Source: Candidatus Dojkabacteria bacterium (GTDB taxonomy: Bacteria; Patescibacteriota; Dojkabacteria; J137). Taken from it: DNA of 64,000 nucleotides. The notes under the pieces were generated by a model. The model worked only from the letters and a program-made list of their open reading frames with translations, did not search any database and had not been told where the DNA came from. The stretch covers positions 23,778-87,777 of the forward strand of contig JAUQWV010000001.1 in assembly GCA_030834985.1 (NCBI GenBank). The letters run 5' to 3'. Shown in pieces: positions 1 to 64,000 of the stretch; the stretch's first letter is position 1; the number at the start of each line of letters is the position of its first letter. Position numbers and translations under genes: made by a program.

Positions 1-1
1 T

Positions 2-1768
2 GGTACCGTGATGACAGAAGCTGAAGAATTCTATAAAATTTACGGCTTAGAAACTGTATCGGTGCCTACAAATAGACCTGTTGTTAGAACTGACTATCCT
101 GATTTAATTTATAAAAATCAAAATGCTAAATTTAAGGCTGTAGTAGCAGAAGTAAAAGAAAGACATGCTAAAGGTCAGCCAGTTCTAATTGGTACAACAT
201 CTGTTGAAAAATCAGAAGTTATTTCAAGACTTTTAGATTTAGAGCAGATACCTCACGAAGTTTTGAATGCAAAATATCATGAACAAGAAGCTAAGATTAT
301 TGAAAAGGCCGGCCGCAAAGGCGCAGTAACCGTTGCAACAAATATGGCCGGCCGAGGAGCAGATATTGTTATCGGTGGTGGCTCTAGAGGTGATGCTGCT
401 TACGAAGAAATAAAAGCGCTGGGAGGTCTTCATGTAATAGGCACAGAAAGACATGAATCTAGAAGAATTGATAATCAGCTAAGAGGTAGAACGGGTAGGC
501 AAGGAGAACCTGGTTCATCTAGATTTTATGTTGCTTTAGATGACCAATTGATGAGGATCTTGGGTGGTGAAATGATGGGTAAGCTTATGAATTCAGTTGG
601 AATGCAGGAAGATATGCCAATTGAACTAGGCTTTATTACAAAACAAATTGAATCTGCACAAAAAAGAATTGAAGGAATGAACTTTGATGCAAGAAAACGT
701 ATTGTCGATTATGACGATGTTATGAATCAGCATAGAGAAATTTTCTACAGTCGAAGAAGAAATTTCTTGCAAAGTGCTGAAGAAGCTTCTGGTAAATTTG
801 TTATTGAAGGTAAGCTTGTTGATGTATCTTCTTTAACTAAAGAATCTCAAAAAAACTTCGAACCAAAAATAGAAGCAGCTCAACAGAAACTGATTTCAAT
901 AGTTAAGTCTTTGATTGATGCAGAAACAGATACATTCATTGCAAATGAATTAAGCAATAATAAAAAATGGAATAAAGAAAGTACATTAAATATTTCAAAG
1001 GATTTTACTGAAGTAGTTCCACTATCGGTTCTAGCTAAAAGTCTGAACATGCAAACTAGTAAAGTTAATAATTATATTGCTGAAGAACTTTTAAAGATAA
1101 AACCAGATAAAGCAGATAAATATTTAGTAGATTTAACAACTAAAGTTATTGAACAAAAAGAAAAAGAATTTGGTAAAGAATTTTTTTATGTATCAAAAGC
1201 AATCACTCTGCAAACAATGGATAATATTTGGGTGGATCATTTGGAATTAATGAAAGATATTAGAGATGGTATAGGATTGCGAGCTTATGCACAAAAAGAT
1301 CCTTTAGTTGAATATAAAAATGAGGCATTCGTTGTATTCGAGTTATTTATTCAAAAGATTAATAAAGATGTTGTAAAGCAGATTCTTTCAATTCAAAGAA
1401 TTACTCCAGAAATGGTTAATGCTCAGCCTCAATTTGATAATATCTCTACTAACGAGGACCAAGTTAAAGATGTTTCAACTGAAGATCGTGAATTTATATC
1501 GGGTGATGATATGGTTATAAAGGATGATAAAGTGCTTGCTTCATCTCTAGTTGGAAGGCTAGAAAGTGAAAGAAAGAAAGCTGCTCCAGGAGGCGGCTTG
1601 GGAATAGAGTTTGATACTAGAAAGATTAACGCAAAAGCATTTAGACAATTTAATAGAAACGATAAAGTTTCAGTTAAATATAAAAACGGCGAGGTAAAAA
1701 CTGATGTCAAATTTAAAAAAGTTGAAGATGATTTACTATCAGGCGCAGCAGTTATTGTTGAGAATTAA
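2..1768 (+). CDS. secA: Preprotein translocase ATPase SecA, C-terminal part (5' end lies outside the window)
   Basis: ORF open from the window edge. Translation has SecA helicase motif region (TNMAGRGADIV, GTERHESRRIDNQLRGRTGRQGEPG) and a long C-terminal scaffold/wing domain. Confidence 0.9.
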   Translation, partial: GTVMTEAEEFYKIYGLETVSVPTNRPVVRTDYPDLIYKNQNAKFKAVVAEVKERHAKGQPVLIGTTSVEKSEVISRLLDLEQIPHEVLNAKYHEQEAKIIEKAGRKGAVTVATNMAGRGADIVIGGGSRGDAAYEEIKALGGLHVIGTERHESRRIDNQLRGRTGRQGEPGSSRFYVALDDQLMRILGGEMMGKLMNSVGMQEDMPIELGFITKQIESAQKRIEGMNFDARKRIVDYDDVMNQHREIFYSRRRNFLQSAEEASGKFVIEGKLVDVSSLTKESQKNFEPKIEAAQQKLISIVKSLIDAETDTFIANELSNNKKWNKESTLNISKDFTEVVPLSVLAKSLNMQTSKVNNYIAEELLKIKPDKADKYLVDLTTKVIEQKEKEFGKEFFYVSKAITLQTMDNIWVDHLELMKDIRDGIGLRAYAQKDPLVEYKNEAFVVFELFIQKINKDVVKQILSIQRITPEMVNAQPQFDNISTNEDQVKDVSTEDREFISGDDMVIKDDKVLASSLVGRLESERKKAAPGGGLGIEFDTRKINAKAFRQFNRNDKVSVKYKNGEVKTDVKFKKVEDDLLSGAAVIVEN

Positions 1769-1774
1769 TCAGTT

Positions 1775-2971
1775 TTATAGCTGAAGGCTTCCTTCATCCC
1801 CAAGCCGCCAGTAAGCTATTCCTTTTATACCGTAATCTGCCGCGAGTTGTTTTCTTAGTTGTATAGATTCATTATTAGGCCATACAACAACTCGCGTTAC
1901 ACCACCATAATCATATTCGCCCATCATTTCACCCCAATTCTCAATAAATTTAGTAGTTACTTCATAATTATCAAAAAGCTTATCTATTCCGTTATGATAG
2001 TATGCTACCCCATTTTCAGATTCAGAAGGAGTAAAACTTAATCCGCTTTCTGAATAATAGGTTAGATCATATTCTATGGCTCTTTCGGGCCAATCGATTG
2101 CGTATGTATGAATTCCTAGAATTAATTTCTCCCTTGGGATTCCGCTTTTTATTGCATATCTAATTACGTCTTCCAGCCAATCGATTGGCCCAATAGCACC
2201 AATATGATCGCTTGAATGAATTGTGTATGAATAGCCTTGGATTATGAATTGATCAACGATCTCTCCCATCTTTTTATAATCAAGTGTTGCTTTAGATTGA
2301 CTGTAGGATATGTGATCACCCCATTTAGCCAGTGCACTGAACTGCAAGATTTTTTCATGTTCTGCTAATCTACTTTTTAAAGTCCGAAGCATTTCTAAAA
2401 ATAACTTTTGATCATTAATATAAAAGAGTTCAAAGTCCAGATCTATACCTGCATATCCATATGTAACTACATAGTCAATTGTTTCTTCAATGAACCGATC
2501 TATATTTTCTTGAGAATTTAATACACTAGATAGTTTGTCTTTATCAAAAGAAGTAATTGTAGGAATTAGATTAATATTATTATCTTGAGTATAGTAAATT
2601 AAATCGTCCCAGTTTGTATAAAGATTAGTTTTTAGTGTTCCATCTTCATTTAAATCAAACCAAAAAGGACTGACATTTTTAATAAATGTATTATTCTGCA
2701 GTGTTTCAAATCCGCTTACCATATCCCAATCTGGAATCCATCCGTAATATTCAAGTTGATCAATATTTTTAGGCTGTTTAGAAATAGACCTGATCTGCTC
2801 TACCTCTATATTTAATTCACTTTGATTTGAGGTGAAGATCTTAATTTCATTTACTTTTGTGACATCAATAGTGTCGGGATTTAAGTATTTTATGTAAGCA
2901 AAATACCCTGCTACAGCAATTACTACACTAAAGAATAAAAATAAGATGATCCGCATAATAGGTTTATTCAC
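1775..2971 (-). CDS. Glycoside hydrolase family 18-like (chitinase/YaaH-like) membrane-anchored protein
   Basis: 398 aa ORF with an N-terminal TM helix. GIDLDFE resembles the GH18 DxDxE catalytic motif. Confidence 0.55.
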   Translation of the reverse strand: MNKPIMRIILFLFFSVVIAVAGYFAYIKYLNPDTIDVTKVNEIKIFTSNQSELNIEVEQIRSISKQPKNIDQLEYYGWIPDWDMVSGFETLQNNTFIKNVSPFWFDLNEDGTLKTNLYTNWDDLIYYTQDNNINLIPTITSFDKDKLSSVLNSQENIDRFIEETIDYVVTYGYAGIDLDFELFYINDQKLFLEMLRTLKSRLAEHEKILQFSALAKWGDHISYSQSKATLDYKKMGEIVDQFIIQGYSYTIHSSDHIGAIGPIDWLEDVIRYAIKSGIPREKLILGIHTYAIDWPERAIEYDLTYYSESGLSFTPSESENGVAYYHNGIDKLFDNYEVTTKFIENWGEMMGEYDYGGVTRVVVWPNNESIQLRKQLAADYGIKGIAYWRLGDEGSLQL

Positions 2972-4079
2972 CTAATGTTAAAGGTTTGTCGACTTCTTCT
3001 GCTGTAATGGCAATGTTCTCACCTGTGATTTTAAATACATCTTTATCTAGTGATTTTAAGTTTTTGAAGGCAGAGTTATACGTACCAACTGCAGTACCCA
3101 TTTGTTTACCCAATTTAGAGAAGTTTTCTTCAAAAGTGTTAATATCCTTACCTAATTTCTCAACATTTTTTTGAATTTCCTGCGCCTGCTTTTCAATTTT
3201 TAACGCATTCAAACCTTGCAATACAGTTTGTAAATATGCCAAGAATGATGTTGGCGATACAATAATAACTTTCTTTTGTTTGAATGCATATTCTATTAAA
3301 TCATGAGTATTAGTTTTTATAACTCCAATCTTATTAACCAGTAAATCATAGTAGATACCTTCAGAAGGAATAAACATAAAAGCAAAGTCCATTGTATTTT
3401 CTGTTGGTCTAATATATTTAGAAGTTTCGTCAATTCTATTTTTTAAATCTTGTTTAAATATTTTTTGTAGTGCTTCTTTTTCTATTTCATCCTGGCATTC
3501 AACTATCTTATTGTAGTTTTCTAATGAAAATTTAGAATCAACAGGAATTATTTTATCTTTAACAAAAATTGCAGCGTCAACTAAATCTCCATCTTCAAAT
3601 TTATACTGCATTTCAAAAGTTCCAGGTGGCAGAACATTTTCTAAGACTGTTTCTAAAAAATACTCACCTAATATACCTCTCTGTTTAGGATTTTTTAAAA
3701 TATTCTCAAGACTTTGTAATTGTCCTGCAAAGTTTTGAATCTGTTTGTTTGTTTCTCCAACTTTTGTAAGTTCTTGAGTAATATTTTTAATATTTTGTGA
3801 ATATTCCTGAAAGTTCTTTTGTGAAATAGCAAACTGCTGAAGAATACTTTTGTTAGAAGTTCCTAGTTGTTCATTAAGTGCTCTATTCTGTTCAGAAAGT
3901 CTGTCGCTTAATTCTTTTTTTGTTTCATTCTGCAGCTGTAGTAAGTTATTAATCTGAGTTTGAAGTAATACGGCAGTTTTATCTTCATCTTTTGGCTTAT
4001 TTATTTTTACAATTAAAACAGCAACAGCTCCAATTAAGATAATTAGCAATACGATGGTTATAAGGCTTACAGGCTCCAT
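2964..4079 (-). CDS. rmuC: DNA recombination protein RmuC
   Basis: N-terminal TM, long coiled-coil (Q/N/E/K-rich), C-terminal RmuC-type region (FAFMFIPSEGIYYDLL). Confidence 0.75.
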   Translation of the reverse strand: MEPVSLITIVLLIILIGAVAVLIVKINKPKDEDKTAVLLQTQINNLLQLQNETKKELSDRLSEQNRALNEQLGTSNKSILQQFAISQKNFQEYSQNIKNITQELTKVGETNKQIQNFAGQLQSLENILKNPKQRGILGEYFLETVLENVLPPGTFEMQYKFEDGDLVDAAIFVKDKIIPVDSKFSLENYNKIVECQDEIEKEALQKIFKQDLKNRIDETSKYIRPTENTMDFAFMFIPSEGIYYDLLVNKIGVIKTNTHDLIEYAFKQKKVIIVSPTSFLAYLQTVLQGLNALKIEKQAQEIQKNVEKLGKDINTFEENFSKLGKQMGTAVGTYNSAFKNLKSLDKDVFKITGENIAITAEEVDKPLTLGE

Positions 4080-4184
4080 AAAGATTAGGTTAAGAATAAC
4101 TGTAGTTATTCTATCATAAGTGTACCAGGGAATTTAGTGATTGGAGGGCGGAATCCCGCTCCTCCAGATCGGAAATAAAGGATT

Positions 4185-4421
4185 TTATGCGTAAGTTGGC
4201 AGAGGGTTTTTTCGTTTATACTCCTCCAGCCTTCTTAATGCATCTTGTGGCGCGCTCGCTAAAGCGGTATTGAGCGCTTGCTCCGCGTCAAATCGCCGAT
4301 AGCCAGCAGCCTCGACTTCAAAACTTGAGCCGTGCCTGCTTTTTTCTACGGTTGTTTTGACAGCTGAATAGTACTCCTTATACGCCTCAATTAACGCTTC
4401 TGCGAGTTGGTCATTAGACAT
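4185..4421 (-). CDS. Hypothetical small protein (78 aa), GC-rich orphan gene
   Basis: ORF with SD (aaggaga) 8 nt upstream of the ATG on the minus strand. Local GC is much higher than its neighbours. Confidence 0.4.
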   Translation of the reverse strand: MSNDQLAEALIEAYKEYYSAVKTTVEKSRHGSSFEVEAAGYRRFDAEQALNTALASAPQDALRRLEEYKRKNPLPTYA

Positions 4422-4564
4422 GCTATTCTCCTTTTTTACCGAGCTTAAAATTTTATCATGTGTTACTCAAACCTGGCAACTAAAAGAGCTGTTGGTGATT
4501 GTAGAATTTAAACTTAGTATGAGCTGTGCTAAACTTTTCTTAATTTAACTTACTTACAAGATTT

Positions 4565-5572
4565 ATGGAACAACTCACACTTATTGCAGGGTTAGTTTTA
4601 TTAGCTATGGCTGTAACTTTCGCCTATGCGCCGTTTTTAATTAAACTTTTATATAAATTTCAAATTGTTGTTCGGCATCAGCTTATGGACAATAAAATGA
4701 ATGAAGAGTTTGTAAAAATCCAGGGACATAAAACAGGAACTCCAACACTTGGAGGTTTGATGATTGCTGTTTCAGTGTTTTTTCTAGTTATGTTTTGGGT
4801 TCCTGCATCTGACTTAAAGAATGTTTTTTTAATTTTCTGGACACTCTTTACATTGTATGGATTAATTGAAGGTTTAATTGTTTATGCAAGAAAGTTAAGT
4901 GATAAATTTAGAGCATTGGAATCTAGTTTTGAGTGGCGTTTGGGAAAACTTGCAATTTTGTATCTTCTAGGACTTTGGGCAGTCTATTCTATTGTTACTA
5001 TGCTAGCTATAAGTGAGATCACGCTTTTTGGCTTAACAATTTTAATTAATCCTTTAACAATAATTATTGGCTCATTCTTTTTTATTCTTGCGATGTATGC
5101 AATGGAAATCACTGATGGGGCAGATGGATTAGTCACAGGGCAATTTTTAATTGCATTCATATCTTATACCGTAATTAGTTTAGTTTCTGGCAACTTGAAT
5201 TTATTGCCATACCTGGCGTTTATGATAGGATCTTCTCTTGTGTATCTATATTTTAATATTAATCCTGCAAGAGTTTTTATGGGAGGAACGGGCACTTTCC
5301 CAATCGCATTTGCAATTTTATTCTTTTCTATTCTCACAAATACCGTAGATATATTATTAATAATGGGATTAATATTTTGGACAGAACTTGCAACTAGCGC
5401 TTTACAAATTTTATGGATTAAATTCCTTAAAAAGAGATTATTTAAAATTGCACCTTTTCATCATTATTTTGAGTCAATCGGCTGGCCGGAAACAAAGATG
5501 GTTCAAAGGTTTTGGTTATTTTCAGCAATTTTTGCAATACTCTCTTTATTTATATTTGGATTAACCAGATAG
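4565..5572 (+). CDS. mraY: MraY-family (phospho-MurNAc-pentapeptide transferase-like) polytopic membrane protein; canonical catalytic Asp residues not found
   Basis: Clear MraY blocks: KTGTPTLGG, EITDGADGL, ARVFMGG.G, KIAPFHHYFESIGWPE..RFW. No DD dipeptide anywhere in the protein. The GDVGS position reads GGTGT and HHH reads HHY. Confidence 0.8.
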   Translation: MEQLTLIAGLVLLAMAVTFAYAPFLIKLLYKFQIVVRHQLMDNKMNEEFVKIQGHKTGTPTLGGLMIAVSVFFLVMFWVPASDLKNVFLIFWTLFTLYGLIEGLIVYARKLSDKFRALESSFEWRLGKLAILYLLGLWAVYSIVTMLAISEITLFGLTILINPLTIIIGSFFFILAMYAMEITDGADGLVTGQFLIAFISYTVISLVSGNLNLLPYLAFMIGSSLVYLYFNINPARVFMGGTGTFPIAFAILFFSILTNTVDILLIMGLIFWTELATSALQILWIKFLKKRLFKIAPFHHYFESIGWPETKMVQRFWLFSAIFAILSLFIFGLTR

Positions 5573-5574
5573 AA

Positions 5575-6062
5575 ATGCGAAGAGGGCAGCTGCAATATGC
5601 GAGCTGCCCTCTGAAACCGGGATTCTCCATTCCCGGATTGAACCTGGGGGAAGACTCCCCACAGGCGGGCCAAATATTTGACCATCGCCAGATTTGCTCG
5701 TCCCGCAGCCGGGGCGCGACCGATGCTGTTCACTCTGAGAGTGTCCAGCGCAGTGTTGTCGCGCCAATCAGGGACGCTGCGCAAATCTTACAGCCGTTGC
5801 CGGCTGTGGCTTAGGTCTCCCCGCTTACGCTCCCTGGTGGGAGCCTGGGCGGGGCTATCTTTCTTCAGAAAACCCATCCTTTTTTCCTTTCGCGAAGGTT
5901 CGCCAATAAAGGTGACCGCTGGTAGTGCCCATCGTTCTACCCTTGAGACGAGATCTCAAGCGGCTGATTACGCCACCCACCTCGGCGGTTTGGCTCGGGC
6001 TTTCCGCAGAGCCGCCTGAAAGAGCTTGAAGTTTTTATTAGAAACTCACTCAGGCGGCTCTG
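5575..6062 (-). ncRNA. rnpB: GC-rich structured non-coding RNA, most consistent with RNase P RNA (rnpB); tmRNA not excluded
   Basis: ~60% GC block in a ~33% GC genome. Only Arg-rich overlapping ORFs on both strands, none with an SD. On the minus strand, in order: hairpin cagagccgcctga..tcaggcggctctg, directly followed by GGAAAGCCCGAGCC (cf. CR-I GGAAAGUCCGGGCUCC), then GCCAAACCGCCGAGGTGG, AAGGGTAGAACGATGG (cf. CR-II AGGGUGAAANGGUG), then GCTCCCACCAGGGAGCGTAAG (cf. ACUCCACCCGGAGCAAGG). A CR-V/P4 3' strand was not found by eye. Confidence 0.45.
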
Positions 6063-6208
6063 TTAGTTGTTTATTTATTAAAAAGCTATATTCATTATAT
6101 ACTTTTATGCCCGGATAAGTCAATACTTTTTGGCAACAAAACAATAAGCCGCTCTCCCCTCAAATCCTTTTACCTGATATAATTAGTGCGTTTTGTTAAT
6201 CGACGAAA

Positions 6209-8146
6209 ATGTCTACTAATCAGTTTATTCGAAATTTTTGCATAATTGCTCATATAGACCACGGCAAGTCTACCCTAGCTGACCGCCTTATTGAGACTAC
6301 GGGTGCGGTAGCAAGTCGTGAAATGAAAGATAGAATGCTTGATACTTTAGAATTAGAGCAAGAGCGTGGAATCACAATTAAACTCCAGACTGCTCGCTTA
6401 AAATATAATTATAAAGGCGACAAAGCAGAAAAAGGTGAATATACTCTTAATCTTATAGATACTCCAGGTCATGTTGATTTTAGTTATGAAGTTTCAAGAT
6501 CTGTTGCTGCTAGTGAAGGGTGCTTATTGTTAGTTGATGCAACGCAAGGCATTCAGGCGCAAACTTTAACAACTGTGTATAAAGCAATGGAATACGATCT
6601 AAAAATTATTCCAGTGATAAATAAAATTGATATGGATATTGCTGAAGTCGAACGAACAAAGCAAGAGATGATAGAAACTTTTGGCTTCAGTGAAGATGAA
6701 ATTATTTTGGCTTCAGGAAAATCTGGTATAGGTGTGAAAGAAATTTTAGATGCAGTTGTTGAAAGAATTCCTGCATATAAAAAAGAAGATACAAAAATTC
6801 TGTCAGACGAAGATGAGTTAGCTGTAATAGAAGGCAAGGAAATATCAAATACAAAAGCTGTAGTTTTTGATGCTTTTTTTCATGAATATAAAGGAGTAAC
6901 TGCCTTAATTAAAGTTATAAGCGGTGAAATAAAAAAAGGCGATAAAGTTTATTTTATAAGTACTCAAACAGATGTGTCACCAGTAGAAATTGGGTATCTA
7001 ATGCCTAAAATGACAGAAACTTCAGCTATTAAAGAAGGTGAAGTTGGATATATTGCTACGGGCTTAAAGGATATTCATAAAGTTCATTCGGGCGATACAA
7101 TTACTTTATTTAAACAAAACAATTCCCATACAAAAATTCAACCTTTAAAAGGTTACAGACAGCCAAAGCCAATGGTTTATGCTAGTTTGTATCCTGTTGA
7201 AGCTAGTGATTATGAATCTTTTAAAGAGGCATTAGAAAAATTATCATTAAACGATGCTGCTCTAACTTATCAAAAAGAATATTCTCAGGCACTTGGAACT
7301 GGATTTGTTTGCGGTTTTTTAGGCTTGCTACATCTTGAAATCACTCAAGATAGATTAGAACGTGAATATAATATAGATCTTATAAGCACAACTCCAACTG
7401 TAGAATTTAGAGTTTTATTATCAACTAAAGATTATTCCAAGGTTCCGAATATTAATGTTTCAAATATAGATCCCGAAACAAATATTGCAACAATTAGAAC
7501 TGCTGCCGAATTTCCTGAAGGAAGTCACTTAGAAGAAGTTTACGAGCCGTGGGTAAAGTTAGACATTATTACTCCCGAAGAATATATTGGATCAATAATG
7601 GAACTTTGCCAAAATCGAAGAGGCGTTTATAGGCACATGAACTTTTTGAATAAATCAGGAAGTAAAAATCATGCAATCATTGAATACGAAATACCAACAG
7701 TAGAAATTATTGTTAACTTTTTTGATAAATTAAAGTCACTAAGCCACGGTTATGCATCAATGGATTATTCTTTTTTAGAATATCGAAAGGGAGATATTGT
7801 AAAGGTTTCATTATTAGTAAATGGTGAGCCAGCAGAATCATTAAGCTTTTTAACTCATAGATCAAATTCTCAAAGGCGCGGGAGAGAGATGGTTGAAAAA
7901 TTGAAGGAGCTCATCCCGCGCCAGCAATTCAAAGTTCCAATTCAAGCTGCCATTGGTAGCCAGGTGATTGCCCGAGAAACGATTGATGCTTATAAAAAAG
8001 ATGTGCTTGCTAAGCTATATGGTGGTGATGTAACTAGAAAATTAAAATTGTTAGAAAAGCAGAAAAAAGGTAAAAAGAAAATGAAAGCTATTGGCAGTGT
8101 CGAGATTCCTAAAGAAGCTTTTTTAGCTGCGCTAAAAATTGACTAA
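6209..8146 (+). CDS. lepA: Elongation factor 4 (LepA) GTPase
   Basis: G-domain motifs (AHIDHGKST, DTPGH, NKID) and a LepA-specific C-terminal domain. Confidence 0.9.
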   Translation: MSTNQFIRNFCIIAHIDHGKSTLADRLIETTGAVASREMKDRMLDTLELEQERGITIKLQTARLKYNYKGDKAEKGEYTLNLIDTPGHVDFSYEVSRSVAASEGCLLLVDATQGIQAQTLTTVYKAMEYDLKIIPVINKIDMDIAEVERTKQEMIETFGFSEDEIILASGKSGIGVKEILDAVVERIPAYKKEDTKILSDEDELAVIEGKEISNTKAVVFDAFFHEYKGVTALIKVISGEIKKGDKVYFISTQTDVSPVEIGYLMPKMTETSAIKEGEVGYIATGLKDIHKVHSGDTITLFKQNNSHTKIQPLKGYRQPKPMVYASLYPVEASDYESFKEALEKLSLNDAALTYQKEYSQALGTGFVCGFLGLLHLEITQDRLEREYNIDLISTTPTVEFRVLLSTKDYSKVPNINVSNIDPETNIATIRTAAEFPEGSHLEEVYEPWVKLDIITPEEYIGSIMELCQNRRGVYRHMNFLNKSGSKNHAIIEYEIPTVEIIVNFFDKLKSLSHGYASMDYSFLEYRKGDIVKVSLLVNGEPAESLSFLTHRSNSQRRGREMVEKLKELIPRQQFKVPIQAAIGSQVIARETIDAYKKDVLAKLYGGDVTRKLKLLEKQKKGKKKMKAIGSVEIPKEAFLAALKID

Positions 8147-8163
8147 TTAATTATTATTAAGCT

Positions 8164-9273
8164 ATGACTCTTTTAGAAAATATCAGCGAACTAGAAAACA
8201 GAATAAAAGCTATTGTAAAAAAGAAAGATTTACAATCTTTACAGATTCAAAAAGATGAGTTGGAAGCTAAAAGTATGGCCCCTGATTTTTGGAATAATCC
8301 TGAGGAAGCTCAAAAGGTTATGCAAACCTTAGGCGGTTTAAAAACAGAGATTGAAGATATGCAGAATCTAGAAAAATCAATAGAAGATATTAAAGAACTC
8401 GCGGCTGATGAGTCAGTAACGTCAATTAGAGATCAATCGGAGGAGGTTGAAAATGAAGTTGCTCAAATGATAAGGTCTGGGCTTGAAGATTTAGAAGATA
8501 AAGTTGAAGAAGTCGAACTTACCACTTTTTTAAGTGGTAAGTTCGACACCAATAATGCAATTTTAAAAATTGTTGCGGGCCAAGGAGGTACAGAAGCTTG
8601 TGATTGGGCTAGTATGGTTCTAAGGATGTATACCAGATACGCAAATGCTAAAGGCTGGAAAGTAAGTATTATTGATAAAGTAGATGGTACTGAAGCTGGA
8701 ATTGCTAGTGCAGAGTTATTCATAGAAGGCAGATATGCTTATGGATATTTAAAACATGAGCATGGTACTCATAGATTAGTAAGAAACTCTCCTTTTAATG
8801 CACAAGGTCTAAGACAAACATCATTTGTTGGTGTAGAAGTACTCCCTGAAGTTAATGAAGACATAGACATAGAGGTAAAGGACGAGGATTTGGAATTTAG
8901 TGCAGTAAGAAGCGGAGGTGCTGGAGGACAAAATGTAAATAAAGTTGCATCTAAAGTCAGACTTGTTCATATACCTACAGGGATTGTTGTTGAATCTTCA
9001 AGTCAAAGAACTCAGCATGCAAATAGAGAATCTGCTATGCGTCTGTTAAAAGCAAGGCTTTACGAAATTGAAGAAAGTAAAAAGAAAGCTGAGATGGCTC
9101 AGACTAAAGGAGAATATAAAGTTGCAGGATGGGGAAATCAAATTAGGAATTACGTTTTACAACCATATAAACTGGTAAAGGATGTTAGAACAGATGTTGA
9201 AACTTCTAATGCAGATGCCGTACTAGACGGCGATCTGCAAATTTTTATTGATGCAGAAGTTAGAATGCTTTAA
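8164..9273 (+). CDS. prfB: Peptide chain release factor 2
   Basis: SPF tripeptide and GGQ motif (GGAGGQNVNK). Continuous ORF; no in-frame UGA frameshift site. Confidence 0.9.
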   Translation: MTLLENISELENRIKAIVKKKDLQSLQIQKDELEAKSMAPDFWNNPEEAQKVMQTLGGLKTEIEDMQNLEKSIEDIKELAADESVTSIRDQSEEVENEVAQMIRSGLEDLEDKVEEVELTTFLSGKFDTNNAILKIVAGQGGTEACDWASMVLRMYTRYANAKGWKVSIIDKVDGTEAGIASAELFIEGRYAYGYLKHEHGTHRLVRNSPFNAQGLRQTSFVGVEVLPEVNEDIDIEVKDEDLEFSAVRSGGAGGQNVNKVASKVRLVHIPTGIVVESSSQRTQHANRESAMRLLKARLYEIEESKKKAEMAQTKGEYKVAGWGNQIRNYVLQPYKLVKDVRTDVETSNADAVLDGDLQIFIDAEVRML

Positions 9274-9501
9274 TTATTCTTCTATATCGTCAACTTCGTC
9301 ATCTGTGTCAACCTCATCATCGTCTTCTTCCTCCTCATCTTTCATATTATCGTCATCATCTTCAAAATCTTCTTCTTGAATTGGTATCTCGGGAGCTGTA
9401 ACAGTTGCAGTATTTTCCTGGTCTGCATCTAATACTCCATCTGGAGTTAAACCTTCTTCTAACTCTGCGGCTGTTGGAACTGTGTTGCTATCGTCATTCA
9501 T
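9274..9501 (-). CDS. Small poly-acidic protein (75 aa; D/E-rich C-terminal half)
   Basis: ORF 9 nt downstream of the receiver gene on the same strand. The C-terminal 40 aa are almost entirely D/E. Confidence 0.4.
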   Translation of the reverse strand: MNDDSNTVPTAAELEEGLTPDGVLDADQENTATVTAPEIPIQEEDFEDDDDNMKDEEEEDDDEVDTDDEVDDIEE

Positions 9502-9510
9502 AGAACTACA

Positions 9511-9960
9511 TTAAAAAATATCTACCAATATAGATGTATTGGTTACTTTGGTATTGTATATTGCATTCTCAACTAATTCTACTAAATCATCAACGTCAGT
9601 ATCTGCTTTTGCAGCATAAGCATGTGCTCCAAGTCCCATAAGCTGTTTTATTACTAGGTCTCCGCCCATATTGCTGATGATTATAAACTTAGGCTTTTCT
9701 TCAACAATGTTTTTAAAGTGTTGTAGCGTTTCGAATCCATCCATAACAGGCATAAATACATCTAGTAAAACTAAATCATATTTATTCTTATTGCATTTAT
9801 CGATACATTCCTTACCATTTGAAGCATAATCAATTGAAAAATCGAATGACCTTAGTAGGATTTCTCCAAACAATTCTCTTGCTTCTACTTCGTCATCAAC
9901 GATTAGAATACGATTGCTTAGAGTGGCACTTTGGTCTGACAAGGAGGATGTATCTGCCAT
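9511..9960 (-). CDS. Stand-alone response-regulator receiver (CheY-like) domain protein
   Basis: ILIVDDE..., phospho-acceptor context LLDVFMP, conserved K. No output domain. Confidence 0.75.
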   Translation of the reverse strand: MADTSSLSDQSATLSNRILIVDDEVEARELFGEILLRSFDFSIDYASNGKECIDKCNKNKYDLVLLDVFMPVMDGFETLQHFKNIVEEKPKFIIISNMGGDLVIKQLMGLGAHAYAAKADTDVDDLVELVENAIYNTKVTNTSILVDIF

Positions 9961-10139
9961 AAGTGAAGCTTAATAAATTATCATTGGGATTATATTTTAA
10001 TATTTGCCGTACTGTCAAATAAGTTTGGAAAACCCCAATGTACAATGATTTCTTCGTTTTTATAATACCAGATTATTGTAATTATGCAACTGGTCTAAAA
10101 ATCCTATATATCATATAATTGGGAGTTTAATATAATCAT

Positions 10140-11624
10140 ATGACAGCAAGAACAAGAATAGCACCAAGCCCTACAGGCTTAGGTTTACACATTGGCCATA
10201 TTAGAACAATGTTGTACGATTACGCATTGGCAAAAAATACAAATGGACAGTTTATTGTACGAATTGAAGATACTGATCAAAACAGATATGTTGAAGGAGC
10301 AGTTGAAAACATACTTAAAACAATTAAGGATTACGGATTAAATTACGATGAAGGTCCTATTGTGGAAGGGCCTTACACACCTTATGTGCAATCACAAAGA
10401 TTAGAGATCTATAAAAAATATGCATTAGAATTAATTCAAAAAGGTTATGCATATTATTGTTTTCTAACACCAGAAGAAACAGAAGAATTGCAAAAACAAG
10501 CAAGACTTGAAAATAAAAAATTAAGATCGCCTTATCGAAACACTTCCTTAGAAGAAGCAAATACGCTTATTGAACAAGGTAAAGAACATGTAGTTAGACT
10601 TAAAGTTCCAGAAGATGGAGAGATTATTTTTGAAGATGCTATTTTAGGAAGACTTAAGTTTAACAGTAACGAAGTTGATGATCAGATCTTATTAAAAACA
10701 GATGGTTTCCCAACTTATCATCTAGCCGTAGTAATAGACGATTACCTAATGAAAATTACTCATGTTTTAAGAGGTAACGATTGGCTCTCTTCTACTCCAA
10801 AACATATTCTACTTTATAGATATTTGGGATGGGAGTTGCCTGTTTTTGCACATTTACCAAATCTAAAAGAAAAAAATGAAAATAGAAAGTTATCTAAAAG
10901 GTATGGTGCAGTTTTTGCAAGCCAGTTCTTAGAACAAGGTTATCTGCCAGAAGCGCTGCTCAACTTTTTAATGCTATTAGGCTGGTCCTCTCCTATTGAA
11001 AGAAAACATGGTGAATCAGAAAAAGAAATTTATTCTTTACAAGAATTTGTAGAATTGTTTTCTTTAGATCGTGTCCAAAAAACTGCGCTCGTTTCTTTTG
11101 ACCGCGATAAACTCTTATGGTTCAACAAAGAATATATTAAGGCAAAGTCTGCCGATGATTTAAAAGATATCTTTGTAAATTGGTTTAAAAATCATAATCA
11201 AGACAAAACTTTAGAAGAATTCATTCTGCAAGATAGTCAGCTTGAAGGCAAGATAGCGTTAATAAAAGAAAGGGCCGGGACGTTGGTAGATATATTATCT
11301 CAGTTAAACTTTTTCTATATTAAGCCAGAAGGTATAGATTGGAATATTAAACAACTTGGAGCTGTAAATGAACATATAGATGAAATGAGAAAAGATCTGT
11401 ACGATTTGCACTCCACATTTAATGCTGACACAAAAAGTTGGTCCCATGAGGAGTGGGAAAAAGGAATAAGATCAATAGGTGATAAATATAATGCAAAACA
11501 TGGCGATATCTTTATGGTTTTAAGAGTTGCAATTGTTGGTATGCCATTTTCTCCACCACTCTTTGAAAGCCTGCAGCTAATGAATAAAGAAGATATATTA
11601 AGTAGGCTATATCCAAATTTTTAA
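10140..11624 (+). CDS. gltX: Glutamyl-tRNA synthetase
   Basis: Class I HIGH (HIGH at N-terminus) and KMSKS-like (KLSKR) motifs. Typical GluRS length. Confidence 0.9.
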   Translation: MTARTRIAPSPTGLGLHIGHIRTMLYDYALAKNTNGQFIVRIEDTDQNRYVEGAVENILKTIKDYGLNYDEGPIVEGPYTPYVQSQRLEIYKKYALELIQKGYAYYCFLTPEETEELQKQARLENKKLRSPYRNTSLEEANTLIEQGKEHVVRLKVPEDGEIIFEDAILGRLKFNSNEVDDQILLKTDGFPTYHLAVVIDDYLMKITHVLRGNDWLSSTPKHILLYRYLGWELPVFAHLPNLKEKNENRKLSKRYGAVFASQFLEQGYLPEALLNFLMLLGWSSPIERKHGESEKEIYSLQEFVELFSLDRVQKTALVSFDRDKLLWFNKEYIKAKSADDLKDIFVNWFKNHNQDKTLEEFILQDSQLEGKIALIKERAGTLVDILSQLNFFYIKPEGIDWNIKQLGAVNEHIDEMRKDLYDLHSTFNADTKSWSHEEWEKGIRSIGDKYNAKHGDIFMVLRVAIVGMPFSPPLFESLQLMNKEDILSRLYPNF

Positions 11625-11647
11625 AATGGTGTAGAATAACTTGATAT

Positions 11648-12706
11648 ATGCAAGTTTCATCACGACGCTCTAAAAATTATCTGCTTGGCGCTACTGAAAT
11701 TCCGTCTAATATTAAACGGCAAGTTGTAAGTAGACTATTTTGGGGTAGAAGTAACTTTTATAAAAATATTACCCATACATCTATATTGATAATAACAATT
11801 GCAGTAACACTTAGTGGTATTGTTTATAGAGTATCAGATGTAAGTGCTGGCGGTACTGCGTTAAGTGGAGAATATATTGTTGGCTCTGCAGATTTACTAA
11901 CACAAGGCGGCTCAATTTCTACAGTTTTACGTACAGATAATACGAATTTGAGTGCGCTGCAAAATAGGCGCCACACAGTTGCCTTTGGCGAAACACTCGA
12001 GTCTATTGCAGCGCAATACAACGTTTCAATGGATACAATCCGTTGGGCTAATCCAAATTTAATTAGTCCATTTACAAACGATATTCAGGTAGGTTGGGAC
12101 TTAGCAATTCCTCAAATAAATGGTGTGCTTTATACTGTTAGATCAGGTCAAAGTCTTGATGATATTATTTCTCTTACAAGTGTCAATAACAACGAATCAA
12201 ATCTTTTTAACATTGTTGAATTAAACCAGCTATCAGCTCCGTATACTTTAACTCCTGGCACAAAATTATTTATCCCAGGTGGAAATTTATTCGGGGAAGG
12301 CTTTCAAGTTGAAGGAATACCAAGAGGAATATTCATTGATCCTTTATCAAGCCCGGATTGTGACGGTTATCAATATCAAAGGGGTTTTTCTTTTTATCAC
12401 GATGGATTCGATTTATCAAAATGGGATGGATGTACAATACAAGCAGTAGCAAATGGCACAGTTTATTATGCAGGGTGGGAGGTTCTTTCGGGCTTGGCTA
12501 TTAAGATAGATCATGGTGGCGGAATTCATACATACTACTACCATCTAAGTGATATTTACGTAAAACCTGGCGACAGAGTTCAACAAGGTCAGGCAATTGG
12601 CTATATGGGTACAACAGGAAATAGTACAGGAACCCACTTACACTTTGTGCTGAAAAAAGATTATATTGCGGTTGACCCAGAACCTTACGTTCCATATAGA
12701 AAATAG
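11648..12706 (+). CDS. LysM domain-containing M23 family metallopeptidase (peptidoglycan hydrolase)
   Basis: LysM block (FGETLESIAAQYNVSMDTIRWANPNL). M23 motifs (HxxxD region, HTYYYHL, GTTGNSTGTHLHF). Confidence 0.8.
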   Translation: MQVSSRRSKNYLLGATEIPSNIKRQVVSRLFWGRSNFYKNITHTSILIITIAVTLSGIVYRVSDVSAGGTALSGEYIVGSADLLTQGGSISTVLRTDNTNLSALQNRRHTVAFGETLESIAAQYNVSMDTIRWANPNLISPFTNDIQVGWDLAIPQINGVLYTVRSGQSLDDIISLTSVNNNESNLFNIVELNQLSAPYTLTPGTKLFIPGGNLFGEGFQVEGIPRGIFIDPLSSPDCDGYQYQRGFSFYHDGFDLSKWDGCTIQAVANGTVYYAGWEVLSGLAIKIDHGGGIHTYYYHLSDIYVKPGDRVQQGQAIGYMGTTGNSTGTHLHFVLKKDYIAVDPEPYVPYRK

Positions 12707-12731
12707 TTTTTTGAACAGGTACAATTAAGAT

Positions 12732-14030
12732 ATGCTTAGAACTAAACTCAAGTGGCCAATTTTTATAACAATCCTGCTTATAACTTATGCACTTTGGTTA
12801 TATGCAAAATTTTCTGTTGAACAAGGGCTTTATCCAGAAGAAGTTTTCTTATACTTAAGCCAACTTTTTGCGGTAACTGCAGTTATATTAATGTCTTTAA
12901 ATTTTATTTTATCTGCTAGATCATATTTTGTTGAAAGTCTGTTTGGAGGACTAGATAAAATGTATAGATTTCACAGACGTTTAGGGCAAATAGCGTTTGT
13001 ACTTGCGTGGTTTCACCCTGTACTACTACTTGTTACAAGATTTGTGGGTATTGAATCTCTAAGATTATATTTTATTCCAGGCTCAATTTTGTGGTACAAC
13101 TTTGGAATATCAGCACTTTATACACTTACCCTGATTATTATGTTTACTGTTATAAGAGTGCTACCCTATCATATTTGGAAACATACACACAGACTAATGA
13201 TTCTGGTTTTAATCCTTGTAGGTATGCATATGTTTAGTGCATTAACACCAGAGCCATTATTTAGATTGTGGATGTTTGGATGGCTTGTTGCTGGAATTTT
13301 TAGTTGGATATATGTTCAGTTCTTATACAAGAAAGTTGGTCCAGTTTTTTACTACAAAGTTGTAAGAACAAATAAAGTAGGTGAAATCACCGAGCTTTAT
13401 TTGGAGCCTCAAAATAAACCATTGTTATACAAACCTGGACAATTTGTCTTTATGTCTTTCATGAATAATAAAGATATTGGTGGAGAGTTCCATCCATTTT
13501 CTATCTCTTCAAATCCTCATGAATATAGCATAAGAATCTCTGCAAAGTCATTGGGAGATTACACTAACCAACTTACAAAAACAAATATTGGAGATTTGGT
13601 TAAATTAATTGGACCTTATGGTTACTTTACTTCAGAGCGCACAAAGGGTGCTTCTAAGCAAATCTGGATTGCTGGTGGTATTGGTGTAACGCCGTTTTTA
13701 AGCATGCTAGCTTCTGAAAAAGACGAACCTTCAAACGGCAAAATTCACTTCTTCTACTCCACAAAAACAGAAGAAGAAGCTGTTTATAAAGATGAAATAT
13801 TAAAAGGCTCAGAAGAGCTCTCTGATTTGCATATTAATTTTAATTACGATAATAAAGACGGCTACTTAAATGCAAAGAAAATTGCAGAGCAAGTCGGTGA
13901 CTTAACAAATGCAAAAATATTGATTTGCGGACCTAAGATTATGATGTACACCTTAAGAAAACAATTTAAAGAACTTGGATTGACAGACGCACAAATAATT
14001 TTTGAGGACTTTGCTTTAAAACCTGAGTAG
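12732..14030 (+). CDS. Ferric-reductase/NOX-like flavocytochrome (6-TM heme domain + FAD/NAD(P)-binding domain)
   Basis: Paired His motifs in TM helices (H-x13-H), HPFSISS FAD motif, GGIGVTPF NAD motif, C-terminal CGP motif. Confidence 0.8.
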   Translation: MLRTKLKWPIFITILLITYALWLYAKFSVEQGLYPEEVFLYLSQLFAVTAVILMSLNFILSARSYFVESLFGGLDKMYRFHRRLGQIAFVLAWFHPVLLLVTRFVGIESLRLYFIPGSILWYNFGISALYTLTLIIMFTVIRVLPYHIWKHTHRLMILVLILVGMHMFSALTPEPLFRLWMFGWLVAGIFSWIYVQFLYKKVGPVFYYKVVRTNKVGEITELYLEPQNKPLLYKPGQFVFMSFMNNKDIGGEFHPFSISSNPHEYSIRISAKSLGDYTNQLTKTNIGDLVKLIGPYGYFTSERTKGASKQIWIAGGIGVTPFLSMLASEKDEPSNGKIHFFYSTKTEEEAVYKDEILKGSEELSDLHINFNYDNKDGYLNAKKIAEQVGDLTNAKILICGPKIMMYTLRKQFKELGLTDAQIIFEDFALKPE

Positions 14031-14048
14031 CATATAATAGGATTAATT

Positions 14049-16559
14049 ATGGATCCATTGGTGTTTCTACTAATAATCGTCTTTTTGATAGCGTTCATGG
14101 TTGTCGCCAATATCGTGTTGCAAAGATATTACAACCTAAAAGTAAGAGTTAACGAAACGATTGTAGATAAAGTTGTATTAAAGATTGCAGTTCCTGTACG
14201 AAACGATAAAAAAGCTCTGGCGGCTGAACAAATGTTTCAATCTTTCCACGGAATTCTAAAAGGCGATAAAGCAAGTAAAGATCATTACTCTTTTGAAATT
14301 TTTGCTGCAAATCACGGTATATATTTTGTTGTTGTATGCTCTAATCGATATAGAACCTTTTTAGAAAATCAGATTTATGCACAATATCCAGAAGCTCAAA
14401 TCACTGTTGTACCAGATTATGCACAGCATCATCCAAGCGAGCTGACAACTGTCAGCGAGCTTAGTCTAGAAAGAGAGTTTTTTTTACCTATCAAAACTTT
14501 TACAAGTTTTGAAGTTGACCCTTTAGCATCAATTACAAGTGCTGTATCTAATTTAACCCCCGGTTTTGAGGTTTGGATTCAGCTTTTAGCCCGGCCAATA
14601 AGTAATGACTGGCAAGTTAAAGGTAAAGAATATGTAGATAAGATTAGAAACGAAAAAGATGCTGAAGGCAATAAAAAAGAGCCTGATTCTTCCGTTGTTG
14701 AAACTTTTGGGGATATCTCACGTAAGTCAGATAAGGTTGGTTTTCAGTTTAGAATTAGAATTATAGGAAAAGGACCAGATGAAAATACAGTTAAGCGACT
14801 TGTAGAAGATACTGAAGCCGCATTCAAACAATTCCAAACTACAAAATTAAATAGTATTGTTAAGCCAAAGTCCAAAAAGAAAGGATTTTTTGATAAATTG
14901 GGCGACAAAATAGAATTATTTTTTAGCGGAAAAAGGCTTGGTGATAAATTAACTGCGCTTCAAAAATATCAGTTTAGGTACCTAGACGAACGCGAAAAAA
15001 ATATTGCAAATATCGAAGAGCTTGCCTCGTTATATCATTTGCCAAACGAAACTGTAAAAACTCCGAATATTGCATGGGCTAAATCCAGAAAACTTGAATT
15101 CCCTTTAAATCTACCGGTTCTAAAGCAAGATCCCGCTGCAAATCAGGGAATCCGTGCTATGGCTCTTACAGATTATAGAAATATTCATCTACCTTTTGGC
15201 ATAAAAGCTGAAGATAGAAGACGTCATATGTATTTACTTGGTAAAACTGGTACAGGTAAATCTACTTTTTTAAAGAATATGATTGTAGGTGATATTCTAG
15301 ATGGAAACGGCTTAGCAGTTTTAGATCCGCACGGAGATCTAGTTGAAGAAATCTTAGATTTGATTCCAGAACACAGAATTAAAGATGTAATTTATTTAGA
15401 CCCTTCGGATGTTGAATTCCCGATAGGCCTTAATATGTTAGATATCAAGGAAGGTGAGACACTAGACTTATTAGCAGACGGTATTGTTAATGTATTTAAA
15501 AAGTTCTTTGGCGAAATGTCGTGGGGGCCAAGGCTTCAGCACTTACTATATAACTCTGTAGCTACATTGCTTCACTGTCAAAATGTTTCTTTACTTGCAG
15601 TTTTAAGAATACTAAATGATAAAAACTATAGGACGTTTCTTCTTAAGCAAGTTAAAGATCCATTCTTAATTAAATTCTGGGAGGAAGAATATGCTCAGTT
15701 AAGCATAAACCCAAGGCTATTAGCCGAAGCTGTGGCTCCAATTCAGAATAAAGTTGGTAGATTTTTAGGTTCTACAATGGTCAGAAACATGATTGGCCAA
15801 ATAAAATCTACCATTGATTTATCTGAAGTTATGAACAGCGGGAAAATCTTGTTAGTAAATCTATCTCAAGGAAAGATTGGTGAAGAAAGCTCATCATTAC
15901 TTGGAGCTATGATTGTCACAAGGCTCTATTCTAATGCAATGCAGCGTGCCAGAATGGCAAAGGAAGATAGACGTGATTTCTATTTATATGTGGATGAATT
16001 TCAAAACTTTGCAACGGAATCATTTATTAAAATTTTATCTGAAGCAAGAAAATACGGATTAAACCTAATAGTAACACACCAATATATAGATCAGATTGAT
16101 GAAAAAATTCAGGATGCTATCTTTGGAAATATCGGGACATTAATGAATTATGTTGTAAGTCAAAAAGACGGTGCAAGGCTTGAAAAGGAATATACTCCAT
16201 ATTTAGGTATGGAAGATCTTGTAAACTTAGATAAATATCGAATTGCAATGAAGATGACTGTTGATATGGCACAAACTCCTCCATTTACAGCTATTGCTAT
16301 GAAGCCTAGCTATCAATTTTACGGGTTAAAAGATGAAGTTAAAGAGTTCTGCCGAAGAACATATGCAAAGCCTAGGGATCAAGTTGAATTAAAGCTTAAT
16401 AAATGGGCAAGCCAAGTTTACGATAAAAATGGCAACCTAGTGCAAAAAACTGATGAGGTTGCTCCTACATCTAATAAAAAATTCAGCGGTAAAAAAACAT
16501 TTAAAGATAATAAAAACGCCTCTAACGCTTCTGCTTCACAAAGTATTCCGCAAGCTTAA
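14049..16559 (+). CDS. Membrane-anchored type IV coupling protein-like ATPase (VirD4/TraD/TraG family) with a ~380-aa N-terminal region of unknown function
   Basis: N-terminal TM. Walker A LLGKTGTGKST. Walker B in FYLYVDEFQNF, followed by the RKYG...THQ...Q block typical of T4CPs. Confidence 0.6.
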   Translation: MDPLVFLLIIVFLIAFMVVANIVLQRYYNLKVRVNETIVDKVVLKIAVPVRNDKKALAAEQMFQSFHGILKGDKASKDHYSFEIFAANHGIYFVVVCSNRYRTFLENQIYAQYPEAQITVVPDYAQHHPSELTTVSELSLEREFFLPIKTFTSFEVDPLASITSAVSNLTPGFEVWIQLLARPISNDWQVKGKEYVDKIRNEKDAEGNKKEPDSSVVETFGDISRKSDKVGFQFRIRIIGKGPDENTVKRLVEDTEAAFKQFQTTKLNSIVKPKSKKKGFFDKLGDKIELFFSGKRLGDKLTALQKYQFRYLDEREKNIANIEELASLYHLPNETVKTPNIAWAKSRKLEFPLNLPVLKQDPAANQGIRAMALTDYRNIHLPFGIKAEDRRRHMYLLGKTGTGKSTFLKNMIVGDILDGNGLAVLDPHGDLVEEILDLIPEHRIKDVIYLDPSDVEFPIGLNMLDIKEGETLDLLADGIVNVFKKFFGEMSWGPRLQHLLYNSVATLLHCQNVSLLAVLRILNDKNYRTFLLKQVKDPFLIKFWEEEYAQLSINPRLLAEAVAPIQNKVGRFLGSTMVRNMIGQIKSTIDLSEVMNSGKILLVNLSQGKIGEESSSLLGAMIVTRLYSNAMQRARMAKEDRRDFYLYVDEFQNFATESFIKILSEARKYGLNLIVTHQYIDQIDEKIQDAIFGNIGTLMNYVVSQKDGARLEKEYTPYLGMEDLVNLDKYRIAMKMTVDMAQTPPFTAIAMKPSYQFYGLKDEVKEFCRRTYAKPRDQVELKLNKWASQVYDKNGNLVQKTDEVAPTSNKKFSGKKTFKDNKNASNASASQSIPQA

Positions 16560-16633
16560 AGCTAGCATATACGTTATAATTAAACGCTCGTAAAAATATC
16601 CATGCTATAGGCTGGAAATAAGGAGATCATGTA

Positions 16634-16852
16634 ATGCCAGACAAACCGCAAGAAACAGTTGGCGGCACTTTTTTGGTGCCACCTACCCCACCTGCACACA
16701 TCCCGTCTGAGTTCGAGGTCCTCCCCCCATTCCGTCTGAACAGAGAGAAAGGGGAGGCAAAGAAGCCGTCAGAACCAAGCGGATACTGCGGGTACGGATA
16801 CGACGACATTACAGCCGAACAGCGCGAAGCCCACGAGGATTATGGGGGCTGA
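16634..16852 (+). CDS. Hypothetical Pro-rich acidic small protein (72 aa)
   Basis: SD aaggagatc 7 nt upstream. Terminator hairpin 16869-16892. Confidence 0.5.
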   Translation: MPDKPQETVGGTFLVPPTPPAHIPSEFEVLPPFRLNREKGEAKKPSEPSGYCGYGYDDITAEQREAHEDYGG

Positions 16853-16868
16853 GCGCTAAAACACCTTA

Positions 16869-16900
16869 AGGGCGGGCTAAATCGCCCGCCCTCAAAAACA
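16869..16900 (+). terminator. Rho-independent terminator-like hairpin (agggcgggc/gcccgccct)
   Basis: 9-bp GC stem and 6-nt loop, followed by caaaaacatttcttc. Confidence 0.5.
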
Positions 16901-16912
16901 TTTCTTCTAATA

Positions 16913-16940
16913 TTCACTAATTTACTATCGCTGATATAAT
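16913..16940 (+). promoter_or_regulatory. Sigma70-like promoter (TTCACT-16-TATAAT) for the 16987 gene
   Basis: Hexamers at 16913-16918 and 16935-16940. 5'-UTR hairpin ggttc..gaacc follows. Confidence 0.4.
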
Positions 16941-16986
16941 ACTGTATCCTGGTTCAATTTAGAACCGGAATAAAAAGGGGATGTAA

Positions 16987-17193
16987 ATGTCTCTAAGACG
17001 GGGTGACATAGAAAGTCAGAAGGCTCGTGAACTTGCAGAGGGATATCGCGAAGAGATCTCCACTGACGTACCGAATATAATCATCTTAAGGAGGCGTAAG
17101 CTTCTGAATGATGACGGTAATGGGAGTGAGATGAACATAAGCACTCAGCTTGACGACTTTGTATGTGAATGTACCGACTGCTTTGACGACTAG
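16987..17193 (+). CDS. Hypothetical acidic small protein (68 aa; C-terminal CECTDC)
   Basis: SD aaaagggga. Followed by terminator 17212-17250. Confidence 0.5.
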   Translation: MSLRRGDIESQKARELAEGYREEISTDVPNIIILRRRKLLNDDGNGSEMNISTQLDDFVCECTDCFDD

Positions 17194-17211
17194 CAAACCC
17201 TAACCACATAA

Positions 17212-17250
17212 GTCTGAGAATCTAAAGATTCTCAGACATACTTATTTTGT
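17212..17250 (+). terminator. Rho-independent terminator (gtctgagaatc/gattctcagac + T-tract)
   Basis: Perfect inverted repeat followed by atacttattttgt. Confidence 0.6.
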
Positions 17251-17262
17251 CACCCAAAATCG

Positions 17263-17290
17263 TTGACTTTGTATATATTTGTAATATAAT
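17263..17290 (+). promoter_or_regulatory. Sigma70-like promoter TTGACT-16-TATAAT
   Basis: Consensus -35 at 17263-17268 and consensus -10 at 17285-17290, upstream of the 17343 gene. Confidence 0.55.
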
Positions 17291-17342
17291 AGTATTTAAC
17301 CCTAATTGAATAGGGAATCGTTCTATAGCAAGGAGTTGAAAA

Positions 17343-17579
17343 ATGTTGGGTCATCAAGAATCTAGGTCAAAGTTTCGCCACCCAGCGCGTCTCCCCAACT
17401 ATCAGAAGCCGCAAATACTTAGAGAAGGAGTAGCGGCTTATGAGGAGGAGAAGGAAGACGCTACGGCCCACGCGGGTAGCTGGGAGTACTGGCCTAACGA
17501 CCCGAGTTTGATTCAGCAGTTTGATGACGAGGCTGTGGCGGATGAACCGCCCGGCCAAAATGGCGTTGACTGGATTTAA
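17343..17579 (+). CDS. Hypothetical acidic small protein (78 aa)
   Basis: SD caaggagtt. Terminator 17604-17640. Confidence 0.5.
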   Translation: MLGHQESRSKFRHPARLPNYQKPQILREGVAAYEEEKEDATAHAGSWEYWPNDPSLIQQFDDEAVADEPPGQNGVDWI

Positions 17580-17603
17580 TCCAGCGCGCTATATACTCCT
17601 ACT

Positions 17604-17640
17604 GTCCTGAGCAGCATGCTGCTCAGGACAATCCTTTATC
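17604..17640 (+). terminator. Rho-independent terminator (gtcctgagcagc/gctgctcaggac)
   Basis: 12-bp stem followed by aatcctttat. Confidence 0.55.
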
Positions 17641-17676
17641 CTATAGTAATTTTTTCTAAATTTTCTTCTAAAATCC

Positions 17677-17704
17677 TTGCATCATAATAGTTTTATGATA
17701 TTAT
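17677..17704 (+). promoter_or_regulatory. Sigma70-like promoter TTGCAT-16-TATTAT with TG extended -10
   Basis: Located upstream of the 11-codon ORF. Confidence 0.45.
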
Positions 17705-17737
17705 CGAAACATCCTTAAAAGAAAGGAGGTGCGCAGC

Positions 17738-17773
17738 ATGAAGAACAAGAAGTTTAATAATTGCTGCAAGTAG
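17738..17773 (+). CDS. 11-codon mini-ORF (MKNKKFNNCCK) with a strong SD
   Basis: aaaggaggt is 8 nt upstream of the ATG. Followed by a ~70-nt untranslated stretch, then hairpin 17843-17875 whose loop contains aaggagg. Confidence 0.35.
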   Translation: MKNKKFNNCCK

Positions 17774-17842
17774 ACGACCCTGCCGGCCGGATACCGATCG
17801 AAGTGACGTAGTTAGTCCTTCCCACCCCTTATTCTTTTGGAA

Positions 17843-17900
17843 GCTAGACCCCCTCCAAGGAGGCTGGGGTCTAGCCTCAGCTTATTCCCCTTTTACTAAA
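17843..17900 (+). terminator. Terminator-like hairpin (gctagacccc...ggggtctagc) + T-rich tail
   Basis: 10-bp stem, SD-like loop, followed by ctcagcttattcccctttt. Confidence 0.5.
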
Positions 17901-17958
17901 TTAAAGAAACTATTGTATACTTTTTTACCATCGTTTTAGAGCCAGGAGGGCCTTTTAG

Positions 17959-18168
17959 ATGGCGGATGAAAGTTGTCCAAATTGTAAACGGCCGTTAACA
18001 AACGGCAGATATATGGTACGGTGCTCGCGTTGCGGAAAGGCTGCCTGTTATAAGGTAGACTTTCTAGGAGGCGCTAAGCCTAGTGAGTGCTGTGCTCATA
18101 ATTTATGGCAGAACGAAGCCTGCCTAAAAGAAGGTGAACGGCATAAATTCAAGCCGTCCAGCGAGTAG
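17959..18168 (+). CDS. Small Cys-rich zinc-ribbon-like protein (69 aa)
   Basis: CPNC...CSRC pairs plus additional Cys. SD ccaggaggg. Terminator 18173-18205. Confidence 0.5.
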   Translation: MADESCPNCKRPLTNGRYMVRCSRCGKAACYKVDFLGGAKPSECCAHNLWQNEACLKEGERHKFKPSSE

Positions 18169-18172
18169 TAAA

Positions 18173-18205
18173 GCGCCCTGCTTTTGCAGGGCGCAAAACC
18201 TTTCA
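18173..18205 (+). terminator. Rho-independent terminator (gcgccctgc/gcagggcgc)
   Basis: 9-bp stem and tttt loop, followed by aaaaccttt. Confidence 0.55.
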
Positions 18206-18260
18206 TTTAGTATTTCTAAGCATAGAATTAAAGTGATATAATTCATAGCTCATATCGTAT

Positions 18261-18331
18261 TCGGGGTTCGTCTAGTGGTAGGACAACAGTTTCTGGAACT
18301 GTTTACTGGGGTTCGAATCCCTGACCCCGAG
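18261..18331 (+). tRNA. tRNA-Gln (anticodon CUG)
   Basis: Cloverleaf built by hand: 7-bp acceptor with U1-A72 and G73 discriminator (bacterial Gln identity). D-stem GTCT/GGAC. Anticodon stem ACAGT/ACTGT with loop TTCTGGA. T-loop TTCGAAT. No encoded CCA. Confidence 0.8.
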
Positions 18332-18334
18332 TTT

Positions 18335-19162
18335 TTATGCAATCCCGTAAGTAACTGCAATTACTATTAAAATCACCAAAACATATTCTGTTAATACACC
18401 TCTACTAAAGGTTTTCATTACCAGATGGTGAATTATTGCGGAAGTTAGATAGAAAATAAAGAATAATCCTAAGCTTATCTGTAAACTATTCACTACTCTA
18501 TCTATATGATACAAAAAGAATATAATCCCAATAAATACACTTGCAATTGATCCGTAAACTAAAGAATATAAATGAACTTTATCGTAGCGCCATAGCATTA
18601 AAACAATAAGACTAAAAGTTACAGCAATCATTGAAGCAGCGTATAAGACTAAATTATTCGTAAAATTATTTGCTGCATTTGAAAATACATCTGCCAGACA
18701 AAAGAAAATTAAAAATTTTATTAAATCATATACATAATGAGTTTTATCTTGAGCTCTTAATTTATGATCAAAAAAAGCACGTATATTTACAAAAAGAACA
18801 AAGAATGTAATAAAGACGGCTATTAATAAAAATACTAAAGATGAACTTCTTAGGTTATAAAATCCAAATCCTACAATAGAAAAATATAAGCCAATAGGTA
18901 GTATCAATTTATGAAAGAGATGAGAAAGCTCGTTAATTTCATCATCAAAATCTAGGTTAATTTCTACTTTAGAGCTTTTAGTTCTCCAGTGAGAAAATAT
19001 TTCAACAACGTAAATAAAAAGTACTAACAAGGAGAATAATATAAATCTATTTATACTTTGATTCTGGTGTAATTCCTGTAGGGCTATATATATGCCTAAA
19101 GTAACCGATAGTGAGTAAAAGAATGTTCTGAAATACTTTTTTGTCAATTTAGACAAGAACAT
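18335..19162 (-). CDS. Hypothetical polytopic membrane protein
   Basis: 275 aa with multiple hydrophobic helices. No recognisable motif. Confidence 0.5.
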   Translation of the reverse strand: MFLSKLTKKYFRTFFYSLSVTLGIYIALQELHQNQSINRFILFSLLVLFIYVVEIFSHWRTKSSKVEINLDFDDEINELSHLFHKLILPIGLYFSIVGFGFYNLRSSSLVFLLIAVFITFFVLFVNIRAFFDHKLRAQDKTHYVYDLIKFLIFFCLADVFSNAANNFTNNLVLYAASMIAVTFSLIVLMLWRYDKVHLYSLVYGSIASVFIGIIFFLYHIDRVVNSLQISLGLFFIFYLTSAIIHHLVMKTFSRGVLTEYVLVILIVIAVTYGIA

Positions 19163-19204
19163 TAAAGTTGGACTATCAAAAACCCAGTAAAATAATATAT
19201 ACTA

Positions 19205-20347
19205 ATGATAAGATACTCTGGCTTTGAATGCTATATGAAAGGTAAAAAAAGAAGGCGGATACCTAAAACAAGCTTTATAGATAATCCAAAATATGGATTT
19301 ATTAAAAGGCTAATGCTTTTTGGTTTAGCTATTTCGGTATTAGGGTTTAACACCTTAATTAAGATTGATGTTAAAGCCAGTAATTCAACGGATTCTATTA
19401 CCATTGAAAACCTGCTTAGGGCTCATAACGAATATAGAGCCGAAATGGGAATGGGACAATTAAGATTAAATACGCTGCTTAACATTTCGGCTCAAAAGAA
19501 AGGCGAAGTTATGCTCAGCTCAAATTGTTGGTCGCACTACTGCCCCCCTAATAAGTCCCCATGGAAATTCTTTGATGAAGCGAAGTATGATTATGTGTTT
19601 GCGGGAGAAAACCTTGCAGAAGGCTACTACAATATCGGTGATGTAATGCAGGCTTGGATTAATAGCAAAACCCACCGCGATAACATAGTTAAACCTGAAT
19701 TTGTTGAAGTGGGTTTTGCTATTCTATACGGCAATTATCTAAATAACTCAAATAATATGCTGGTTGTAGTTCATTTTGGGTCCCGTCCAGATGGCAGTGT
19801 ATTATCCGATTTTAATCCTGCTATAACTATAACGTCTCCTCAGAATAATGCTACAGTAGCAGCGCCTGAAGTTGATATAACAGGTTTAGTAAATGGATTT
19901 GATCAGGTTCAAGTGTTTAATAATAATACATTAAGCGGGCAAGCTCAGATTAGCGGAGGAATCTTTACCTATAGACTAGATAAACTTAACGAAGGACAAA
20001 ACCGAATCTATGCAGATGGCATAAACTCATCGGGCTTTTCGCTTACTTCTAATACAGTAAATGTTACATATACTCCGAATGTAGAAATGGTAAGCGAAAC
20101 AACAGAGTTTTTAAATACAGAAGAGGGCTTTACGATATCATTACAGAATCGAAATTTAATTAATCTTGGATTTATAATATTTTTAGCACTGATTTTTATA
20201 ATAGATATAATTTTAGTTTCTAGAACATCAGCAATATCTACGAAGAAATCTTTCTCTCACTACCATTTGGGACTTATTATATTAGTAGCATTAATTATTG
20301 CGATAGGCGGATTTGCAGGACAAATTCAAAATGGTATATCCGTATAA
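19205..20347 (+). CDS. CAP (SCP/PR-1-like) domain-containing secreted/anchored protein
   Basis: CAP motifs (HNEYR..., GENLA, HY..V.W) followed by Ig-like repeats and C-terminal TM segments. Confidence 0.65.
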   Translation: MIRYSGFECYMKGKKRRRIPKTSFIDNPKYGFIKRLMLFGLAISVLGFNTLIKIDVKASNSTDSITIENLLRAHNEYRAEMGMGQLRLNTLLNISAQKKGEVMLSSNCWSHYCPPNKSPWKFFDEAKYDYVFAGENLAEGYYNIGDVMQAWINSKTHRDNIVKPEFVEVGFAILYGNYLNNSNNMLVVVHFGSRPDGSVLSDFNPAITITSPQNNATVAAPEVDITGLVNGFDQVQVFNNNTLSGQAQISGGIFTYRLDKLNEGQNRIYADGINSSGFSLTSNTVNVTYTPNVEMVSETTEFLNTEEGFTISLQNRNLINLGFIIFLALIFIIDIILVSRTSAISTKKSFSHYHLGLIILVALIIAIGGFAGQIQNGISV

Positions 20348-20401
20348 TTAAATTGTGCGATATAATCAATTAAAATACCTTTATATTTTTCTATATTTGT
20401 T

Positions 20402-21892
20402 ATGAGTAAAATCAAATTAGTCTTACCAGTTGGTAATAAAGCAGTTACTTTTTCAAACCCTTTTACTAAAGAATTTATTACATTTAAAAATCTGCTTGTA
20501 ATAACTAATTTGCTTTCTATAGGAGTATTCTCACTTTTTATATTCCTGTTACCTACAATGGCAGGAATTTTAAGCTATACGGAGCTTGATACAGTAGTTT
20601 TAAGATTTTTGATATTTTTTGTGTTTGCTTTACTTGCAATATTTTTAGTAAGAGTTGTTTTCGCAGGAGGAAAAATAATTATCGATCCGAAAGGTTTTTT
20701 AATGGTATTGCTTTTTAATCTTGTACTTACTGCTTCAAGCGTTTTGGTTGTAACAACAAGAGTTTCTAATACATTCGGAACAGTAGGCTTTAGGTATTTA
20801 GCTGGAATAACTTTAATATCTTTAATTGGTGTATTCTATTTTACAAGTCTACATACTATGGTTAATACTGCAGTAAGAAGATTTGTTGATTTATTTATAT
20901 TTGGAACTGAAATATTTGTATTAGTACAACTGTTAAGTGAAAGAACATCTACACAAACTGGTGTTATTATGGCAAGTTTACCAGTTCTGGCTTTAGCAAT
21001 TTTACTATCTGCTTATAGATTATTAAGTGAAAGTAAAATCGATGCTGTTAAGGCGATTATTCTGGCTGTGTTTACAGGTCTTTCTATTTTAATAATTCCT
21101 TTAAATATACAAAGTTACTCTACTTTATTTCTGTTCACTTTAGCTCTTTTAATTTCTTATCTGCTTGTAGCATTACTTTATGTATCTAGGGTCAAGTTAA
21201 CATTTAAATCCAGAGTTAAAACGGCTTTAAATAACTTTAAACTAAAGATGTTATCAAAATCTGATGTACAGGTTTTAGCTGTATTGGTAGTGCCGGTAGT
21301 TTTGATACTAGCCTTAGCATTCTTTTATTTAAATTTAAGTAATAAAAATATTTTTAATCCTATTGTGCAGCAATATTCTACTGCATTACAAAATTTAAAT
21401 GGTGGTGCTGAATTAAATACAAATAACTTAAGAACTTTGGTTTTAGGTAAAGGAAGTGATAACTATTCATCTAATGCACCATTCTTGGTGAATGTTCTAA
21501 TTGTACAGGGCTTATTGGGAGTTTTAATCTACGCTGTACTTTGGACTTACTTTATTAACAAGGCTAAAGGAGCACTTTTATATAATCTGAAAAACAGAAG
21601 AGATTTTAAGCTTACAGCTGTTATCTTGTTCTATTTAATTTTAATGCCTTTAGTTCTTATTTATTCATACCCTAGCCTAATAGCAATTATTGTAATGTGG
21701 GCTGCATTTGCTTTAGTAGGCAATCTTAAATATAAAGAAGATCAAAAGGATCTGTTTTTAACAGAGCCTCAAGCTCTACCTCAAACTAAAAATAAAGCAT
21801 TGTTATTTAGTGTATTAAGAGTTGTATCAGTAGTTTTAATTACTACTGCTGCAGTTTACTTGGTACACTTTTTGTGGACGGTAATAAAGTAG
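20402..21892 (+). CDS. Hypothetical polytopic membrane protein (O-antigen ligase/polymerase-like topology)
   Basis: 496 aa with at least 10 predicted TM helices. Confidence 0.45.
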   Translation: MSKIKLVLPVGNKAVTFSNPFTKEFITFKNLLVITNLLSIGVFSLFIFLLPTMAGILSYTELDTVVLRFLIFFVFALLAIFLVRVVFAGGKIIIDPKGFLMVLLFNLVLTASSVLVVTTRVSNTFGTVGFRYLAGITLISLIGVFYFTSLHTMVNTAVRRFVDLFIFGTEIFVLVQLLSERTSTQTGVIMASLPVLALAILLSAYRLLSESKIDAVKAIILAVFTGLSILIIPLNIQSYSTLFLFTLALLISYLLVALLYVSRVKLTFKSRVKTALNNFKLKMLSKSDVQVLAVLVVPVVLILALAFFYLNLSNKNIFNPIVQQYSTALQNLNGGAELNTNNLRTLVLGKGSDNYSSNAPFLVNVLIVQGLLGVLIYAVLWTYFINKAKGALLYNLKNRRDFKLTAVILFYLILMPLVLIYSYPSLIAIIVMWAAFALVGNLKYKEDQKDLFLTEPQALPQTKNKALLFSVLRVVSVVLITTAAVYLVHFLWTVIK

Positions 21893-21893
21893 T

Positions 21894-23189
21894 TTATCTT
21901 GAATGTTTTGTTTCTTGATTACTACTTTTACTTATATTTAAAAGTAAACCAACACCCATTAAAGTTACTAAAGTGTTGCTTCCTCCGTATGTGAAGAAAG
22001 GCAGGGGCATTCCGCCAAATGGAATTATAGCTAGATTGGCAGCGATATTAAGGAATGCCTGAATAGAGATCCATCCAGTAATGCCAAGCGCAATGAGAGC
22101 TAAATATTTATTCTTAGCATTTCGAGCAATTTGAAGTCCTAGCGACATAAAATAAAAGTAGCCGAATATTAAAATTAGTGAGCCTAAGAGGCCGAATTCT
22201 TCACCAAAGACGGCAAAAATTGAGTCAGTGTAAGCTGCTTCCTGCAGAAAAAATAATTTTTGCCGTGATTCACCATATCCTACTCCAAAAAGGCCTCCTG
22301 ATCCTATTGCAATTAGTCCATTCCAGATTTGGAAACTACTACCCTGTTTATTTTCTGGTTCTCCATTAACCAATATTTCTACAAATGACTGTACTCTTTC
22401 TCTACGATAAGGCTCTATAATTGAAGCTCCAACTCCAACTATTAAAGCTAAAATCAGCATTAATAGTACAAAACGGGATTCTTTTTTTGTTGTGCTTGCT
22501 GCAAATGATATTGCAAAGAATGTTAATACAATTACTACTATTGTATCTAAGTCTCTTTCTAGCAGAATTAATAAACTTGTAACTACAACTACTATAAGAG
22601 GCAAGAACTTATAGCAGAATTTTAAGATCGGATGCAAATATTCATTATTTTTATATCCCTTAATCCACTTTTCGATTTTATTTTTAGCGTTATCGCTAAT
22701 TGTAAGCCAAAAACTGGTAAATAAAATAATAGCAAGCTTTGCAAGCTCTGCCGGCTGAATATCAAAAACTCCGGGAATTCTAATCCATCTTGTAGCTCCA
22801 TTAAGTGTTACTACTCCGGGCATTTCAATATTAAATACTGCTTGAGGGATTAAATATAATAGTAATACTGAACTTATAATTAAAAGCCATTTAGTTACGA
22901 ATCGTAAGCTTCTATACGATAGCTTGTAAAATATATAAGCTAAAACTAACCCAATGACTATTAAAAGCAATTGTCTTTTAACAAAATAAAAGGTGTCCTC
23001 GTATCTTACAAATGCTAAAACTGCGCTTGCGCTGAATATCATTAAAATACCTGCTACTAAAAATGCAAGTACTAGAATAATGAGCTGTATATTTGGGCGG
23101 TCTGCTTCTTTCTTTTTAATTTGTGCAGACCGCCTTGTAGTAACTATTCTTTTTTTATTTTTTTTAGATCTACCGAACATAGCTAACAA
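21894..23189 (-). CDS. ftsW: SEDS family peptidoglycan glycosyltransferase (FtsW/RodA)
   Basis: Polytopic, with a conserved C-terminal block. Basic N-terminal extension. Confidence 0.8.
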   Translation of the reverse strand: MLAMFGRSKKNKKRIVTTRRSAQIKKKEADRPNIQLIILVLAFLVAGILMIFSASAVLAFVRYEDTFYFVKRQLLLIVIGLVLAYIFYKLSYRSLRFVTKWLLIISSVLLLYLIPQAVFNIEMPGVVTLNGATRWIRIPGVFDIQPAELAKLAIILFTSFWLTISDNAKNKIEKWIKGYKNNEYLHPILKFCYKFLPLIVVVVTSLLILLERDLDTIVVIVLTFFAISFAASTTKKESRFVLLMLILALIVGVGASIIEPYRRERVQSFVEILVNGEPENKQGSSFQIWNGLIAIGSGGLFGVGYGESRQKLFFLQEAAYTDSIFAVFGEEFGLLGSLILIFGYFYFMSLGLQIARNAKNKYLALIALGITGWISIQAFLNIAANLAIIPFGGMPLPFFTYGGSNTLVTLMGVGLLLNISKSSNQETKHSR

Positions 23190-23529
23190 AATTATACTCT
23201 TTAATCATGATATACTTTAAAAAATACTTTTCAATCCAAAAACTATGTTCGGAACGGTGTTTAACTCCATTTTAAGGTGTGTGGCAATCCCAATCGTTTC
23301 TTTTCTTTTATTACAAAAAATATTTGAGCCCAAAGAAGCACTTTTAATTGTTGCAATCGCTCTGACATTGACTAATATTCTATCTATAATCTGGCAGTTG
23401 ATAAAAGCAATTCCCAACCTAGTACTTTTAAGAGCAGGCAGCTTAATTAAAATATTTATTAGGATTTTTTTTGAAGTTGCTAGTATAATTGGCTTCTGGG
23501 CTTACTATCTAATGAATTACAATTAAAAT

Positions 23530-24567
23530 ATGAAGACTTTTTATGTTACAGATTTAACTAACGGACTTAGTTTATCTGGTGAAGCTTTTGCAATTGCAGA
23601 AGTTATGCGTATGGCCGATAAATACGAAAGACCTTATCTAAAGCTTGTTCTAGCAGATAAAACAGGTAAAGTTGATGCCAAAATCTGGAATGATGCTTTA
23701 GCTAAATCAGATCAAAAAATTTTTAAAGAAGGATCAGTAATCCTTATTGACGGTTCAGTTGAAGACTACAGAGGCAAAATCCAAGTTACTGTTACCTCTG
23801 CTAAAAGAGCAGATGAATCAAAATTAGATGATTTTATTGAAAAGAGCCAGTTTGATGCTACTGAGATGATGTCAGAATTAATGTCATATGTAGAAAAAAT
23901 TGAGCATAAAGCCTTAAGGTCAATTGTGCAGGAGATGTTTAAAGACGAAGCATTCAAGACAAGCTATAAATTCTGGCCTGCTGCAAAGTCAGTACATCAT
24001 GATTTTAGATCAGGTTTGCTGCAACATGTTTTAGAGATGCTAAATATCGCTTATTCGATGAAAAAATTCTATCCAATGGCTAATTATGATATCTTAACTG
24101 CCGGAATTATTCTGCATGATATGGGTAAGTTTGAGGAATTCTCAATTAATGGTATTAGTACAGAGTATTCTAAAAAAGGTATTCTAGTTGGACATATACC
24201 GCTAGGTGCGTTGACTTTTGATAAATATGCAAAAGGTAAATTATCGGAAGATTTATATTATCATATGCTGCATATGATATTAGCTCATCATGGTGAACAG
24301 CAATACGGCAGCCCAATTGTTCCAGCAACAATAGAAGCTGTAATGTTAAGTTATATTGATAGACTTTCTGATAAAGCAAGGTGTGCTGTTCAAGCTGTAG
24401 AAGATATTTCACCTGGTGAAGAATTTGGCAAATATAATCCTTGGATGGAAAATGCTAGATTCTGGAAAGGTGGTAATTATGATGATATCTCAGAAGAATT
24501 AGAAGAAACTCTGGATAAACAAAATGAAGAAGGTGATCAATTAATTTTTAGTTCTGAAAATGAATAG
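23530..24567 (+). CDS. yhaM: 3'-5' exoribonuclease YhaM-like (OB-fold + HD domain)
   Basis: N-terminal OB fold. HD motifs (H..H.LE, ILHDMGK). Confidence 0.75.
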   Translation: MKTFYVTDLTNGLSLSGEAFAIAEVMRMADKYERPYLKLVLADKTGKVDAKIWNDALAKSDQKIFKEGSVILIDGSVEDYRGKIQVTVTSAKRADESKLDDFIEKSQFDATEMMSELMSYVEKIEHKALRSIVQEMFKDEAFKTSYKFWPAAKSVHHDFRSGLLQHVLEMLNIAYSMKKFYPMANYDILTAGIILHDMGKFEEFSINGISTEYSKKGILVGHIPLGALTFDKYAKGKLSEDLYYHMLHMILAHHGEQQYGSPIVPATIEAVMLSYIDRLSDKARCAVQAVEDISPGEEFGKYNPWMENARFWKGGNYDDISEELEETLDKQNEEGDQLIFSSENE

Positions 24568-25204
24568 AAGACTTCCTGACGATAAATTTAAAGGTATAAA
24601 ACATAGACCAGATGTTAAAACTTATAGGCTTTTTTTGGGAATATTCCCTCCAGAAAGCTATATAACTACATTTAGAAATGTAATCCGCGAATACGATAAA
24701 GAAAAACGTAATATAAAAGTAATACCGATGGATCAAATTCATCTAACATTAAGATTTATAGGTGCTAGAGTTAGTGAGAATAGCAAAAATCTTATTGAAG
24801 AAGCTTTAAACAAATACGAGGGAAGATTCCCTAAGCCAGAGATTCAGCTAAAAGATATTCAGTTCGGCTTTCCGCATCAATATGATCCTAGAGTAATAAT
24901 GAACACTGTGGAGCCTAATGATGATCTTGATAACTTGTCTGATTTGGTTCACTCAATAATTCGTGATCTAAGATTATTAGATACAATAAGGTGGAAAGAA
25001 AAAGCAAGTAACCGATTCCACATTTCGCTTGCTAAGTTAAAGGAATCTGCTACTAGAAGTACCGGCAAAAATGTTGCTGAAATTACAAAGAAAATTAATT
25101 TTGAAGCTCCAGAGAGCTTTACACCAGAATATATTGACCTTGTCGAAAGTCAAATGACTAAACAAGGAATTGTCTACAAACGTTTAGCCAGGATTAAACT
25201 GTAA
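24560..25204 (+). CDS. 2H phosphoesterase superfamily protein (LigT/ThpR-like RNA 2',3'-cyclic phosphodiesterase)
   Basis: Two H-x-T/S motifs (HLTLRF, HISLAK). 8-nt overlap with yhaM. Confidence 0.65.
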   Translation: MNRRLPDDKFKGIKHRPDVKTYRLFLGIFPPESYITTFRNVIREYDKEKRNIKVIPMDQIHLTLRFIGARVSENSKNLIEEALNKYEGRFPKPEIQLKDIQFGFPHQYDPRVIMNTVEPNDDLDNLSDLVHSIIRDLRLLDTIRWKEKASNRFHISLAKLKESATRSTGKNVAEITKKINFEAPESFTPEYIDLVESQMTKQGIVYKRLARIKL

Positions 25205-25507
25205 TTATTCTTTGCTTACTATCTTGCTTGTTCTAATATAGCCGTTTTTAGTTCGCCCATCTGTAGCATTTTGAAGTACTTTTGCCTGCGGTAAAGAAGG
25301 TTTTATTTCGTCAGGCTGTAATACATTTCCTGCAAAGTTATTTAGATGATGTTCAAATTCGATATCTGAAGCATCACACTCTTTAATCTGCGAAATATAG
25401 TCTAAGATATTATTGAATTCAGAGGCGAACTTGGCAAGCTCTGCATCTGTAAACTTTAGTTTTGCCAAGTTCGCTATGTGTTTTATCTCTTCTATTGTTA
25501 CTGCCAT
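25205..25507 (-). CDS. gatC: Asp/Glu-tRNA amidotransferase subunit C
   Basis: 100 aa with GatC signature (IANLAKL.F.D.EL). Confidence 0.8.
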   Translation of the reverse strand: MAVTIEEIKHIANLAKLKFTDAELAKFASEFNNILDYISQIKECDASDIEFEHHLNNFAGNVLQPDEIKPSLPQAKVLQNATDGRTKNGYIRTSKIVSKE

Positions 25508-25508
25508 A

Positions 25509-26891
25509 TTAGCTAAGTGTAACTGTTTCTTTCAAATCTGGAATTATGCAGTTATTTATTCCCATATTTTCCAGATGTAATTTTAAAGCTTCTGCTCTAT
25601 CAGGCTCTGCATGCACTAAGTATATATTTTTTAAGTTTGGACTTAAAAATCTTTGAAGCCATTTTACATAATCATTTGTATCTCCGTGGGCAGAAAAACC
25701 CTCTAAATGATGAATTCTGGCATTAACTCTGACTTTTTTAGTACCGATGATAACCTCACTAGCTCCTTCAACTAATTCTCGGCCTAAAGTTCCCTTTGCT
25801 TGAAACCCAACAAAGATTACTGAATTCTTTTGATTTTCTAAGCCGGTAGCTAAGTGATCCATAATTCTTCCACCATCAGCCATCCCGCTACCGGCTAAGA
25901 TTACTTGTCCGGATTTTTTAGTTAGTTGCAGCGATTGTTTATATTTTTTTACGTATATAAGATTAGGAAAATCAAATGGTGATTCTTCTGAATGCTGTAA
26001 AGCTTGAGAATAAATGTTTGTAACTCTTTGAGCTAAGGGACTGTCTAGCCAAACAGGCAAATCATCTGATAATGCTCCCCCTATTTTAGCCTTTTTTATA
26101 TCATTCAAAACTTCCTGTGCTCTTTGTACAGCAAAGCATGGAATAAAAGCATTCCCGCCTTTATCTGTTGTTTCTTTAATTAAAGTAATTAACTTGTTTG
26201 CAGATTCAATCCTATCGATATGAATTTCACCTCCATATAAAGATTCCATTATTACATATTCAGGTTCTAGTTTTAAATTTTGGTCAAATGTTGGAATAAT
26301 TGCACTTTGAACTCTTCCAATATCGCCGGAAAATATGATTGTCTTTTCTTTTCCCTCATCTTGAACTTTAATAATAAGGCTAGCTGCACCAAGAATATGA
26401 CCAGCTTGAATATATGTAACTTTGATACCAGGAACCGGTTCAAATTCGTCATCATAACTTATAGCTGAAAACTGAGCGATTGTTTGCATTGCATCTTTTG
26501 TATTGTAAACAATCGCCCGAATACCAGTATATTTTCCATAAGATTCTCCACGCTGGAAAGCATTTTCCTGTAGTTTTGCTGAATCTAACAATAGTTCGGT
26601 AGAAATCTGAATAGTATTATTGGTAGCATAAATCTTTCCTTGATACCCTGCTTTCACAAGCTTAGGCATCATACCTGAATGATCAATATGTGCATGAGTA
26701 AGTAACGCAAAATTAATATCAGCAGGATTATATTCAATAGGTTCCAAGTTGTAATGCTCTACATCTTCTCCTTGGAACATTCCGCAGTCTACAACAAAAT
26801 TTCCTACATCTGTTTTTACTAAATAATGGGAACCTGTAACAGTCTTCGCCGCACCAAAAAATTCGATTGAAATCATAAGCTTTTTAAACAA
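25509..26891 (-). CDS. MBL-fold beta-CASP family ribonuclease
   Basis: HxHxDH (LLTHAHIDHSG), beta-CASP region, C-terminal RNA-specificity domain. Confidence 0.75.
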   Translation of the reverse strand: MFKKLMISIEFFGAAKTVTGSHYLVKTDVGNFVVDCGMFQGEDVEHYNLEPIEYNPADINFALLTHAHIDHSGMMPKLVKAGYQGKIYATNNTIQISTELLLDSAKLQENAFQRGESYGKYTGIRAIVYNTKDAMQTIAQFSAISYDDEFEPVPGIKVTYIQAGHILGAASLIIKVQDEGKEKTIIFSGDIGRVQSAIIPTFDQNLKLEPEYVIMESLYGGEIHIDRIESANKLITLIKETTDKGGNAFIPCFAVQRAQEVLNDIKKAKIGGALSDDLPVWLDSPLAQRVTNIYSQALQHSEESPFDFPNLIYVKKYKQSLQLTKKSGQVILAGSGMADGGRIMDHLATGLENQKNSVIFVGFQAKGTLGRELVEGASEVIIGTKKVRVNARIHHLEGFSAHGDTNDYVKWLQRFLSPNLKNIYLVHAEPDRAEALKLHLENMGINNCIIPDLKETVTLS

Positions 26892-26962
26892 ATATCATTC
26901 ATAATGATAGCAAAAAAAATAAATCTGAACTATGGTAAAATCCGATGTAACAATGATTTTCT

Positions 26963-27301
26963 ATGCTAAGAAAACAACAAAGATTAAAATCAGGTGAGAT
27001 ACCTCATTTAGCAAGAAGGGGCCGAAGAGTATATTCCGAGGACTTTGAACTAAGAATGTGGTGGGATAATAAATTTAAAGAGCCTGCATTTGCGGTTTCG
27101 GTATCTACTACTGTTGATAAAAGAGCTGTTGTTCGAAACCGCATAAGACGAAAATTTAAATCTGCAATAAAGGATTTAATAGAAAAAGGTGCTAAATTCA
27201 GGAATGGAAAATACTTAGTAATTGTAAGAAGCGCCAAAATAGTTGATGTTCCTATTGAAGATTTATCAAAGCTTTTGTACAAAGCTGTAGCAACTAACTA
27301 G
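26963..27301 (+). CDS. rnpA: RNase P protein component
   Basis: 112 aa, basic, RNRIRR(K) motif. Confidence 0.8.
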   Translation: MLRKQQRLKSGEIPHLARRGRRVYSEDFELRMWWDNKFKEPAFAVSVSTTVDKRAVVRNRIRRKFKSAIKDLIEKGAKFRNGKYLVIVRSAKIVDVPIEDLSKLLYKAVATN

Positions 27302-27311
27302 AATAATATTG

Positions 27312-28328
27312 TTAGTTTACATTTGGCTTATAAGCCAAATTTCCCCCTAATAAAGTTCTAATATCTGTAATCTTATGTTTTGCCATTGCCCAGCGGTCTA
27401 GTCCTAGTCCAAAAGCAAAGCCCTGCCATTTTTCGGGGTCAATTCCGGCCATTTTTAACATATTCGGGTGTCTAATTCCGGCTCCTCCCATTTCTATCCA
27501 GCCTCTATTTTTACAAACTGCACACCCTGCTCCATGGCAATTAAAGCACTGCATGTCAGGACCAACACCTGGCTCGACTTCGGGATAATATTTATTCCTA
27601 AATCTGATAACTACATCATCTCCTAGGTAAGATTTGAATAAATACTCAATTGTTGCGAGCAAATCTGCCATACTTACTTTTTCTTGTATGCAAACTAACT
27701 GATATTGATGGAATACAAAGTGATTTGTTCTAGTTACTTTTTCATTTCTATAAGTTCTACCCGGCATAACAACTTTAAAGGGAGGCTCATACTGTTCTAA
27801 AATGTGTGTTTCAATTGAGGTTGTTTGAGTTCTTAAAAGAATATTTGGTTCTTCAATATAAATTGTGTCTTGTAAATCCATTGCAGGATGATCAATTGGC
27901 AGATTTGCTCGCTCAAAATTGTATTCAGCAGTTTCAATTTCAGGACCGTCCATTACGCTGTATCCAATACGCATAAGGATCTTATTCATATCGTTAATAG
28001 TTTGCGTAAGTGGGTGAATATGGCCAATTTTTGGTTTGTCGTTTAGTAAAACACCTTGTACAGCTTCTAAGTATACTCCAAGATTTTGGTCTTGCAATGC
28101 TGCCTTTGCATTCTCAATTAAAATATCAACTTCATTTTTTAACTCATTTAATCTTAAGCCAAAATCTTTCCGCTCTTCTGGAGCAACTGATCCGATCTCT
28201 TTAAATTCGTTAGTGATAATCCCGTCTTTTCCTAGATATTTTCTCCAAACTTCTGTGAGTTCACTTTCAGTTTTTAGATCTTTAATTTCGTTTAAAACCT
28301 GGCTTTTTAATTCTGTGTGATTGATCAT
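27312..28328 (-). CDS. pheS: Phenylalanyl-tRNA synthetase alpha subunit
   Basis: Class II motifs 1-3. FRNE-like and GLGLDRWAM blocks. Contains a Cys4 cluster CFNCHGAGCAVC. Confidence 0.9.
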   Translation of the reverse strand: MINHTELKSQVLNEIKDLKTESELTEVWRKYLGKDGIITNEFKEIGSVAPEERKDFGLRLNELKNEVDILIENAKAALQDQNLGVYLEAVQGVLLNDKPKIGHIHPLTQTINDMNKILMRIGYSVMDGPEIETAEYNFERANLPIDHPAMDLQDTIYIEEPNILLRTQTTSIETHILEQYEPPFKVVMPGRTYRNEKVTRTNHFVFHQYQLVCIQEKVSMADLLATIEYLFKSYLGDDVVIRFRNKYYPEVEPGVGPDMQCFNCHGAGCAVCKNRGWIEMGGAGIRHPNMLKMAGIDPEKWQGFAFGLGLDRWAMAKHKITDIRTLLGGNLAYKPNVN

Positions 28329-28380
28329 AATTTAAAAATATCACAAAGTTCTATAAATTGTTACAGCTAGAGCTTTGTTT

Positions 28381-29913
28381 TTATTCAGTATATTTTAAAA
28401 CATCTTTATAGATTTCTTTGGTAAGGTTATCCATATCATATTTAAGTTGTGGGAATGGAACACCTTCCTTTGCTGTTACACCTTCAAAAAACCAGAATAC
28501 TCTTTCACTCATGCCCCATCCGCAAGTTGGCGGCATACCGTATTCAAGCATTTCTACAAAGTCAATATCAAGCATTTGAGCTTCATCATCGCCACTTTGT
28601 CTTAGTTCTTCTTGCTCAACAAATCTTTCTAACTGGTCAATAGGATCATTTAACTCACTATAAGCATTTACTAATTCACTTCCTGCAATAATTGCATGGA
28701 ACCTTTGAGTGACATTTGGATTTTTTTCATCCAGTTTTGCTAATGGACTCATAAATTTAGGCTCGTTTATTAAGAAAGCCGGGCCGGCAATATTGCCTCT
28801 GATTAATTTCCATAATGAATCTACGGCTCTATTTTTGTTTATGTCTGCAAGATCTTTTTCCGATTTGCCGTTATCTTTTAAAACTTGAATCATCTTTTCT
28901 AGACTGTCGTTGTAAATATCTACATCAAATTTCTTTTTAATGATTTGTGCATAATCGATTCTTTCCCAATCTTGGCTTAAGTCGATTTCAAAACCACGTA
29001 TGTTGAATTTTAGTGTTCCATAAACTTCTTGCATTACATATCGGAACATATCTTCAGTTAATTTCATTCCATCGTTATAGTCAGCATATGCCCAATACCA
29101 TTCCATAGCTACGTGTTCTGGGAGGTGTTCGTCGCTAAAGCCTTCATTTCTGAATCTTGGGCCAATGTCGAACACCTTACTGAAGCCAGCTCCAATAAGT
29201 CGTTTTAATGGTAGTTCATGCGAGATTCTTAGGTAAAAATCTTGGTCAAGTGCATCATAATGAGTTACGAATGGTTTAGCATCTGCACCGCCTGTTGTGT
29301 GTTCTAGAACAGGAATATTTACTTCTACAAAGTCATTTTTTAAATAGAAATCTCGTACAGCATTCCAGAATTTAGATCTTCGAACAAATCTCTCACGCAC
29401 TTCTGGATGAACATTCATATCTACATATCTTCGTCTATACCTGTCTTCTTTATCTTCAAGATTTGCAGGCATAGGTCTAAGAGCTTTAGTTAAAAGTTTT
29501 ATAGTATAAGATAAAATAGAAACTTCTCCTCGCTGTGTTTTAGTAATTTCACCTGTTACTTCAATAAAGTCAGATGTATCTAAAAGCGATAAGTTATCGT
29601 AACCGAAATATCCGTGTGCCAAATCCTCTTTTAAAGTATCTGCTTTGATATAAACTTGGATTTTGCCGGACATATCTTCAATATCCATAAACATTAGTCT
29701 TCCATGTTCACGAATAGTTCTAATTCTGCCAGTTAAGCTGATTGTTTTACCATTTAAAGAATCAAAATCTGTAGTAACCTGCCCATTAGGCATATCTTTT
29801 TTTGATACTGCAGGATAAGGATTAATACCCAACTTCTTTAGCTTCTCAAGTTTTTCAATTCTTAAATTACGCTGACCAACTAGGTCAGAAGACTCTATAA
29901 CTTGGGTATTCAT
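28381..29913 (-). CDS. lysS: Lysyl-tRNA synthetase (class II)
   Basis: N-terminal OB anticodon domain. Class II motifs (FRNEG, GGAD/ELVNAYSE). Confidence 0.9.
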   Translation of the reverse strand: MNTQVIESSDLVGQRNLRIEKLEKLKKLGINPYPAVSKKDMPNGQVTTDFDSLNGKTISLTGRIRTIREHGRLMFMDIEDMSGKIQVYIKADTLKEDLAHGYFGYDNLSLLDTSDFIEVTGEITKTQRGEVSILSYTIKLLTKALRPMPANLEDKEDRYRRRYVDMNVHPEVRERFVRRSKFWNAVRDFYLKNDFVEVNIPVLEHTTGGADAKPFVTHYDALDQDFYLRISHELPLKRLIGAGFSKVFDIGPRFRNEGFSDEHLPEHVAMEWYWAYADYNDGMKLTEDMFRYVMQEVYGTLKFNIRGFEIDLSQDWERIDYAQIIKKKFDVDIYNDSLEKMIQVLKDNGKSEKDLADINKNRAVDSLWKLIRGNIAGPAFLINEPKFMSPLAKLDEKNPNVTQRFHAIIAGSELVNAYSELNDPIDQLERFVEQEELRQSGDDEAQMLDIDFVEMLEYGMPPTCGWGMSERVFWFFEGVTAKEGVPFPQLKYDMDNLTKEIYKDVLKYTE

Positions 29914-29982
29914 ACAAACAGGTTAATAATAAAATCAATGAATTATACTACATAATTAATGTGTAAGTGCGCTTGTTAGCGA

Positions 29983-31086
29983 CTAAGGTGCTCGATTTCT
30001 ATTAGGAATTAAAAGGAGGACAACTATTGCAAATAGTACCGCTGCTAAAAGTATTGCTACAATCAATGGGTTTATTCCGTATAGAACTTCAGAAACTTCT
30101 TCTTCTGCTAGTTCAGCGTTATCTATGCATACGTTACCAATACAGCTGTTGTCACTTATACAGTTAATATTCAAAGATGGTGCGCAATATGCGGAAGCTC
30201 CTGCATCGCAGCTAGCTGAGTCCGATACGCAAACTCTATTTTGGCAAGAAAGTCCGCTTAAACAATCACTATTAGTTATACAGGAGCTTCCGCATACACT
30301 TCTAGTTGCTTTCTGATCTTGGCCATCAGTAAACTGTGAAGCCAAAATAAAAGATTGATAAGTATTAGCTACTACAACTGCTCCAATATTATTTACTGCA
30401 CAATAGCTTGATTTATCTTTACTGGAAGAAATTATTGACGATACTATTCCGACCAATCGATTAGTACCTTTCTCAAATACAGGGCTCCCGCTATCTCCAT
30501 AGCAGATACCTCCATCTAGGCCTTTCATATACGCAACATTACCTATAATGTCTTCAATACATACTTGAATACTCTTTCTTAATTTTGTAGTGTAGTCCCC
30601 TGGAATTGTATTTTCATTTTGTCCGTAACCTACAATTTCGTAATTGCAAGATTTTCGAGCTTCGGCTGTGACTGCATATTGTTCTAAATTTACATTGGAA
30701 CTAAGGTTTAATACAGCAATATCGTTTTCCGGTTTGCCAGCCCAACCGGTATTCACTACATAATTTCCAACCTTAATATTGTCATTCCGGTTGGGCTTAA
30801 ACTCATTCACTCCAATATATATTTCGGCATCTTTTGGTAAACAATGAGCAGCTGTTACTGCTGTACTTTCGTTTAAGAATGTAACTCCGCAAGTAGTGAC
30901 TTTCCCATTTTGATAAGCAATTGAGTATCCTGCAAATGGATATCCTGATTCTAATTTTCCTCCAAATAAAGCTGATGAACTGTCGGGAGCTAAGTCTTTA
31001 CCAATGTATAAGGCTCCAAGCAAAGTAACAAGTATAACTGCCACAACTGCAAGAATTCTTATGATTTGCGATTTTCTTTTAATCAT
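29983..31086 (-). CDS. Trypsin-like (S1) serine protease with Cys-rich stalk and C-terminal TM anchor
   Basis: TAAHC and GDSGSP motifs. N-terminal signal/anchor. Repeated SDxC region followed by a C-terminal hydrophobic helix. Confidence 0.75.
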   Translation of the reverse strand: MIKRKSQIIRILAVVAVILVTLLGALYIGKDLAPDSSSALFGGKLESGYPFAGYSIAYQNGKVTTCGVTFLNESTAVTAAHCLPKDAEIYIGVNEFKPNRNDNIKVGNYVVNTGWAGKPENDIAVLNLSSNVNLEQYAVTAEARKSCNYEIVGYGQNENTIPGDYTTKLRKSIQVCIEDIIGNVAYMKGLDGGICYGDSGSPVFEKGTNRLVGIVSSIISSSKDKSSYCAVNNIGAVVVANTYQSFILASQFTDGQDQKATRSVCGSSCITNSDCLSGLSCQNRVCVSDSASCDAGASAYCAPSLNINCISDNSCIGNVCIDNAELAEEEVSEVLYGINPLIVAILLAAVLFAIVVLLLIPNRNRAP

Positions 31087-31129
31087 TTAAAATAGGATAT
31101 ATCAATTTATATTATACCTGTTTTAAACT

Positions 31130-31798
31130 TTGGACAATCCCGAATATTTTAAAACTGATCAGATGCTTATTGCAGACTTTTCTGACACGCATATATCTGA
31201 ATTGTATGCAAAAGGATATGTTTTGACAAGGCTAGAAAAAGGAATATTTAATCAAACACGATCTTTACGGATTGATTTATCAAAATTCGAATTAAATTCA
31301 GAGAATAAAAGGATCTTAAAGAAGAATGAAGACTTGATTATTAAATATCATATTCTACCTTACAAAAACTATACTTGGGAAATTCATAAACTGGGAAAAG
31401 AATTTTATTCTGTTAAATTTGGTGACGGCACAATGAGCGCAGCAAAAATTAAAGAAATGTTCACAGATACAAATAAATCTAACCTTAATGGTGCATTTAA
31501 GTATTTGTTAGATAATGCAATTGCAGGCTATGCTTTAGTGTACGCAAATGAAGATATCTTGCATTATGCGTATCCATTCTATGACTTAAATTTACCAAAA
31601 GATTTGAATGTAGGAATGGGAATGATGCTTAAAGCCATTTTATGGGCTAAAGAAAATAATAGAAAATACATTTATCTAGGATCAGTTACAGATCAGAAAG
31701 CAAAATATAAACTGCAGTTTGAAGGTCTTGAATGGTTTAATACAAATGATGAAAGATGGCTTAATGACTTAGATCAGCTTAAAGCATTATTGAAGTAA
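31130..31798 (+). CDS. Arginyl/leucyl-tRNA-protein transferase-like (ATE/Bpt family) protein
   Basis: C-terminal YLGS...KM.YK..F...E block resembles the ATE_C signature. Weak. Confidence 0.35.
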   Translation: MDNPEYFKTDQMLIADFSDTHISELYAKGYVLTRLEKGIFNQTRSLRIDLSKFELNSENKRILKKNEDLIIKYHILPYKNYTWEIHKLGKEFYSVKFGDGTMSAAKIKEMFTDTNKSNLNGAFKYLLDNAIAGYALVYANEDILHYAYPFYDLNLPKDLNVGMGMMLKAILWAKENNRKYIYLGSVTDQKAKYKLQFEGLEWFNTNDERWLNDLDQLKALLK

Positions 31799-31906
31799 GA
31801 TTTTTTAAAGATTTGTATTTCAATACAATTCTCCTTTTACGTTAATATTGTACAATTCCTCAATCCTATGCAATTCTGCTAGGAACAATGGCAATGGAGG
31901 CTGGCA

Positions 31907-32188
31907 ATGGCGCCAAAACCTGAGTCAAAGTCTAACGAAGACAAAAGTAGAATTGAAGTCTTTGACGGACCAAAGGACAATCACAGTACTCATTCTGTGA
32001 TTCATACCGCTGCCGATGGTTGGGCAACTCACGATTACGAACGAATCGGTTACGATTCGGGAGGAAACCCAATTGAGGTTGTCGATACAGCTGACTATCA
32101 AGGCAACGTGATCGCCGGCAGCGAACAATACAACTCTGGCTGGGATGATACAAGCTTTAATGAGGCTGCAACTAGCATTGAGCCGTAG
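31907..32188 (+). CDS. Hypothetical small acidic protein (93 aa), GC-rich orphan gene
   Basis: SD ggaggct. Compositional island. Hairpin 32200-32226 shared with the convergent gene. Confidence 0.45.
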   Translation: MAPKPESKSNEDKSRIEVFDGPKDNHSTHSVIHTAADGWATHDYERIGYDSGGNPIEVVDTADYQGNVIAGSEQYNSGWDDTSFNEAATSIEP

Positions 32189-32199
32189 TCCATATTAGA

Positions 32200-32226
32200 C
32201 TAGGGCAGCTTACATAGCTGCCCTAG
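32200..32226. terminator. Bidirectional terminator hairpin (ctagggcagct/agctgccctag)
   Basis: 11-bp perfect stem between convergent genes. Confidence 0.45.
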
Positions 32227-32584
32227 TAACTCTATTAATTATTTCTATTAGTCTTGCTTTTGCTTCAGTTGAATTTAAATCCTCATACATATAGGATTTA
32301 AAAAACTCCCCATCAATTATCTCAAGCTCATTCATTTTAAATGTTTGTGCCGTTCTGTACCCATAAATTCTATATCGCTTCAATTTTTTATCTTTTCTCT
32401 GAAATGTTAATGTATATTCCCCAACTATCGTAGGTACTTGTGGTATTTCTGTATTTTCAATATCCCCCGCAATTTGTATTTTAATATTCTGTTCAGTTTT
32501 ATTTATGTTCTGTTGAAAAGAGCGTAAGATACTGACAGCTTTAAAAGCAAGCTCACTAATGCTTAACATATCTAAGTGTTCCAT
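32210..32584 (-). CDS. Hypothetical protein (124 aa)
   Basis: ORF only. Confidence 0.4.
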   Translation of the reverse strand: MEHLDMLSISELAFKAVSILRSFQQNINKTEQNIKIQIAGDIENTEIPQVPTIVGEYTLTFQRKDKKLKRYRIYGYRTAQTFKMNELEIIDGEFFKSYMYEDLNSTEAKARLIEIINRVTRAAM

Positions 32585-32591
32585 AAGAACA

Positions 32592-33146
32592 TTATAGCTT
32601 AGCAGGTAAAACTATATTAACGATTTCGGTAAAAGTTCTGTTTAGGGTTTCTAATTCTTCAGTTGTAAATCTTCCAAGTACATAATCAGAGCCGCTTATG
32701 TTAGCTCTTAGGACTGAGTCACGATTATCAATTCCGATTCGTAATCTCCAAAATTCAGCAGTTGATAAATGATTTTCAATAGATAAAATTCCATTGTGGA
32801 CTTTGGGGCCTTTATTAAATTGAAGCTTATATTGACCAAGCTCAATATCTAGATCATCATGAATAACTAGAATTTGTTGCGGCGAAAGTTTATAAAAAGA
32901 TTTCATCAAATGAACGCTTTCGCCGCTGTTATTCATAAAGGTTAAAGGCTTAATTACAAAAATTCTATCTTCGCCTACTCCTATTTGGGCAACTTCAGCT
33001 CTAACCTTTTTTTCTTCAGAAAAATTTAAATTCAATGAATCTAAAAACATAAAGCCAACGTTATGTCTGGTCTTGGCATATTCTAGTCCGGGATTTCCTA
33101 GGCCAACAATAAGTTTGATTTGTGACAATTCAAATTCTGGCTGCAT
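32592..33146 (-). CDS. pth: Peptidyl-tRNA hydrolase (likely start at the internal Met; the longest ORF extends to 33203 and would overlap folD)
   Basis: LIVGLGNPG..Y..TRHNVGF signature. Confidence 0.85.
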   Translation of the reverse strand: MQPEFELSQIKLIVGLGNPGLEYAKTRHNVGFMFLDSLNLNFSEEKKVRAEVAQIGVGEDRIFVIKPLTFMNNSGESVHLMKSFYKLSPQQILVIHDDLDIELGQYKLQFNKGPKVHNGILSIENHLSTAEFWRLRIGIDNRDSVLRANISGSDYVLGRFTTEELETLNRTFTEIVNIVLPAKL

Positions 33147-33157
33147 AGCAGTACTTT

Positions 33158-34000
33158 TTACTTTTGAAGTTTTGATAAGTTTACTAAGTTTCTGTATAAA
33201 CATGCTACTGTTATAGGCCCAATGCCGCCAGGCACTGGTGTATAGGTAATATCTTTATTGTTATCTTTTCTATCTTTAAAATCTCCAACTACCTTATCAT
33301 CTTTTTTAATACTTGTTACATCAACTACAAGTGAACCGTCTTGTACACTGTCAAAGTCAAAAAGCTCACCTTTTCCAGTTGCAGTTACAATAATATCCGC
33401 AGTAGAAAAAAGATCTTCCAGGTTTTTTGTAAACTCGTTTGCAATGGTTACTGTTGCATTAAGCGTTGCAAAGACTGTAGCTAATGGCTTACCTATTAAA
33501 TCTGAATTGTTAACAATCAATACATTGCTTCCATTAAAATCGTTCTTGTAATATTCCTTTACAACTTCTAAACATGCATCAACAGTTGCAGGTAAAATCC
33601 CATTTAGAATATCTTGAGAATATAACCCAAAGTTAATAGCTGAAAGTCCGTCGGTATCTTTGATTGGGTTTATAGAGTTTAGGATTCTATGCTTGTATGG
33701 AGCTAAATGTTCAAATAATGGTAGCTGTACAAGGATTCCGTTTACTGAATCGTCTTTATTCAGCTCATCAATTTTTGATAAAACTTCCTCGATTTTTACA
33801 TCCTCTTTAAAATTGATGAGCTGAACCTGAATTCCAAGCTCCATCCCTTTTTGCATTTTAAGTGCTATATATTTTTTTGATGCAGCATCATTCCCGGCAT
33901 CTATAATTGCAAGTTTGATCGGCTTATCTGATGCTATAATCTGCTCTTTTATATAAGCGTAGATATTTTCTGTAATCTTTTTAGAATCTACTAATTGCAT
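33158..34000 (-). CDS. folD: Bifunctional methylene-THF dehydrogenase/cyclohydrolase
   Basis: Conserved FolD blocks (PVPGGIGP.T.A.L). Confidence 0.85.
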   Translation of the reverse strand: MQLVDSKKITENIYAYIKEQIIASDKPIKLAIIDAGNDAASKKYIALKMQKGMELGIQVQLINFKEDVKIEEVLSKIDELNKDDSVNGILVQLPLFEHLAPYKHRILNSINPIKDTDGLSAINFGLYSQDILNGILPATVDACLEVVKEYYKNDFNGSNVLIVNNSDLIGKPLATVFATLNATVTIANEFTKNLEDLFSTADIIVTATGKGELFDFDSVQDGSLVVDVTSIKKDDKVVGDFKDRKDNNKDITYTPVPGGIGPITVACLYRNLVNLSKLQK

Positions 34001-34016
34001 AAAAAGATTTTAGCAT

Positions 34017-35189
34017 TTATTTCTGCAGTACAGCTGTAATTTCGATCTCTTGTCCTTGTCTTAGAACTTTTAAAGTAACTTCATCCCCTACTTTAAACCC
34101 TTGAATTACAACATTGAGTGGTCTGGATTGTGTAAGTTTAATGCCTTCAACTTCTAAGATTATATCGTTTTCTCTTAAGCCTGCTCTATCAGCAGAGCTG
34201 CCTGGCATTACTGCTAAATCATCTGCAGTTTCTCCACGGACAATTAATGCTCCTTGATCAACACTTAATTCATTAGCTTCTTTAAGTTCTTGTGTGATCA
34301 TTCTAAATCTTACTCCAAGCTTTGGTCTTACAATCTCACCTTCTGCACTAAGCCTTGACAATAAATCAACCACAATGTCAGAGGGAATAGCAAATCCTAT
34401 TCCCTGTGCGTTACTTGCTACAGCAACGTTTACTCCAATGACATTACCATCTAAATCAAGCAATGGACCTCCTGAATTCCCAGAATTAATACTTGCATCT
34501 GTCTGAATGACATCAAAAAGTTGCTCAGCGTTTTGACCAAGAGCATCTGTGGCAACAATATTTCTACCAATTCCAGAAACTATTCCGGAGCTTACTGTAT
34601 TACTAAATTCTCCTAATGCATTACCGATAGCAACAACTGTCTGCCCTACCTGTAAGTCTTTAGATGAACCAAATGCTAATGGAGCTAACCCAGTTGCTTC
34701 TATTTTTATGAAAGCAATATCCAGTAAAGTATCGCGTGCCAAGACTTTTGCAGTGTATTTAGTATCATCTTTAAATATTACAGTGTATTCTGCACTATCA
34801 TCCTCTACCACATGTCTATTAGTAATAATCATTCCATCTTCACTTATTACAAATCCTGTTCCTGCTGCAACTTCCCGTTTTTCGGTTGTTGCTGAATCGG
34901 AGTCGTTTCTTGGAATTCCAAAATATTCTAAAAATGGATCATAGTTCTCAAGAACAGGGACATCCTTAGAAACAACAATACTTACAACCGAGCTAGAGGC
35001 TTTGTTAACAACGTCGATTACCGCCTCTTGCTGATTTGTCACACGAATATCCTGGTTGATTATAGAACCTGTAAGTTCGCTAAGCGGTGAATTACCAAGT
35101 CTGCCGCCTACATATCCGCCTAGAACACCGGCAAAACAAGCAAAAAGGATAGTTGAACAACTTAAAAGTACAAGTGCAAATCTGCGCAT
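34017..35189 (-). CDS. htrA: HtrA/DegP-family serine protease with PDZ domain
   Basis: Trypsin fold motifs (GNSGGPL) and C-terminal PDZ. Confidence 0.85.
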   Translation of the reverse strand: MRRFALVLLSCSTILFACFAGVLGGYVGGRLGNSPLSELTGSIINQDIRVTNQQEAVIDVVNKASSSVVSIVVSKDVPVLENYDPFLEYFGIPRNDSDSATTEKREVAAGTGFVISEDGMIITNRHVVEDDSAEYTVIFKDDTKYTAKVLARDTLLDIAFIKIEATGLAPLAFGSSKDLQVGQTVVAIGNALGEFSNTVSSGIVSGIGRNIVATDALGQNAEQLFDVIQTDASINSGNSGGPLLDLDGNVIGVNVAVASNAQGIGFAIPSDIVVDLLSRLSAEGEIVRPKLGVRFRMITQELKEANELSVDQGALIVRGETADDLAVMPGSSADRAGLRENDIILEVEGIKLTQSRPLNVVIQGFKVGDEVTLKVLRQGQEIEITAVLQK

Positions 35190-35279
35190 AGGTTAAAACT
35201 AAAATTTATTACGTATATTTATTCTAGGTATATTTTATGAATTTTTTATGAAGAGTTGTACTAGTTATCTACCCAACAG

Positions 35280-35999
35280 CTAGTCTCTTCGGCTTCCCGT
35301 AATTCTTAATACGCTTAAGAATAGGTTGATAAAGTCAAGATAAAGCATTAATGCACCTGATACTGCGTATCTTGTGTGACCTTGACCTGAAAGCTCGGCT
35401 TGATGTGCTAAATTTTTTAATTGTGCTGAGTCAGCTGCAATTAAAACACTAAATACAATCACAATTACATAATTTGCTAAAGCATTTAATGTATTGGATA
35501 ATGGTGAGTTTAATAATAAGAGCACTACATTAACAATACTTACTAAAATGATTCCGACTAGTGCAAATAAGGCAACTGCACGCCATCGAGATAAGTCTCT
35601 TTTGGTAATTAATCCGTAAGCTGCAAGGATTAAAAACATTATTGCAGATATTCCAAAAGCTAAGAAAATAGAATTTAAACTGTAATTTAGTGCAATAATC
35701 CCAACTGTAACTCCTGTAAAGGCAGAGTAAATCAAGAATAGTGCTAAAGCTACAAATCCATTAAGCTTTTGCCATAAAAAAGATAATACCAATACTAAAA
35801 CCAGCTGAATTATTATTGCTGGCAGCGATAAAATAGTAATTAGGTATAAGAGCTCAGATGACCTTGATGTAACTAAGTCAATAATAAATGCAATTACTGC
35901 TGTAATTACAATTCCTAAAGTCATCCATCCGTAAACTTGTGCAGCAAATGCACCTTGTGTACTAACAGTTGTTTGTTGATTGTAGTAGGTGTTGTTCAT
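35280..35999 (-). CDS. Bax inhibitor-1/YccA family membrane protein
   Basis: 239 aa, 7-TM pattern, typical BI-1 N-terminal and C-terminal sequence. Confidence 0.7.
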   Translation of the reverse strand: MNNTYYNQQTTVSTQGAFAAQVYGWMTLGIVITAVIAFIIDLVTSRSSELLYLITILSLPAIIIQLVLVLVLSFLWQKLNGFVALALFLIYSAFTGVTVGIIALNYSLNSIFLAFGISAIMFLILAAYGLITKRDLSRWRAVALFALVGIILVSIVNVVLLLLNSPLSNTLNALANYVIVIVFSVLIAADSAQLKNLAHQAELSGQGHTRYAVSGALMLYLDFINLFLSVLRITGSRRD

Positions 36000-36041
36000 A
36001 ATTAATATTATACACTAATATTTATTTACAAAAGAAATTGG

Positions 36042-37121
36042 CTATTCATCTTTAGGCTCATCTCTTAAAGGATGATAATCTTTATGAGTTTTTTCCGCAT
36101 ATTTATCTGAAGCATGGACGTAACGGGATGTAGTTTGTAAACTTGAGTGGCCTAAAAGCCTTTGAATTGCTACCGGATTTGCCCCTTCTTCTGCTATATA
36201 TGTGGCAAATCCGTGTCTTAAACTGTGTGCACTTGTTGGCACGATAATACCAAGTCTTGTACGATATTCTTTAATTTTCATTTGAATGTAGTTTTGCGAT
36301 AATCTTATTTTGTATGGACTTCGCGTTGCAAATCGAGTGCCTTTGGTTGGAATAAATACTGCAGGGTAATCATCGTTTCTTTCCTTTAGATATTCTTCAA
36401 TAAATTCAATAGCTCTGGGGGTTAGGTAAACAAAGCGCTGTTTTTTTCCTTTTCCTAGAATATAGATTCTATCGTCTACTATTTTACCGTCTTTAAACTT
36501 AATCTGTTCACGATTTAAATTCACAACCTCTGAAATCCTCATCCCTGTTGAGAAAATTAGTTCTAAGATTGCCCGATTCCTAAGCTTTACTATAGGATCT
36601 TCTTCAAAATGGGTAGGGCATTCAATTAAGTCGACTAATTCATTAAACTCAGCAACTTGTTTCTCTTTCTTCTCAGCTTTAATCATTTTGATTGCACTTG
36701 GAGGAATCGGGCATGGTTTATCGAAATCTACAAGGAAAGTTAGATAGGATCTAAGAGACGAAAGCATTCTATTTACACTATTATCAGACAATTGCCCTTT
36801 ATACATAGCCTTTTTTACTTCTGAAATATCATTTTGAGAAGCTTCAATATCTTCTTGAGTTAAATCAGTATTCTCTTTGTATTTATGTAAAATTGGAATA
36901 TAGTTTTGTTCCCGTAAAAATCCTTTATATTCACTAATAGTTAATTTATCAATCTTTTCAAAAGGCGTTTCAATATAGAATAGAAAAGCACTAAAGATAT
37001 CAAGGTCTCTTTTATAGTTATCAAGAGTTTCCTTTGAGTAGTTGTTATTTTTTAAATTCAATAAATACTCTCTCAAATAATCTAACTGATACGGATTTAT
37101 TTTTGGAGAAACTTTGGTCAT
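36042..37121 (-). CDS. xerC: Tyrosine site-specific recombinase (XerC/XerD-like)
   Basis: C-terminal catalytic box (HSLRH...LLGHSSLQTTSRYVH). N-terminal SAM-like domain. Confidence 0.75.
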   Translation of the reverse strand: MTKVSPKINPYQLDYLREYLLNLKNNNYSKETLDNYKRDLDIFSAFLFYIETPFEKIDKLTISEYKGFLREQNYIPILHKYKENTDLTQEDIEASQNDISEVKKAMYKGQLSDNSVNRMLSSLRSYLTFLVDFDKPCPIPPSAIKMIKAEKKEKQVAEFNELVDLIECPTHFEEDPIVKLRNRAILELIFSTGMRISEVVNLNREQIKFKDGKIVDDRIYILGKGKKQRFVYLTPRAIEFIEEYLKERNDDYPAVFIPTKGTRFATRSPYKIRLSQNYIQMKIKEYRTRLGIIVPTSAHSLRHGFATYIAEEGANPVAIQRLLGHSSLQTTSRYVHASDKYAEKTHKDYHPLRDEPKDE

Positions 37122-37176
37122 ACTAATATATTACTTTGCAATACAGATAATGTAAATCTGTGGTAAATTTAGATAA

Positions 37177-38751
37177 ATGATTCTTTTGTCGAAACTTCAA
37201 AAAGTAAAAATGCCACTGCAGGTAATTAATGTTATCTACTACTCTATCATTATACTCCTTCTTTTAAGATTACTAGGTTACTTTATAGATCCAGATTTAT
37301 GGTGGCATATTAGACTGGGCCAAAATATTTTAGAAAACAACTGGATAAATAATCTAACGTTTACCTGCACTGACTATGTTTGGGTTAATCATGCTTGGCT
37401 TTCTGACGTTTTAATTAGTCAGTTACACAAATTAGGTGGCTTTCAAGGAATGTCGATATTTTTTAGCGCTGTTTTTGGAGTAGGGATTCTTTTTAACTTT
37501 ATGGCGATAAAAGAGGTTTTAAAAGGTTTAAATACAAAGCTAAGTAGAACACTTGTACTGTTGTATTTAACATTATTTATACATATTCTAACCTCTTTTA
37601 TCGCGGTAAGACCTCAAGCATTTAGCTTCCTATTTATAAATGTACTTTTATTTGTGCTAATTAAAATTTCAGCTGCAAATAAAGTTAAATACTTTCATTT
37701 GCTTTACTTGGCACCGCTTTTTTTGTTATGGGTAAATTTACATGGCGGTTTCCCAGTAGGAATTGGCTTAATTGGAATATTTTTGATTTATCATGGCTTA
37801 AAGTTGGCTCAGGCTACAATATTCAATACAGGAAAGCTCGAAGTGGTCAAAAACTTGAAACATGCTTTCTTTTTTGCGGCAGCTGTAGTTGTATTCATTT
37901 TAGTTAGTTTAATTAATCCATTTGGTGTAAAGCTGTGGGAAGAAATCTTTACTTTGGTTCTTGGCAGTAGTAATGCTAACTTTATATCAGAGTGGAAGGC
38001 AATAAATATAAAAGATTATTTTCTGCTTTTTTACTTTGTTTTATGGACTGCAGCACTTATTTTACAAATTTTACGCCGAAACTATAATCTACTGCGATTA
38101 CTACTGCTTTTGATCTTTGGCTTTCTATCTTTTTATTCTGTCAGATACATTTTGCCCGCTTCAGGTATTGTTGGTATGGTTTTTATTATTGAACTAACGC
38201 TATTTATAAATAATTTAAAGTACTTGTTTACGGATAAGGAATCTAAAAGGGCTTTAGCAGCCCTTAAAGTGCTATTTTGGATAGTTTTTGCAGCTTTTGG
38301 ATTGCTATGGACGGCTACTTCATTAAAATTCTGGGATGGGTTGCGTGATATTAATAACAAAGAAGGTAATGCTGGTCTAGTAATGTATCCTGTTAAAGCG
38401 GTAGAATTCATAAAGGCTCATCCAGAAACATTTTCTGACCTAAATTTTTATAATACATATGTTTGGGGTGGTTATTTAACGTACACTCTACCCGACTACA
38501 GTTGGTTTATTAATGGCATAATGCCAGAATGGCACTGTAATGGAAAGGTTAAAGGCACTGTAATGCTTGACTATGTAGAGCTAGAATCTTTAAATCCAGC
38601 CTGGGCAAATGTACTTGATAGATACAATATTCAGGCAATTCTGGTTCAAAATACATCTTCCCTGGCAAATGTTCTAAAGCAAAATGATAAGTGGGAGCTG
38701 CTCTATCAGGATGAATTAGCTGTTTTATACTTCAAAATTAGCGACCTGTAA
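37177..38751 (+). CDS. Hypothetical large polytopic membrane protein (glycosyltransferase-like topology)
   Basis: 524 aa, more than 10 TM helices. Confidence 0.45.
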   Translation: MILLSKLQKVKMPLQVINVIYYSIIILLLLRLLGYFIDPDLWWHIRLGQNILENNWINNLTFTCTDYVWVNHAWLSDVLISQLHKLGGFQGMSIFFSAVFGVGILFNFMAIKEVLKGLNTKLSRTLVLLYLTLFIHILTSFIAVRPQAFSFLFINVLLFVLIKISAANKVKYFHLLYLAPLFLLWVNLHGGFPVGIGLIGIFLIYHGLKLAQATIFNTGKLEVVKNLKHAFFFAAAVVVFILVSLINPFGVKLWEEIFTLVLGSSNANFISEWKAINIKDYFLLFYFVLWTAALILQILRRNYNLLRLLLLLIFGFLSFYSVRYILPASGIVGMVFIIELTLFINNLKYLFTDKESKRALAALKVLFWIVFAAFGLLWTATSLKFWDGLRDINNKEGNAGLVMYPVKAVEFIKAHPETFSDLNFYNTYVWGGYLTYTLPDYSWFINGIMPEWHCNGKVKGTVMLDYVELESLNPAWANVLDRYNIQAILVQNTSSLANVLKQNDKWELLYQDELAVLYFKISDL

Positions 38752-38765
38752 GTTAAAATTAGAGC

Positions 38766-40121
38766 ATGTTAAACCCAGTACTACAAAAGATATTAGACGC
38801 TGAAACTAGCCGGCAGCAGAATACTTTGGACCTAATTGCATCAGAAAACTTTACTTCTGCTGCCGTTAGAGAAGCCGTAGGTTCAGTATTTATGCATAAA
38901 TATTCTGAAGGCTATCCTGGAGCTAGATATTACGAGGGAAATGAAAATATAGATGAGCTGGAGAACCTTTGTATTGAGATGGTTACTAAAGTCTTTAACT
39001 TACCTAGTAATTGGAGTGCAAATGTACAGCCGTTAGCAGGCTCAAATGCAAACTTGGCAGTATATAACGCAATTTTAAATCCTGGCGATAAAATTTTGAG
39101 TATGTATCTGCCAGATGGTGGTCATTTAAGCCACGGCTGGAGCTATACTCCTACAAAAGATCGTAGTGACAAAGATATTCAAGATTTAGCTTCTGATAAG
39201 CCATATTATGGAGGAAGCACTAAAATTAGCATCGTTTCTAAGATTTTTAATGTAGTACAGTACAAAGTTGCAAAAGATACCTCAATTCTTGATTATAGTG
39301 CTATTGAGCAGCTAGCTATGCAGGAAAAGCCTAAGCTGATAATTACTGGTGGTACTGCGTACCCAAGAGAAATTGACTACAAAAAAATGCGTGAAATTGC
39401 AGATAAAGTTGGAGCCTATTACTTAGCAGATATTGCTCACGAGGCAGGTCTAATCGCAGTAGGTGTTTTAAATAGTCCAATCGGTATTGCAGATGTTGTT
39501 ACTTTTACTACTCATAAGACCTTACGAGGTCCAAAAGGAGCTGTTATAGCTGCAAAGGAAGAGATTATTAAGCTTATTAACAAGTCGATAATGCCTGGTC
39601 TGCAAGGTGGCCCTCACAATGGTACGATTGCTGGTATTACTCAGGCACTTTTTGAAGCGGATACTCCTGAATTTAAAGAATATGCAGCTCAAGTTGTTGA
39701 AAATGCAAAGACATTAGCCGGCAAACTTTCCGAATTAGGTTATAGTTTAGTTAGCGGCGGTACCGATAAACATTTAATCTTAATTGACCTAACCGCTAAG
39801 AATTTAGGCGGAAAGTTTGCCTCTTACGCTCTAAATAGTGCTGGAATTGTTACAAATAAAAGTACAATACCATATGAGTCTCAATCACCGGTTAATCCTT
39901 CAGGAATTAGGTTAGGAACCCCTTTAATAACAACTCGAGGCTTAAAAGAAGCTGAAATGATTAAGCTTGCTAATTTAATAGATAGTGTAATAAAAGAAGC
40001 AGCAACTTTGCCTCTAGACGATTTTGAGTTTTTTAAGCAGCAGATTGATTCAAGTCAGGCAATAAAAGAGGTTAAAGAAAAGGTACAGCAGCTCTGCTCT
40101 CAATTTCCATTTAAAGTCTAA
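38766..40121 (+). CDS. glyA: Serine hydroxymethyltransferase
   Basis: PLP-Lys context (TTHKTLRGPKGA). SHMT blocks throughout. Confidence 0.9.
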   Translation: MLNPVLQKILDAETSRQQNTLDLIASENFTSAAVREAVGSVFMHKYSEGYPGARYYEGNENIDELENLCIEMVTKVFNLPSNWSANVQPLAGSNANLAVYNAILNPGDKILSMYLPDGGHLSHGWSYTPTKDRSDKDIQDLASDKPYYGGSTKISIVSKIFNVVQYKVAKDTSILDYSAIEQLAMQEKPKLIITGGTAYPREIDYKKMREIADKVGAYYLADIAHEAGLIAVGVLNSPIGIADVVTFTTHKTLRGPKGAVIAAKEEIIKLINKSIMPGLQGGPHNGTIAGITQALFEADTPEFKEYAAQVVENAKTLAGKLSELGYSLVSGGTDKHLILIDLTAKNLGGKFASYALNSAGIVTNKSTIPYESQSPVNPSGIRLGTPLITTRGLKEAEMIKLANLIDSVIKEAATLPLDDFEFFKQQIDSSQAIKEVKEKVQQLCSQFPFKV

Positions 40122-40145
40122 TTATCACGTGATATTATTAATCGT

Positions 40146-40847
40146 ATGAAGTTGACATCCTTATCTATAATATTACCTTGCTATAACGAAGGACAGAACG
40201 TTGAAACTGTAGTCAGGGCTTCTGATATGGTAGCTAAAGAGGTAGCAAATGATTACGAGATAATAGTTGTAGACGATGGTAGTAAAGATAAGACAGCAGA
40301 AATTGCAAGCAATTTAAAAAAAGAAATTCCTCAGTTGGTAGTAATTTCTCAAGCCAATCAAGGCTATGGAGGTGCGATTAAAACCGGTTTTGAGGCTACA
40401 AAAAAGGACTGGATATTCTTTACAGATGCAGATTTACAATTTGATTTAAACGAACTAAAAGATTTTACTGCACATACAAGCGAATTTGATTTTATTTTTG
40501 GTTATCGGGCTAAAAGAGCTGATAAATTTCACCGAGTTTTAATCGCTAAAATGCTAAAAGTCTGGAACCGTATATTTTTAGGCTTCCCATTGTATGTAAA
40601 GGATATTGATTGCGCCTTTAAGTTAATGAAAAGGCAAGAATTTATTAAAACTTTCCCTATTCTATCTACTGGTGCGATGGTAAATACCGAATTTATCTTA
40701 AAACTCCATAAAATGGGTTATAAATTTAAGCAGCTCCCAGTTAACCATTATCCTAGACTTCACGGAAAGTCCACAGGATCAAGTCTTGGCGTTATTGCTA
40801 CTGCTATCAAAGAAACATTTAAACTTAGAGCTTTACTTCGTAAATAA
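40146..40847 (+). CDS. GT2 family glycosyltransferase (polyprenol-phosphate sugar transferase-like)
   Basis: LSIILPCYNE..., DDGS.D, DADLQ motifs. Confidence 0.8.
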   Translation: MKLTSLSIILPCYNEGQNVETVVRASDMVAKEVANDYEIIVVDDGSKDKTAEIASNLKKEIPQLVVISQANQGYGGAIKTGFEATKKDWIFFTDADLQFDLNELKDFTAHTSEFDFIFGYRAKRADKFHRVLIAKMLKVWNRIFLGFPLYVKDIDCAFKLMKRQEFIKTFPILSTGAMVNTEFILKLHKMGYKFKQLPVNHYPRLHGKSTGSSLGVIATAIKETFKLRALLRK

Positions 40848-40967
40848 CCTCTCTTTCTTATATAGTTGCTAAATATAGATTATCGGCTTAACAATTATTG
40901 GCTGGGCCAAATCCTAGCTAAAAATGCTATATCTGTGATACAATGATACTTATCTAATCAATATTAT

Positions 40968-41594
40968 ATGAATAACTTAATAAGTTGGTTTTCAAAACTT
41001 AATATATATTTAGGAGTATTTTTAATTCTGAGCGCTCCTGCATACCTATTTTTATCAGCAGAGCTAAAACCTGTACTAGTTACATCTAATTCTTTACCTG
41101 CAACTCCTACAGAAAGAGAAAATGAAATACTAACTAACAACTTAGCCATTAAAGGCGTGCTTTCTGGTTCTAGAAACACAATGAAAGCTGTAAAAGTTGC
41201 AGATGATGCTCATATTAGAATTAATTCTATAGGGTTAGATGCAAAGATTTACGAAGGAGCTGATTTTAAAACCTTAGAACAGGGAATTTGGAGAATGCCG
41301 ATGCATGCTACACCAGACGACCAAGTTAGTGGTCAACCTGTTGTTTTAGCAGGTCACAGATGGGGTGAAGATAATTTTACATACGAATATAGAAGTAAAA
41401 ACCTATTTTTGAATATCCCTACTCTAAATAAGGGTGACATTATTGAAATTACCTGGAATGGTCAGTTTTATAAATACAAAGTCGAATACTTAAGTAAAGA
41501 TATTTATGTGGATAGATTATCTGACCTGATTCTAATAACCTGTGTAGACTATGTTTCTACAACTAGATATTTTGTTTTTGCTGAAAGAGTTTAA
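40968..41594 (+). CDS. Sortase family transpeptidase
   Basis: N-terminal TM, LAGHR His, ILITC active-site Cys, downstream Arg. Confidence 0.75.
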   Translation: MNNLISWFSKLNIYLGVFLILSAPAYLFLSAELKPVLVTSNSLPATPTERENEILTNNLAIKGVLSGSRNTMKAVKVADDAHIRINSIGLDAKIYEGADFKTLEQGIWRMPMHATPDDQVSGQPVVLAGHRWGEDNFTYEYRSKNLFLNIPTLNKGDIIEITWNGQFYKYKVEYLSKDIYVDRLSDLILITCVDYVSTTRYFVFAERV

Positions 41595-41651
41595 TTGACT
41601 TTTGTATATATTCAGTATATAATTTAATTATAAATTTTAATTACTAGAATT

Positions 41652-41945
41652 ATGAAAAGATTGCTAAGTACATTATTTGTTGTAATAGCAGCTTTTTCTA
41701 GCCTAAGTCCTATAGTGGTAAAGGCTGATGCAGGTGCACAAACGTGTGTACCAGGAACAGGTATAAATGGAATTCCATGTACTCCTTGTTATCCAGGTCC
41801 ATACAATATCTGCGCTCCTAGTACTGGAATCATTTTTAATGATTCTGAAATAAACGAAGGTGCAGTGTTTTTATCTGCAGCAGCGGTTTTAGTAGGAGCA
41901 GCTTTTATTATTAACGGAAAAAACTTAAAGAAAAAAGCTGAATAA
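41652..41945 (+). CDS. Small secreted Cys-rich protein with C-terminal hydrophobic anchor + basic tail (possible non-canonical sortase substrate)
   Basis: Signal peptide, 6 Cys, C-terminal AVFLSAAAVLVGAAFII + KNLKKK. No LPXTG. Confidence 0.5.
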   Translation: MKRLLSTLFVVIAAFSSLSPIVVKADAGAQTCVPGTGINGIPCTPCYPGPYNICAPSTGIIFNDSEINEGAVFLSAAAVLVGAAFIINGKNLKKKAE

Positions 41946-41960
41946 TAACAATCCTGAAGG

Positions 41961-42016
41961 CTGGGCTGCCACCATATATTTATATATTGAGCAGCCCAGA
42001 AATCAGGATTTTTTAA
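41961..42016 (+). terminator. Rho-independent terminator (ctgggctgc...gcagcccag + T-tract)
   Basis: Stem-loop followed by aaatcaggatttttt. Confidence 0.55.
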
Positions 42017-42315
42017 TACTGATTGAGTGGGATCACCCATTAATGAGTATTAAAAATACTCGCTCTTTAACAACTGTTTAAACAGTTGTGAAAAATCTTA
42101 AACATTAACTGTATGGCCTAAAAGCTTGCAGGTTTAAGGTATTTCTCGCAACTATTGCTTAAATATTTATATAAGCACTCAATGCGGGCAAATTGTTAAT
42201 TATAAAAATAGTTAGCAGCTTGTCCGTCATTGAGTGCTTCCCTCGCGAGGGCATTCAAAACGGCGTATCGAAAGTTTCGCAAGTTTATTCAAGCCCTGAG
42301 AGGGCGGAGGTCAAA

Positions 42316-43740
42316 ATGCAGAAACGCAAGATGTTCTTGATCTTGGCAATAGCCTTGATCGTGGCTCTGGCGCTGCCCCTTGGGGTCAGCGCGCAGGGGA
42401 ATGAAATCGTGGCATACACCTATGCCGGGCAGACTTACACATTCGTCAGCGGTCACCCAGTTTTTCAGCCAGGTGATACAACGACAACCGGTAAGCTGCT
42501 GAGTTCCTCATACCCATTCAGCGTGCAATCATACGCTAACCGTACGGCAATGGAGAACGGAAACGTTCTCGGTCGTGCAGATGCTGAATATGTAGCTACA
42601 CTGCTCGGTGATGAGTACACGCTAAGTGTGCAAGGCACCACAGCAGCTATGTGGTTGGAGGTCATCGTAGGAAGTATCGAATCAGATGGCTTCTGGTACG
42701 ATGGCACTCTGACCTCACTGCATAACGGGCACTTAGTCGTCCCAGCCGGTGACACGCAGGTCACGCCGCAGGTAATGTCTTCAAATGCTGTCTTCGTGGT
42801 GGTCAACTATCTCGATGCAGCGGCAGTGGAGGCATCCACCCCGGCGGGTAGCCTTCCGGCAAATTGTACAACCCTTGTGGGTCAGCAATGCACTGTCGAA
42901 GTGCGCGGTACGGATGCGTCTATGATGCTGGAAATACTCCCTGCTTCAACGGCTAGTGGCAGCGTCACCGCAACGGTAATCCCAGCAGTGGTAGCTACTA
43001 CAACGCCGAATCCTTTGCTTGGAGAGGTAACACCTATCCCAGCACAGAGTGCTACTGGACTGACCCCGTCTGCTGTGGTCTTCCCTTCTGCTTCGAACAC
43101 GTGGGTGTGGGGTCCCATTCAAGGACAAAATCCGATGATCCGGGATTGGCAGATAACCTTGTCACAGTTGGGGGTAACTCCGGCTTTGTGGCAAACGCCA
43201 CCCAACGTGGATAATCCGTTGGTTGACAATAGTCTGTTCCCGACCACTGCTCAGTCACCTGCGCCATGGGGCATCGAATGGCCCGGTACCGACCTGACGT
43301 TGTTTTGTCAGCAAGATACGCGGTGCGACGAAGTAATTTCGGCGCAACACATACGGTACTATACTGGCAACCTTGAACCAAACGGTATGGGGTCTGTCAA
43401 GCCGTGCCATCAGCAGGGTGGGATCGGATGCATGTTGATCCAGGTCAACTCGAACGGTGAGACTGATTCGGTTTTCACTGATCAGGGTTTCATTCGGGGT
43501 TATACGTTCCAAGGGCGTTACTGGGATGGCAATCATCTGGGTAATGGTCTATGGGGGTTAATCTCGTTTGGGACTGCAAACATGACCAATCAGTTGACCA
43601 ACATCAACCAGCCGGGTCTGACCAATGCCGGTGGCAACTGCTCTACGGCGGCGGGCTGCATTGGAACATATATTCAATTGCAGTTCCTGTCGGGAGGTTT
43701 CGAAGAGGGCTATGGCGAGTTTTTGTATATCAAGCCATAG
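42316..43740 (+). CDS. Secreted hypothetical protein (signal peptide; Thr/Val/Ala-rich), high-GC gene
   Basis: SD ggaggt 7 nt upstream of the ATG at 42316; the longer ORF from 42193 is unlikely. Signal peptide MQKRKMFLILAIALIVALALPLGVSA. Confidence 0.6.
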   Translation: MQKRKMFLILAIALIVALALPLGVSAQGNEIVAYTYAGQTYTFVSGHPVFQPGDTTTTGKLLSSSYPFSVQSYANRTAMENGNVLGRADAEYVATLLGDEYTLSVQGTTAAMWLEVIVGSIESDGFWYDGTLTSLHNGHLVVPAGDTQVTPQVMSSNAVFVVVNYLDAAAVEASTPAGSLPANCTTLVGQQCTVEVRGTDASMMLEILPASTASGSVTATVIPAVVATTTPNPLLGEVTPIPAQSATGLTPSAVVFPSASNTWVWGPIQGQNPMIRDWQITLSQLGVTPALWQTPPNVDNPLVDNSLFPTTAQSPAPWGIEWPGTDLTLFCQQDTRCDEVISAQHIRYYTGNLEPNGMGSVKPCHQQGGIGCMLIQVNSNGETDSVFTDQGFIRGYTFQGRYWDGNHLGNGLWGLISFGTANMTNQLTNINQPGLTNAGGNCSTAAGCIGTYIQLQFLSGGFEEGYGEFLYIKP

Positions 43741-43827
43741 TTAAGCAATAGGCGAGAGAAGTTTCCGGACGACCTTGTGTCGTCCGGACTCGCTTTAAGT
43801 AGATTTTAATTATCAAGTCTATTTAAA

Positions 43828-44130
43828 ATGAGTTTATTTAATAAATTTTTAGATATGGCAAATATCAAAGTAAATCTAAGTGATACAGCATTAAAAATGA
43901 TTGCTGTATTGGCAGTTTGTATAACAATTTTAGTATCATCTGCTCTGTTTGTTTTTAGTAGAAACGAAGACAGACGATCTGAGATTATTATAGATTGTTT
44001 TAACGTTGCTACTTATAGTGCAACTAATGAAGATAGTAAATCACAAGTAAAAGAGCCAATCCTTCGATTCTTTAAGAGCTGTATGGAGTTTAATGGTTAT
44101 GGAAGCGATTATTCTTTTTTAACTGAATAA
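43828..44130 (+). CDS. Hypothetical small membrane protein (100 aa)
   Basis: AT-rich ORF inside the island with one TM helix. Weak. Confidence 0.3.
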   Translation: MSLFNKFLDMANIKVNLSDTALKMIAVLAVCITILVSSALFVFSRNEDRRSEIIIDCFNVATYSATNEDSKSQVKEPILRFFKSCMEFNGYGSDYSFLTE

Positions 44131-44419
44131 GGTTTGATTTTGAACAAATTAAGCGCCTCGAAAGAGGCGCTTTTTTGATGCTTTTTCATCCTAAAATATG
44201 GTAAAAATCGCTAAAAATCTTGCCTGTTAAGACTTTGTGTCATCCGTAAGCTTGACGATTTGATATATCTGATATATACTGTATATGTAAGATTTCTTTA
44301 TAGAATCTACGTTCTTTAATAATACAGCAGATAACCTAGATCACGAATTTTAGGACATTTATACAATATTATTGTCTTGGAATTCGTGATTTAGGTAAGA
44401 ACTTATCTAGGAGAATAAA

Positions 44420-45397
44420 ATGCGCAAGTCACGTAAGTGGCTGTTGATCCTCCCTGTTCTCGTTTTGGCTATTGTTGTGATCGCAGTTCTGCTTCCTAAA
44501 GCTCCTGTTCTGGAAACAGTTCGGTGGGCTAGTCTGAACGACTGGGCCCCTGATGGCGCTATCAGTCGTGTAGGAGATCGCTGGTATTTTTCCAGCGGTA
44601 CCTACGGTAGAGTTTACGATCCAGACTTTGGCAGCGGGTGGAACCAAGACGTTATTGGTCCATCCAATGTACCTGAGGCGTTTGACCAAAACTACGCGGC
44701 ACCGGGTTCTGTTCTTCAGATAAATGGAAAGTGGTTTATGTTCTACCATGGTGAGAGCCATGAATGCGCAGGACATTTCCCCTTCCATGCCGGCATTGGG
44801 CTGGCAACCTCTGAAGATGGGTATTTCTGGACGCGTCAAGGTCAGATTCTTTCTACTTGGGAAGAACGTCCGACGTGTCAGGAAAACCGCGCAAGCGGTG
44901 TGGGGTATCCTAGTGCAGTCCAGCACGACGGATATATTTATCTTTACTTTGTATCTTGGACATCGGCGGAAGCCGATGCCACTCATGTGGCAAGATGCGA
45001 AGCCGAGCATATTCTCGAATCTGATTGCTGGAAGAAATATTTCCAAGGCGATTGGATGGAACCTGGCTTGGGCGGTCACAGCACTCCGGTGCTGAGTCGT
45101 TCAAGTGAAGCAGAGCTGTATTTAGCAGCTCCACAAGTTCAAATCTCTGAAGGTACTTTCTTAGGAGTGTTCGAGACCAATCTTGGGTTTGTGACCGCCA
45201 CGTCACAAGACGGTATTGTATGGTCACAACCTAAAACAATCTTTGAGTTCCCAAAACCTCATATCGAGGCGACAGGACAAGATTGGTACAGCTATCCTAC
45301 CCTGATCCGTGAAGACGGTCAGTGGTGGCTGTATATGGCTCGGCAGGACAGCAGCCTTGTGCATCACATGCACAGAATTGCTGTAACACTCCCATAA
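44420..45397 (+). CDS. Secreted hypothetical protein, possible beta-propeller glycoside-hydrolase-like fold; high-GC gene
   Basis: SD aggaga. Signal/anchor. W/Y/G-rich repeats. No firm family assignment. Confidence 0.5.
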   Translation: MRKSRKWLLILPVLVLAIVVIAVLLPKAPVLETVRWASLNDWAPDGAISRVGDRWYFSSGTYGRVYDPDFGSGWNQDVIGPSNVPEAFDQNYAAPGSVLQINGKWFMFYHGESHECAGHFPFHAGIGLATSEDGYFWTRQGQILSTWEERPTCQENRASGVGYPSAVQHDGYIYLYFVSWTSAEADATHVARCEAEHILESDCWKKYFQGDWMEPGLGGHSTPVLSRSSEAELYLAAPQVQISEGTFLGVFETNLGFVTATSQDGIVWSQPKTIFEFPKPHIEATGQDWYSYPTLIREDGQWWLYMARQDSSLVHHMHRIAVTLP

Positions 45398-45674
45398 ATC
45401 TGCTGCTTAAGCGGCGGGGCGGTGAAAACCGACCCGCCGCAAAGCTTTAATATTTTCAAACAAGGAAGCCTAATCTTTGTTTGAGCACATTAAGGCTAAG
45501 GAGGCCTATCGTGATCAAAGCACTGAAGGGCTGTTTTTGGATGGTTCTTATGACAGTCATGGCAGTTCTTATTGCTGGAATCGGAATCATTTCCGTTCTG
45601 GCGCAATCATAAATTTAAGGTGCGGGCGTTCCGCCCGCACCTTAAAGAAGCTACAATATACCAGAAAGCAGATA

Positions 45675-48600
45675 ATGAAATTCAAAAAAGTTTTAAATAA
45701 AATTAAAGATACTATTTTAGATTACAAATTTTTAATAATTCTTGTAATCATTTGGCTTTTAATCTGCTACACCAACTACACTCCAAACACGTTTATAACA
45801 GGATGGGATAATCTGCATCCAGAGTTTGATTACTCAATGAATCTAAAGCGGTTATTAACTAGTTCTTGGGCTGAATATCAAGGCTTAGGTGCTCCAGGAG
45901 CTCACTCTCATGCATCTGAAATTCCAAGAATGTTGATTATTGGAATATTGAATCTAGTATTTGAACAGCAGGCTGTGAGATATGCGTTTGTATTTGGAAC
46001 AATCATAATTGGAGTATTAGGAGTGTATTTTCTTGTTAGAAATATAATACTTAAGTATAAGAAAAAGTCCTTAAGAGATTTTTCTGCTTTTGTTGCTGCT
46101 TTATTCTATATGCTGAATATAGGGACTGTTCAGCATTATATTGCAACATTTGAAATGTTCAACATTCAATATGCGCTACTACCCTGGTTAATATATACAG
46201 CACTTAGATTCTTAGACACTAAAAGGCATAAATACCTTTTGATGTTTGGAATTATTACTTTTTTTGCCGCTCCAATGGCTTATGCAGTAATGCTTTGGCT
46301 TGCTTATTTTGCAGCACTTGCTGTATTTTTGCTTATTAATGTTATTCAAAAACGGGATATCTCGACTTTAAAATCCAGCTTTTTTCTTTTAGCATCTACT
46401 TTATTAATAAACCTATTCTGGCTTGTTCCTAACTTGTATTTTGTATTTAACCACAGTAATTATGTTCCTACTGCTAAAACAAACTTAATATTTTCGGAAG
46501 AAGCTTTTTTAACTAATCAAAAATATGGAAATTTAATCGATATCTTTTTAAATAAGGGCTTTCTGTTTGATTGGCAAATTAGGAATACAAACTATACTTT
46601 TGAACCGATAATGGGAGCTTGGGATACTCATTTAGATAATCCTTTGATTTTGGCGATTGCATTATTATGCCTAGCTTTAATAATAGCCGGAATACTTTAT
46701 GCAATCGCCAAACGCAACCGCTATTTAATTAGTATTATTGGAATCTTAATATTTTCAGTTGTTGTATTAATAGGTATAAATCCTCCGTTTACAGATCTTT
46801 GGGAATCTGTGGTTTCAAAAATTCCTGCACTACAGGAAGCAATCCGATTTCCATTTACTAAATTTTCGATCTTATTCATCTTTGCTCAGACTCTTTTGTT
46901 GTCGGGCGGCGTTTATGCGGTTTCTCAAATAATCACAAAGAAAATAAGATTTAATTATGGAGGTTTATTAGTTTTAATTGCAGTATTATTTGTTGCTTTT
47001 GTTTATTCTTTACCAACATTTCAAGGAAACTTTATTAACAAGTCTTTAAGAATAAATATTCCGCAGGATTATTTTGAATTATTTGATTACTTTAAAGATC
47101 AAGATAAAGCTACAAGAATTGCAAACTTTCCTGTAAGCAGTCTATTTGGCTGGTTTTATACAGACTGGGGTTATCAAGGTTCCGGTTTTTTGTGGTATGG
47201 AATTGAACAGCCGATTTTAGATAGAGATTTTGACCGCTGGTACACAACATTAGAAAATTACTATGATGAAATCAGCTCTGCAGTTTATACAAATAATGCT
47301 GAAAGTTTGAAAGAAGTATTGGCAAAATATGCAATTGATTGGATTGTAATTGATGAGCATGTAATGTCGTCTAGTGAAGAATCTAATATTGTATTTAACG
47401 AAAATCTTGCATCTTCAGAAATGGCGTATAAAGAAACAAAAGCTCTATTAGATCAAATTCCAGAAATTCAGCAAGCAGCAAGATTCGGGAAAATATATGT
47501 TTATAAAGTTACACTCGATTACGATCAAGAATTTGTTGAAACACTGGAAGAAGATTCTTCAGGTAAACCAATTGAAAGTAAAAGCATATTTTTAGAAGAT
47601 AACTTTGGTCGAAAAACAAATGAATCATTTTTTAGAAAGTTAAATAACGATTACTTAGTTTACAACAATACTATTTATACTCTTGATAATGAGCCTTTGA
47701 ACCTGCATATTCCTCAAATATTTGATTTGGAAACAAATATTCCTGCCACAATTAGTGCTAGAGTTAACGGTAATAATCTTGATGTAAAAATCAGTTATCA
47801 GGTACCTCGTATAGATATTAACAACAGAACATATGTAGATTACGGTAGATCAAGAATACTAAGTTTTAAATTAAATAACGTTACTGATACATACTATTTA
47901 AAAGTTGATGAACAATATATTTTAATAAATGATCCTGCAACTATCTGGCAAAGCTATGGTGTTGCCGATATTGATCTAACAAAAGATTTAAGCTTGAAGC
48001 TATATAATGCGCAAAATCCAGTTGATTTAACATCACGTTTAAATTTAGAAGACGCTCAAATTAATAATTGTGTTGGAGGAACTATTTCAAATCGATCAGG
48101 TGTTAGATTTAATAACGAGGTTTTAACTTTAAGTAGTGTGGGTGAAAACTTATGTGTTGATTTTACATTCACAACTTTGAACGCACTTGAATCTTTGTAC
48201 GAACTAAAACTGGATTATAGAAGTGATGAAGGTGTCAAAGCAGACGCATGTATAAAATTCTCTGAAGGTTGTGTTAATTCTAAGAATTTTACTAGTGATT
48301 TTATTCCAGGACTTTGGTATGAATCCTCAACATATGCATGGGACTTAAGTACAAATCGAATGGGTGTGTCTTTGATCTTGAATAACTCTGTGCCTGAAAA
48401 TCAATCTGCAATAAGCTATAGAAACATATACCTATATAGATATGCACTTGAAGATTCAAAGAGCTTAAGCATTAACGAAATTAAAAATGATATTAGAATT
48501 CAAAATACTGAACTTATTGTATTGCCAAAAAGTAATCGAATTGATGTTCAATTTACAATTCCTTGGGCAAAAAAATATGAGTTTGATTACGATATGCTAC

Positions 48601-49523
48601 AAAAAATAATTTCAGCAACTCCAAAGGATTGTAAACCTTATGTAGACAGCATAGAGATGAAAAAAGATATTGATAGAACTTCTAAAGAGATCAGATTTTC
48701 ATCAATAGATGGATTTAACTGCGAAAATATGAACCTGTACAATATTAACTTAGAGAATGGTTTTTTAATTACTGTAGAAGGCAGAAATGATACTGGTGCA
48801 GGATTAGTTTTAAATGTAAGCGATTTCTTTTATAAAAAAGTTTATTACGTAAATAGACTACCTGTGGATGGTGAATTTACAGAAGTATTAACATTACCAA
48901 ACTTAGTTAATAATCCGTCAAATGGAATAAATATCTTTGTAAATAATCAGTCGGTGGGACCAGGGCAAACTATTAATGCTCTAAAAGAGATTTCTGTTAG
49001 TCCAATAATATATAATTGGCTCTCCTCTATTAAGGTTGAAAGTGCAGATAAATTCAGTGTTATAAATAATATTAAAAATGTAAACAAGCTTAGCACTACA
49101 AGCTATAAAGTGGAGTTAAATCCTGTTTTGAAAGATGCTTTATTACAGTTTAATCAAAGTTTTGAAATTAATTGGTTAGCCTATAATCAAGAAGGTGAAT
49201 TATTACAGCGATATGGAACTGTAAATGCTAATACCGAAAAATCAGAATGGAATAATTATTGGCTGATTCCTGCTGGCACAACAACTATTTACATAGAATA
49301 TAGGACTCAAACTTATCAATACTTGGCATACTTGGTAGTAGCTTTAACTTTGTTAGCGCTAGCGGGAACAGCTTGGTATCAAAGTAGACGTGCTAAAAAT
49401 GTTCGAAAAGAAGTAGATAAAATTCTTAGAAAAATGGGTAAAAGCCAGAAATTACTGATTGAACGTAGAATTGAGCCTAGAATTGATAGATACAAGAAAT
49501 TTAATAAAAAAGATCTAAGTTAG
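45675..49523 (+). CDS. Giant (about 1280 aa) membrane protein: N-terminal ~14-TM domain + large extracytoplasmic domain + C-terminal TM
   Basis: The ORF track starts at 45477 in GC-rich leftover sequence. The likely start is ATG 45675 (MKFKKVLNK...). Confidence 0.55.
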   Translation: MKFKKVLNKIKDTILDYKFLIILVIIWLLICYTNYTPNTFITGWDNLHPEFDYSMNLKRLLTSSWAEYQGLGAPGAHSHASEIPRMLIIGILNLVFEQQAVRYAFVFGTIIIGVLGVYFLVRNIILKYKKKSLRDFSAFVAALFYMLNIGTVQHYIATFEMFNIQYALLPWLIYTALRFLDTKRHKYLLMFGIITFFAAPMAYAVMLWLAYFAALAVFLLINVIQKRDISTLKSSFFLLASTLLINLFWLVPNLYFVFNHSNYVPTAKTNLIFSEEAFLTNQKYGNLIDIFLNKGFLFDWQIRNTNYTFEPIMGAWDTHLDNPLILAIALLCLALIIAGILYAIAKRNRYLISIIGILIFSVVVLIGINPPFTDLWESVVSKIPALQEAIRFPFTKFSILFIFAQTLLLSGGVYAVSQIITKKIRFNYGGLLVLIAVLFVAFVYSLPTFQGNFINKSLRINIPQDYFELFDYFKDQDKATRIANFPVSSLFGWFYTDWGYQGSGFLWYGIEQPILDRDFDRWYTTLENYYDEISSAVYTNNAESLKEVLAKYAIDWIVIDEHVMSSSEESNIVFNENLASSEMAYKETKALLDQIPEIQQAARFGKIYVYKVTLDYDQEFVETLEEDSSGKPIESKSIFLEDNFGRKTNESFFRKLNNDYLVYNNTIYTLDNEPLNLHIPQIFDLETNIPATISARVNGNNLDVKISYQVPRIDINNRTYVDYGRSRILSFKLNNVTDTYYLKVDEQYILINDPATIWQSYGVADIDLTKDLSLKLYNAQNPVDLTSRLNLEDAQINNCVGGTISNRSGVRFNNEVLTLSSVGENLCVDFTFTTLNALESLYELKLDYRSDEGVKADACIKFSEGCVNSKNFTSDFIPGLWYESSTYAWDLSTNRMGVSLILNNSVPENQSAISYRNIYLYRYALEDSKSLSINEIKNDIRIQNTELIVLPKSNRIDVQFTIPWAKKYEFDYDMLQKIISATPKDCKPYVDSIEMKKDIDRTSKEIRFSSIDGFNCENMNLYNINLENGFLITVEGRNDTGAGLVLNVSDFFYKKVYYVNRLPVDGEFTEVLTLPNLVNNPSNGINIFVNNQSVGPGQTINALKEISVSPIIYNWLSSIKVESADKFSVINNIKNVNKLSTTSYKVELNPVLKDALLQFNQSFEINWLAYNQEGELLQRYGTVNANTEKSEWNNYWLIPAGTTTIYIEYRTQTYQYLAYLVVALTLLALAGTAWYQSRRAKNVRKEVDKILRKMGKSQKLLIERRIEPRIDRYKKFNKKDLS

Positions 49524-49630
49524 CGCTGAATTATTCAGGTTCTTATCTGCGCTCAGAGGCATTAAAGTTTATAGACTTGAGACTTTCCTTTTGATATAAT
49601 TCAGCGCTATTCAACATAGCAAGGCCATTC

Positions 49631-49707
49631 AGGCCCCATCGTCTAGCGGTCTAGGACATTGCCTTTTCAAGGCAGTAACCGGGGTTCGAGTCCCCGTGGG
49701 GTCACCA
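49631..49707 (+). tRNA. tRNA-Glu (anticodon UUC), CCA encoded
   Basis: Hand-folded. Acceptor GGCCCCA/TGGGGTC. D-arm TCGTCTAGCGGTCTAGGAC (Glu-type). Anticodon loop TTTTCAA. T-arm GGGG TTCGAGT CCCC. ACCA 3' end. Confidence 0.85.
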
Positions 49708-51166
49708 TTATAGAATTTTCACCACCTAATTCTTCATTAAGCAATGCAGGTAATGGTCTTGTATCAGTTGTAAATTCACCATCTTTAAATATTAAACCGC
49801 TAGGAAATAGCCATTTTTGCAACTTATTTTGTATCTCAACTTCTGTATTTTCCCATGCACCACTTAAATTTGTTAAGAAATTAATGCTGTAATCCATCAA
49901 TTCCTGCTCATCTGCTTCAGGTTGATTATATTTTAATAATTCCATTCTAATCCCTGCAATTTCGCTTTCTAATTGGCTTATTTTTGTTCTTGCAACCTCA
50001 TCACTGATTACTCCTTCAATATTTTTGTCAATAACTGAATTTTGTTTATGTTTCAATTCATTTAATTGGTTCTCTAAAATTAGCCTTTCCTTTTTTATTT
50101 CTGCTGTTTCCTGCTCCCAGTTTAATTTGATTGCTGTTTTAATCACATTTGCAATGTTCTCATCTAACCTAATAGTTTCAAGGTAATCTTTAAATCTGGA
50201 TTCAACATAGTCCTTTTTGATATTTACACCCTTACAGTTAGTGCATCTATAATGTCCATATTTCTTTTTAGCCCAATTGCCTGTCATGGTTTTTCTGCAA
50301 TTTCCACATTTCACAATACCTCTTAATGGAAAATCTGGATTCACTTTTTTATAAATCGGGAGCTTTTTAGATTTACCATTTAATACAAATTGTACTTGGT
50401 CAAATACTTCTGGTTCTACAATTGCTTCAAAATTGCCCTTTTGATAAATGCTCATTTTAGGAATGTTAATGTATCCTTTATAAATGGGATTCTTTAACAT
50501 CTTGTAAAAGTGGGATTTAGTTAATGCTTTCCCGTCATTTCTAACTACTCCGATTTGTTTAGCTTTTTGCCTTACTTCTTCTAAACTTCTGTGACCTTCT
50601 AGCACCAAGTTAAAAACTTCCTTTATTTTAGGTGCTAATAATTGATTTGGGACTATATTTGATGTTCCTCTTCCTCCAACCCTATCAAATCCATAAGGCT
50701 CTTTAAAAGTGTATCTACCGTCTTTTAAAGCTTCAATCATTCCATTTCTACTTCTTTCACCCCTTACCTCATTATCAAATTGAGCGATTCCAGCCAACAT
50801 TGTCTCAACAAGTCTGCCTACAGGATTATCTTCAATAGCTTCTGTTATAGATATTACTTTTACTCCACACTGATAAAAATAAGCTTTTAAAGTTGCATAA
50901 TCTACAGATGCTCTTGATAGCCTATCTATTTTATAAATTAGCAATGAATCAATCTCGCCTTGATGGTCTTTGCAGTATTTCATCATTTCCTGCAATTTTG
51001 TTCTACTTATTGTTTTTGCACTTTCTCCTTCTTCAATAAATACTTCTACAATCTCAAGTCCTTCTTTTTGTGCATAAAGCCTGCAAAGCCTCTCCTGTGT
51101 TTTTAAGCTATTACCATCATCAGCCTGTTCTTGTGTTGATACTCTACAATATATTATTCCTTTCAT
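49667..51166 (-). CDS. Large serine recombinase (phage-type serine integrase)
   Basis: N-terminal resolvase catalytic domain (YCRVSTQEQ, Ser nucleophile). Recombinase domain, zinc ribbon (CGNC...C.NC) and coiled-coil. Last 41 nt overlap tRNA-Glu. Confidence 0.85.
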   Translation of the reverse strand: MKGIIYCRVSTQEQADDGNSLKTQERLCRLYAQKEGLEIVEVFIEEGESAKTISRTKLQEMMKYCKDHQGEIDSLLIYKIDRLSRASVDYATLKAYFYQCGVKVISITEAIEDNPVGRLVETMLAGIAQFDNEVRGERSRNGMIEALKDGRYTFKEPYGFDRVGGRGTSNIVPNQLLAPKIKEVFNLVLEGHRSLEEVRQKAKQIGVVRNDGKALTKSHFYKMLKNPIYKGYINIPKMSIYQKGNFEAIVEPEVFDQVQFVLNGKSKKLPIYKKVNPDFPLRGIVKCGNCRKTMTGNWAKKKYGHYRCTNCKGVNIKKDYVESRFKDYLETIRLDENIANVIKTAIKLNWEQETAEIKKERLILENQLNELKHKQNSVIDKNIEGVISDEVARTKISQLESEIAGIRMELLKYNQPEADEQELMDYSINFLTNLSGAWENTEVEIQNKLQKWLFPSGLIFKDGEFTTDTRPLPALLNEELGGENSIMVTPRGLEPRLLP

Positions 51167-51318
51167 TTGTTTTTCTTGTATAACAAATAGGCTTCCATCA
51201 CTATTCTGGCAAACATATCTATTTCATCCACCAGCTTTTCAATTAGAAATTTATCTTCAATTCCTAACGCTCTTATCTCTTTTTCTAAGAGTTTTCTTTT
51301 TTTGTCTTCCTGACTCAT
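51163..51318 (-). CDS. Small ORF (51 aa) overlapping the integrase start (TGA/ATG overlap); possible directionality factor/regulator
   Basis: Found manually; it is below the ORF-track cutoff. MSQEDKKRKLLEKEIRALG.... Confidence 0.35.
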   Translation of the reverse strand: MSQEDKKRKLLEKEIRALGIEDKFLIEKLVDEIDMFARIVMEAYLLYKKNK

Positions 51319-51411
51319 AGCTAAAACAATAAATTGCTTTAGCCTGAGTGCCTCTCAGCGCATCTGCTTGTAATTAAATAATCTATATTCCTGCCGTTTC
51401 TAGCTCAGAAT

Positions 51412-52233
51412 TTAGATTTTATAAACATCTTCCAATTTATAACTAACAATTTTGCCGTCTCTCTTTGTTATTTTTATATTAGTAAAATCTTTCTCTTTCA
51501 TTGATTCTATTAGCTCAATTTCAGTCATACCTTCAGTATTCTTTTCAAGTTCTCCATAAACATTAAATGTATTTTTATCTTTCTTCTTTATTGTGACTAA
51601 TGAGTAATTCTTATTCCTTAAAATATCTAATATTTCATTTTCTTTGTCAGATACTTTAGAACTTTGGGAGAAGTTAGCCATCAGTTCTACTAGATTATTA
51701 TGGCTTGGGAATTTAGAGTCTTCACCTTTTGTGAGTTTCCACACTTTCCTTACTATTTCATTAAAATTTATTAATGTATAGGAATGGTAATTTGAATCAA
51801 CAACAGTTTGATAACCAGTATCAACAAACCAAGATCTACCATCTGCAGTGAGAATAAGGGAGATTTTCACAGTACCCAAAACTAGAAGTAAAACATGGTC
51901 AACATCAGAAAACTTGGCGGTTCCTTTATTATGTTTATAAAAATCATCCCTAAGTTCTTGAAGTAAATCATTTTCAATTCCGTATTTTCTAAATTCAAGA
52001 ATTGTATATAGATACACCAGGTCTTTAAAACTAAATTTACGCCAACCTCTTTCATTTTCTCTCTCATCTTGAAGCATCGCACTTGCTCCTAGCGAGTTTA
52101 TTTGTCTATAGCTTAATGTTGAGTCTTTGACAGTATACTTTTTCTCACTTAATTTCTTATTTAGTTGTAATTTCACATCATCATTGCTATTGATGTAATA
52201 CCCAACCATTAATGATTCCGATATTAAAATCAT
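51412..52233 (-). CDS. MerR-type HTH protein with ~170-aa C-terminal domain of unknown function
   Basis: N-terminal YTVKDSTLSYRQINSLG...ENERGWRKFSFKDLVYLYTILEFRKYG matches the MerR HTH/wing pattern. Confidence 0.5.
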   Translation of the reverse strand: MILISESLMVGYYINSNDDVKLQLNKKLSEKKYTVKDSTLSYRQINSLGASAMLQDERENERGWRKFSFKDLVYLYTILEFRKYGIENDLLQELRDDFYKHNKGTAKFSDVDHVLLLVLGTVKISLILTADGRSWFVDTGYQTVVDSNYHSYTLINFNEIVRKVWKLTKGEDSKFPSHNNLVELMANFSQSSKVSDKENEILDILRNKNYSLVTIKKKDKNTFNVYGELEKNTEGMTEIELIESMKEKDFTNIKITKRDGKIVSYKLEDVYKI

Positions 52234-52304
52234 AAAACTATACTTACATGTATAATTTTATTTTATAAGGATTAAATTGAACTGTCAAGTATAATTTGAG
52301 GGAA

Positions 52305-53291
52305 TTAAAGTTTGCTTAAATCTTCTTTAATTTTTTTTGCAATATGTTTAGCAAATTCAACAGGTACAGCATTCCCGATCATCTTATATCCATCTGCAAT
52401 ATTGGTATATTTAAAGACAAAATCATCTGGAAATGTTTGGATTCTTGCGCATTCTCTAACTGAAAGTCTCCTATACAAGTCTTCTTTCCCAGGTACAAAA
52501 ATTCTTTTATTTTGCTCTACAAAAAGCATTTTAGGAGCTTGGGGATGTATTGGAGCATGTCTTCCACCAGCCTGGATAGTAAATGATGGTTCATCCCAAC
52601 TCCTAACCCTATTTCTTGACATGTACATTGTTGAGAATCCACCTGTCATGTATTCATGATTTGTAATACTTAATTCTTCTCCATTTGTCTTGTTGAAACT
52701 CAATGCAGGTTTGGGAGCTGGCAAGTCGCCAATTGCATCTTTTAAATTAAGTTTTTTATCCAATGGTTTTGGAAATTCAAATTTAAATCCGACTTTCTTC
52801 TTATGGAATCCTACAATAATTACTCTTTGTCTATCTTCAGGGACTCCATAATCATTAGCATTTAAAAGATCAAAACTAATATGATAGCCAGCATCTTCAA
52901 ACTCTTTAATTATTGCTGTAAAGGCTTCTTTATGCCTAATTGATAATATTCCAGATACATTTTCTGCAAGAAAGAATAGAGGTTGTTTATCTTTTAAAAC
53001 TCTGATGTATTCATAAAATAATTGACCTCTTTTATCATTTATTCCTCTTCCTGCACCTGCTTCACTCCAGCTTTGACAAGGTGGTCCTCCTACAATTCCT
53101 TCTGCTTCAGGAATATCTTCATTTGGTACATCAACAATGCTTCTCTTATCTAATTTTGTTTCTGGAAAATTTGCTTCAAATGTACTCCAGATAGTTTTAT
53201 CATATTCATTTGCCCATACAATATTAAATCCTGCTTTTTTAAAACCAAGATCAAGACCACCAGCACCTGTAAAAAGTGATACAACTTTCAT
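52305..53291 (-). CDS. DNA (cytosine-5)-methyltransferase
   Basis: Motif I FTGAGG, motif IV PPCQ, motif VI ENV. Confidence 0.9.
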   Translation of the reverse strand: MKVVSLFTGAGGLDLGFKKAGFNIVWANEYDKTIWSTFEANFPETKLDKRSIVDVPNEDIPEAEGIVGGPPCQSWSEAGAGRGINDKRGQLFYEYIRVLKDKQPLFFLAENVSGILSIRHKEAFTAIIKEFEDAGYHISFDLLNANDYGVPEDRQRVIIVGFHKKKVGFKFEFPKPLDKKLNLKDAIGDLPAPKPALSFNKTNGEELSITNHEYMTGGFSTMYMSRNRVRSWDEPSFTIQAGGRHAPIHPQAPKMLFVEQNKRIFVPGKEDLYRRLSVRECARIQTFPDDFVFKYTNIADGYKMIGNAVPVEFAKHIAKKIKEDLSKL

Positions 53292-53292
53292 G

Positions 53293-54135
53293 TTAGATTC
53301 TAAAACTTAAAACTTTTGCATCAAGAAGATTAGCGGGATTATTTGGAGATTTAATTTTTACATCTTTGATCTCCAATTTATTCTCAATATTCTTTCTATC
53401 ACTTTCTGGGAATGATTCATATTTTGTCTTAAGCATTATTGCATTAACAACTAAATCATTATCTACTTGAGAAGGAATTACATAGTTAAATACTCGGTGC
53501 GGATTTTCAATTCCCCACATTCCTCTAACTCTTAAGTAAGTTATACCCAACGGGTCAACTCTGTTGACTCTTGCTAATTCATTAGTTTCTCCAAATTCTA
53601 CATCTTTTAATTCATTTAATCCTTGAGAAATTTTATTGCTAATTCGCTCATAGACTTCTTTATTTGCAGCATAACAATCTCCATAAACAAACCAAAGTTT
53701 TTTCAACTTTGAATCTTTAATCACTCCAACAACATACAATAAATCTTTTTCGGTCCAGTTTTCAGCAGTTCTGCACGCATTTGTTATCATTGGGCTGTCT
53801 GCATACAATTTATCTTTAGGATATGAGCTGTTCAATGCTATACCAGAGTTTACCCCTTCAATTTTTTTAACTTCAATTGCATCTCCACCTCTTATCATTA
53901 CATCTGGTGGATTATTTTGATTGCCAATGTATGAAAAATATTGACTGTGGGTTAATATTTTGTTTTCAATATTTGAATCAGATTCTCCAACAGTATTGCA
54001 AAATAAATCTCTAACATAATATTCTAAAGCCTCACCAACATTATTAATTCTATTGCTTGAATTGTAAGTTGCAAGTATATCTGTGATAGGATTTTGAACT
54101 AAGTTTGATAAAGCAACTAAAAGGTTGGTTTCCAT
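53293..54135 (-). CDS. Putative Type II restriction endonuclease (PD-(D/E)XK) cognate to the adjacent MTase
   Basis: PDVMI...GDAIEVKK matches PD-x(n)-(D/E)-x-K. 1-nt spacing to the MTase gene on the same strand. Confidence 0.55.
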   Translation of the reverse strand: METNLLVALSNLVQNPITDILATYNSSNRINNVGEALEYYVRDLFCNTVGESDSNIENKILTHSQYFSYIGNQNNPPDVMIRGGDAIEVKKIEGVNSGIALNSSYPKDKLYADSPMITNACRTAENWTEKDLLYVVGVIKDSKLKKLWFVYGDCYAANKEVYERISNKISQGLNELKDVEFGETNELARVNRVDPLGITYLRVRGMWGIENPHRVFNYVIPSQVDNDLVVNAIMLKTKYESFPESDRKNIENKLEIKDVKIKSPNNPANLLDAKVLSFRI

Positions 54136-54195
54136 ATATTTATATATTAAATGGGTTAAATCTCTAAATAATATACTACGGGTATGCCACTTTTC

Positions 54196-54606
54196 TCAAA
54201 CCTTATTTTCACTTAAGGCTCTAAACTCTTCCTGGCTATATTTTGGTTCAACAATTTCTATAATGTATTTTGATATAGGTTCTTTTTGATTCTCATCTTC
54301 CTTGTTGAACTGTGCCTTACTCACATGTCTGTCAACCCAATCTAATAGGAATTTATCACTTTTTAAACCTTTTGAAACATACTTAATTGCCATAACATCT
54401 CTGATTGTATATTTAGCTTTTGATTTTTCTGCCTCTTTTTCTATTCTCTCAAATTCTTCTAATGATAATTCTTGATATTCCATTACTTTATCCATAAACG
54501 CCTGTGCAGATTTTTTTCTTTTCCACCCTTCCGACTTAGCCTCACCACTTGGTTGGTTATTAGAATTAAATTGTGTATTTTCCCCGTTTTTAACGCCGTT
54601 TTTCAT
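54196..54606 (-). CDS. Hypothetical protein (136 aa), downstream partner of a coupled gene pair
   Basis: ATGA start/stop overlap with the upstream gene. Basic N-terminus (GWKRKKSAQA). No recognisable family. Confidence 0.45.
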   Translation of the reverse strand: MKNGVKNGENTQFNSNNQPSGEAKSEGWKRKKSAQAFMDKVMEYQELSLEEFERIEKEAEKSKAKYTIRDVMAIKYVSKGLKSDKFLLDWVDRHVSKAQFNKEDENQKEPISKYIIEIVEPKYSQEEFRALSENKV

Positions 54607-55238
54607 TTACTTTTAATAAATTTAATTGCTTCTTTTATTTTTTCATCAGTGTACTCATTATTTTCTAAATCTGTGATAATCTGTTTTCTAATTTCCATTG
54701 TCCAATACCAAAGTACATCACAATTCACCCATAAAACATCTTTACTATCAAAACTAAAAGGGTTTTGCTTTTCTGTTATTATTTTATTCTGTAATTCAAT
54801 ATAAGTGCTTGCCTCATCTGGAACTATCTTGGCTTTAGGAAATGCTACATGAATCAATCTATGTCTTATTCTCTTCCAAAATTCTAAAATTTGTTTATCG
54901 CTATAATTCCAATTATTCACTTTAGCTCTTAAAAGTTTTTGTATTGCATCAGTTTCATTTATGTCACCCTGACTATTCATGCACACTTTATCTGCGAGTA
55001 TCACATAAGTCTTAGCAATTAAACCTAAAACAGTTACAGATATTAGTGCGATTGCAAGATTACCACCACCTAAACTATTCTCCTCCATAAATTTTTTACC
55101 ATCGGTTCTTAAAAACTGAAAAGTTCTTACATCTCCTGTATAAATTGTAAACTCATCTTTTAAAGGTTTTTCACCTTTCATTATTTCTATTAAAATTTCT
55201 CTATCTGACATATTTGAAAAAAACTTAATTATTATCAA
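54603..55238 (-). CDS. Hypothetical protein (211 aa) with a possible HEPN-like R-x4-6-H motif (RIRHRLIH)
   Basis: ORF with one hydrophobic segment. R-x4-6-H motif noted. First gene of the coupled pair. Confidence 0.45.
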   Translation of the reverse strand: MIIIKFFSNMSDREILIEIMKGEKPLKDEFTIYTGDVRTFQFLRTDGKKFMEENSLGGGNLAIALISVTVLGLIAKTYVILADKVCMNSQGDINETDAIQKLLRAKVNNWNYSDKQILEFWKRIRHRLIHVAFPKAKIVPDEASTYIELQNKIITEKQNPFSFDSKDVLWVNCDVLWYWTMEIRKQIITDLENNEYTDEKIKEAIKFIKSK

Positions 55239-55433
55239 TTATAATACTTGTGTACCTCTTTAGTTGTATTACTAGTAGGTATTAAGATTGATAAATGTAG
55301 ATTGAAGATTAAAAGCTTTTATTAAAGAACCTAATTCTGTTAAGCTTTCAATGGCTGAGTTGTAAAATGGTTTCTTTAGGGTCAAATTTTTCCTCTAATT
55401 TACATAACGATATTCAAGTGCTACTATTAAGTT

Positions 55434-55784
55434 ATGGATATCACTCTTAAGCGCGCATACGAAGCTACAGCGCTCACTGATGGTTATCGGGTATTGGTTG
55501 ATCGTTTATGGCCACGAGGTATTTCTAAAAAGGATATTAATATCGATGAGTGGTGTAAAGATGTTGCACCAAGTATGAAGCTTCGTAAATGGTTTGCTCA
55601 TGATCCTGCTAAATTTGCAGAATTCACTAAGCGCTATCTTACGGAATTAAAATCTTCAGATGCTGCACAGCAATTAATAAAACGTGCTAAAGCTAAAGAT
55701 AAGCATTTAACGCTTGTTTTTGCAGCAAGAGATCCGAATGTAAACCATGTAGTTGTGCTTAAGCAATATTTAGAATCTCTCTAA
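55434..55784 (+). CDS. DUF488 (YeaO-like) family protein
   Basis: Near-identical block to E. coli YeaO (DGYRVLVDRLWPRGI.K.D...EW.K...PS..LRKWF). Confidence 0.75.
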   Translation: MDITLKRAYEATALTDGYRVLVDRLWPRGISKKDINIDEWCKDVAPSMKLRKWFAHDPAKFAEFTKRYLTELKSSDAAQQLIKRAKAKDKHLTLVFAARDPNVNHVVVLKQYLESL

Positions 55785-55815
55785 TCTTCACTGATTCTAG
55801 GTTTATAATACGTGT

Positions 55816-56676
55816 GTGAATGAAATCGAACTACACAACTATAATTTAGAAAAAACTCTTTTAGGCGGTCAAAGCTTCAATTGGGATTTAATTGATGGAA
55901 CGTTTTACGGCTTTTTTGTAGATAAAGTTGTAAAACTCAAGCAAGAAGAAAACAAACTATACTGGCAGACTTATCCTGAAAAAGATAATTTTGACTTTAT
56001 AAAGCAATATCTAAGACTTGGCGTTGATTACAACAAGATACTTACTCAAATCAACAAGGATGAATGGGTAGATGCTTCTATAAAAAAATATCCAAACTTA
56101 AGAATTCTAAAACAAGATTTTGATCAGACTTTAATTTCGTATATTATATCGGCCAACAATAATATCAATTCAATAAGAAGGATTGTGCGGAATCTTTCAC
56201 GAAGTTTAGGTAAGCAAGTTACTGTTGATAATCTCACTTTTAATTTATTCCCAAGTGTTGAAAGTATTGCACAAGCTCCACTAGAAACCTTGTTGGAAAC
56301 AAAAGCTGGTTACAGAGCAAGATATCTTAAAGATTCCGCACAAAAGTTATTTGTAGAAGGTCAAAAACTATCAAATAATGAAGATGAGATTATTAAATGG
56401 TTATTAGAATTTCCAGGTATTGGTGAAAAAGTTGCAGATGCAATTCTTCAATATTCGTTAGGATTTGATAATGTAACACCTTTAGATGTTTGGGTACAAA
56501 GGATACTGATAGATTTATATTTAGTAGATTCAAAAGCTAACTACAAAAAGATGAGAGCATGGCTTCAAAGTTATTTTAATGGCTATGCTGGCTGGGCTGG
56601 TCAGTTTTTGTACGAATACTATAGAAATGAGTATAAGTTTATTAAATCGAAATCACTTGTTGGCAGTGATAATTAA
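55816..56676 (+). CDS. ogg: 8-oxoguanine DNA glycosylase (OGG-type, HhH-GPD)
   Basis: N-terminal GQSFNW. HhH motif EFPGIGEKVADAIL, followed by the catalytic Asp region PLDVW. Confidence 0.7.
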   Translation: MNEIELHNYNLEKTLLGGQSFNWDLIDGTFYGFFVDKVVKLKQEENKLYWQTYPEKDNFDFIKQYLRLGVDYNKILTQINKDEWVDASIKKYPNLRILKQDFDQTLISYIISANNNINSIRRIVRNLSRSLGKQVTVDNLTFNLFPSVESIAQAPLETLLETKAGYRARYLKDSAQKLFVEGQKLSNNEDEIIKWLLEFPGIGEKVADAILQYSLGFDNVTPLDVWVQRILIDLYLVDSKANYKKMRAWLQSYFNGYAGWAGQFLYEYYRNEYKFIKSKSLVGSDN

Positions 56677-58151
56677 TTAAAATTACTTAACCAGTAGCTT
56701 GCTAAAATACTTAAATCAGAAATATTCACTACTCCATCATTATTTGTATCTGCAACAGAATTATTTTGCCCCCAATAAGTAGCTAAGATACTAAGGTCAG
56801 AAAGATTTATAATGCTGTCATTATTAAAGTCGCCTTTATTTTTGTGTGATACAGGCGGCACTCCGCAAGATCTTGTTAAATTAGGAGTGCCGCCTGTACA
56901 GCCATAAGGATTTGAAGTCAACACAGTTCGCGATTCTATTCCTCCTAAACAACTACCCCACTCCGAGTATGTAAAACTTTGGCAGGTTGTATTTACTTCA
57001 CCAGGATCTGAAGAATATTGAACAAAATTTATAGATTCGTAAGGATTCAGTAAATATGTCCACCAATTATTTTCGATTAATAACGGTTCGTTACTTCCAT
57101 TATGCAAAATTGTTTGACCGCTATTAGCTGGAATAAATCCAAACCAATATTCCTGCCACCCCGGATCATCACAACCCCATACTGCGCATCCTACATTAGT
57201 TGTTGCACCGTTAAAATTTGGAAAATTTGCCCAATCTGGGCAAATCGAAACCGCTGGTGTGGGATTCCCATAATCGTAATCAAATCTAAAGTTTTTAGGA
57301 AAGTGACCATTTCCACATCCTAAAGGCTGACCATCAAACCCCATAAATCTTCTCCAATAATTATTTGATTCTGAAGCAATAATATTAGAAAAGAGATACA
57401 CAATATTAGATTCTATTCTGTGAGAAAAATTATGAAGAAGATTTTCAGGCCTATCATATGTTGGCCCCATCACCGGATAAAGTTTTTCGCAGTTTAAATT
57501 AATTTCATTTCCTCCATTAATAAAATAAGCGTTAATGGGGCCAACAAAAAGACTTTCCCATTTACCAATAAATGGTGGAGTCAGCATCCATATCTCATCT
57601 ACATCATACATACTTGCTACATCACAAATATTGTAATCATCAAAAAATTTTGTATAACTAAACTGCCATTTTCTTTCATCACAGTATGCTGCTTGTTCAG
57701 GAGTAGCTCCGCCTGCACATGGAGCGTAAGTATCCATATTAAAGACAGGTTGACCATTAGGTAGTAAAGGAAATGTATCGATATTTAAATGATGAACAAT
57801 CTCATATTGAATTTTCCCATCTGATAATCTTTCAAACGCTTCTACTGCTCTATCAAATGTAGCTTCTTCAATTTGCTCGTGATTACCAAAAAATTTCTCA
57901 ACTAAAGTTTCTTCATCTTCCTCAGGATTAACTCCGATTGTTAAAACCTTTAAATTAAAAACATCTGTACTTGTGCCTAATATATTGGAATTATCTTGAG
58001 TAGTTATAGATGAACGCTGAGTTGTTGTAGATAATGAATATAAATTTACGAGTATTGTAATACCCAATAATGCTAAGGTGATAGAAATCAAGCTATATAC
58101 TCTACTCATATATGTACATTTTAATCTATAACGCGCTAAGATATAATACAA
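56673..58151 (-). CDS. Secreted protein with C-terminal type-I dockerin-like tandem repeats
   Basis: GDFNNDSIINLSDLSILATYW and DTNNDGVVNISDLSILASYW match the Dx[DN]xDGx[IV]Nx2Dx3L dockerin EF-hand pattern. Signal anchor near the N-terminus. Confidence 0.6.
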   Translation of the reverse strand: MYYILARYRLKCTYMSRVYSLISITLALLGITILVNLYSLSTTTQRSSITTQDNSNILGTSTDVFNLKVLTIGVNPEEDEETLVEKFFGNHEQIEEATFDRAVEAFERLSDGKIQYEIVHHLNIDTFPLLPNGQPVFNMDTYAPCAGGATPEQAAYCDERKWQFSYTKFFDDYNICDVASMYDVDEIWMLTPPFIGKWESLFVGPINAYFINGGNEINLNCEKLYPVMGPTYDRPENLLHNFSHRIESNIVYLFSNIIASESNNYWRRFMGFDGQPLGCGNGHFPKNFRFDYDYGNPTPAVSICPDWANFPNFNGATTNVGCAVWGCDDPGWQEYWFGFIPANSGQTILHNGSNEPLLIENNWWTYLLNPYESINFVQYSSDPGEVNTTCQSFTYSEWGSCLGGIESRTVLTSNPYGCTGGTPNLTRSCGVPPVSHKNKGDFNNDSIINLSDLSILATYWGQNNSVADTNNDGVVNISDLSILASYWLSNFN

Positions 58152-58179
58152 ATATATTCTGTAGAGTAAATAAATTCCA

Positions 58180-58704
58180 ATGATAGAAACACATCCTTTT
58201 CAAAGTTTTATACCAAAAGATATTAAATATTTGCTGTTGGGTAGTTTTGCTTCAAAACAACTTATTAGAGATAAAGGTTATGATTGGTTTTATGGCACCA
58301 AAAGAAATCAACTTTGGCCAATTATAAGTAAGGTTTATGAATTATCCTTAGAAAGTAAAGAAGATAGAAAGAAATTGTTTACAAGTTTAGGGATAGGAAT
58401 AGCAGATATTATTTATCAATGTGAAAGATCAAATGATAATAGTTCTGATAATAATTTAATAAATATTGTTTACAATCCTCAACTAAACGATATTGTTAGC
58501 ACTAATCATCTTAATACAATCTTTTTTACAAGTAGGTTTGTAGAAAACCTATACAAGAAAGCGTTTAAGAATTTAGTTACAGAGTTTCCTGAGGTAAATC
58601 TTGTAACTTTGCCATCTCCTTCACCTAGATATGCACTATTGACTATGGAACAAAAAGTTCAAAGGTATAAAGAGCTTTTGCCGAGTGGTTTGATATATTC
58701 TTAA
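58180..58704 (+). CDS. Uracil-DNA glycosylase superfamily protein (Mug/TDG-like)
   Basis: LLLGSF..., N/Q..LWP, and LPSPSPRYA resemble Mug motifs (GINPG / LPNPSGLS). Confidence 0.5.
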   Translation: MIETHPFQSFIPKDIKYLLLGSFASKQLIRDKGYDWFYGTKRNQLWPIISKVYELSLESKEDRKKLFTSLGIGIADIIYQCERSNDNSSDNNLINIVYNPQLNDIVSTNHLNTIFFTSRFVENLYKKAFKNLVTEFPEVNLVTLPSPSPRYALLTMEQKVQRYKELLPSGLIYS

Positions 58705-58752
58705 TTCTCTGCGACAATAAATAATAATTCATTATTTTTTAACGAAAAATGT

Positions 58753-59088
58753 ATGGCATACGATGAAGCATTAGCAGGACGAGTAAGATCAATACTAAGC
58801 TCTAGAAACGGAGTTGGTGAAAGATCTCTTTTTGGCGGATTAACTTTTAGCATTAATGGAAACATGGTAGCTAGCGTGAATAGCCGTGGTCTTACTTTGA
58901 GTGTTGGAAAAGAAAATTATGAAAAAGCTTTAGGAATGTCAGGTGTTAAGAAGGTGATGATGGGTGAAAAACCAATGCCTAATGTTGTAATGGCTGAAGA
59001 TCCATCTAATATTAGTAATGAAGATTTAAATATATGGGTAAATATGGCAGCAGATGCTGCGGCAGCAAAACCACCGAAGGTAAAATAA
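58753..59088 (+). CDS. TfoX/Sxy N-terminal domain protein
   Basis: ERSLFGGLTFSINGNMVASV matches the TfoX_N core. Confidence 0.5.
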   Translation: MAYDEALAGRVRSILSSRNGVGERSLFGGLTFSINGNMVASVNSRGLTLSVGKENYEKALGMSGVKKVMMGEKPMPNVVMAEDPSNISNEDLNIWVNMAADAAAAKPPKVK

Positions 59089-59186
59089 ATTGAGTTTATA
59101 GAATAGAGTTTTAAGCCGCCCCGAAGCTTCGGGGCGGCTTAATTGTTCCTCTGATGTTATTATGTAACTAGTTATCATTTTTTCTT

Positions 59187-60134
59187 ATGAGTAACATTCC
59201 AATTACACTTGTTACTGGTTTTTTAGGATCAGGTAAAACAACTTTGTTAAATCACATAATTAAAACAAATACTAAAGTAAAAATTGGTGTGATTTTGAAT
59301 GAATTTGGTGATATTGCATTGGAAAGCAACTTTCTTAAAACAAATGATGAAGAGATTATAGAAATTCCAAATGGCTGCATGTGTTGTGTTGCAAAAAAAG
59401 ATTTTGTAGGAGCTTTAGATAAAATAATGAACTACCAGCCTGATACTGAATATGTTTTAATAGAAGCTTCAGGCTTATCTGATCCATTACAGGTTTTACT
59501 TACTTTTTATTCTCCAATCTTGCGGGAAAAGTTTAGATTAGATTCTATATTATGTGTTGTAGATGCTGTTAATTACGACTACACAATGGATAATTACGAT
59601 ATTGCAACTGAACAAATTGCAACAAGCGATATTATTTTGATTTCTAAAATTGCTGGTTTAGATACTAAAGAATTAGATAGGATTAAATCTGCAATTTTAG
59701 GTATAAATTCTAAAGCTAAAATTTTAGAAATTACAGATGATCTTCCTCTTGACTTAATAATGGATACTTCTGAATTTGATTATGATAAGTATCAGGACGA
59801 AGCCGATGAGGGCAAAGAACACGATCATGAGCACGAACCGGTTCAAGAGATCTTTTTCAAAACAACAAAGCCGGTTGATTATAAAAAATTAGTTGAGTTC
59901 TATAAAAACCTAGATAAAGGTGTTGTAAGGTCGAAAGGCTTTGCTAACTTAGTAAATGGTCCGGCTAATGATCAGAAGTATTTAATGCAATATGTAGGTT
60001 CTAGAACTGAATTAACTTTTGAACCTTGGAAAGAAAATGAGCCTAAAATGACAGCTCTGCTCTTCTTAGGCAAAGGTTTTAACAGACAAGAAATCCTTAA
60101 TGGGCTTAGTAATTGCTTGGCTAAGGCCCTATAG
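59187..60134 (+). CDS. CobW/COG0523 family metal-chaperone GTPase
   Basis: GFLGSGKTTLL P-loop, GCMCC motif, C-terminal CobW_C domain. Confidence 0.85.
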   Translation: MSNIPITLVTGFLGSGKTTLLNHIIKTNTKVKIGVILNEFGDIALESNFLKTNDEEIIEIPNGCMCCVAKKDFVGALDKIMNYQPDTEYVLIEASGLSDPLQVLLTFYSPILREKFRLDSILCVVDAVNYDYTMDNYDIATEQIATSDIILISKIAGLDTKELDRIKSAILGINSKAKILEITDDLPLDLIMDTSEFDYDKYQDEADEGKEHDHEHEPVQEIFFKTTKPVDYKKLVEFYKNLDKGVVRSKGFANLVNGPANDQKYLMQYVGSRTELTFEPWKENEPKMTALLFLGKGFNRQEILNGLSNCLAKAL

Positions 60135-60181
60135 TATGATAAAATATACACATCGTCCAATGGGTATTTAGGGAGAAAACA

Positions 60182-60487
60182 ATGTTTCCACTCATTGCTA
60201 TAAAAGGAAGGTGGGAAGATGGTGCGACTGGCAATGCGAAAAGGGCTATTGCCATAGAAAGCAATAGCATGATGCTGCCGGTTGAAACTCTCTCGCCGAT
60301 AGCGCTTTACTTTGTAATGAAAGGCGAGGTTGAAGGGTTTAAACCTTCTCAGCAGCATAAAGTAGCTGCGGCACAAAGGTTTTTGGCGCACTATCCAGAA
60401 CCGATACATTTAGGGAACGCGCTTTGGGAAGCTGAGGCGCGTAGTTTAGCTCAAGGAATTCTCGAAAACACCTTGAGCGACACCTAA
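60182..60487 (+). CDS. Hypothetical protein (101 aa), moderately GC-rich orphan gene
   Basis: SD agggaga. Perfect palindromic terminator 60506-60537. Confidence 0.45.
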   Translation: MFPLIAIKGRWEDGATGNAKRAIAIESNSMMLPVETLSPIALYFVMKGEVEGFKPSQQHKVAAAQRFLAHYPEPIHLGNALWEAEARSLAQGILENTLSDT

Positions 60488-60505
60488 AGATTTCCCACTC
60501 CTGTC

Positions 60506-60537
60506 GTCCCGACTTTAAAGTCGGGACAAAACTTTTT
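60506..60537 (+). terminator. Rho-independent terminator (gtcccgacttt/aaagtcgggac + aaaacttttt)
   Basis: 11-bp palindromic stem followed by a T-tract. Confidence 0.6.
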
Positions 60538-60586
60538 CAAAGACTAGGTTTTTAAGTATAATTTCTAGAATTATTAAAAAACTTAG

Positions 60587-63265
60587 ATGGTCGAAAATAG
60601 TCTTGTCTTGCCTCATTCAAAAAAGCTTAGTCAGATTTATACAGAGCTTCAAACTTCAGAAAAAGGACTTTCAAATTTAGATGCCAATGCCCGATTAACA
60701 CATATCGGTTTAAATGAAATAAAGGATCATACTGAAAAGAGTATATTAGGGATCTTATTAGCGCAATTTAAAAGTATCCTGATTGTAATTTTGTTTGCTG
60801 CTGCAATAATTTCGTATTTAACTGATCACTTTACAGATACAGTTGTGATCTTAGCTGTAATGGTAATAAATGCAATAATTGGTTTTATACAAGAATATCG
60901 TGCTGAAAACTCTATAAAAGCTTTAAAAAACCTTGTTGTTCAATCTGCATTAGTAATTAGAGATGGCGAAGTTATACAAATAAATGCAAAAAACTTAGTT
61001 CCCGGTGATGTCATCTTAATTGAAGAGGGAAATAAAATTCCTGCTGATGCCAGGCTCATTGAAGTCGATAACTTTAGAACATTAGAATCTTCACTAACAG
61101 GAGAATCAGTAAGTGTTGATAAAAATACACAAGTTCTAGCTACACAGATTTCTGTTGGAGATAGAAAAAATATGACGTGGATGGGTACCCTTTGTGTTGC
61201 AGGTAAAGCAAAAGCAGTGGTGGTAAATACAGGAGAATTTACCTTAATTGGACAAATCGCATCTGATATCAAAACGATTGAAAAAGGTGATTCTCATTTT
61301 AAGAAAATTACAGATGTTTTAGCTAAACAGATGGGTATAACAGCTGTAGTAGGTTCAATATTAATCTTCTTTGTCGGTTTTTTTATTCACAATAATGAAT
61401 TCCAGGAGATATTTTTATTCTCAGTTGCTTCTTTAGTTTCTGCTATTCCGGAAGGCTTACCTGCTGTACTTACAATTGTACTTGCTATTGGAGCTAATCG
61501 AATGGCAAAGAAAAAAGCAATAGTTCGAGATTTAAAAGCAACTGAAACTTTAGGAATAGTCGATGTAATTGCAACTGATAAAACAGGCACACTGACGCAA
61601 AACATTATGAGTATTGAAAAAGTAGTCTTGCCGAATGGAAAGGAGATCTCTATAACAGGCAAAGGGTGGAACCCTGAAGGTGATTTTACTGTGAATGAAC
61701 AGCAATACAGTGTTCAAGAGGATAAAGAGCTTTTAAAACTTTTAAAAATTGCATATTTATCGAATAGCTCTCAAATAAAATTAAATAGAAAGGGCGCAGA
61801 TATTATTGGAGATCCAACAGAAGCAGCTTTAAAAGTAATGGCGCTTAAGGCAAATGTTGAAAATATAATTACAGAAAAGGTAATTCACGATTCCGCTTTT
61901 AGCACAGACACTAAATATAGAACAACTTTAGTCAACATTCACGATTCTGCTCAAGAGTTATATGTAGTTGGTGCACCAGAAATATTATTAAAAAATTCAT
62001 CTTATATTCTAAAGAATGGAGAAGCAGAGAAATTAGATGAAGCAAAAATTAAAGAAATTGAAAATCAAATTAAGTCTTTGAGTAAACAAGCTTACAGAGT
62101 TATTGGTTTAGCTTTTAAAGAGTCATCGACAGAGCAAGTAGATAATTTAGTATTTGCAGGTTTAACAGCAATGAAAGACCCTGCAAGACCTGAAGTTATA
62201 GAAGCAGTTGCCGATGCAAAAAAGGCGGGTATTAGGGTAATTATGCTAACAGGCGATCATAAAGATACTGCATTGGCAATTGCTAAAGAGGTAGGAATAG
62301 CTGAAGAAAATGAAATTGCTTTTACAGAAGCTGAGCTAAATGATTTAAGTAAACGTGAATTTGCTAAAGTAGTAAATCAAGTAAATGTTTTCTCTAGACT
62401 GACACCAAATATGAAGCTGCGTATTGCAAAGTTGCTGCAGGAGCAGGGGCATATTGTAGCTATGACAGGAGATGGTGTTAATGATGCCCCTGCTCTAAAA
62501 CAAGCAGATGTTGGAATTTCTATGGGAATAATTGGCACAGATACAGCTCGTGAATCTAGTGAAATAATTTTAGCTGACGATAATTTTGCAACAATAGTTA
62601 GAGCTGTTGAAGAAGGCCGGATTGTATTTAATAATGTGCGGCGTTCCAGCACTTTTTTAATTACAACAAATGTTGCAGAGCAAATAACAATTTTAGTAAC
62701 TATGCTCTTAGGGTTTCCGTTACCGCTTTTGCCGGGACAAATTCTTTGGCTAAATCTTGTTACCGATGGACTTGGTGATTTTGCTCTAGCTATGGAAAAA
62801 AATCACAGAACTGCGCTAAATCAAAAACCAAGAAAGAAAAACGAAGGCATTCTTACAAAGAAAACAATAATATTTGTGATTGCTATGTCTGTTTTTATGA
62901 TAATTTTAACGCTTGGCTTTTTTGTTGCATATTTAGATCAAGGTATAAATACTGCAAGGACTGTTGCATTTTTAGCACTCTCATTTACGCAAGGATTTAA
63001 TGTATTTAACTTAAGATCGTTTACAAAATCTTTATTTACAATAGGAATATTTAGTAATAGATTAGCAATAATTGATTTAGTGATCTCAATACTGCTTACA
63101 ATATTGGCTGTTTATACTCCATTCTTTCAAAACTTGTTGAGTTTTGAATATGTAGATCCATCTGTATTTGTATTAATATTTCTACTCTCTTCACTTATAT
63201 TCTGGGTTGGAGAATTATATAAATTTATACAAAGAAGATTAGCTCCGAATTATCAGCTAAGCTAA
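60587..63265 (+). CDS. Cation-transporting P-type ATPase (P2-type, Ca2+/Mg2+-like)
   Basis: DKTGTLT phosphorylation motif, TGDGVNDAPAL hinge, 10-TM architecture. Confidence 0.9.
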   Translation: MVENSLVLPHSKKLSQIYTELQTSEKGLSNLDANARLTHIGLNEIKDHTEKSILGILLAQFKSILIVILFAAAIISYLTDHFTDTVVILAVMVINAIIGFIQEYRAENSIKALKNLVVQSALVIRDGEVIQINAKNLVPGDVILIEEGNKIPADARLIEVDNFRTLESSLTGESVSVDKNTQVLATQISVGDRKNMTWMGTLCVAGKAKAVVVNTGEFTLIGQIASDIKTIEKGDSHFKKITDVLAKQMGITAVVGSILIFFVGFFIHNNEFQEIFLFSVASLVSAIPEGLPAVLTIVLAIGANRMAKKKAIVRDLKATETLGIVDVIATDKTGTLTQNIMSIEKVVLPNGKEISITGKGWNPEGDFTVNEQQYSVQEDKELLKLLKIAYLSNSSQIKLNRKGADIIGDPTEAALKVMALKANVENIITEKVIHDSAFSTDTKYRTTLVNIHDSAQELYVVGAPEILLKNSSYILKNGEAEKLDEAKIKEIENQIKSLSKQAYRVIGLAFKESSTEQVDNLVFAGLTAMKDPARPEVIEAVADAKKAGIRVIMLTGDHKDTALAIAKEVGIAEENEIAFTEAELNDLSKREFAKVVNQVNVFSRLTPNMKLRIAKLLQEQGHIVAMTGDGVNDAPALKQADVGISMGIIGTDTARESSEIILADDNFATIVRAVEEGRIVFNNVRRSSTFLITTNVAEQITILVTMLLGFPLPLLPGQILWLNLVTDGLGDFALAMEKNHRTALNQKPRKKNEGILTKKTIIFVIAMSVFMIILTLGFFVAYLDQGINTARTVAFLALSFTQGFNVFNLRSFTKSLFTIGIFSNRLAIIDLVISILLTILAVYTPFFQNLLSFEYVDPSVFVLIFLLSSLIFWVGELYKFIQRRLAPNYQLS

Positions 63266-64000
63266 TTAAGTTATGTGTAAGAAGAAGGTTTGACTCCAGA
63301 GCCAATCCATAGAGCCGTTTTGATTTCGAATATTATGGTCGTTTGTATATAAATTCCACATATATGTGAACCAATATCCGCCCATAACAGCTTGGTTGCC
63401 GTTTACTGTCTTAAACCATACTTTCTTTACTCTTAAAGAAGGATCTCTTTCAAATGTTAGTGTAACAACTTTACCTCCAAGCTGATTTTTCATACCTTGT
63501 ACATAGCCGCTAAAGCCTCCAAATCGCCACGAGTTATTAGCAACATAGTCCATCATATTGTTTATATCATCCATAGTATAAGTGTTGCTTTTAAATCCCC
63601 AATTTCTGTTGTATTGTCCAGGCATTGGAGTTGCCCAAGGAGTATCGTTTACCGCCCTTAAATACCCATAAGCAGTACCACTTCCATTGTAGCTTTGGAA
63701 CATTGTATCGTTATCGGCAGTACCAAAACCTTGATTGTTATCGGCAGAATATAGTGCTTCAATAATTTGTCCGCCATACATAAGAATTTGACCTTTAGTT
63801 TCATCAGCAGCCCATCTGGAATTTTGTGAGCCGTTATATACCTGAGACCTTGCATCGTTATACATAAAACCTGCATGATATACGCCATAGGTTCTAAATG
63901 CGATTGCTTGAGCTTTAATGGCTTCTTCCGGCCAGCAATCCCATAAGAAGTTAGGGTTATCAATTACATACTTACTGGGATTACTGGCCACTTGCTGCGC
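63266..64000 (-). CDS. SpoIID/LytB-domain protein, C-terminal part (gene continues beyond the window end)
   Basis: AQAIAFRTY matches the SpoIID signature. The ORF is open to the window edge. Confidence 0.6.
   Translation of the reverse strand, partial: AQQVASNPSKYVIDNPNFLWDCWPEEAIKAQAIAFRTYGVYHAGFMYNDARSQVYNGSQNSRWAADETKGQILMYGGQIIEALYSADNNQGFGTADNDTMFQSYNGSGTAYGYLRAVNDTPWATPMPGQYNRNWGFKSNTYTMDDINNMMDYVANNSWRFGGFSGYVQGMKNQLGGKVVTLTFERDPSLRVKKVWFKTVNGNQAVMGGYWFTYMWNLYTNDHNIRNQNGSMDWLWSQTFFLHIT

Follow-up and report, generated by a model that had tools for sequence, protein, structure and literature searches.

Relation to described systems

Phage morons, in the concept of Hendrix and Juhala, are autonomous promoter-gene-terminator units of deviant composition that are inserted between genes. 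GC-rich islands of AT-rich genomes, on the other hand, are often structured non-coding RNAs, and in the Firmicutes several dual-function or C-rich small RNAs have been described, like RNAIII/delta-hemolysin, SR1/SR1P and RsaE/RoxS with UCCC motifs. The locus analyzed here comprises five successive plus-strand units (16560-18335; ORFs of 72, 68, 78, 11 and 69 codons) within a window of 64,000 nucleotides, the whole stretch of DNA that was studied. The closest relatives of the VirD4/TraD-like coupling ATPase (T4CP) encoded upstream are dojkabacterial; the organism is an uncultured member of the Dojkabacteria (CPR/Patescibacteria) with an AT-rich chromosome.

The locus resembles phage morons in that its units are self-contained (promoter and 3' hairpin), deviate sharply in composition and specify small products. 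Unlike morons, they reside outside any prophage, without phage genes or viral homologs, they are conserved at one chromosomal locus in sister species, and their composition is maintained and not decaying. The clustering of small orphan genes by a tRNA gene, with a content that varies among close relatives (presence or absence of units, and a payload swap in lineage L012), is reminiscent of tRNA-associated genomic islands and integron-like arrays, but integrase, att/attC repeats and a shared recombination site are all absent, each gene comes with a promoter of its own and the orientation of the tRNA gene varies among relatives. Small size, strong acidity, fast evolution and undetectable homologs are shared with anti-restriction or anti-defense DNA mimics (Ocr, ArdA, some Acr). 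However, no sequence or family match to these was found, the context is chromosomal and non-mobile, and the low-confidence AF2 model of the third protein, p78 (pLDDT 59, two-sequence alignment), is mostly coil, with a single helix at residues 22-40 and no folded DNA-shaped surface. Taken together, the evidence leans towards a lineage-specific accessory island of roughly genus-level age, very fast-evolving and composed of five stand-alone expression units.

Organization of the island

The features named in the original prediction (ORFs, Shine-Dalgarno (SD) sequences, tRNA-Gln and the upstream ATPase) were all recovered in place (Table 1). The identity of the ATPase was corroborated by Pfam matches to TrwB_AAD_bind, DUF87 and TraG-D_C. 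The tRNA-Gln(CTG) gene, indeed situated just 3' of the island, has its own TGaTATAAT box (18234-18242) and borders the island in relatives too; in L176 and L177 it lies on the other strand.

Table 1. Features of the island and its borders
Feature	Position	Strand	Remarks
T4CP gene	14049..16559	+	VirD4/TraD-like coupling ATPase, 836 aa; DUF8128 and TrwB_AAD_bind (precomputed domains)
p72	16634..16852	+	72 aa, acidic, Pro-rich, pI 4.7; ORF and SD
p72 unit, 3' hairpin	16864..16897		GC-rich (I17)
p68 promoter	16913..16940	+	TTCACT-16-TATAAT with TG; conserved in L092
p68	16987..17193	+	68 aa, acidic; ends in Cys-rich acidic tail DDFVCECTDCFDD
p68 unit, 3' hairpin	17209..17240		I6
p78 promoter and 5'-UTR stem-loop	17263..17315	+	TTGACT-16-TATAAT (17263-17290); CCCTA/TAGGG (17300-17315)
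p78	17343..17579	+	78 aa, acidic
p78 unit, 3' hairpin	17603..17630		perfect, 14 bp (I7)
Unit 4	17638..17895	+	~185-nt structured RNA; positional homologs in L092, L177, L180, L012
Unit 4, conserved upstream box	17638-17655
Unit 4, promoter	17677-17704		TTGCAT-16-TGaTATTAT
Unit 4, SD	17723-17729
Unit 4, mini-ORF	17738-17773		11 aa, MKNKKFNNCCK, Asn/Lys-rich
Unit 4, C-rich structured segment	17774-17839
Unit 4, hairpin	17840-17878		CUCCAAGGAGG at tip
p69 promoter-like site	17892..17921	+	TTTACT-18-TATACT; TATAAT boxes at same place in L176, L177
p69	17959..18168	+	69 aa, basic, zinc ribbon (CPNC...CSRC), 8 Cys
p69 unit, 3' hairpin	18173..18194		GCGCCCTGC-TTTT-GCAGGGCGC, read from sequence
tRNA-Gln(CTG)	18260..18332	+	downstream island boundary

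In a typical unit, a sigma70-type promoter and a strong SD, in some cases with a short 5' stem-loop, precede a body that is rich in GC, as is the hairpin at the 3' end. The claimed series of five mini-genes, each with an SD and such a hairpin and mostly with a promoter, was confirmed, and an AGGAG-type SD precedes all five ORFs at 6-9 nt from the ATG. Site counts over 14-21 kb gave no excess over shuffled sequence (19 promoter-like sites found and 24.5 expected; 6 terminator-like sites found and 4.5 expected), and most of the island hairpins lack a U-tract directly 3' of the stem. The signals are therefore credited on account of their conservation in relatives, not of their number; the promoters of p68 and p78 are the top two matches within the same 14-21 kb. 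Autonomy of the units is corroborated by the retention of promoter, 5' stem-loop, SD and 3' hairpin across species. For instance, the expression frame of p78 (TTGACT-N17-TATAAT, CCCG/CGGG stem, GGAG, ATG) recurs in L176, L177, L180 and L012 with a mean column identity of 72%. A promoter of its own could be upheld for most units and a 3' hairpin for all five, but p72 has a -10 box (16575-16580) without a -35. As there is no terminator between p72 and the T4CP gene, the two may be co-transcribed.

Coding capacity and rate of evolution

The four small proteins are orphans in the database searches, for p68 also in an exhaustive HMMER search that recovered the protein itself and one repeat-inflated, spurious match. 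Pfam and NCBIfam yielded no known larger family or domain, although weak, sub-threshold zinc-ribbon matches were seen in Pfam for p69. The AF2 model of p69 (pLDDT 65) had no fold match in the PDB. The family nevertheless shows six invariant cysteines (C6, C9, C22, C25, C44 and C55) and is represented by a homolog in L177 (z 14.4, E 7e-6) and, marginally, in L176. Homologs were likewise found for p72 in L180 (z 14, tblastn E 1e-4) and for p78 in L176, L177 and L180 (z 6-10). Short conserved motifs lie at the ends of p72 and p78; they are HIP.E and a C-terminal EQ.EAHEDYGG in p72, and an N-terminal KF..RRTGF..QR and a C-terminal P.G.NG.DWI in p78. The products had been described as mostly acidic and without signal peptides. 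Signal peptides are indeed absent from the four small proteins, and p72, p68 and p78 are acidic (pI 4.4-4.7), whereas p69 (pI 8.7) and the 11-aa peptide (pI 9.7) are basic.

In the comparison with L092, every indel within the ORFs was in frame (15 nt in p72, 3 nt in p78 and a net 6 nt in the mini-ORF of unit 4), the intergenic indels being of 1-2 nt, and the substitutions within ORFs were biased to the third codon position. Given the in-frame indels and the pN/pS values (0.15 for p72 and 0.23 for p78), p72 and p78, at least, are real genes as judged from sequence. The p68 protein was found solely in the window lineage and L092, and its six substitutions are all nonsynonymous and all conservative, with no synonymous change. 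Its coding status is presumed from the SD, the ORF and these six conservative replacements.

These data bear directly on two other readings. Were the GC-rich units structured non-coding RNAs with incidental ORFs, the strong folding of the whole units (z -4.6 to -6.9), the separate promoter and hairpin of each, and the presence in the same genome of a GC-rich, highly structured and clearly non-coding 500-nt stretch (5573-6075) would be readily understood. The in-frame indels, third-position bias and pN/pS of 0.15-0.23, the persistence of peptide motifs and Cys pattern across species at saturated dS, and the strong SD before every ORF nevertheless make this reading very unlikely; it applies to unit 4 alone, which is already considered an RNA in the main explanation. 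Degradation of one larger gene into small ORFs is suggested just by the ORF sizes and by the 11-codon ORF that is followed by untranslated sequence. It is effectively refuted: the proteins show no mutual similarity, Pfam and NCBIfam give no larger-family match, and the families keep their small size, with an own promoter and SD per family, in several species.

The sister species have in common three protein families (p72, p78 and the zinc-ribbon p69), the RNA of unit 4 and promoter frames that are nearly identical. In a comparison over 20 kb the island is nonetheless more diverged than any other block, p72 and p78 having evolved around 7-fold faster than T4CP (dN ~0.8 for the p78 family versus 0.11-0.12). 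Between the window and L092, dS amounts to 1.23 for p78, 0.25 for p72 and 0.05 for T4CP, and such an excess for p78 over T4CP indicates allele replacement.

Composition and origin

The anomalous composition of the island was evident from GC in 300-nt windows (0.41-0.55 versus 0.24-0.37 in the flanks) and from the GC3 of the four longer ORFs (0.45-0.58, versus a median of 0.24 for 52 other ORFs; the range outside GC-rich genes is 0.17-0.34). The proposed level of some 50-55% GC holds for p72 and p78, which exceed 50%; no other unit does, and the island as a whole reaches 45%.

The original prediction considered the region foreign. As a recent cassette, a moron-like prophage or ICE remnant beside a tRNA gene with its GC from a GC-rich donor, it would account for the high GC3, for the promoter and hairpin per unit and for the position between the VirD4-like gene and tRNA-Gln, and larger orphan genes of high GC and imported appearance occur elsewhere in the window, at 42-45 kb. 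We consider this quite improbable. The same island with three homologous protein families is found at the corresponding position in four sister species (T4CP identity ~84-88%), among which the synonymous sites of T4CP are saturated (pS 0.71-0.77). Moreover, neither an integrase nor an att-like repeat matching the 3' end of the tRNA was found at the island, IMG/VR contained no viral relatives, PHROG and PADLOC gave no match for its proteins, and the promoters and UTRs are AT-rich, conserved and native-looking. High GC in small genes elsewhere in the genome had itself been named as an argument against a foreign region, and further GC-rich mini-genes, each with own promoter and hairpin, are indeed scattered through the window (4185-4421, 31907-32188 and 60182-60487). 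The high GC is a genome-wide trait, shared by other accessory mini-genes of the same genome.

The GC3 of the p78 family remains high in five lineages (0.49-0.67, versus 0.22-0.27 for T4CP) despite the saturation of the T4CP sites. In the p72 family, one member (L180) has a GC3 of just 0.30-0.31. On the evidence of these sequences, the GC richness has been maintained over long evolutionary time and is no scar of recent import. The upkeep may reflect selection at the mRNA level for stable, structured transcripts, or else ongoing exchange of alleles, or conversion biased towards GC, at a recombination-prone locus. The ORF bodies fold better than 30 background coding windows (MFE z -1.5 to -4.3, mean -2.7, versus -0.38 +/- 1.04), although patchy composition alone can yield negative values and large GC-rich genes also reach -1.9. 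Alternatively, the high GC3 could have been kept up not by selection but by recurrent transfers out of an unseen, GC-rich reservoir.

The structured RNA of unit 4

The homologs of unit 4 in L092, L177, L180 and L012 share the upstream box, the promoter, the SD and an Asn/Lys-rich ORF of 9-20 codons. In these short ORFs Asn is encoded by AAC in 19 of 26 codons and Lys by AAG in 15 of 15. The RNA folds with an MFE z of -2.5 to -4.4, and the SD core is predicted to be paired in all five sequences. The mini-ORF would be translated, with its SD buried in the predicted full-length fold.

As a stand-alone transcript with a short ORF and a terminal hairpin, unit 4 is similar to RNAIII/delta-hemolysin, SR1/SR1P and RsaE/RoxS, and its C-tracts CCCACCCC and CCCCCUCC could pair with SD sequences like the UCCC motifs of the C-rich Firmicutes sRNAs. 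It differs from these in that no Rfam family matches it, its peptide is hydrophilic and Asn/Lys-rich, and the pairing of the C-tract with its own SD is at chance level, the duplex being no stronger than with shuffled partner sequence. A biased short ORF followed by alternative-looking hairpins upstream of p69 is also suggestive of a leader-peptide attenuator, but there is no U-tract at the hairpin, p69 is preceded by a conserved promoter-like site of its own and L176 carries a p69 homolog without unit 4.

Putative role and the neighboring ATPase

Since all four proteins are orphans, a role can be proposed on basis of composition, evolutionary rate and context. Four units would yield small proteins without signal peptides and the fourth in order a structured C-rich RNA. 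Tentatively, and with considerable doubt, we propose that the proteins are decoys or short-linear-motif binding modules that take part in a co-evolving interaction, and that unit 4 serves as a dual-function or regulatory small RNA. The rapidly co-evolving interaction could be that between epibiont and host or between bacterium and phage, and the neighboring coupling ATPase might take part.

The T4CP gene is treated here as context of the island and not as a part of it. The two are adjacent in the window, L092, L012, L176, L177 and L180. The order T4CP, island, tRNA-Gln, DUF5656, CAP is retained in L092, L176 and L177, and in L180 and L012 the T4CP-island part is visible as far as the contig ends. 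Among four lineages with 68-72% T4CP identity, L181 and L183 have lost the linkage, and L013 and L182 have other GC-rich genes by T4CP.

An unlikely reading is that the small acidic proteins are substrates, adaptors or inhibitors of T4CP, recruited via their C-terminal tails and exported to the host cell by the patescibacterial T4SS-like machinery. The linkage is missing in L183 and more distant relatives, no GC anomaly downstream of T4CP was found across 109 CPR loci, and a scan of the neighboring genes (~10-20 kb) revealed neither virB4 nor any other T4SS gene. In Patescibacteria, VirD4-like genes (around two per genome) are mostly distant from virB4, and the homolog in Ca. S. epibionticum is dispensable for epibiotic growth (PMC12102498). 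The recurrent adjacency, the absence of signal peptides, the acidic tails with conserved terminal motifs and the fast evolution of the proteins would fit such a partnership. So would the GC-rich orphan genes that adjoin T4CP in L013 and L181 and a mini-island of another kind, made up of two tiny autonomous genes, that follows it in L182, in a different synteny. The C-terminal tail of T4CP is itself hypervariable, with a SNP cluster at 16467-16566 and lengths that differ among relatives.

Composition of the island

The island of five GC-rich units was confirmed as an observation, whereas the interpretation originally attached to it was partly supported. Five plus-strand ORFs of 72, 68, 78, 11 and 69 codons are present between the gene for a VirD4/TraD-like coupling ATPase (T4CP) and a tRNA-Gln gene, each preceded at 6-9 nt by an AGGAG-type SD. 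The four small proteins are named after their length (p72, p68, p78 and p69), and the 11-codon mini-ORF lies within a structured RNA (unit 4). The ATPase matches TrwB_AAD_bind, DUF87 and TraG-D_C, and the genes in its neighbourhood are those for GluRS, a LysM-M23 peptidase, a ferric-reductase-like protein, the T4CP itself, a DUF5656 protein and a CAP-domain protein. The island is a lineage-specific, vertically retained and rapidly diversifying set of autonomous mini-genes with maintained GC richness. Its products are p72, p68 and p78, which are acidic, the zinc ribbon p69 and a small RNA, and in kind it comes close to autonomous mini-genes of the moron type or to an accessory island of orphan genes.

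Features of the window and of related loci (L-numbers denote the strains and relatives used for comparison)
Sequence	Positions	Strand	Feature	Size or motif
window	4185-4421	-	GC-rich mini-gene	78 aa
window	5573-6075		GC-rich region, candidate structured RNA	500 nt
window	6123-6094	-	near-consensus promoter	TTGACT-18-TATAAT
window	14049-16559	+	T4CP gene	836 aa
window	16467-16618		SNP cluster (strains L001, L004)
window	16560-18335	+	island	five units
window	16634-16852	+	p72	72 aa
window	16913-16940	+	promoter	TTCACT-16-TATAAT
window	16987-17193	+	p68	68 aa
window	17263-17290	+	promoter	TTGACT-16-TATAAT
window	17343-17579	+	p78	78 aa
window	17638-17895	+	unit 4	~185-nt structured RNA
window	17738-17773	+	mini-ORF of unit 4	11 codons
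window	17959-18168	+	p69	69 aa
window	18260-18332		tRNA-Gln(CTG)
window	31907-32188	+	GC-rich mini-gene	93 aa
window	42193-45397		second compositional island	two larger GC-rich orphan genes
window	60182-60487	+	GC-rich mini-gene	101 aa
L012	5496-5757		extension of T4CP tail	Gly/Asn/Gln-rich
L012	6109-6342		p78-type frame with basic ORF	48 aa
L176	7454-7526		tRNA-Gln(CTG)
L177	9219-9289		tRNA-Gln(CTG)
L182	7524-8161		two tiny genes 3' of T4CP	53 and 44 aa

The original description of the units needs a few corrections. The two promoters listed for the island are the best matches within 14-21 kb, but p72 has a -10 box only. Likewise, a GC-rich hairpin is found 3' of each unit, but most of these lack a U-tract directly past the stem and there is no hairpin between the T4CP gene and p72. 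The counts of promoter-like and terminator-like sites in the 14-21 kb region do not exceed the shuffled expectation, and the credibility of the promoters and hairpins derives from their conservation in relatives rather than from raw counts. The products were described as mostly acidic, which is true of p72, p68 and p78 but not of p69 and the 11-aa peptide, which are basic. As for a T4SS translocation signal, which is not defined for Patescibacteria systems, only the acidic C-terminal tails came to light, with the ends DWI (p78), DYGG (p72) and CFDD. The tRNA gene itself is ordinary: a bldA-like arrangement, in which tRNA-Gln(CUG) would serve rare CAG codons of the island, was discarded because CAG makes up 33% of the background Gln codons. 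In L176 and L177 the tRNA gene lies on the opposite strand and is therefore inverted relative to the small genes.

The small proteins

The sister lineage L092, which is 95% identical across the island, provided the closest comparison. Indels within the ORFs always come in multiples of three, with 15 nt for p72, 3 nt for p78 and 6 nt net for the mini-ORF, and the intergenic indels are of 1-2 nt. The pN/pS ratio is 0.23 for p78 and 0.15 for p72, where third positions account for 10 of the 15 differences; p69 shows a single difference, which is synonymous. These in-frame indels and the pN/pS range of 0.15-0.23 exclude a set of purely non-coding RNAs. The coding status of p68 is less secure than that of the other ORFs, as its differences are six replacements without any synonymous one, but p68 is likely to be coding since all six replacements are conservative (D/E, I/V, N/D, T/A, L/F, D/E).

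Three of the four proteins belong to families that extend to sister species. A 65-aa protein of L180 resembles p72 (z 14) and shares with it the motif HIP.E and the C-terminal EQ.EAHEDYGG; the p78 family recurs in L176, L177 and L180 (z 6-10), with an N-terminal KF..RRTGF..QR and a C-terminal P.G.NG.DWI; and p69 has a 63-aa relative in L177 (z 14.4), and six Cys residues are invariant between the two. The proposed C4 zinc ribbon of p69 is borne out by its homologs, where CPNC (residues 6-9) and CSRC (22-25) are kept as two CxxC knuckles, although the term denotes a fold class and not family membership, as the Pfam zinc-ribbon models stay below threshold. The four proteins are not paralogs and have no mutual similarity. 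That they are mutually unrelated, and that the small ORFs recur in relatives, rules out fragments of a larger, split pseudogene.

None of the small proteins had a match above threshold in Pfam, PHROGs, PADLOC or NCBIfam, and a word-indexed search of 5.8 billion proteins matched p78 and p69 to their own lineage only. In an exhaustive HMMER search p68 found, besides itself, only an 830-aa tandem-repeat protein, a match that was judged spurious because its E-value is inflated by 8 repeats. A Pup/UBact-type modifier was considered for p72 on account of its size (~70 aa), acidity, Pro-richness and GG end, and finds no support: there is no Pfam match at E <= 0.1, the C-terminus is YGG and not GGQ/GGE, and no PafA/Dop-like ligase gene was identified among the window genes scanned. 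An anti-defence or DNA-mimic role for the three acidic proteins found no match in Pfam, NCBIfam or PADLOC, the last of which models defence and not anti-defence. Structure prediction yielded no DNA-like charged fold either: p78 was modelled as one helix and mostly coil (pLDDT 59), and the model of p69 (pLDDT 65) had no PDB fold match at E < 0.9.

Synteny and the question of mobility

The nearest relatives of the T4CP protein in GTDB genomes are found in Candidatus Dojkabacteria and other Patescibacteria; the T4CP metagenome scan gave relatives of at most 48% identity among the matches listed and was of no help for close synteny. In public assemblies, 84 blocks contain the exact p72 protein and 46 the exact protein of the T4CP gene, with an identical gene context in every place shown. 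Samples rich in this organism include the Logan runs SRR26349695, SRR25397370 and SRR28719897 and JGI 3300021604. The strains L001-L011 differ by ~1% in a patchy, recombination-like manner, and they have a single SNP in the island (within 16634-18400), where strain-level polymorphism is thus uninformative. In L012, L176, L177 and L180, whose T4CPs are 84-88% identical, small GC-rich genes lie directly 3' of the T4CP gene, followed in L176 and L177 by tRNA-Gln, DUF5656 and CAP; the contigs of L012 and L180 stop inside the island. In L012 the promoter frames recur together with the RNA of unit 4, and a confirmed protein homolog is lacking. The synteny of the island is lost at 68-72% T4CP identity.

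A recent transfer would show as absence or patchiness in relatives, but homologous families occupy the same locus in L092, L176, L177 and L180. A moron-like phage or ICE remnant, as put forward in the original prediction, is also disfavored. No integrase, recombinase, phage structural or conjugation module is present among the genes flanking the island, a repeat search (15500-19500) gave no att-type copy of the tRNA-Gln 3' end, the small proteins have no significant PHROG match (best E 0.011) and IMG/VR holds no relatives of p72, p68, p78 and p69. The 26 IMG/VR matches to the conserved box of unit 4 lack the downstream features and are attributed to chance.

In a 20-kb comparison of the window with L092, no block is more diverged than the island. 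Over 6600-27500 this comparison gives a mosaic, in which most 250-nt windows are 0-2% different and sharp patches of 8-21% occur at 11000-11500, 16500-18000 and 23750-24250, a pattern indicative of frequent homologous recombination with divergent alleles.

Maintenance of the GC richness

The GC content had been put at ~50-55%. Windows of 300 nt do reach 0.41-0.55, vs 0.24-0.37 in the flanks, but the island as a whole is at 45%. Codon usage confirms the deviant composition, with a GC3 of 0.45-0.58 vs a median of 0.24 for the 52 other ORFs of the window. Between the window and four sister species the synonymous sites of the T4CP gene are saturated (pS 0.71-0.77), and under neutral amelioration the GC3 of the island families would be expected to be near ~0.25 by now. 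Instead, it is 0.49-0.67 for the p78 family in all five lineages and 0.39-0.46 for the p69 family, vs 0.22-0.27 for the T4CP; the L180 homolog of p72 goes down to 0.30. Given that the family GC3 stays high across this divergence, the GC richness of the island is maintained and not residual.

The label 'foreign' is further contradicted by the presence elsewhere in the window of GC-rich mini-genes with their own promoter and hairpin, a finding of the kind that the original prediction had itself named as its refutation. Three such genes (starting at 4185, 31907 and 60182) have a GC3 of 0.43-0.45. All three come with an SD, a 3' hairpin and, as judged by eye, a promoter-like -10 region, and none matches a known family. 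The island is a clean case of deviant GC that does not mark recent horizontal transfer. The persistence in orthologs of a synonymous GC twice the genomic level, across saturated neutral divergence, challenges the routine inference that compositionally foreign means recently acquired in very AT-rich genomes, and suggests that accessory mini-genes are subject to selection on mRNA or to biased conversion. Compared with dinucleotide shuffles, the island ORF bodies fold more stably, with an MFE z of -1.5 to -4.3 (mean -2.7) vs -0.38 +/- 1.04 for background coding windows (Welch t ~ -5.5), values to which patchy composition may contribute, as large GC-rich genes also give -1.9.

Other loci of the window deviate in composition as well. 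In some strains (L007) the gene called at the 4185 locus is another one, of 74 aa. The two orphan genes of the second compositional island have a GC3 of 0.57 and 0.46 and encode a protein of 475-515 aa, whose N-terminal region contains a hydrophobic stretch, and one of 325 aa with a weak DUF4185 match only; an AT-rich 100-aa ORF lies between them. The region at 5573-6075 has 57% GC, no credible SD-led ORF, hairpins on both sides and a near-consensus minus-strand promoter directed into it. It folds with an MFE z of -7.1 on the plus and -8.4 on the minus strand, matches no Rfam family even at E <= 1 and differs among strains (in L007 and L011 it has 95% identity and 26 gap openings); the region is a candidate for a large structured RNA of no known family.

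Unit 4

No other non-coding part of the island is as well conserved as the frame of unit 4, which the window shares with L092, L177, L180 and L012 and which L176 lacks. Its elements are a box (ATCCTATARTAATTTT), a TTGnnT -35, an extended -10 (TGnTAT/AATAT), the SD AAAGGAGG and an ATG that opens a 9-20-codon, Asn/Lys-rich ORF. The encoded peptides are MKNKKFNNCCK, MKKNNNKKFNCCK, MKNQNHKNWNNAPKNQNP, MKKCNRNNK and MRNFSNNNSNNARMIVTNNN. Conservation as a short ORF is evident, with an SD, an ATG and an N/K-rich ORF in five lineages; the core NKKFN(N)CCK persists in L092, where its changes are synonymous, and the net 6-nt difference leaves the frame intact. Codon choice is biased, with AAG for 15 of 15 Lys and AAC for 19 of 26 Asn codons against a background of 25% each.

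The mini-ORF is followed by an untranslated stretch, ~100 nt long and C-rich as well as GC-rich, and a strong hairpin. The unit-4 RNAs fold with z values of -2.5 to -4.4 and the SD core is predicted to be paired in all five. A specific SD/anti-SD helix was rejected, since the duplex has no energetic advantage over duplexes formed with shuffled downstream sequence. Rfam covariance models gave sub-threshold chance matches only (E <= 10), and the MAFFT alignment of the five RNAs was too poor for a covariance model.

Unit 4 is single-copy in the window, and p69 comes after it wherever the contig continues. The short ORF, conserved as an ORF, is what unit 4 has in common with a leader-peptide attenuator. 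Such an attenuator would also call for mutually exclusive terminator/antiterminator structures and a dependent gene downstream that lacks a promoter. However, the hairpin of unit 4 has no U-tract, p69 has a promoter-like site of its own in three species, and L176 has a p69 homolog without unit 4. In our reading, unit 4 is a small RNA that stands alone and carries a translated mini-ORF; a C-rich anti-SD regulator and a leader for p69 are the two concrete options for its role.

Conserved frames and changing payloads

The p78-type frame comprises TTGACT-N17-TATAAT, a CCCG/CGGG stem-loop (CCCTA/TAGGG in the window), GGAG and ATG. It is 72% identical over five species, vs only ~19-33% for the proteins downstream, and in L012 the p78-type promoter and 5' stem-loop drive an unrelated and strongly basic ORF (pI 11.7), an apparent payload swap inside a conserved expression frame. 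The dN of the p78 family is ~0.8 vs 0.11-0.12 for the T4CP. In the comparison of the window with L092, dS amounts to 0.05 for the T4CP, 0.25 for p72 and 1.23 for p78, from which it follows that the front two thirds of p78 were replaced by a divergent allele.

One conceivable explanation is that AT-rich Dojkabacteria keep, by selection, a class of GC-rich and structure-rich 'expression capsules', in which a conserved frame (promoter, 5' stem-loop and 3' hairpin) would carry a small coding payload that diversifies at an extreme pace or, as in L012, is swapped altogether. The synonymous GC would then be upheld by selection on the mRNA, for its stability or for a second function at the RNA level, and not by ancestry, and the capsules might serve the epibiotic lifestyle as a source of interaction proteins that co-evolve rapidly and are possibly clients of the adjacent T4CP. 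Taken as a whole, from the selected frames and racing payloads to the selection on mRNA, we regard this explanation as rather improbable. As to the proteins themselves, we infer that they may be short-motif interaction proteins in a co-evolving interface with a host or a phage, and possibly T4CP clients. The CPR/Patescibacteria are obligate epibionts, and to our knowledge almost nothing has been established about their host-interaction molecules. The four small protein genes and the small RNA form a compact candidate set for host interaction that is strongly expressed-looking, fast-evolving and restricted to one lineage.

Association with the coupling ATPase

The adjacency of island and T4CP gene is kept in the clade in which the T4CPs are at least 84% identical, and is gone in L181, L183 and more distant loci. 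GC-rich orphan genes adjoin the T4CP gene in L013 and L181 and not in L183. Among 109 CPR loci there is no general GC anomaly downstream of the T4CP gene (mean excess 0.055 downstream vs 0.049 upstream). According to published work, Patescibacteria genomes have around two VirD4-like genes each, mostly far from virB4, and in Ca. S. epibionticum the VirD4 homologue is dispensable for epibiotic growth (PMC12102498). Taken together, the link between island and T4CP is suggestive at best.

The C-terminal tail of the T4CP is hypervariable, with protein lengths of 836-890 aa among relatives and an extended tail in L012, and the SNP cluster of strains L001 and L004 runs from the 3' end of the gene into the spacer before p72. 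In L182, a Dojkabacteria genome in which the T4CP is ~70% identical and the synteny is different, two tiny autonomous genes lie directly 3' of the T4CP gene, both flanked by a GC-rich hairpin: the first is a basic ORF on the minus strand (53 aa), and the second a Lys-rich basic ORF on the plus strand (44 aa), which has a -10 box and a 5' hairpin to itself.

What the first reader, a model, noticed from the sequence alone, without database searches (positions are those of the whole stretch)
49631..55433. Integrated element at tRNA-Glu with a serine integrase whose coding sequence runs into the tRNA
A 499-aa large serine recombinase is encoded antisense, immediately 3' of tRNA-Glu(UUC). Its last ~13 codons are the reverse complement of the tRNA 3' half (positions 49667-49707). 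This implies the element supplies the tRNA 3' end as part of its att site. Such overlap is common for tyrosine integrases but less usual for serine integrases, which use 2-bp cores. The following ~5.5 kb are uniformly minus-strand and accessory in character: a small ORF overlapping the int start, a MerR-like regulator, an R-M pair and two unknowns. After 55.4 kb the coding strand and gene function switch to plus-strand housekeeping or repair genes. No attR-like repeat of the tRNA end is visible, so the right boundary is inferred only from gene content.
Basis: partly seen in the sequence, partly recalled or inferred. Interest (0 to 1): 0.55.

Follow-up and report, generated by a model that had tools for sequence, protein, structure and literature searches.

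The report
Serine-integrase island inserted at tRNA-Glu end
A 5.7-kb mobile island carrying a restriction-modification system sits at the very 3' end of a tRNA-Glu gene, put there by a serine integrase from a widespread, apparently undescribed group that targets tRNA ends and changes its own C-terminus each time it integrates.

Summary
A 499-aa large serine recombinase (LSR) gene (49667-51166, minus) ends inside tRNA-Glu(UUC) (49632-49707).

Same-species contigs with an empty site show a 5,680-bp insertion (49705-55384) flanked by a 6-bp duplication, GGGTCA. This is the acceptor-stem end plus the discriminator.

The tRNA body is therefore host DNA.

attP lies inside the int reading frame. The excised form would encode a 524-aa integrase ending in a conserved amphipathic helix, which integration replaces with tRNA-antisense codons.

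This holds across the family:
- 57 of 80 relatives in GTDB genomes, from about a dozen phyla and 11 tRNA types, enter an antisense tRNA in the same way.
- Viral-contig copies mostly keep the helix (Fisher p=2e-6).
- In nine junction pairs the attP arm carries a T-loop-like motif 5 bp further out than in the tRNA. This is the known LSR attP/attB rule.

Cargo is an NgoPII-type R-M pair, a MerR-type regulator, a small protein translationally coupled to int, and two unknowns.

The papers I searched do not describe this. Whether the C-terminal swap has a function is untested.

The parts
49632..49707 (+). tRNA-Glu(UUC). Positions 49632-49704 are host DNA. CCA (49705-49707) is supplied by the element. 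The T-loop TTCGAGT is at 49685-49691.
   Evidence: ARAGORN and Rfam. The empty-site contigs L090/L091 read ...CCCCGTGGGGTCA|AATTTTT with no encoded CCA.
49699..49704 (.). Left copy of the 6-bp GGGTCA, covering tRNA nt 68-73 (acceptor 3' strand plus discriminator). It contains the crossover. The most likely core dinucleotide is TC at 49702-49703 (tRNA nt 71-72), give or take 1 nt.
   Evidence: Alignments to L001. A 6-bp overlap between the two blastn segments against L091. Intersection of the shared blocks in 10 junction pairs.
49705..55384 (.). The integrated element, 5,680 bp. The left GGGTCA is assigned to the host and the right copy to the element.
   Evidence: Window 43742-49704 matches L091 3979-9951, and window 55379-59140 matches L091 9946-13707, which are contiguous in the empty site.
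49667..51166 (-). Large serine recombinase gene in its integrated (attL) form, 499 aa. Roughly codons 1-489 belong to the element. The last ~10 codons and the stop (49667-49701) are antisense tRNA, which is host DNA.
   Evidence: The catalytic motif YCRVSTQEQ and the invariant Arg residues are conserved in alignment A3. A CxxC...CxxC zinc ribbon is present.
51163..51318 (-). 51-aa ORF overlapping the int start (ATGA). It belongs to a small helical protein family found upstream of int in many relatives. It is a candidate directionality factor or regulator (inference only).
   Evidence: 44 of 94 loci have such an ORF, with a recurrent ..L..LA.I(L/V)..Y motif. No hits in Pfam, PHROGs or PADLOC.
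51412..52233 (-). 273-aa MerR-type DNA-binding protein with an extra C-terminal domain. It is a conserved core gene of related elements (L001 281 aa, L002 269 aa, L086 276 aa).
   Evidence: Pfam MerR_1 at E=0.0033, below cut-off. Ten homologues. AlphaFold model with pLDDT 69. Foldseek top hit 7xn2, the MerR-type regulator CvkR, probability 1.0, E=8e-3.
52305..53291 (-). C5-cytosine DNA methyltransferase (Type II).
   Evidence: PF00145 1.9e-97. PADLOC MTase_II 2.4e-115. TIGR00675.
53293..54135 (-). NgoPII-family Type II restriction endonuclease.
   Evidence: PF09521 4.4e-109. PADLOC REase_II 2.2e-113.
54196..54606 (-). 136-aa ORF of unknown function. It is 76% identical in DNA to the L001 cargo.
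   Evidence: No family hits.
54603..55238 (-). 211-aa ORF of unknown function.
   Evidence: No family hits.
55272..55384 (-). P' arm of attP plus an orphan coding segment. Read in frame after ..ENSIMV, it gives T-LKKPFYNSAIESLTELGSLIKAFNLQSTFINLNTY*. This is the C-terminal helix of the excised-form integrase (524 aa). The motif TACAAC sits 5 bp further from the core than the tRNA's TCGAAC.
   Evidence: Translation. 95% identity to the far end of L001 over 55263-55384. Helix-only PSSM score 10.6, with none of 97,260 null windows reaching it.
55379..55384 (.). Right copy of GGGTCA (attR core). Host DNA resumes at 55385 (AATTTTTCC...).

Best explanation
The region is a 5,680-bp integrative island (49705-55384) in a Candidatus Dojkabacteria (Patescibacteria) chromosome. 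Its own large serine recombinase inserted it by attP x attB recombination. attB is the 3' end of tRNA-Glu(UUC) plus the downstream flank. The crossover lies inside GGGTCA, most likely at tRNA nt 71-72.

One attB half-site is the tRNA T-arm and acceptor end. attP imitates it twice. It has an identical block at the acceptor/CCA end, and a T-loop-like motif placed 5 bp further out, as expected for the zinc-ribbon-domain motif of LSR attP versus attB sites.

attP lies inside the int reading frame, in the linker before a conserved C-terminal amphipathic helix. Integration therefore leaves the tRNA intact and now CCA-encoding. It fuses int to about 10 antisense-tRNA codons and strands the helix-coding segment at the far end of the element. 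Excision would restore a 524-aa integrase.

The cargo is an NgoPII-type R-M system. The core module is a MerR-type regulator, a ~51-aa protein and int.

Shown by comparison: the element boundaries, the empty site, the family-wide pattern and the att-site architecture. Inferred: catalysis by this integrase, the exact core dinucleotide, present-day excision ability, and any function of the C-terminal swap.
For: Boundaries and mobility:
- Empty site in same-species contigs L090/L091, exactly as predicted beforehand from the comparison with L001 (prediction recorded; found).
- The same int module (95.5% nt, 98% aa) and the same 122-bp far end sit at a different tRNA-Glu gene (CUC) with different flanks and different R-M cargo in L001. 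Similarity stops at the shared TGACCC(TA) block on both sides.
- The site is polymorphic. Other islands occupy the same attB in other samples (L087-L089, L092).

Family pattern:
- 82 of the 120 best homologues end in tRNA-antisense peptides.
- 57 of 80 GTDB loci have the ORF entering an antisense tRNA from its 3' end. The tRNAs are Glu 26, Ala 10, Leu 9 and eight other types.
- Members without a tRNA tail carry a conserved helix motif.

attP inside the ORF:
- A PSSM of that helix, built without the window, finds it at the far end of integrated elements. Hits are 13 on the int strand against 3 on the other strand.
- In 11 of 13 hits a 6-13-nt block identical to the tRNA end lies 15-22 nt upstream and in frame with int (p=2e-4).
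- The helix part alone, which lies outside a 50-bp attP, scores far above null for the window's own segment.
- Viral contigs mostly carry the helix form (13 of 16), whereas genomes mostly carry the tRNA form (61 of 74). Fisher p=2e-6.

att-site geometry:
- The P' arm matches the tRNA T-loop region best at a shift of +5 bp: 73 of 108 matches, against at most 46 at any other shift.
- This agrees with the published rule that the ZD motif lies 5 bp closer to the centre in attB (PMC3783163).

Integrase integrity: the domains and catalytic residues are intact.
Against: - No excised (attP) junction of this particular element was found in JGI metagenomes or IMG/VR.
- No ~524-aa form is present in the integrase's 90% cluster. 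Current excision is therefore unproven.
- The non-tRNA half of attB differs between the window and L001. This is unusual for LSRs, which normally read both half-sites.
- The window's own P' arm matches the T-loop motif only weakly (5 of 12 positions at +5).
- The core dinucleotide is not uniquely fixed. One of ten junction pairs (L048a) conflicts with offsets 4-5.
- Some relatives with an intact attP-type ORF sit in large chromosomal contigs (L019, L059). L086 has attP and an unoccupied attB 2 kb apart. The simple model does not explain either case.
- AlphaFold places the C-terminal helix with low confidence (pLDDT 50-63).
Confidence: 0.85

Rival explanations
1. Classical tRNA-island model. 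attP carries a copy of the tRNA 3' half. The element therefore supplies the 3' half of the tRNA now seen, and a displaced host fragment lies at the other end.
For: The int ORF overlaps 41 nt of the tRNA. That pattern is typical of tyrosine-integrase islands.
Against: - The window holds no second copy of the tRNA 3' half, allowing up to 3 mismatches in 40 nt.
- The far end shares only GGGTCA.
- Identity to the empty-site contigs runs through the whole tRNA up to 49704.
- L001 has 98%-identical int but a different tRNA sequence beyond the shared block. The tRNA part therefore does not travel with the element.
Confidence: 0.02
2. The island was inserted by the LSR as described, but it is now a fixed, non-excising remnant. 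The int::tRNA fusion is a dead end. The C-terminal swap is a neutral by-product of where attP happens to lie, with no regulatory role.
For: - No attP junction or free-form protein of this element was found in public data.
- Part of the apparent protein conservation (M/L-V and W/Y-N) is forced by DNA mimicry of CCA/discriminator and the T-loop.
- AlphaFold gives no confident docking of the helix.
Against: - int is full-length with catalytic residues intact.
- A near-identical module sits at another tRNA gene with other cargo.
- Empty and occupied sites coexist within one species.
- The helix pattern extends beyond the att site. It is kept in frame and open at the far end of elements from distant phyla.
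- In long-linker relatives the helix is separated from the DNA motif yet still conserved.
Confidence: 0.35
3. The LSR is a passenger. Something else placed the island, such as homologous recombination within a variable hot spot or an unseen tyrosine integrase.
For: The same attB holds unrelated islands in other samples (L087-L089). The locus is therefore a general hot spot.
Against: - The island encodes no other recombinase.
- The insertion is precise, with a 6-bp duplication.
- The LSR-tRNA 3' end junction recurs in 57 of 80 relatives across phyla, with the crossover in the int frame.
Confidence: 0.03

Closest known systems
Phage and element large serine integrases (A118/LI Int, phiC31, Bxb1, TP901-1, SPbeta SprA, SCCmec Ccr)
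   Same: - Same architecture: resolvase domain, recombinase domain, and zinc ribbon with a coiled-coil insertion.
- Short att sites.
- A small duplicated core.
- The ZD-type motif lies 5 bp further out in attP than in attB (PMC3783163).
- Like Ccr at rlmH, it targets the extreme 3' end of a conserved gene without inactivating it.
   Different: - The target is a tRNA gene 3' end. Mageeney et al. 2020 (PMC7192596) state that S-Int use of t(m)RNA genes had not been reported, and found only 14 of 297 candidates. The word tRNA does not occur in the main text of the large LSR survey PMC10083194, which grouped attB sites by the protein-coding genes they disrupt.
- attP lies inside the int ORF, so the protein's C-terminus differs between the free and integrated states.
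- It is only distantly related to any solved LSR (best hit the TP901-1 N-terminal domain, E=4e-13).
SSV1-type archaeal tyrosine integrases (attP inside int; integration into a tRNA gene partitions int)
   Same: The logic is the same. attP sits within the integrase gene and the target is a tRNA gene. The integrase gene is altered by integration and restored by excision.
   Different: The enzyme family and chemistry are unrelated (tyrosine versus serine). There the gene is split into two large parts and inactivated. Here only the last ~35 codons are exchanged, and the catalytic and DNA-binding domains stay intact.
Tyrosine-integrase genomic islands in tRNA/tmRNA genes (Islander-type)
   Same: Insertion is at the tRNA 3' region and the tRNA stays functional. 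int lies next to the tRNA. The cargo is accessory or defence genes.
   Different: There is no displaced tRNA fragment, only a 6-bp repeat rather than tens of bp. The recombinase is a serine enzyme. The tRNA body is not regenerated from element DNA.
Tycheposons of Prochlorococcus (bioRxiv 10.1101/2020.12.28.424599)
   Same: They are small cargo-carrying integrative elements at tRNA genes. About 27 of 937 (those without a tyrosine recombinase) carry a large serine recombinase.
   Different: Most use tyrosine recombinases and leave partial tRNA repeats. Many carry replication genes, and none is seen here. In the passages I searched, that preprint describes no attP-in-ORF or C-terminal swap.
CvkR, the MerR-type repressor of a CRISPR-associated transposon (PDB 7xn2)
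   Same: It is the best fold match of the N-terminal ~150 residues of the 273-aa core protein. Both are MerR-type regulators encoded on mobile elements.
   Different: Identity is only 16% and the model confidence is moderate (pLDDT 69). The extra C-terminal domain has no match. No functional data exist.

Membership tests
Large serine recombinase (serine integrase) | N-terminal resolvase catalytic domain with the nucleophilic Ser and conserved Arg residues | tested here: met
   PF00239 3.8e-34 over residues 4-152. Y6, R8, S10, R82 and R85 are invariant in a 25-sequence alignment.
Large serine recombinase (serine integrase) | Recombinase domain plus zinc-ribbon domain carrying a coiled-coil insertion | tested here: met
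   PF07508 3.4e-11 and PF13408 7.8e-9. A CGNC...CTNC cysteine pattern is present in the translation. The AlphaFold model of the 53%-identical P0008 shows long helices at 339-386 and 392-416 after the ribbon.
Large serine recombinase (serine integrase) | Short att sites with a small identical core, and a ZD motif 5 bp closer to the centre in attB than in attP | tested here: met
   The duplication is 6 bp. A +5-bp shift is the best register across nine junction pairs (where the window row was misregistered by 1 nt; at the correct +5 it matches 5 of 12). The rule is taken from PMC3783163.
Large serine recombinase (serine integrase) | Catalyses attP x attB recombination, and needs a directionality factor for attL x attR | not testable with these tools
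   This needs biochemistry. The 51-aa upstream protein is only a candidate directionality factor.
Integrated mobile genetic element (genomic island) | Precise ends, with an unoccupied site in close relatives | tested here: met
   L090/L091 are 97-100% identical in the flanks and lack exactly 5,680 bp.
Integrated mobile genetic element (genomic island) | Evidence of an excised or circular form | tested here: not met
   The predicted attP junction is absent from metagenome contigs and viral contigs. Related elements do occur with an intact attP (L002-L005, L086, viral loci).
Classical tRNA-gene island (tyrosine-integrase, Islander-type) | Tyrosine integrase, and a displaced tRNA fragment forming a direct repeat of tens of bp | tested here: not met
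   The integrase is a serine recombinase. No repeat of the tRNA 3' half exists, only 6 bp.
SSV1-type int-partitioning elements | attP inside the integrase ORF, so that integration alters the gene | tested here: met
   The reconstructed attP reads through in frame into a conserved helix. The enzyme family differs, so this is an analogy and not membership.
Type II R-M system (NgoPII-like) | An adjacent cognate methylase gene and endonuclease gene | tested here: met
   PF00145 and PF09521 fall on neighbouring genes separated by 1 nt. Specificity (GGCC for NgoPII) was not tested.

The most novel reading that the evidence does not exclude
The recombination-dependent exchange of the integrase C-terminus could be a built-in state sensor. 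The free element would make Int with the conserved terminal helix, which is integration-competent. The integrated element would make Int lacking the helix. The conserved small helical protein encoded just upstream of int resembles that helix. It could then occupy the vacated surface to license excision. Directionality would be written into the att-site position itself. A weaker variant is that the swap, together with convergent tRNA transcription, simply tunes int expression or stability after integration.
Probability: 0.25. Interest if true: 0.85.

Novelty: new variant of a known kind. Interest (0 to 1): 0.66.

Why it matters
Serine integrases are the main tools for unidirectional DNA integration. 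Their natural targets are thought to be protein-coding genes or intergenic sites, and tRNA genes have been regarded as the domain of tyrosine integrases.

This locus is backed by an exact empty site and about 60 independent relatives. It shows a large, phylogenetically broad LSR clade that reads the T-arm and acceptor end of tRNA genes and crosses over at the last acceptor-stem base pairs.

That gives three things:
- a natural set of LSRs whose half-site specificity can be related to a universally conserved nucleic-acid motif;
- an explanation for many 'recombinase ORF overlaps tRNA' annotations in genomes of Patescibacteria, Acidobacteriota and other phyla;
- a testable case in which integration rewrites the integrase's own C-terminus, which bears on the open question of how directionality is controlled.

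It also documents how R-M and other defence genes move in Patescibacteria, whose mobile elements are poorly known.

Tried and rejected
- Direct and inverted repeat search and a mismatch search for the tRNA 3' half found nothing useful. The 6-bp repeat is too short to detect without comparison to other loci.
- Base composition does not mark the island. GC is 0.30-0.33 inside and outside.
- The first chimera-scoring script had a flawed out-of-frame control, so I replaced it with the strand and frame tests.
- The window's attR was misregistered by 1 nt. I corrected this by hand. The true maximum for the window is also at +5, with 5 of 12 matches.
- Circularity tests on L002, L004 and L086 found no terminal overlap.
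- The window integrase gave no tblastn hit in the other islands at the same site (L087, L089). Their recombinases remain unidentified.
- Two metagenome scans and one viral scan for the predicted attP junction found nothing.
- AlphaFold of a free-form integrase (P0008) predicts the terminal helix (495-523) but with pLDDT 50-63. No docking site can be claimed.
- PHROGs, PADLOC and NCBIfam gave nothing for the 51-, 136- and 211-aa proteins.
- Six literature searches found no description of tRNA-end-targeting LSRs with attP inside int. The library is not exhaustive.

Full report
**1. The observation**

ARAGORN and Rfam both call a tRNA-Glu(UUC) at 49632-49707 on the plus strand, with an encoded CCA. 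The minus-strand ORF 49667-51166 encodes 499 aa. It carries the three Pfam domains of a large serine recombinase (LSR): Resolvase, Recombinase and Zn_ribbon_recom. It also matches PHROG 95 'integrase'.

Its last codons..ENSIMVTPRGLEPRLLP*, are the reverse complement of the tRNA 3' half. Downstream, all on the minus strand, lie:
- a 51-aa ORF overlapping the int start by ATGA;
- a 273-aa protein;
- a Dcm-type methylase;
- an NgoPII-type endonuclease;
- two ORFs with no family match.

The window holds no second copy of the tRNA 3' half. Base composition does not mark the region. The description is therefore accurate.

**2. Boundaries and the empty site**

The closest integrase homologue, P0001 (98% aa), lies on contig L001 next to a different tRNA-Glu gene (anticodon CUC). 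It has different flanking genes and different cargo (an EcoRII-type R-M system plus Vsr).

DNA similarity between the window and L001 covers two stretches: the int module (window 51465-49632, 95.5%) and a 122-bp stretch at the far end (window 55384-55263, 95%). On both sides it stops at a shared short block, GGGTCA on the window's plus strand.

From this I predicted the empty site to read ...CCCCGTGGGGTCA|AATTTTTCC... (note). I then looked up the exact DUF488 protein that flanks the island. This returned same-species contigs.

In L090 and L091 the tRNA is followed directly by the DUF488 flank, with exactly the predicted sequence. Window 43742-49704 and 55379-59140 map to contiguous L091 coordinates with a 6-bp overlap. 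The insertion is therefore 5,680 bp (49705-55384), flanked by a duplicated GGGTCA that corresponds to tRNA nt 68-73.

Three consequences follow:
- The empty tRNA gene has no encoded CCA. The occupied one gets CCA from the element.
- The tRNA body is host DNA.
- The roughly 10 antisense-tRNA codons at the end of int are host sequence fused to int by recombination.

The host is a Candidatus Dojkabacteria bacterium, according to the names attached to identical housekeeping proteins.

**3. attP lies inside the int ORF**

Joining the two element ends gives attP as ..GAAAATTCTATAATGGTGACCCTAAAGAAACCATTTTACAAC... Read in the int frame, it continues for 35 codons: T-LKKPFYNSAIESLTELGSLIKAFNLQSTFINLNTY*. 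The excised element would therefore encode a 524-aa integrase.

The chance of 35 open codons at this composition is about 0.05. The stronger evidence is comparative.

**4. The family**

A protein search gave 754 homologues at E<=1e-20. Of the best 120, 82 end in peptides that are antisense translations of tRNA T-arms, such as ..VTPRGIEPRLPG and ..VDPTGLEPATSSVQMRRSTR.

Most of the other 38 end in a conserved amphipathic helix, roughly x-W-N/E-Q-h-x-x-E-h-x-x-L-x-x-h-h. Near-identical pairs such as P0004 and P0005 diverge right after the motif S-x-M-V.

In 80 loci from GTDB species genomes:
- 57 have the ORF entering an antisense tRNA from its 3' end (Glu 26, Ala 10, Leu 9, Arg 3, Ser 3, and single Lys, Asn, Gly, Gln, Ile and His);
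- 4 more have tRNA-like tails at contig ends;
- 6 run off the contig;
- about 13 have helix-type tails.

By record titles, the hosts include several Patescibacteria lineages, Acidobacteriota, Myxococcota, Verrucomicrobiota, Planctomycetota and Armatimonadota, among others.

**5. Testing the 'helix at the far end' prediction**

I built a position-specific scoring matrix from 27 free-form tails, excluding the window, and scanned the upstream flanks of integrated loci.
- Thirteen hits of 9 bits or more fell on the int strand, against three on the opposite strand.
- In 11 of the 13, a 6-13-nt block identical to the tRNA 3' end lies 15-22 nt upstream of the helix and in frame with int (binomial p=2e-4).

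The supporting loci are L029, L044, L048 (twice), L051, L054, L058, L067, L001 and the window. They give element sizes of 3.8 to 11.5 kb.

Scoring only helix positions 4-15, which lie outside a canonical 50-bp attP, the window's far-end segment scores 10.6. None of 97,260 null windows reaches that value. The window's segment had been found independently of the matrix.

In IMG/VR viral contigs, 13 of 16 complete ORFs are helix-type and 3 are tRNA-type. In genomes the split is 13 against 61 (Fisher p=2e-6). The helix form therefore goes with the unintegrated state and the tRNA tail with the integrated state.

**6. att-site architecture**

I aligned nine junction pairs on the tRNA 3' end. The shared blocks intersect at offsets 3-5, which correspond to the discriminator and nt 72 and 71. 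The core dinucleotide is therefore most likely nt 71-72. One secondary junction, L048a, disagrees.

The P' arm carries T-GG-AAC (codons W-N; TAC-AAC in the window) at offsets +23 to +28. The tRNA arm carries the T-loop complement TCGAAC at +18 to +23. Sliding the arms against each other gives 73 of 108 matches at +5 and at most 46 at any other shift. The window row in that call was misregistered by 1 nt. At the correct +5 it matches 5 of 12 positions.

This is the published signature of serine-integrase sites, in which the zinc-ribbon-domain motif lies 5 bp closer to the centre in attB than in attP (Rutherford et al. 2013, PMC3783163).

Part of the apparent protein conservation is therefore DNA mimicry of the tRNA:
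- the M/L-V codons correspond to CCA plus the discriminator;
- the Asn eight residues after the conserved Val (the Val of S-x-M-V) corresponds to AAC.

In long-linker relatives that x-N site is separated from the helix, yet both are kept. The helix itself is therefore a constraint at the protein level.

**7. Other genes**

The 273-aa protein has only 10 detectable homologues. It has an N-terminal MerR-like pattern (alignment A5). Its AlphaFold model (pLDDT 69) best matches the MerR-type regulator CvkR (7xn2, probability 1.0). Homologues sit in the same position in L001, L002 and L086.

A small helical ORF ending at or near the int start is present in 44 of 94 loci, with a recurrent ..L..LA.I(L/V)..Y motif. 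These small proteins score higher on the integrase C-helix matrix than 60-aa windows of ordinary proteins (Mann-Whitney p=3e-6). That is suggestive, but it could simply reflect generic amphipathic helices.

AlphaFold of the free-form integrase P0008 shows two things. The crossover maps to a low-confidence linker (487-495) between the last ZD-associated helix and the terminal helix (495-523). The terminal helix is not confidently placed.

**8. Comparison with what is known**

By domain content and att-site logic, this is a member of the large serine recombinases. It is remote from all solved structures. It is not a classical tRNA island, because there is no tyrosine integrase and no displaced tRNA fragment.

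The closest conceptual analogue is the SSV1-type archaeal tyrosine integrase, whose gene contains attP and is split by integration into a tRNA gene. Here only the C-terminal helix is exchanged.

In the literature I could search:
- Mageeney et al. 2020 state that use of a t(m)RNA gene by an S-Int had not been reported. They found 14 of 297 candidates that they said needed proof (PMC7192596).
- The word tRNA does not occur in the main text of the large LSR survey by Durrant et al., which grouped attB sites by the protein-coding genes they disrupt (PMC10083194).
- In the tycheposon preprint, the elements without a tyrosine recombinase (about 27 of 937) carry a large serine recombinase. The passages I searched give no att-site detail for them.

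I found no description of attP inside an LSR gene. The search was limited to open-access papers and preprints.

**9. Verdict**

The finding is real and more interesting than stated. It is a precisely delimited, recently mobile R-M island. It also exemplifies a widespread clade of LSRs that target tRNA 3' ends, with attP embedded in the int reading frame.

Four things remain unproven: catalysis by this integrase, the exact core dinucleotide, present-day excision, and any function of the C-terminal swap. No attP junction was found in public contigs. I rate the swap having a function at about 0.25.

Unexplained items are listed in the notebook and in the section below.

Noticed in passing
window 49699-49707 and 55379-55390; loci L087, L088, L089, L092, L093: The same attB holds different islands in other samples of the same species. 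L087/L088 carry a small resolvase, a 279-aa protein, an HTH_17/MerR protein, an MmeI-like type IIG R-M enzyme and two AAA_15 ATPases, with right junction ..CATTATGGTCA|AAT. L089/L092 carry a SAVED-Mrr plus SMODS (CBASS-like) pair, with right junction ..CTGTGGGGTCA|AAT. Contig L093 starts exactly at GGGTCA. The site is a defence-island hot spot.
   Followed up: partly
window 49705-49707; L091 9946-9955: Integration turns a tRNA-Glu gene without CCA into one that encodes CCA. In 42 of 57 relatives the junction also reads TGG (the complement of CCA). This could change the 3'-maturation route of the tRNA.
   Followed up: no
L086 3790-3830 and 5936-6007: A free-form integrase gene with an intact attP lies 2 kb from a CCA-less tRNA-Glu(UUC). 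The 3' end of that tRNA shares 11 nt (TGACCCTACCG) with the attP, in direct orientation on one 7.5-kb contig. A 74-aa ORF, a HIT-family gene, a 95-aa ORF and a DUF7347 gene lie between them. A single attP x attB event would produce the usual fusion. I cannot explain this arrangement.
   Followed up: partly
L019 (2.26-Mb contig), L059, L050; L010, L011, L016, L017, L024, L027: Relatives with an intact helix-type (attP-containing) ORF sit inside large chromosomal contigs, including Bacteroidota forms with long linkers. The simple model predicts the ORF should be split when the element is integrated.
   Followed up: no
L048 1852-1870 and 2680-2690: Two attR-like far ends, each with a helix-coding segment, lie 828 bp apart upstream of one integrase at tRNA-Ala(GGC). 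This may be a remnant of a second element.
   Followed up: no
window 51163-51318; small ORFs upstream of int in 44 of 94 loci: The small protein encoded just upstream of int has a C-terminal helix whose pattern resembles the integrase's own terminal helix (Mann-Whitney p=3e-6 against windows of ordinary proteins). This could be a generic amphipathic signal.
   Followed up: partly
window 44420-45397: A 325-aa gene with about 50% GC sits in a genome of about 30% GC. It has a signal-anchor-like N-terminus and a weak DUF4185 match (E=1.5e-4, below cut-off). It is also present in the empty-site strains. It looks like a foreign acquisition from a GC-richer donor.
   Followed up: partly
window 45477-49523: The mechanical ORF of 1348 aa starts at a TTG. 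Gene calls in sister contigs give 1282 aa, which would fit a start at the internal ATG (MKFKKVL...). This affects annotation only.
   Followed up: no
L063, L065, L066, L068-L071, L073, L076, L079, L080: A more distant subgroup (about 30% identity, tails such as ..ISPFYRSF..GADERT*) also ends in antisense tRNAs (Leu, Glu, Arg, Ala). The overlaps are shorter (20-22 nt in most) and the frames differ, which suggests a slightly different crossover register.
   Followed up: no

What the first reader, a model, noticed from the sequence alone, without database searches (positions are those of the whole stretch)
54196..55238. Translationally coupled pair of unknown genes beside the R-M system: candidate novel defense or abortive-infection module
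Two minus-strand ORFs of 211 aa and 136 aa overlap by ATGA. They lie directly upstream of the Type II R-M pair inside the tRNA-Glu island, which is the classic defense-island context. The 211-aa protein has a single hydrophobic helix and a RIRHRLIH segment that fits the HEPN R-x4-6-H RNase motif; this is weak, single-motif evidence. The 136-aa partner is basic at the N-terminus (GWKRKKSAQA) and acidic at the C-terminus, reminiscent of a small DNA/RNA-binding antitoxin or of a phage small terminase. Neither matches a family I can name.
Basis: inference. Interest (0 to 1): 0.65.

Follow-up and report, generated by a model that had tools for sequence, protein, structure and literature searches.

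The report
Small-terminase gene plus HEPN-like cargo gene
The two overlapping genes are real but are not a toxin–antitoxin pair: the smaller one is a phage small-terminase homolog that belongs to the backbone of a 5.7-kb mobile element looking like a phage satellite in a Patescibacteria (CPR) genome, and the larger one is an exchangeable cargo gene from an unnamed family with a perfectly conserved HEPN-type RNase motif.

Summary
Both ORFs are real, overlap by ATGA, and are under purifying selection. The larger one most likely starts at ATG 55211, giving 202 aa rather than 211.

The 136-aa protein is a small-terminase (TerS) homolog. In four independent phage contigs its relatives sit directly upstream of the large terminase and portal genes. 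In Patescibacteria it is a backbone gene of a ~5.68-kb element inserted in tRNA-Glu. That element carries a serine integrase, a 51-aa ORF, a MerR-HTH protein and TerS, but no large terminase or structural genes. It has conserved ends and two variable cargo slots. This looks like a phage satellite, but mobility was not shown.

The 202-aa gene fills cargo slot 1. Other elements carry unrelated genes there. It belongs to an unannotated family of about 56 clusters. R116 and H121 are invariant in the 52 aligned sequences (W-x3-R-[N/H/D]-x-L-x-H), as are D27 and a GGGN motif. Fold and profile tests were inconclusive.

Distant relatives of the 202-aa protein follow other partners, including an MmeI-like R-M enzyme, and never a TerS. 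The toxin–antitoxin reading is therefore not supported. A stand-alone HEPN-like defence cargo beside R-M remains plausible.

The parts
54603..55211 (-). 202-aa cargo gene. The ORF extends to TTG 55238, giving 211 aa. It belongs to an unannotated family with an invariant HEPN-type motif and occupies variable cargo slot 1 of the element.
   Evidence: dN/dS is 0.12-0.14. There are no Pfam, PADLOC, PHROG or NCBIfam hits.
54849..54866 (-). Codons R116-H117-R118-L119-I120-H121, the R-[N/H/D]-x-L-x-H motif. This is the candidate HEPN RNase active site.
   Evidence: R116 and H121 are present in 52/52 sequences, L119 in 51/52, and position 117 is N31/H16/D4/G1. Coordinates were read.
55059..55070 (-). 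Codons G48-G49-G50-N51, a near-invariant GGGN motif that precedes the hydrophobic helix.
   Evidence: G48 and G50 are in 52/52 sequences, G49 in 51/52 and N51 in 50/52. The function of the motif is unknown.
54196..54606 (-). 136-aa small-terminase (TerS) homolog. It is a backbone gene of the element.
   Evidence: Homologs lie directly upstream of TerL and portal genes in L018, L020, L021/22 and L023-25. BLASTP to the L018 protein gives 41% identity over 108 aa, E 5e-29. The gene is conserved in all related elements.
53293..54135 (-). NgoPII-family Type II restriction endonuclease, in cargo slot 2.
   Evidence: Pfam RE_NgoPII 4.4e-109 and PADLOC REase_II 2e-113.
52305..53291 (-). C5 cytosine DNA methyltransferase, in cargo slot 2.
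   Evidence: Pfam DNA_methylase 1.9e-97.
51412..52233 (-). 273-aa backbone protein with an N-terminal MerR-type HTH. It is the candidate regulator of the element.
   Evidence: MerR_1 matches 3 of 5 family members, best E 1.2e-4. The window copy scores 0.0033, below the gathering score. The protein is conserved as a 273/281/277-aa gene in L004, L006, L007 and L008.
51163..51318 (-). 51-aa ORF that overlaps the integrase start by ATGA. It is a candidate recombination directionality factor; this is inference only.
   Evidence: A 57-63-aa ORF holds the same position in L004, L008 and L017, with no detectable sequence similarity to the window's 51-aa ORF.
49667..51166 (-). Large serine recombinase (integrase). 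Its last 41 nt overlap the 3' part of tRNA-Glu.
   Evidence: Pfam Resolvase 3.8e-34, Recombinase 3.4e-11 and Zn_ribbon_recom 7.8e-9.
49632..49707 (+). tRNA-Glu(TTC), the integration target.
   Evidence: ARAGORN. Sister elements sit at tRNA-Glu (L006, L007) or tRNA-His (L004, L017). L012, a 3.7-kb contig that carries the 203-aa relative but no 136-aa gene, has the same serine-integrase/tRNA-His end.
49699..49704 (+). GGGTCA, the proposed crossover core at the tRNA acceptor end (proximal boundary).
   Evidence: The same hexamer lies exactly where homology between elements begins on the distal side.
55379..55384 (+). GGGTCA, the proposed crossover core at the distal boundary. The element is then about 5.68 kb (49705..55384).
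   Evidence: In the window, L006, L007 and L001, homology starts at TGACCC and the outside flanks are unrelated.
55261..55384 (-). Conserved ~122-bp distal end of the element, upstream of cargo slot 1.
   Evidence: 94-95% identical in L006 and L007 and about 84% in L001, although the cargo that follows differs.

Best explanation
The two ORFs are co-transcribed neighbours with different roles inside a ~5.68-kb integrative element in the 3' end of tRNA-Glu of a Patescibacteria genome.

The 136-aa protein is a homolog of phage small terminase (TerS), the subunit that recognises DNA for packaging. It is part of the element's fixed backbone. In transcription order the element reads: conserved end, cargo slot 1, terS-like gene, cargo slot 2, MerR-HTH protein, small ORF, serine integrase, tRNA. 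The element has no large terminase, portal, capsid, tail or lysis gene. The most likely reading (inferred) is that it is a phage satellite of the PICI type. On infection by a helper phage related to contigs L018/L020 it would excise through the serine integrase. Its TerS would then direct the helper's large terminase to package element DNA, probably as concatemers.

The 202-aa protein is exchangeable cargo in slot 1. It belongs to an unnamed family whose invariant W-x3-R-[N/H/D]-x-L-x-H motif matches the HEPN metal-independent RNase active site. The most likely function (inferred) is an RNA-cleaving abortive-infection or defence effector carried next to the element's R-M cargo. It could serve as a second line of defence, as PrrC does beside EcoprrI.

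What is shown: gene reality, TerS homology by synteny, element architecture and boundaries, cargo variability and motif invariance. What is inferred: satellite mobility, RNase activity and a defence role.
For: TerS homology:
- The L018 homolog (41% identity, E 5e-29) overlaps the start of a gene matching Terminase_3 (1.7e-18) and Terminase_3C (1.2e-13), followed by an SPP1-type portal (1.7e-13).
- P0074 in L020 precedes Terminase_3, an SPP1 portal, Mu_F and head/tail genes.
- P0089 in L021/22 precedes Terminase_6N/6C.
- P0078 in L023-25 precedes Terminase_6C and a portal.
- Only the terS-like gene is shared between the element and these phages. The window has no TerL, portal or capsid homolog.

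Element architecture:
- The backbone is conserved with variable cargo in L001, L002, L004, L006, L007, L008 and L017.
- Homology breakpoints coincide with a GGGTCA repeat at the tRNA end and the distal end.
- The tRNA targets are Glu or His.
- The backbone protein has a MerR HTH.
- The PICI core set is integrase, alpA/merR/stl regulator, pri-rep, capsid morphogenesis and terS, with accessory genes near terS (PMC10085698).
- Small satellites carry R-M and new defence genes as cargo (PMC10803314).

202-aa family:
- The sensitive search found 56 clusters.
- They fit the HEPN rule that Rx4-6H is followed by N/D/H after the R, and HEPN clades are frequently linked to R-M systems (PMC3710099).
- Relatives lie directly after an MmeI-like R-M enzyme, and in L012 also before a serine integrase and tRNA-His.
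- A sister element (L008) carries an MmeI-like enzyme plus a Pfam HEPN_LA2681 protein as cargo.
- Two of the roughly 11 noise-level Pfam hits (E <= 0.03) across the 52 members are to HEPN families.
- Both genes are under purifying selection.
Against: - No curated TerS model (Pfam, PHROG) matches the 136-aa family.
- Fold searches with its model (pLDDT 67) gave only generic helical hits.
- No replication gene was recognised in the element.
- The predicted excised (attP) junction and the conserved distal end were not found in JGI metagenome contigs, and the junction was not found in IMG/VR contigs either. Excision and packaging are therefore unproven.
- For the 202-aa protein, no profile-level link to any HEPN family was found. 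Pfam, NCBIfam and PADLOC gave nothing consistent.
- hhalign against a HEPN_LA2681 protein aligned only the motif, with probability 0.4%.
- PDB profile searches were empty.
- There is no evident antitoxin or sensor for a potentially toxic RNase in this element.
Confidence: 0.6

Rival explanations
1. The 202-aa protein is a HEPN toxin and the translationally coupled 136-aa protein is its antitoxin or partner, forming a two-gene TA or abortive-infection module.
For: There is an ATGA overlap. The 202-aa family has a HEPN-type motif. The three closest 202-aa homologs all have a 136-aa-like gene downstream.
Against: - Those three loci are the same element family at 84-88% DNA identity, so they are not independent.
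- The 136-aa gene follows unrelated genes in L004, L006, L007, L008 and L017.
- In phages it precedes TerL.
- 202-aa relatives at 29-42% identity (L009, L010-12, L013-15) lack it.
- There are no PADLOC hits.
Confidence: 0.05
2. The island is a decayed prophage remnant. The terS-like gene is a leftover with no current function, and the 202-aa gene is an unrelated hitch-hiker.
For: The terS-like gene is the only gene shared with phages. No replication or structural genes are present. No excised form was found.
Against: - At least seven elements from different genomes, at two different tRNA targets, keep the same compact backbone and order.
- Four of them (window, L001, L006, L007) also keep the conserved ~122-bp distal end.
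- The cargo turns over between elements.
- The terS-like gene is under purifying selection, with dN/dS 0.08-0.23.
- Random decay would not produce the same minimal set repeatedly.
Confidence: 0.1
3. The TerS-like protein has been repurposed. One option is a DNA-binding regulator or directionality factor for the serine integrase. Another is a decoy that poisons the packaging motor of infecting phages, giving defence by packaging interference without transfer of the element.
For: The protein has no recognisable partner TerL in the element. It lies between two defence-type cargo slots. Packaging interference by satellite-encoded factors is documented for known satellites (abstracts listed).
Against: Nothing here distinguishes this option from true packaging redirection. 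The conserved element ends and the integrase argue for a mobile lifestyle, which needs a transfer route.
Confidence: 0.2
4. The 202-aa protein is not an RNase. Its R/H pair has another role in a helical, possibly membrane-associated, protein. It might be a sensor or scaffold that works with variable upstream partners.
For: - No profile or fold link to HEPN was found.
- A hydrophobic helix follows the GGGN motif, and 26 of 52 members exceed 1.6 on a 19-residue Kyte-Doolittle window.
- The upstream partners in L002 and L009 have predicted hydrophobic N-terminal segments.
- The extra invariant motifs (D27, GGGN) are not standard HEPN features.
Against: The motif matches the HEPN consensus in spacing, in the residue after R and in its strict invariance. 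The hydrophobic helix carries conserved K/Q, and in many members D, N or E, which argues against a membrane span.
Confidence: 0.25

Closest known systems
Phage-inducible chromosomal islands (PICI/SaPI-type satellites)
   Same: Both are integrated elements with an integrase, a merR/alpA/stl-type regulator and their own small terminase. Both lack a large terminase and structural or lysis genes. Both carry accessory or defence genes near terS (PMC10085698; window).
   Different: This element is about 5.7 kb, against a median of 9.5 kb for PICIs. It uses a large serine integrase that inserts in a tRNA 3' end. No primase-replicase or capsid-morphogenesis gene was recognised. The host is Patescibacteria. 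No helper phage, induction or packaging has been shown.
PICMI (phage-inducible chromosomal minimalist islands, Vibrionaceae)
   Same: Both are very small satellites with a reduced gene set, no capsid-remodelling genes and a hotspot that carries R-M and novel defence genes. Packaging as concatemers is the obvious solution for a 5.7-kb genome (PMC10803314).
   Different: PICMIs integrate next to fis. Their three core proteins serve excision and replication, and the word 'terminase' does not occur in the paper's main text. The element here has a serine integrase, a tRNA target and a TerS homolog, but no recognisable replication gene.
HEPN-superfamily RNases linked to R-M systems (PrrC/EcoprrI paradigm; 16 R-M-linked HEPN clades)
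   Same: Both have an invariant R-x4-H motif with N/H/D after the R. Predicted structure is all-helical. Both are encoded beside R-M genes on mobile DNA, and relatives here are translationally coupled to an MmeI-like enzyme (PMC3710099).
   Different: There is no ABC-ATPase or other regulatory domain. No significant profile match to any HEPN family was found. The family has extra invariant D27 and GGGN motifs. No biochemical data exist.
HEPN-MNT (HepT/MntA) type II/VII toxin-antitoxin pairs
   Same: Both have a small HEPN-motif protein in a two-gene overlapping arrangement.
   Different: The neighbour here is a TerS homolog, not a nucleotidyltransferase antitoxin. The pairing is not conserved across the family.

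Membership tests
HEPN superfamily (202-aa protein) | Conserved Rx4-6H motif | tested here: met
   R116-x4-H121 is invariant in 52 of 52 family members at 23% mean column identity. The definition is from PMC3710099.
HEPN superfamily (202-aa protein) | Residue immediately after the R is polar, mostly N, D or H | tested here: met
   Position 117 is N in 31, H in 16, D in 4 and G in 1 sequence.
HEPN superfamily (202-aa protein) | Second conserved acidic residue upstream, typically Ex3[KR] | tested here: inconclusive
   D27 is invariant and E86 is present in 42 of 52 sequences, but neither is in an Ex3[KR] context.
HEPN superfamily (202-aa protein) | All-alpha helical-bundle fold with the motif lining a dimer cleft | tested here: inconclusive
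HEPN superfamily (202-aa protein) | Significant profile similarity to an established HEPN family | tested here: not met
   Pfam on all 52 members gave only single weak hits to HEPN_LA2681 (0.014) and HEPN_RiboL-PSP (0.024). hhalign against a HEPN_LA2681 protein gave probability 0.4% and aligned the motif only. PDB profile searches were empty.
HEPN superfamily (202-aa protein) | Metal-independent endoRNase activity | not testable with these tools
   This needs biochemistry.
HEPN-MNT / two-gene toxin-antitoxin module | Conserved cognate partner gene across the family | tested here: not met
   The partner varies. It is a TerS-like gene downstream in only one element lineage. Elsewhere the upstream partners are a 343-aa protein, an MmeI-like enzyme, a kinase-like protein plus a 226-aa protein, and a 204-aa protein.
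Phage small terminase subunit (136-aa protein) | Homologs encoded immediately upstream of the large terminase in phage genomes | tested here: met
   This holds in 4 of 4 phage contexts, with three TerL/portal combinations.
Phage small terminase subunit (136-aa protein) | Match to a curated TerS family model | tested here: not met
   Pfam and PHROGs gave no terminase hit. tblastn against GenBank phages found nothing.
Phage small terminase subunit (136-aa protein) | TerS fold (DNA-binding N-terminal domain, helical oligomerisation core, C-terminal strand or barrel) | tested here: inconclusive
PICI-type phage satellite (the element) | Integrase | tested here: met
   A large serine recombinase is present. 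Serine and tyrosine recombinases are treated as exchangeable in SatelliteFinder.
PICI-type phage satellite (the element) | Regulation module (alpA, merR or stl homolog) | tested here: met
   MerR_1 HTH matches 3 of 5 members of the 273/281-aa backbone family, best E 1.2e-4. The window copy is below the gathering score.
PICI-type phage satellite (the element) | Primase-replicase module | tested here: not met
   No ORF of the element matches a primase or Rep family.
PICI-type phage satellite (the element) | Capsid-morphogenesis gene | tested here: not met
   None was found. This gene is also absent from SaPI-type PICIs.
PICI-type phage satellite (the element) | Own small terminase, with no other structural or lysis genes | tested here: met
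PICI-type phage satellite (the element) | Helper-phage-dependent excision, replication and packaging | not testable with these tools
   Exact-match searches for the predicted attP junction found nothing in assembled contigs. Read-level or experimental data are needed.

The most novel reading that the evidence does not exclude
These ~5.7-kb elements are true phage satellites of Patescibacteria (CPR bacteria), which would be the first for this phylum. They would be minimal, using only a serine integrase, a MerR-type regulator and a TerS to hijack helper phages of the L018/L020 type. They would shuttle two slots of defence cargo between tiny episymbiont genomes. One cargo is a new HEPN-like RNase family (W-x3-R-N/H-x-L-x-H plus GGGN) that acts as a back-up to R-M systems.
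Probability: 0.3. Interest if true: 0.8.

Novelty: new variant of a known kind. Interest (0 to 1): 0.58.

Why it matters
[quoted passage not shown] The element family described here has defined ends, a defined backbone and candidate helper-phage contigs. That turns the question into one that can be tested on existing read sets.

The element also marks two cargo slots that hold R-M systems and several unrecognised gene sets. These are a ready list of candidate defence systems from a phylum that is hard to culture.

Separately, the 202-aa protein defines an unannotated family of about 56 clusters with a textbook HEPN catalytic motif and repeated linkage to R-M and mobile elements. If its activity is confirmed, the family could be added to defence-system catalogues.

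Tried and rejected
- Pfam, PADLOC, PHROGs and NCBIfam scans of both proteins and their families gave no usable hit.
- PDB sequence and profile searches with A2, A3 and the motif-region alignment A8 gave only noise.
- My recollection that the 136-aa N-terminus resembles DUF5681 or terminase motifs got no support from Pfam. One insignificant BFVD hit to a DUF5681 protein had E 5.9. I dropped this lead in favour of the synteny evidence.
- I considered the 136-aa protein as an R-M controller (C) protein, because it always precedes R-M cargo. I rejected this because the R-M types differ, the gene order of M and R varies, and phage homologs precede TerL.
- Searches for a long att direct repeat found none. 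The boundaries were obtained instead from homology breakpoints.
- Exact searches for the predicted attP junction and for the conserved distal end in JGI metagenome contigs, and for the junction in IMG/VR contigs, gave 0 hits.
- tblastn of both proteins and of the phage TerS P0074 against GenBank phages, and of the 202-aa protein against PLSDB plasmids, found nothing meaningful.
- The transmembrane reading of the hydrophobic helix is ambiguous. Only 26 of 52 members pass a 1.6 threshold, and conserved K/Q/D/N residues lie inside the segment.
Full report
**1. Observation**

The two minus-strand ORFs exist as described. One spans 54196..54606 (136 aa, ATG start). The other spans 54603..55238 (211 aa from TTG). 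They share an ATGA stop/start overlap. The larger gene most likely starts at ATG 55211, giving 202 aa. That is the length of the identical database protein, annotated 'hypothetical protein DOJK_01097 [Patescibacteria group bacterium]', and the homologs align from that methionine.

Both genes are under purifying selection. dN/dS is 0.12-0.14 for the 202-aa gene and 0.08-0.23 for the 136-aa gene.

- an NgoPII-family restriction enzyme and a C5 methyltransferase;
- a 273-aa protein and a 51-aa ORF;
- a large serine recombinase whose 3' end overlaps tRNA-Glu.

**2. The 136-aa protein is a small-terminase homolog**

A first search found only seven clusters of homologs, all unannotated. A profile search raised this to 31.

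Four independent phage contexts were recovered. In each, the homolog lies directly upstream of, and usually overlaps, the large terminase gene, which is followed by a portal gene:
- L018 is an IMG/VR contig that also encodes RecT, YqaJ, RusA and a DnaC-like protein. Its homolog is 41% identical over 108 aa (E 5e-29). The downstream genes match Terminase_3 (1.7e-18), Terminase_3C (1.2e-13) and SPP1-type portal (1.7e-13).
- L020 has Terminase_3, an SPP1 portal, Mu_F and head and tail genes.
- L021/L022 have Terminase_6N/6C.
- L023-L025 have Terminase_6C and a portal.

This is the canonical position of the small terminase subunit. Curated models (Pfam, PHROGs) and fold searches did not recognise the family. 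The assignment therefore rests on homology plus conserved synteny.

**3. The element**

In Patescibacteria and Saccharibacteria contigs the terS-like gene sits in a fixed frame. In order:
- a conserved ~122-bp end;
- variable genes (cargo slot 1);
- the terS-like gene;
- variable R-M-type genes (cargo slot 2);
- a 273/281-aa protein with a MerR-type HTH, or a 212-aa protein in another lineage;
- a 51-63-aa ORF;
- a large serine integrase;
- a tRNA gene.

MerR_1 matches 3 of 5 members of the 273/281-aa family, best E 1.2e-4. The tRNA is Glu in the window, L006 and L007, and His in L004 and L017.

DNA comparison places the boundaries precisely. Homology among the window, L006, L007 and L001 begins at TGACCC on the distal side, with unrelated host genes outside. 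The same hexamer, GGGTCA on the plus strand, closes the tRNA acceptor stem on the other side. The element is therefore about 5.68 kb (49705..55384).

The only gene it shares with the phage contigs is terS. The 64-kb window holds no large terminase, portal or capsid homolog.

By the published PICI definition (integrase, alpA/merR/stl regulator, primase-replicase, capsid morphogenesis, terS, no other structural genes; PMC10085698), the element has three of the five core functions and the required absences. In size and in carrying R-M cargo it resembles PICMIs, whose description mentions no terminase (PMC10803314).

I read it as a satellite-like element. Mobility itself is not shown. Exact searches for the predicted excised junction and for the conserved distal end found nothing in assembled metagenome contigs, and the junction search also found nothing in viral contigs.

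**4. The 202-aa protein is cargo**

The gene upstream of terS differs between elements:
- the 202-aa protein in the window, L001 and L002;
- a 354-aa protein, a DUF4325 protein and a 197-aa protein in L004;
- an SDH-type protease, a 98-aa protein and a 176-aa protein in L006;
- a 540-aa protein in L007;
- an AAA ATPase and an S8 peptidase in L017.

None of the slot-1 genes from L002, L004, L006 and L007 that were scanned is recognised by PADLOC; the L017 pair was not scanned.

The word-indexed search found only three close homologs of the 202-aa protein. The exhaustive HMMER search with their alignment found 56 clusters with E <= 1e-3, mostly 185-290 aa long. In a 52-sequence alignment with 23% mean column identity, the conserved positions are:
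- invariant: M1, D27, G48, G50, R116 and H121;
- nearly invariant: G49, N51, W112 and L119.

The residue after R116 is N (31), H (16), D (4) or G (1). This is the HEPN signature as defined by Anantharaman et al.: Rx4-6H, with a residue after R that is mostly N, D or H, forming a metal-independent RNase site (PMC3710099).

Beyond the motif, the link to HEPN could not be confirmed:
- Pfam, NCBIfam and PADLOC give nothing consistent.
- hhalign against a HEPN_LA2681 protein aligns only the motif.
- PDB profile searches are empty.
- The one structure model I could make is poor (pLDDT 53), although all-helical.

Two of the roughly eleven noise-level Pfam hits across the family are to HEPN families. 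That is more than expected if HEPN models are a small fraction of Pfam, an estimate made from memory.

The hydrophobic helix after GGGN carries conserved polar residues and passes a membrane threshold in only half of the members. I do not read it as a firm transmembrane segment.

**5. The pair is not a unit**

More distant relatives of the 202-aa protein are never next to a terS-like gene:
- P0011 (42% identity) follows a 343-aa protein between aspS and uvrB.
- P0013 follows an MmeI-like R-M enzyme with an ATGA overlap. In L012 it is followed by a serine integrase and tRNA-His.
- P0014 follows a kinase-like protein and a 226-aa protein.
- In L002 a 204-aa protein is inserted upstream.

The family thus behaves as a terminal effector-like gene with changing upstream partners, often on mobile DNA and often near R-M. 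The ATGA overlap with terS in the window reflects tight packing. The 51-aa/integrase junction has the same overlap.

**6. Mechanism proposed**

Shown:
- gene reality;
- terS homology;
- element architecture and boundaries;
- cargo turnover;
- motif invariance.

Inferred:
- On helper infection the element would excise by the serine integrase, with the 51-aa ORF as a possible directionality factor.
- Its TerS would recruit the helper's large terminase to element DNA, likely packaged as concatemers given the 5.7-kb size.
- The 202-aa protein would be an RNase-type abortive-infection effector acting beside the R-M cargo.

The PrrC/EcoprrI logic offers a precedent for the last point, and at least 16 HEPN clades are known to be linked to R-M systems. 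A sister element carries an MmeI-like enzyme plus a Pfam-recognised HEPN_LA2681 protein as cargo. That shows HEPN plus R-M is a recurrent load for this element type.

**7. Novelty and score**

Neither protein family is named in any library searched, and none of the named database entries says more than 'hypothetical protein' apart from one JGI label, 'Spy/CpxP family protein refolding chaperone', on P0081.

Full-text searches found no paper that combines Patescibacteria with phage satellites or small terminase. A 2025 preprint states that whether satellites exist for viruses of CPR bacteria is unknown.

The finding as written, a TA or Abi pair, is not what is there. What is there is a new variant of known kinds: a minimal TerS-bearing integrative element in a new phylum, and a new HEPN-motif family. 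All functional claims remain genomic inference, so I score interest at 0.58.

Noticed in passing
L020:310-2239: The phage contig with the closest phage TerS homolog also encodes a T4 Rnl1-type RNA ligase (PF09511) and a polynucleotide kinase-phosphatase (AAA_33 + HAD_PNKP). From memory, this is the classic tRNA-repair pair that T4 uses against the HEPN anticodon nuclease PrrC. It hints that phages of these hosts face RNA-cleaving defences.
   Followed up: no
window 49667-49707 and 55261-55384: The serine integrase ORF runs 41 nt into tRNA-Glu, past the proposed GGGTCA crossover. Its last residues (…VTPRGLEPRLLP) are therefore host-encoded in the integrated state. After excision they would be replaced by sequence read from the conserved distal end. 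The L012 integrase likewise ends inside tRNA-His.
   Followed up: partly
L004:8035-9998; L006:8176-9986; L007:8373-9995; L017:6607-9955: Cargo slot 1 of sister elements holds gene sets that no library recognises as defence. They are a 354-aa protein with a DUF4325 protein and a 197-aa protein, an SDH-type protease with 98-aa and 176-aa proteins, a 540-aa protein, and an AAA ATPase with an S8 peptidase. These are candidate new defence systems.
   Followed up: partly
L008:250-20357: Two elements appear to sit in tandem. The first ends with a 116-aa HTH protein, a 214-aa protein and a 590-aa serine recombinase. The second starts with the terS-like gene. It carries an HTH protein, a 247-aa protein, an MmeI-like enzyme, a 323-aa protein and a 519-aa HEPN_LA2681 protein, followed by a 277-aa backbone protein, a 57-aa ORF and an integrase.
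   Followed up: no
window 52221-52297: The best sigma-70-like promoter match in the island (TTGACA-17-TAAAAT, 11 of 12) lies at 52288-52260 on the minus strand. It sits in the gap between the methyltransferase gene and the 273-aa gene, inside a 38-nt imperfect tandem repeat. The regulator/integrase module may therefore be a separate transcription unit from the 202-terS-R-M genes.
   Followed up: no
window 49708-55384: The element has 31.1% G+C, against 35.0% for the rest of the window. The phage contigs L018 and L020 have 35.1% and 35.2%.
   Followed up: no
L004:2018-7189: Just outside the sister element in Patescibacteria bacterium BroJett037 lies a 1320-aa PA14/RHS-repeat protein, followed by Imm53, DUF4265 and other small ORFs. 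This looks like a polymorphic-toxin locus with an immunity-gene array.
   Followed up: no
window 55434-56676: The element's distal flank begins with a DUF488 protein (inactive N3 subclade, 5.7e-38) and an OGG/HhH-GPD DNA glycosylase. These are host genes and are not part of the element.
   Followed up: no
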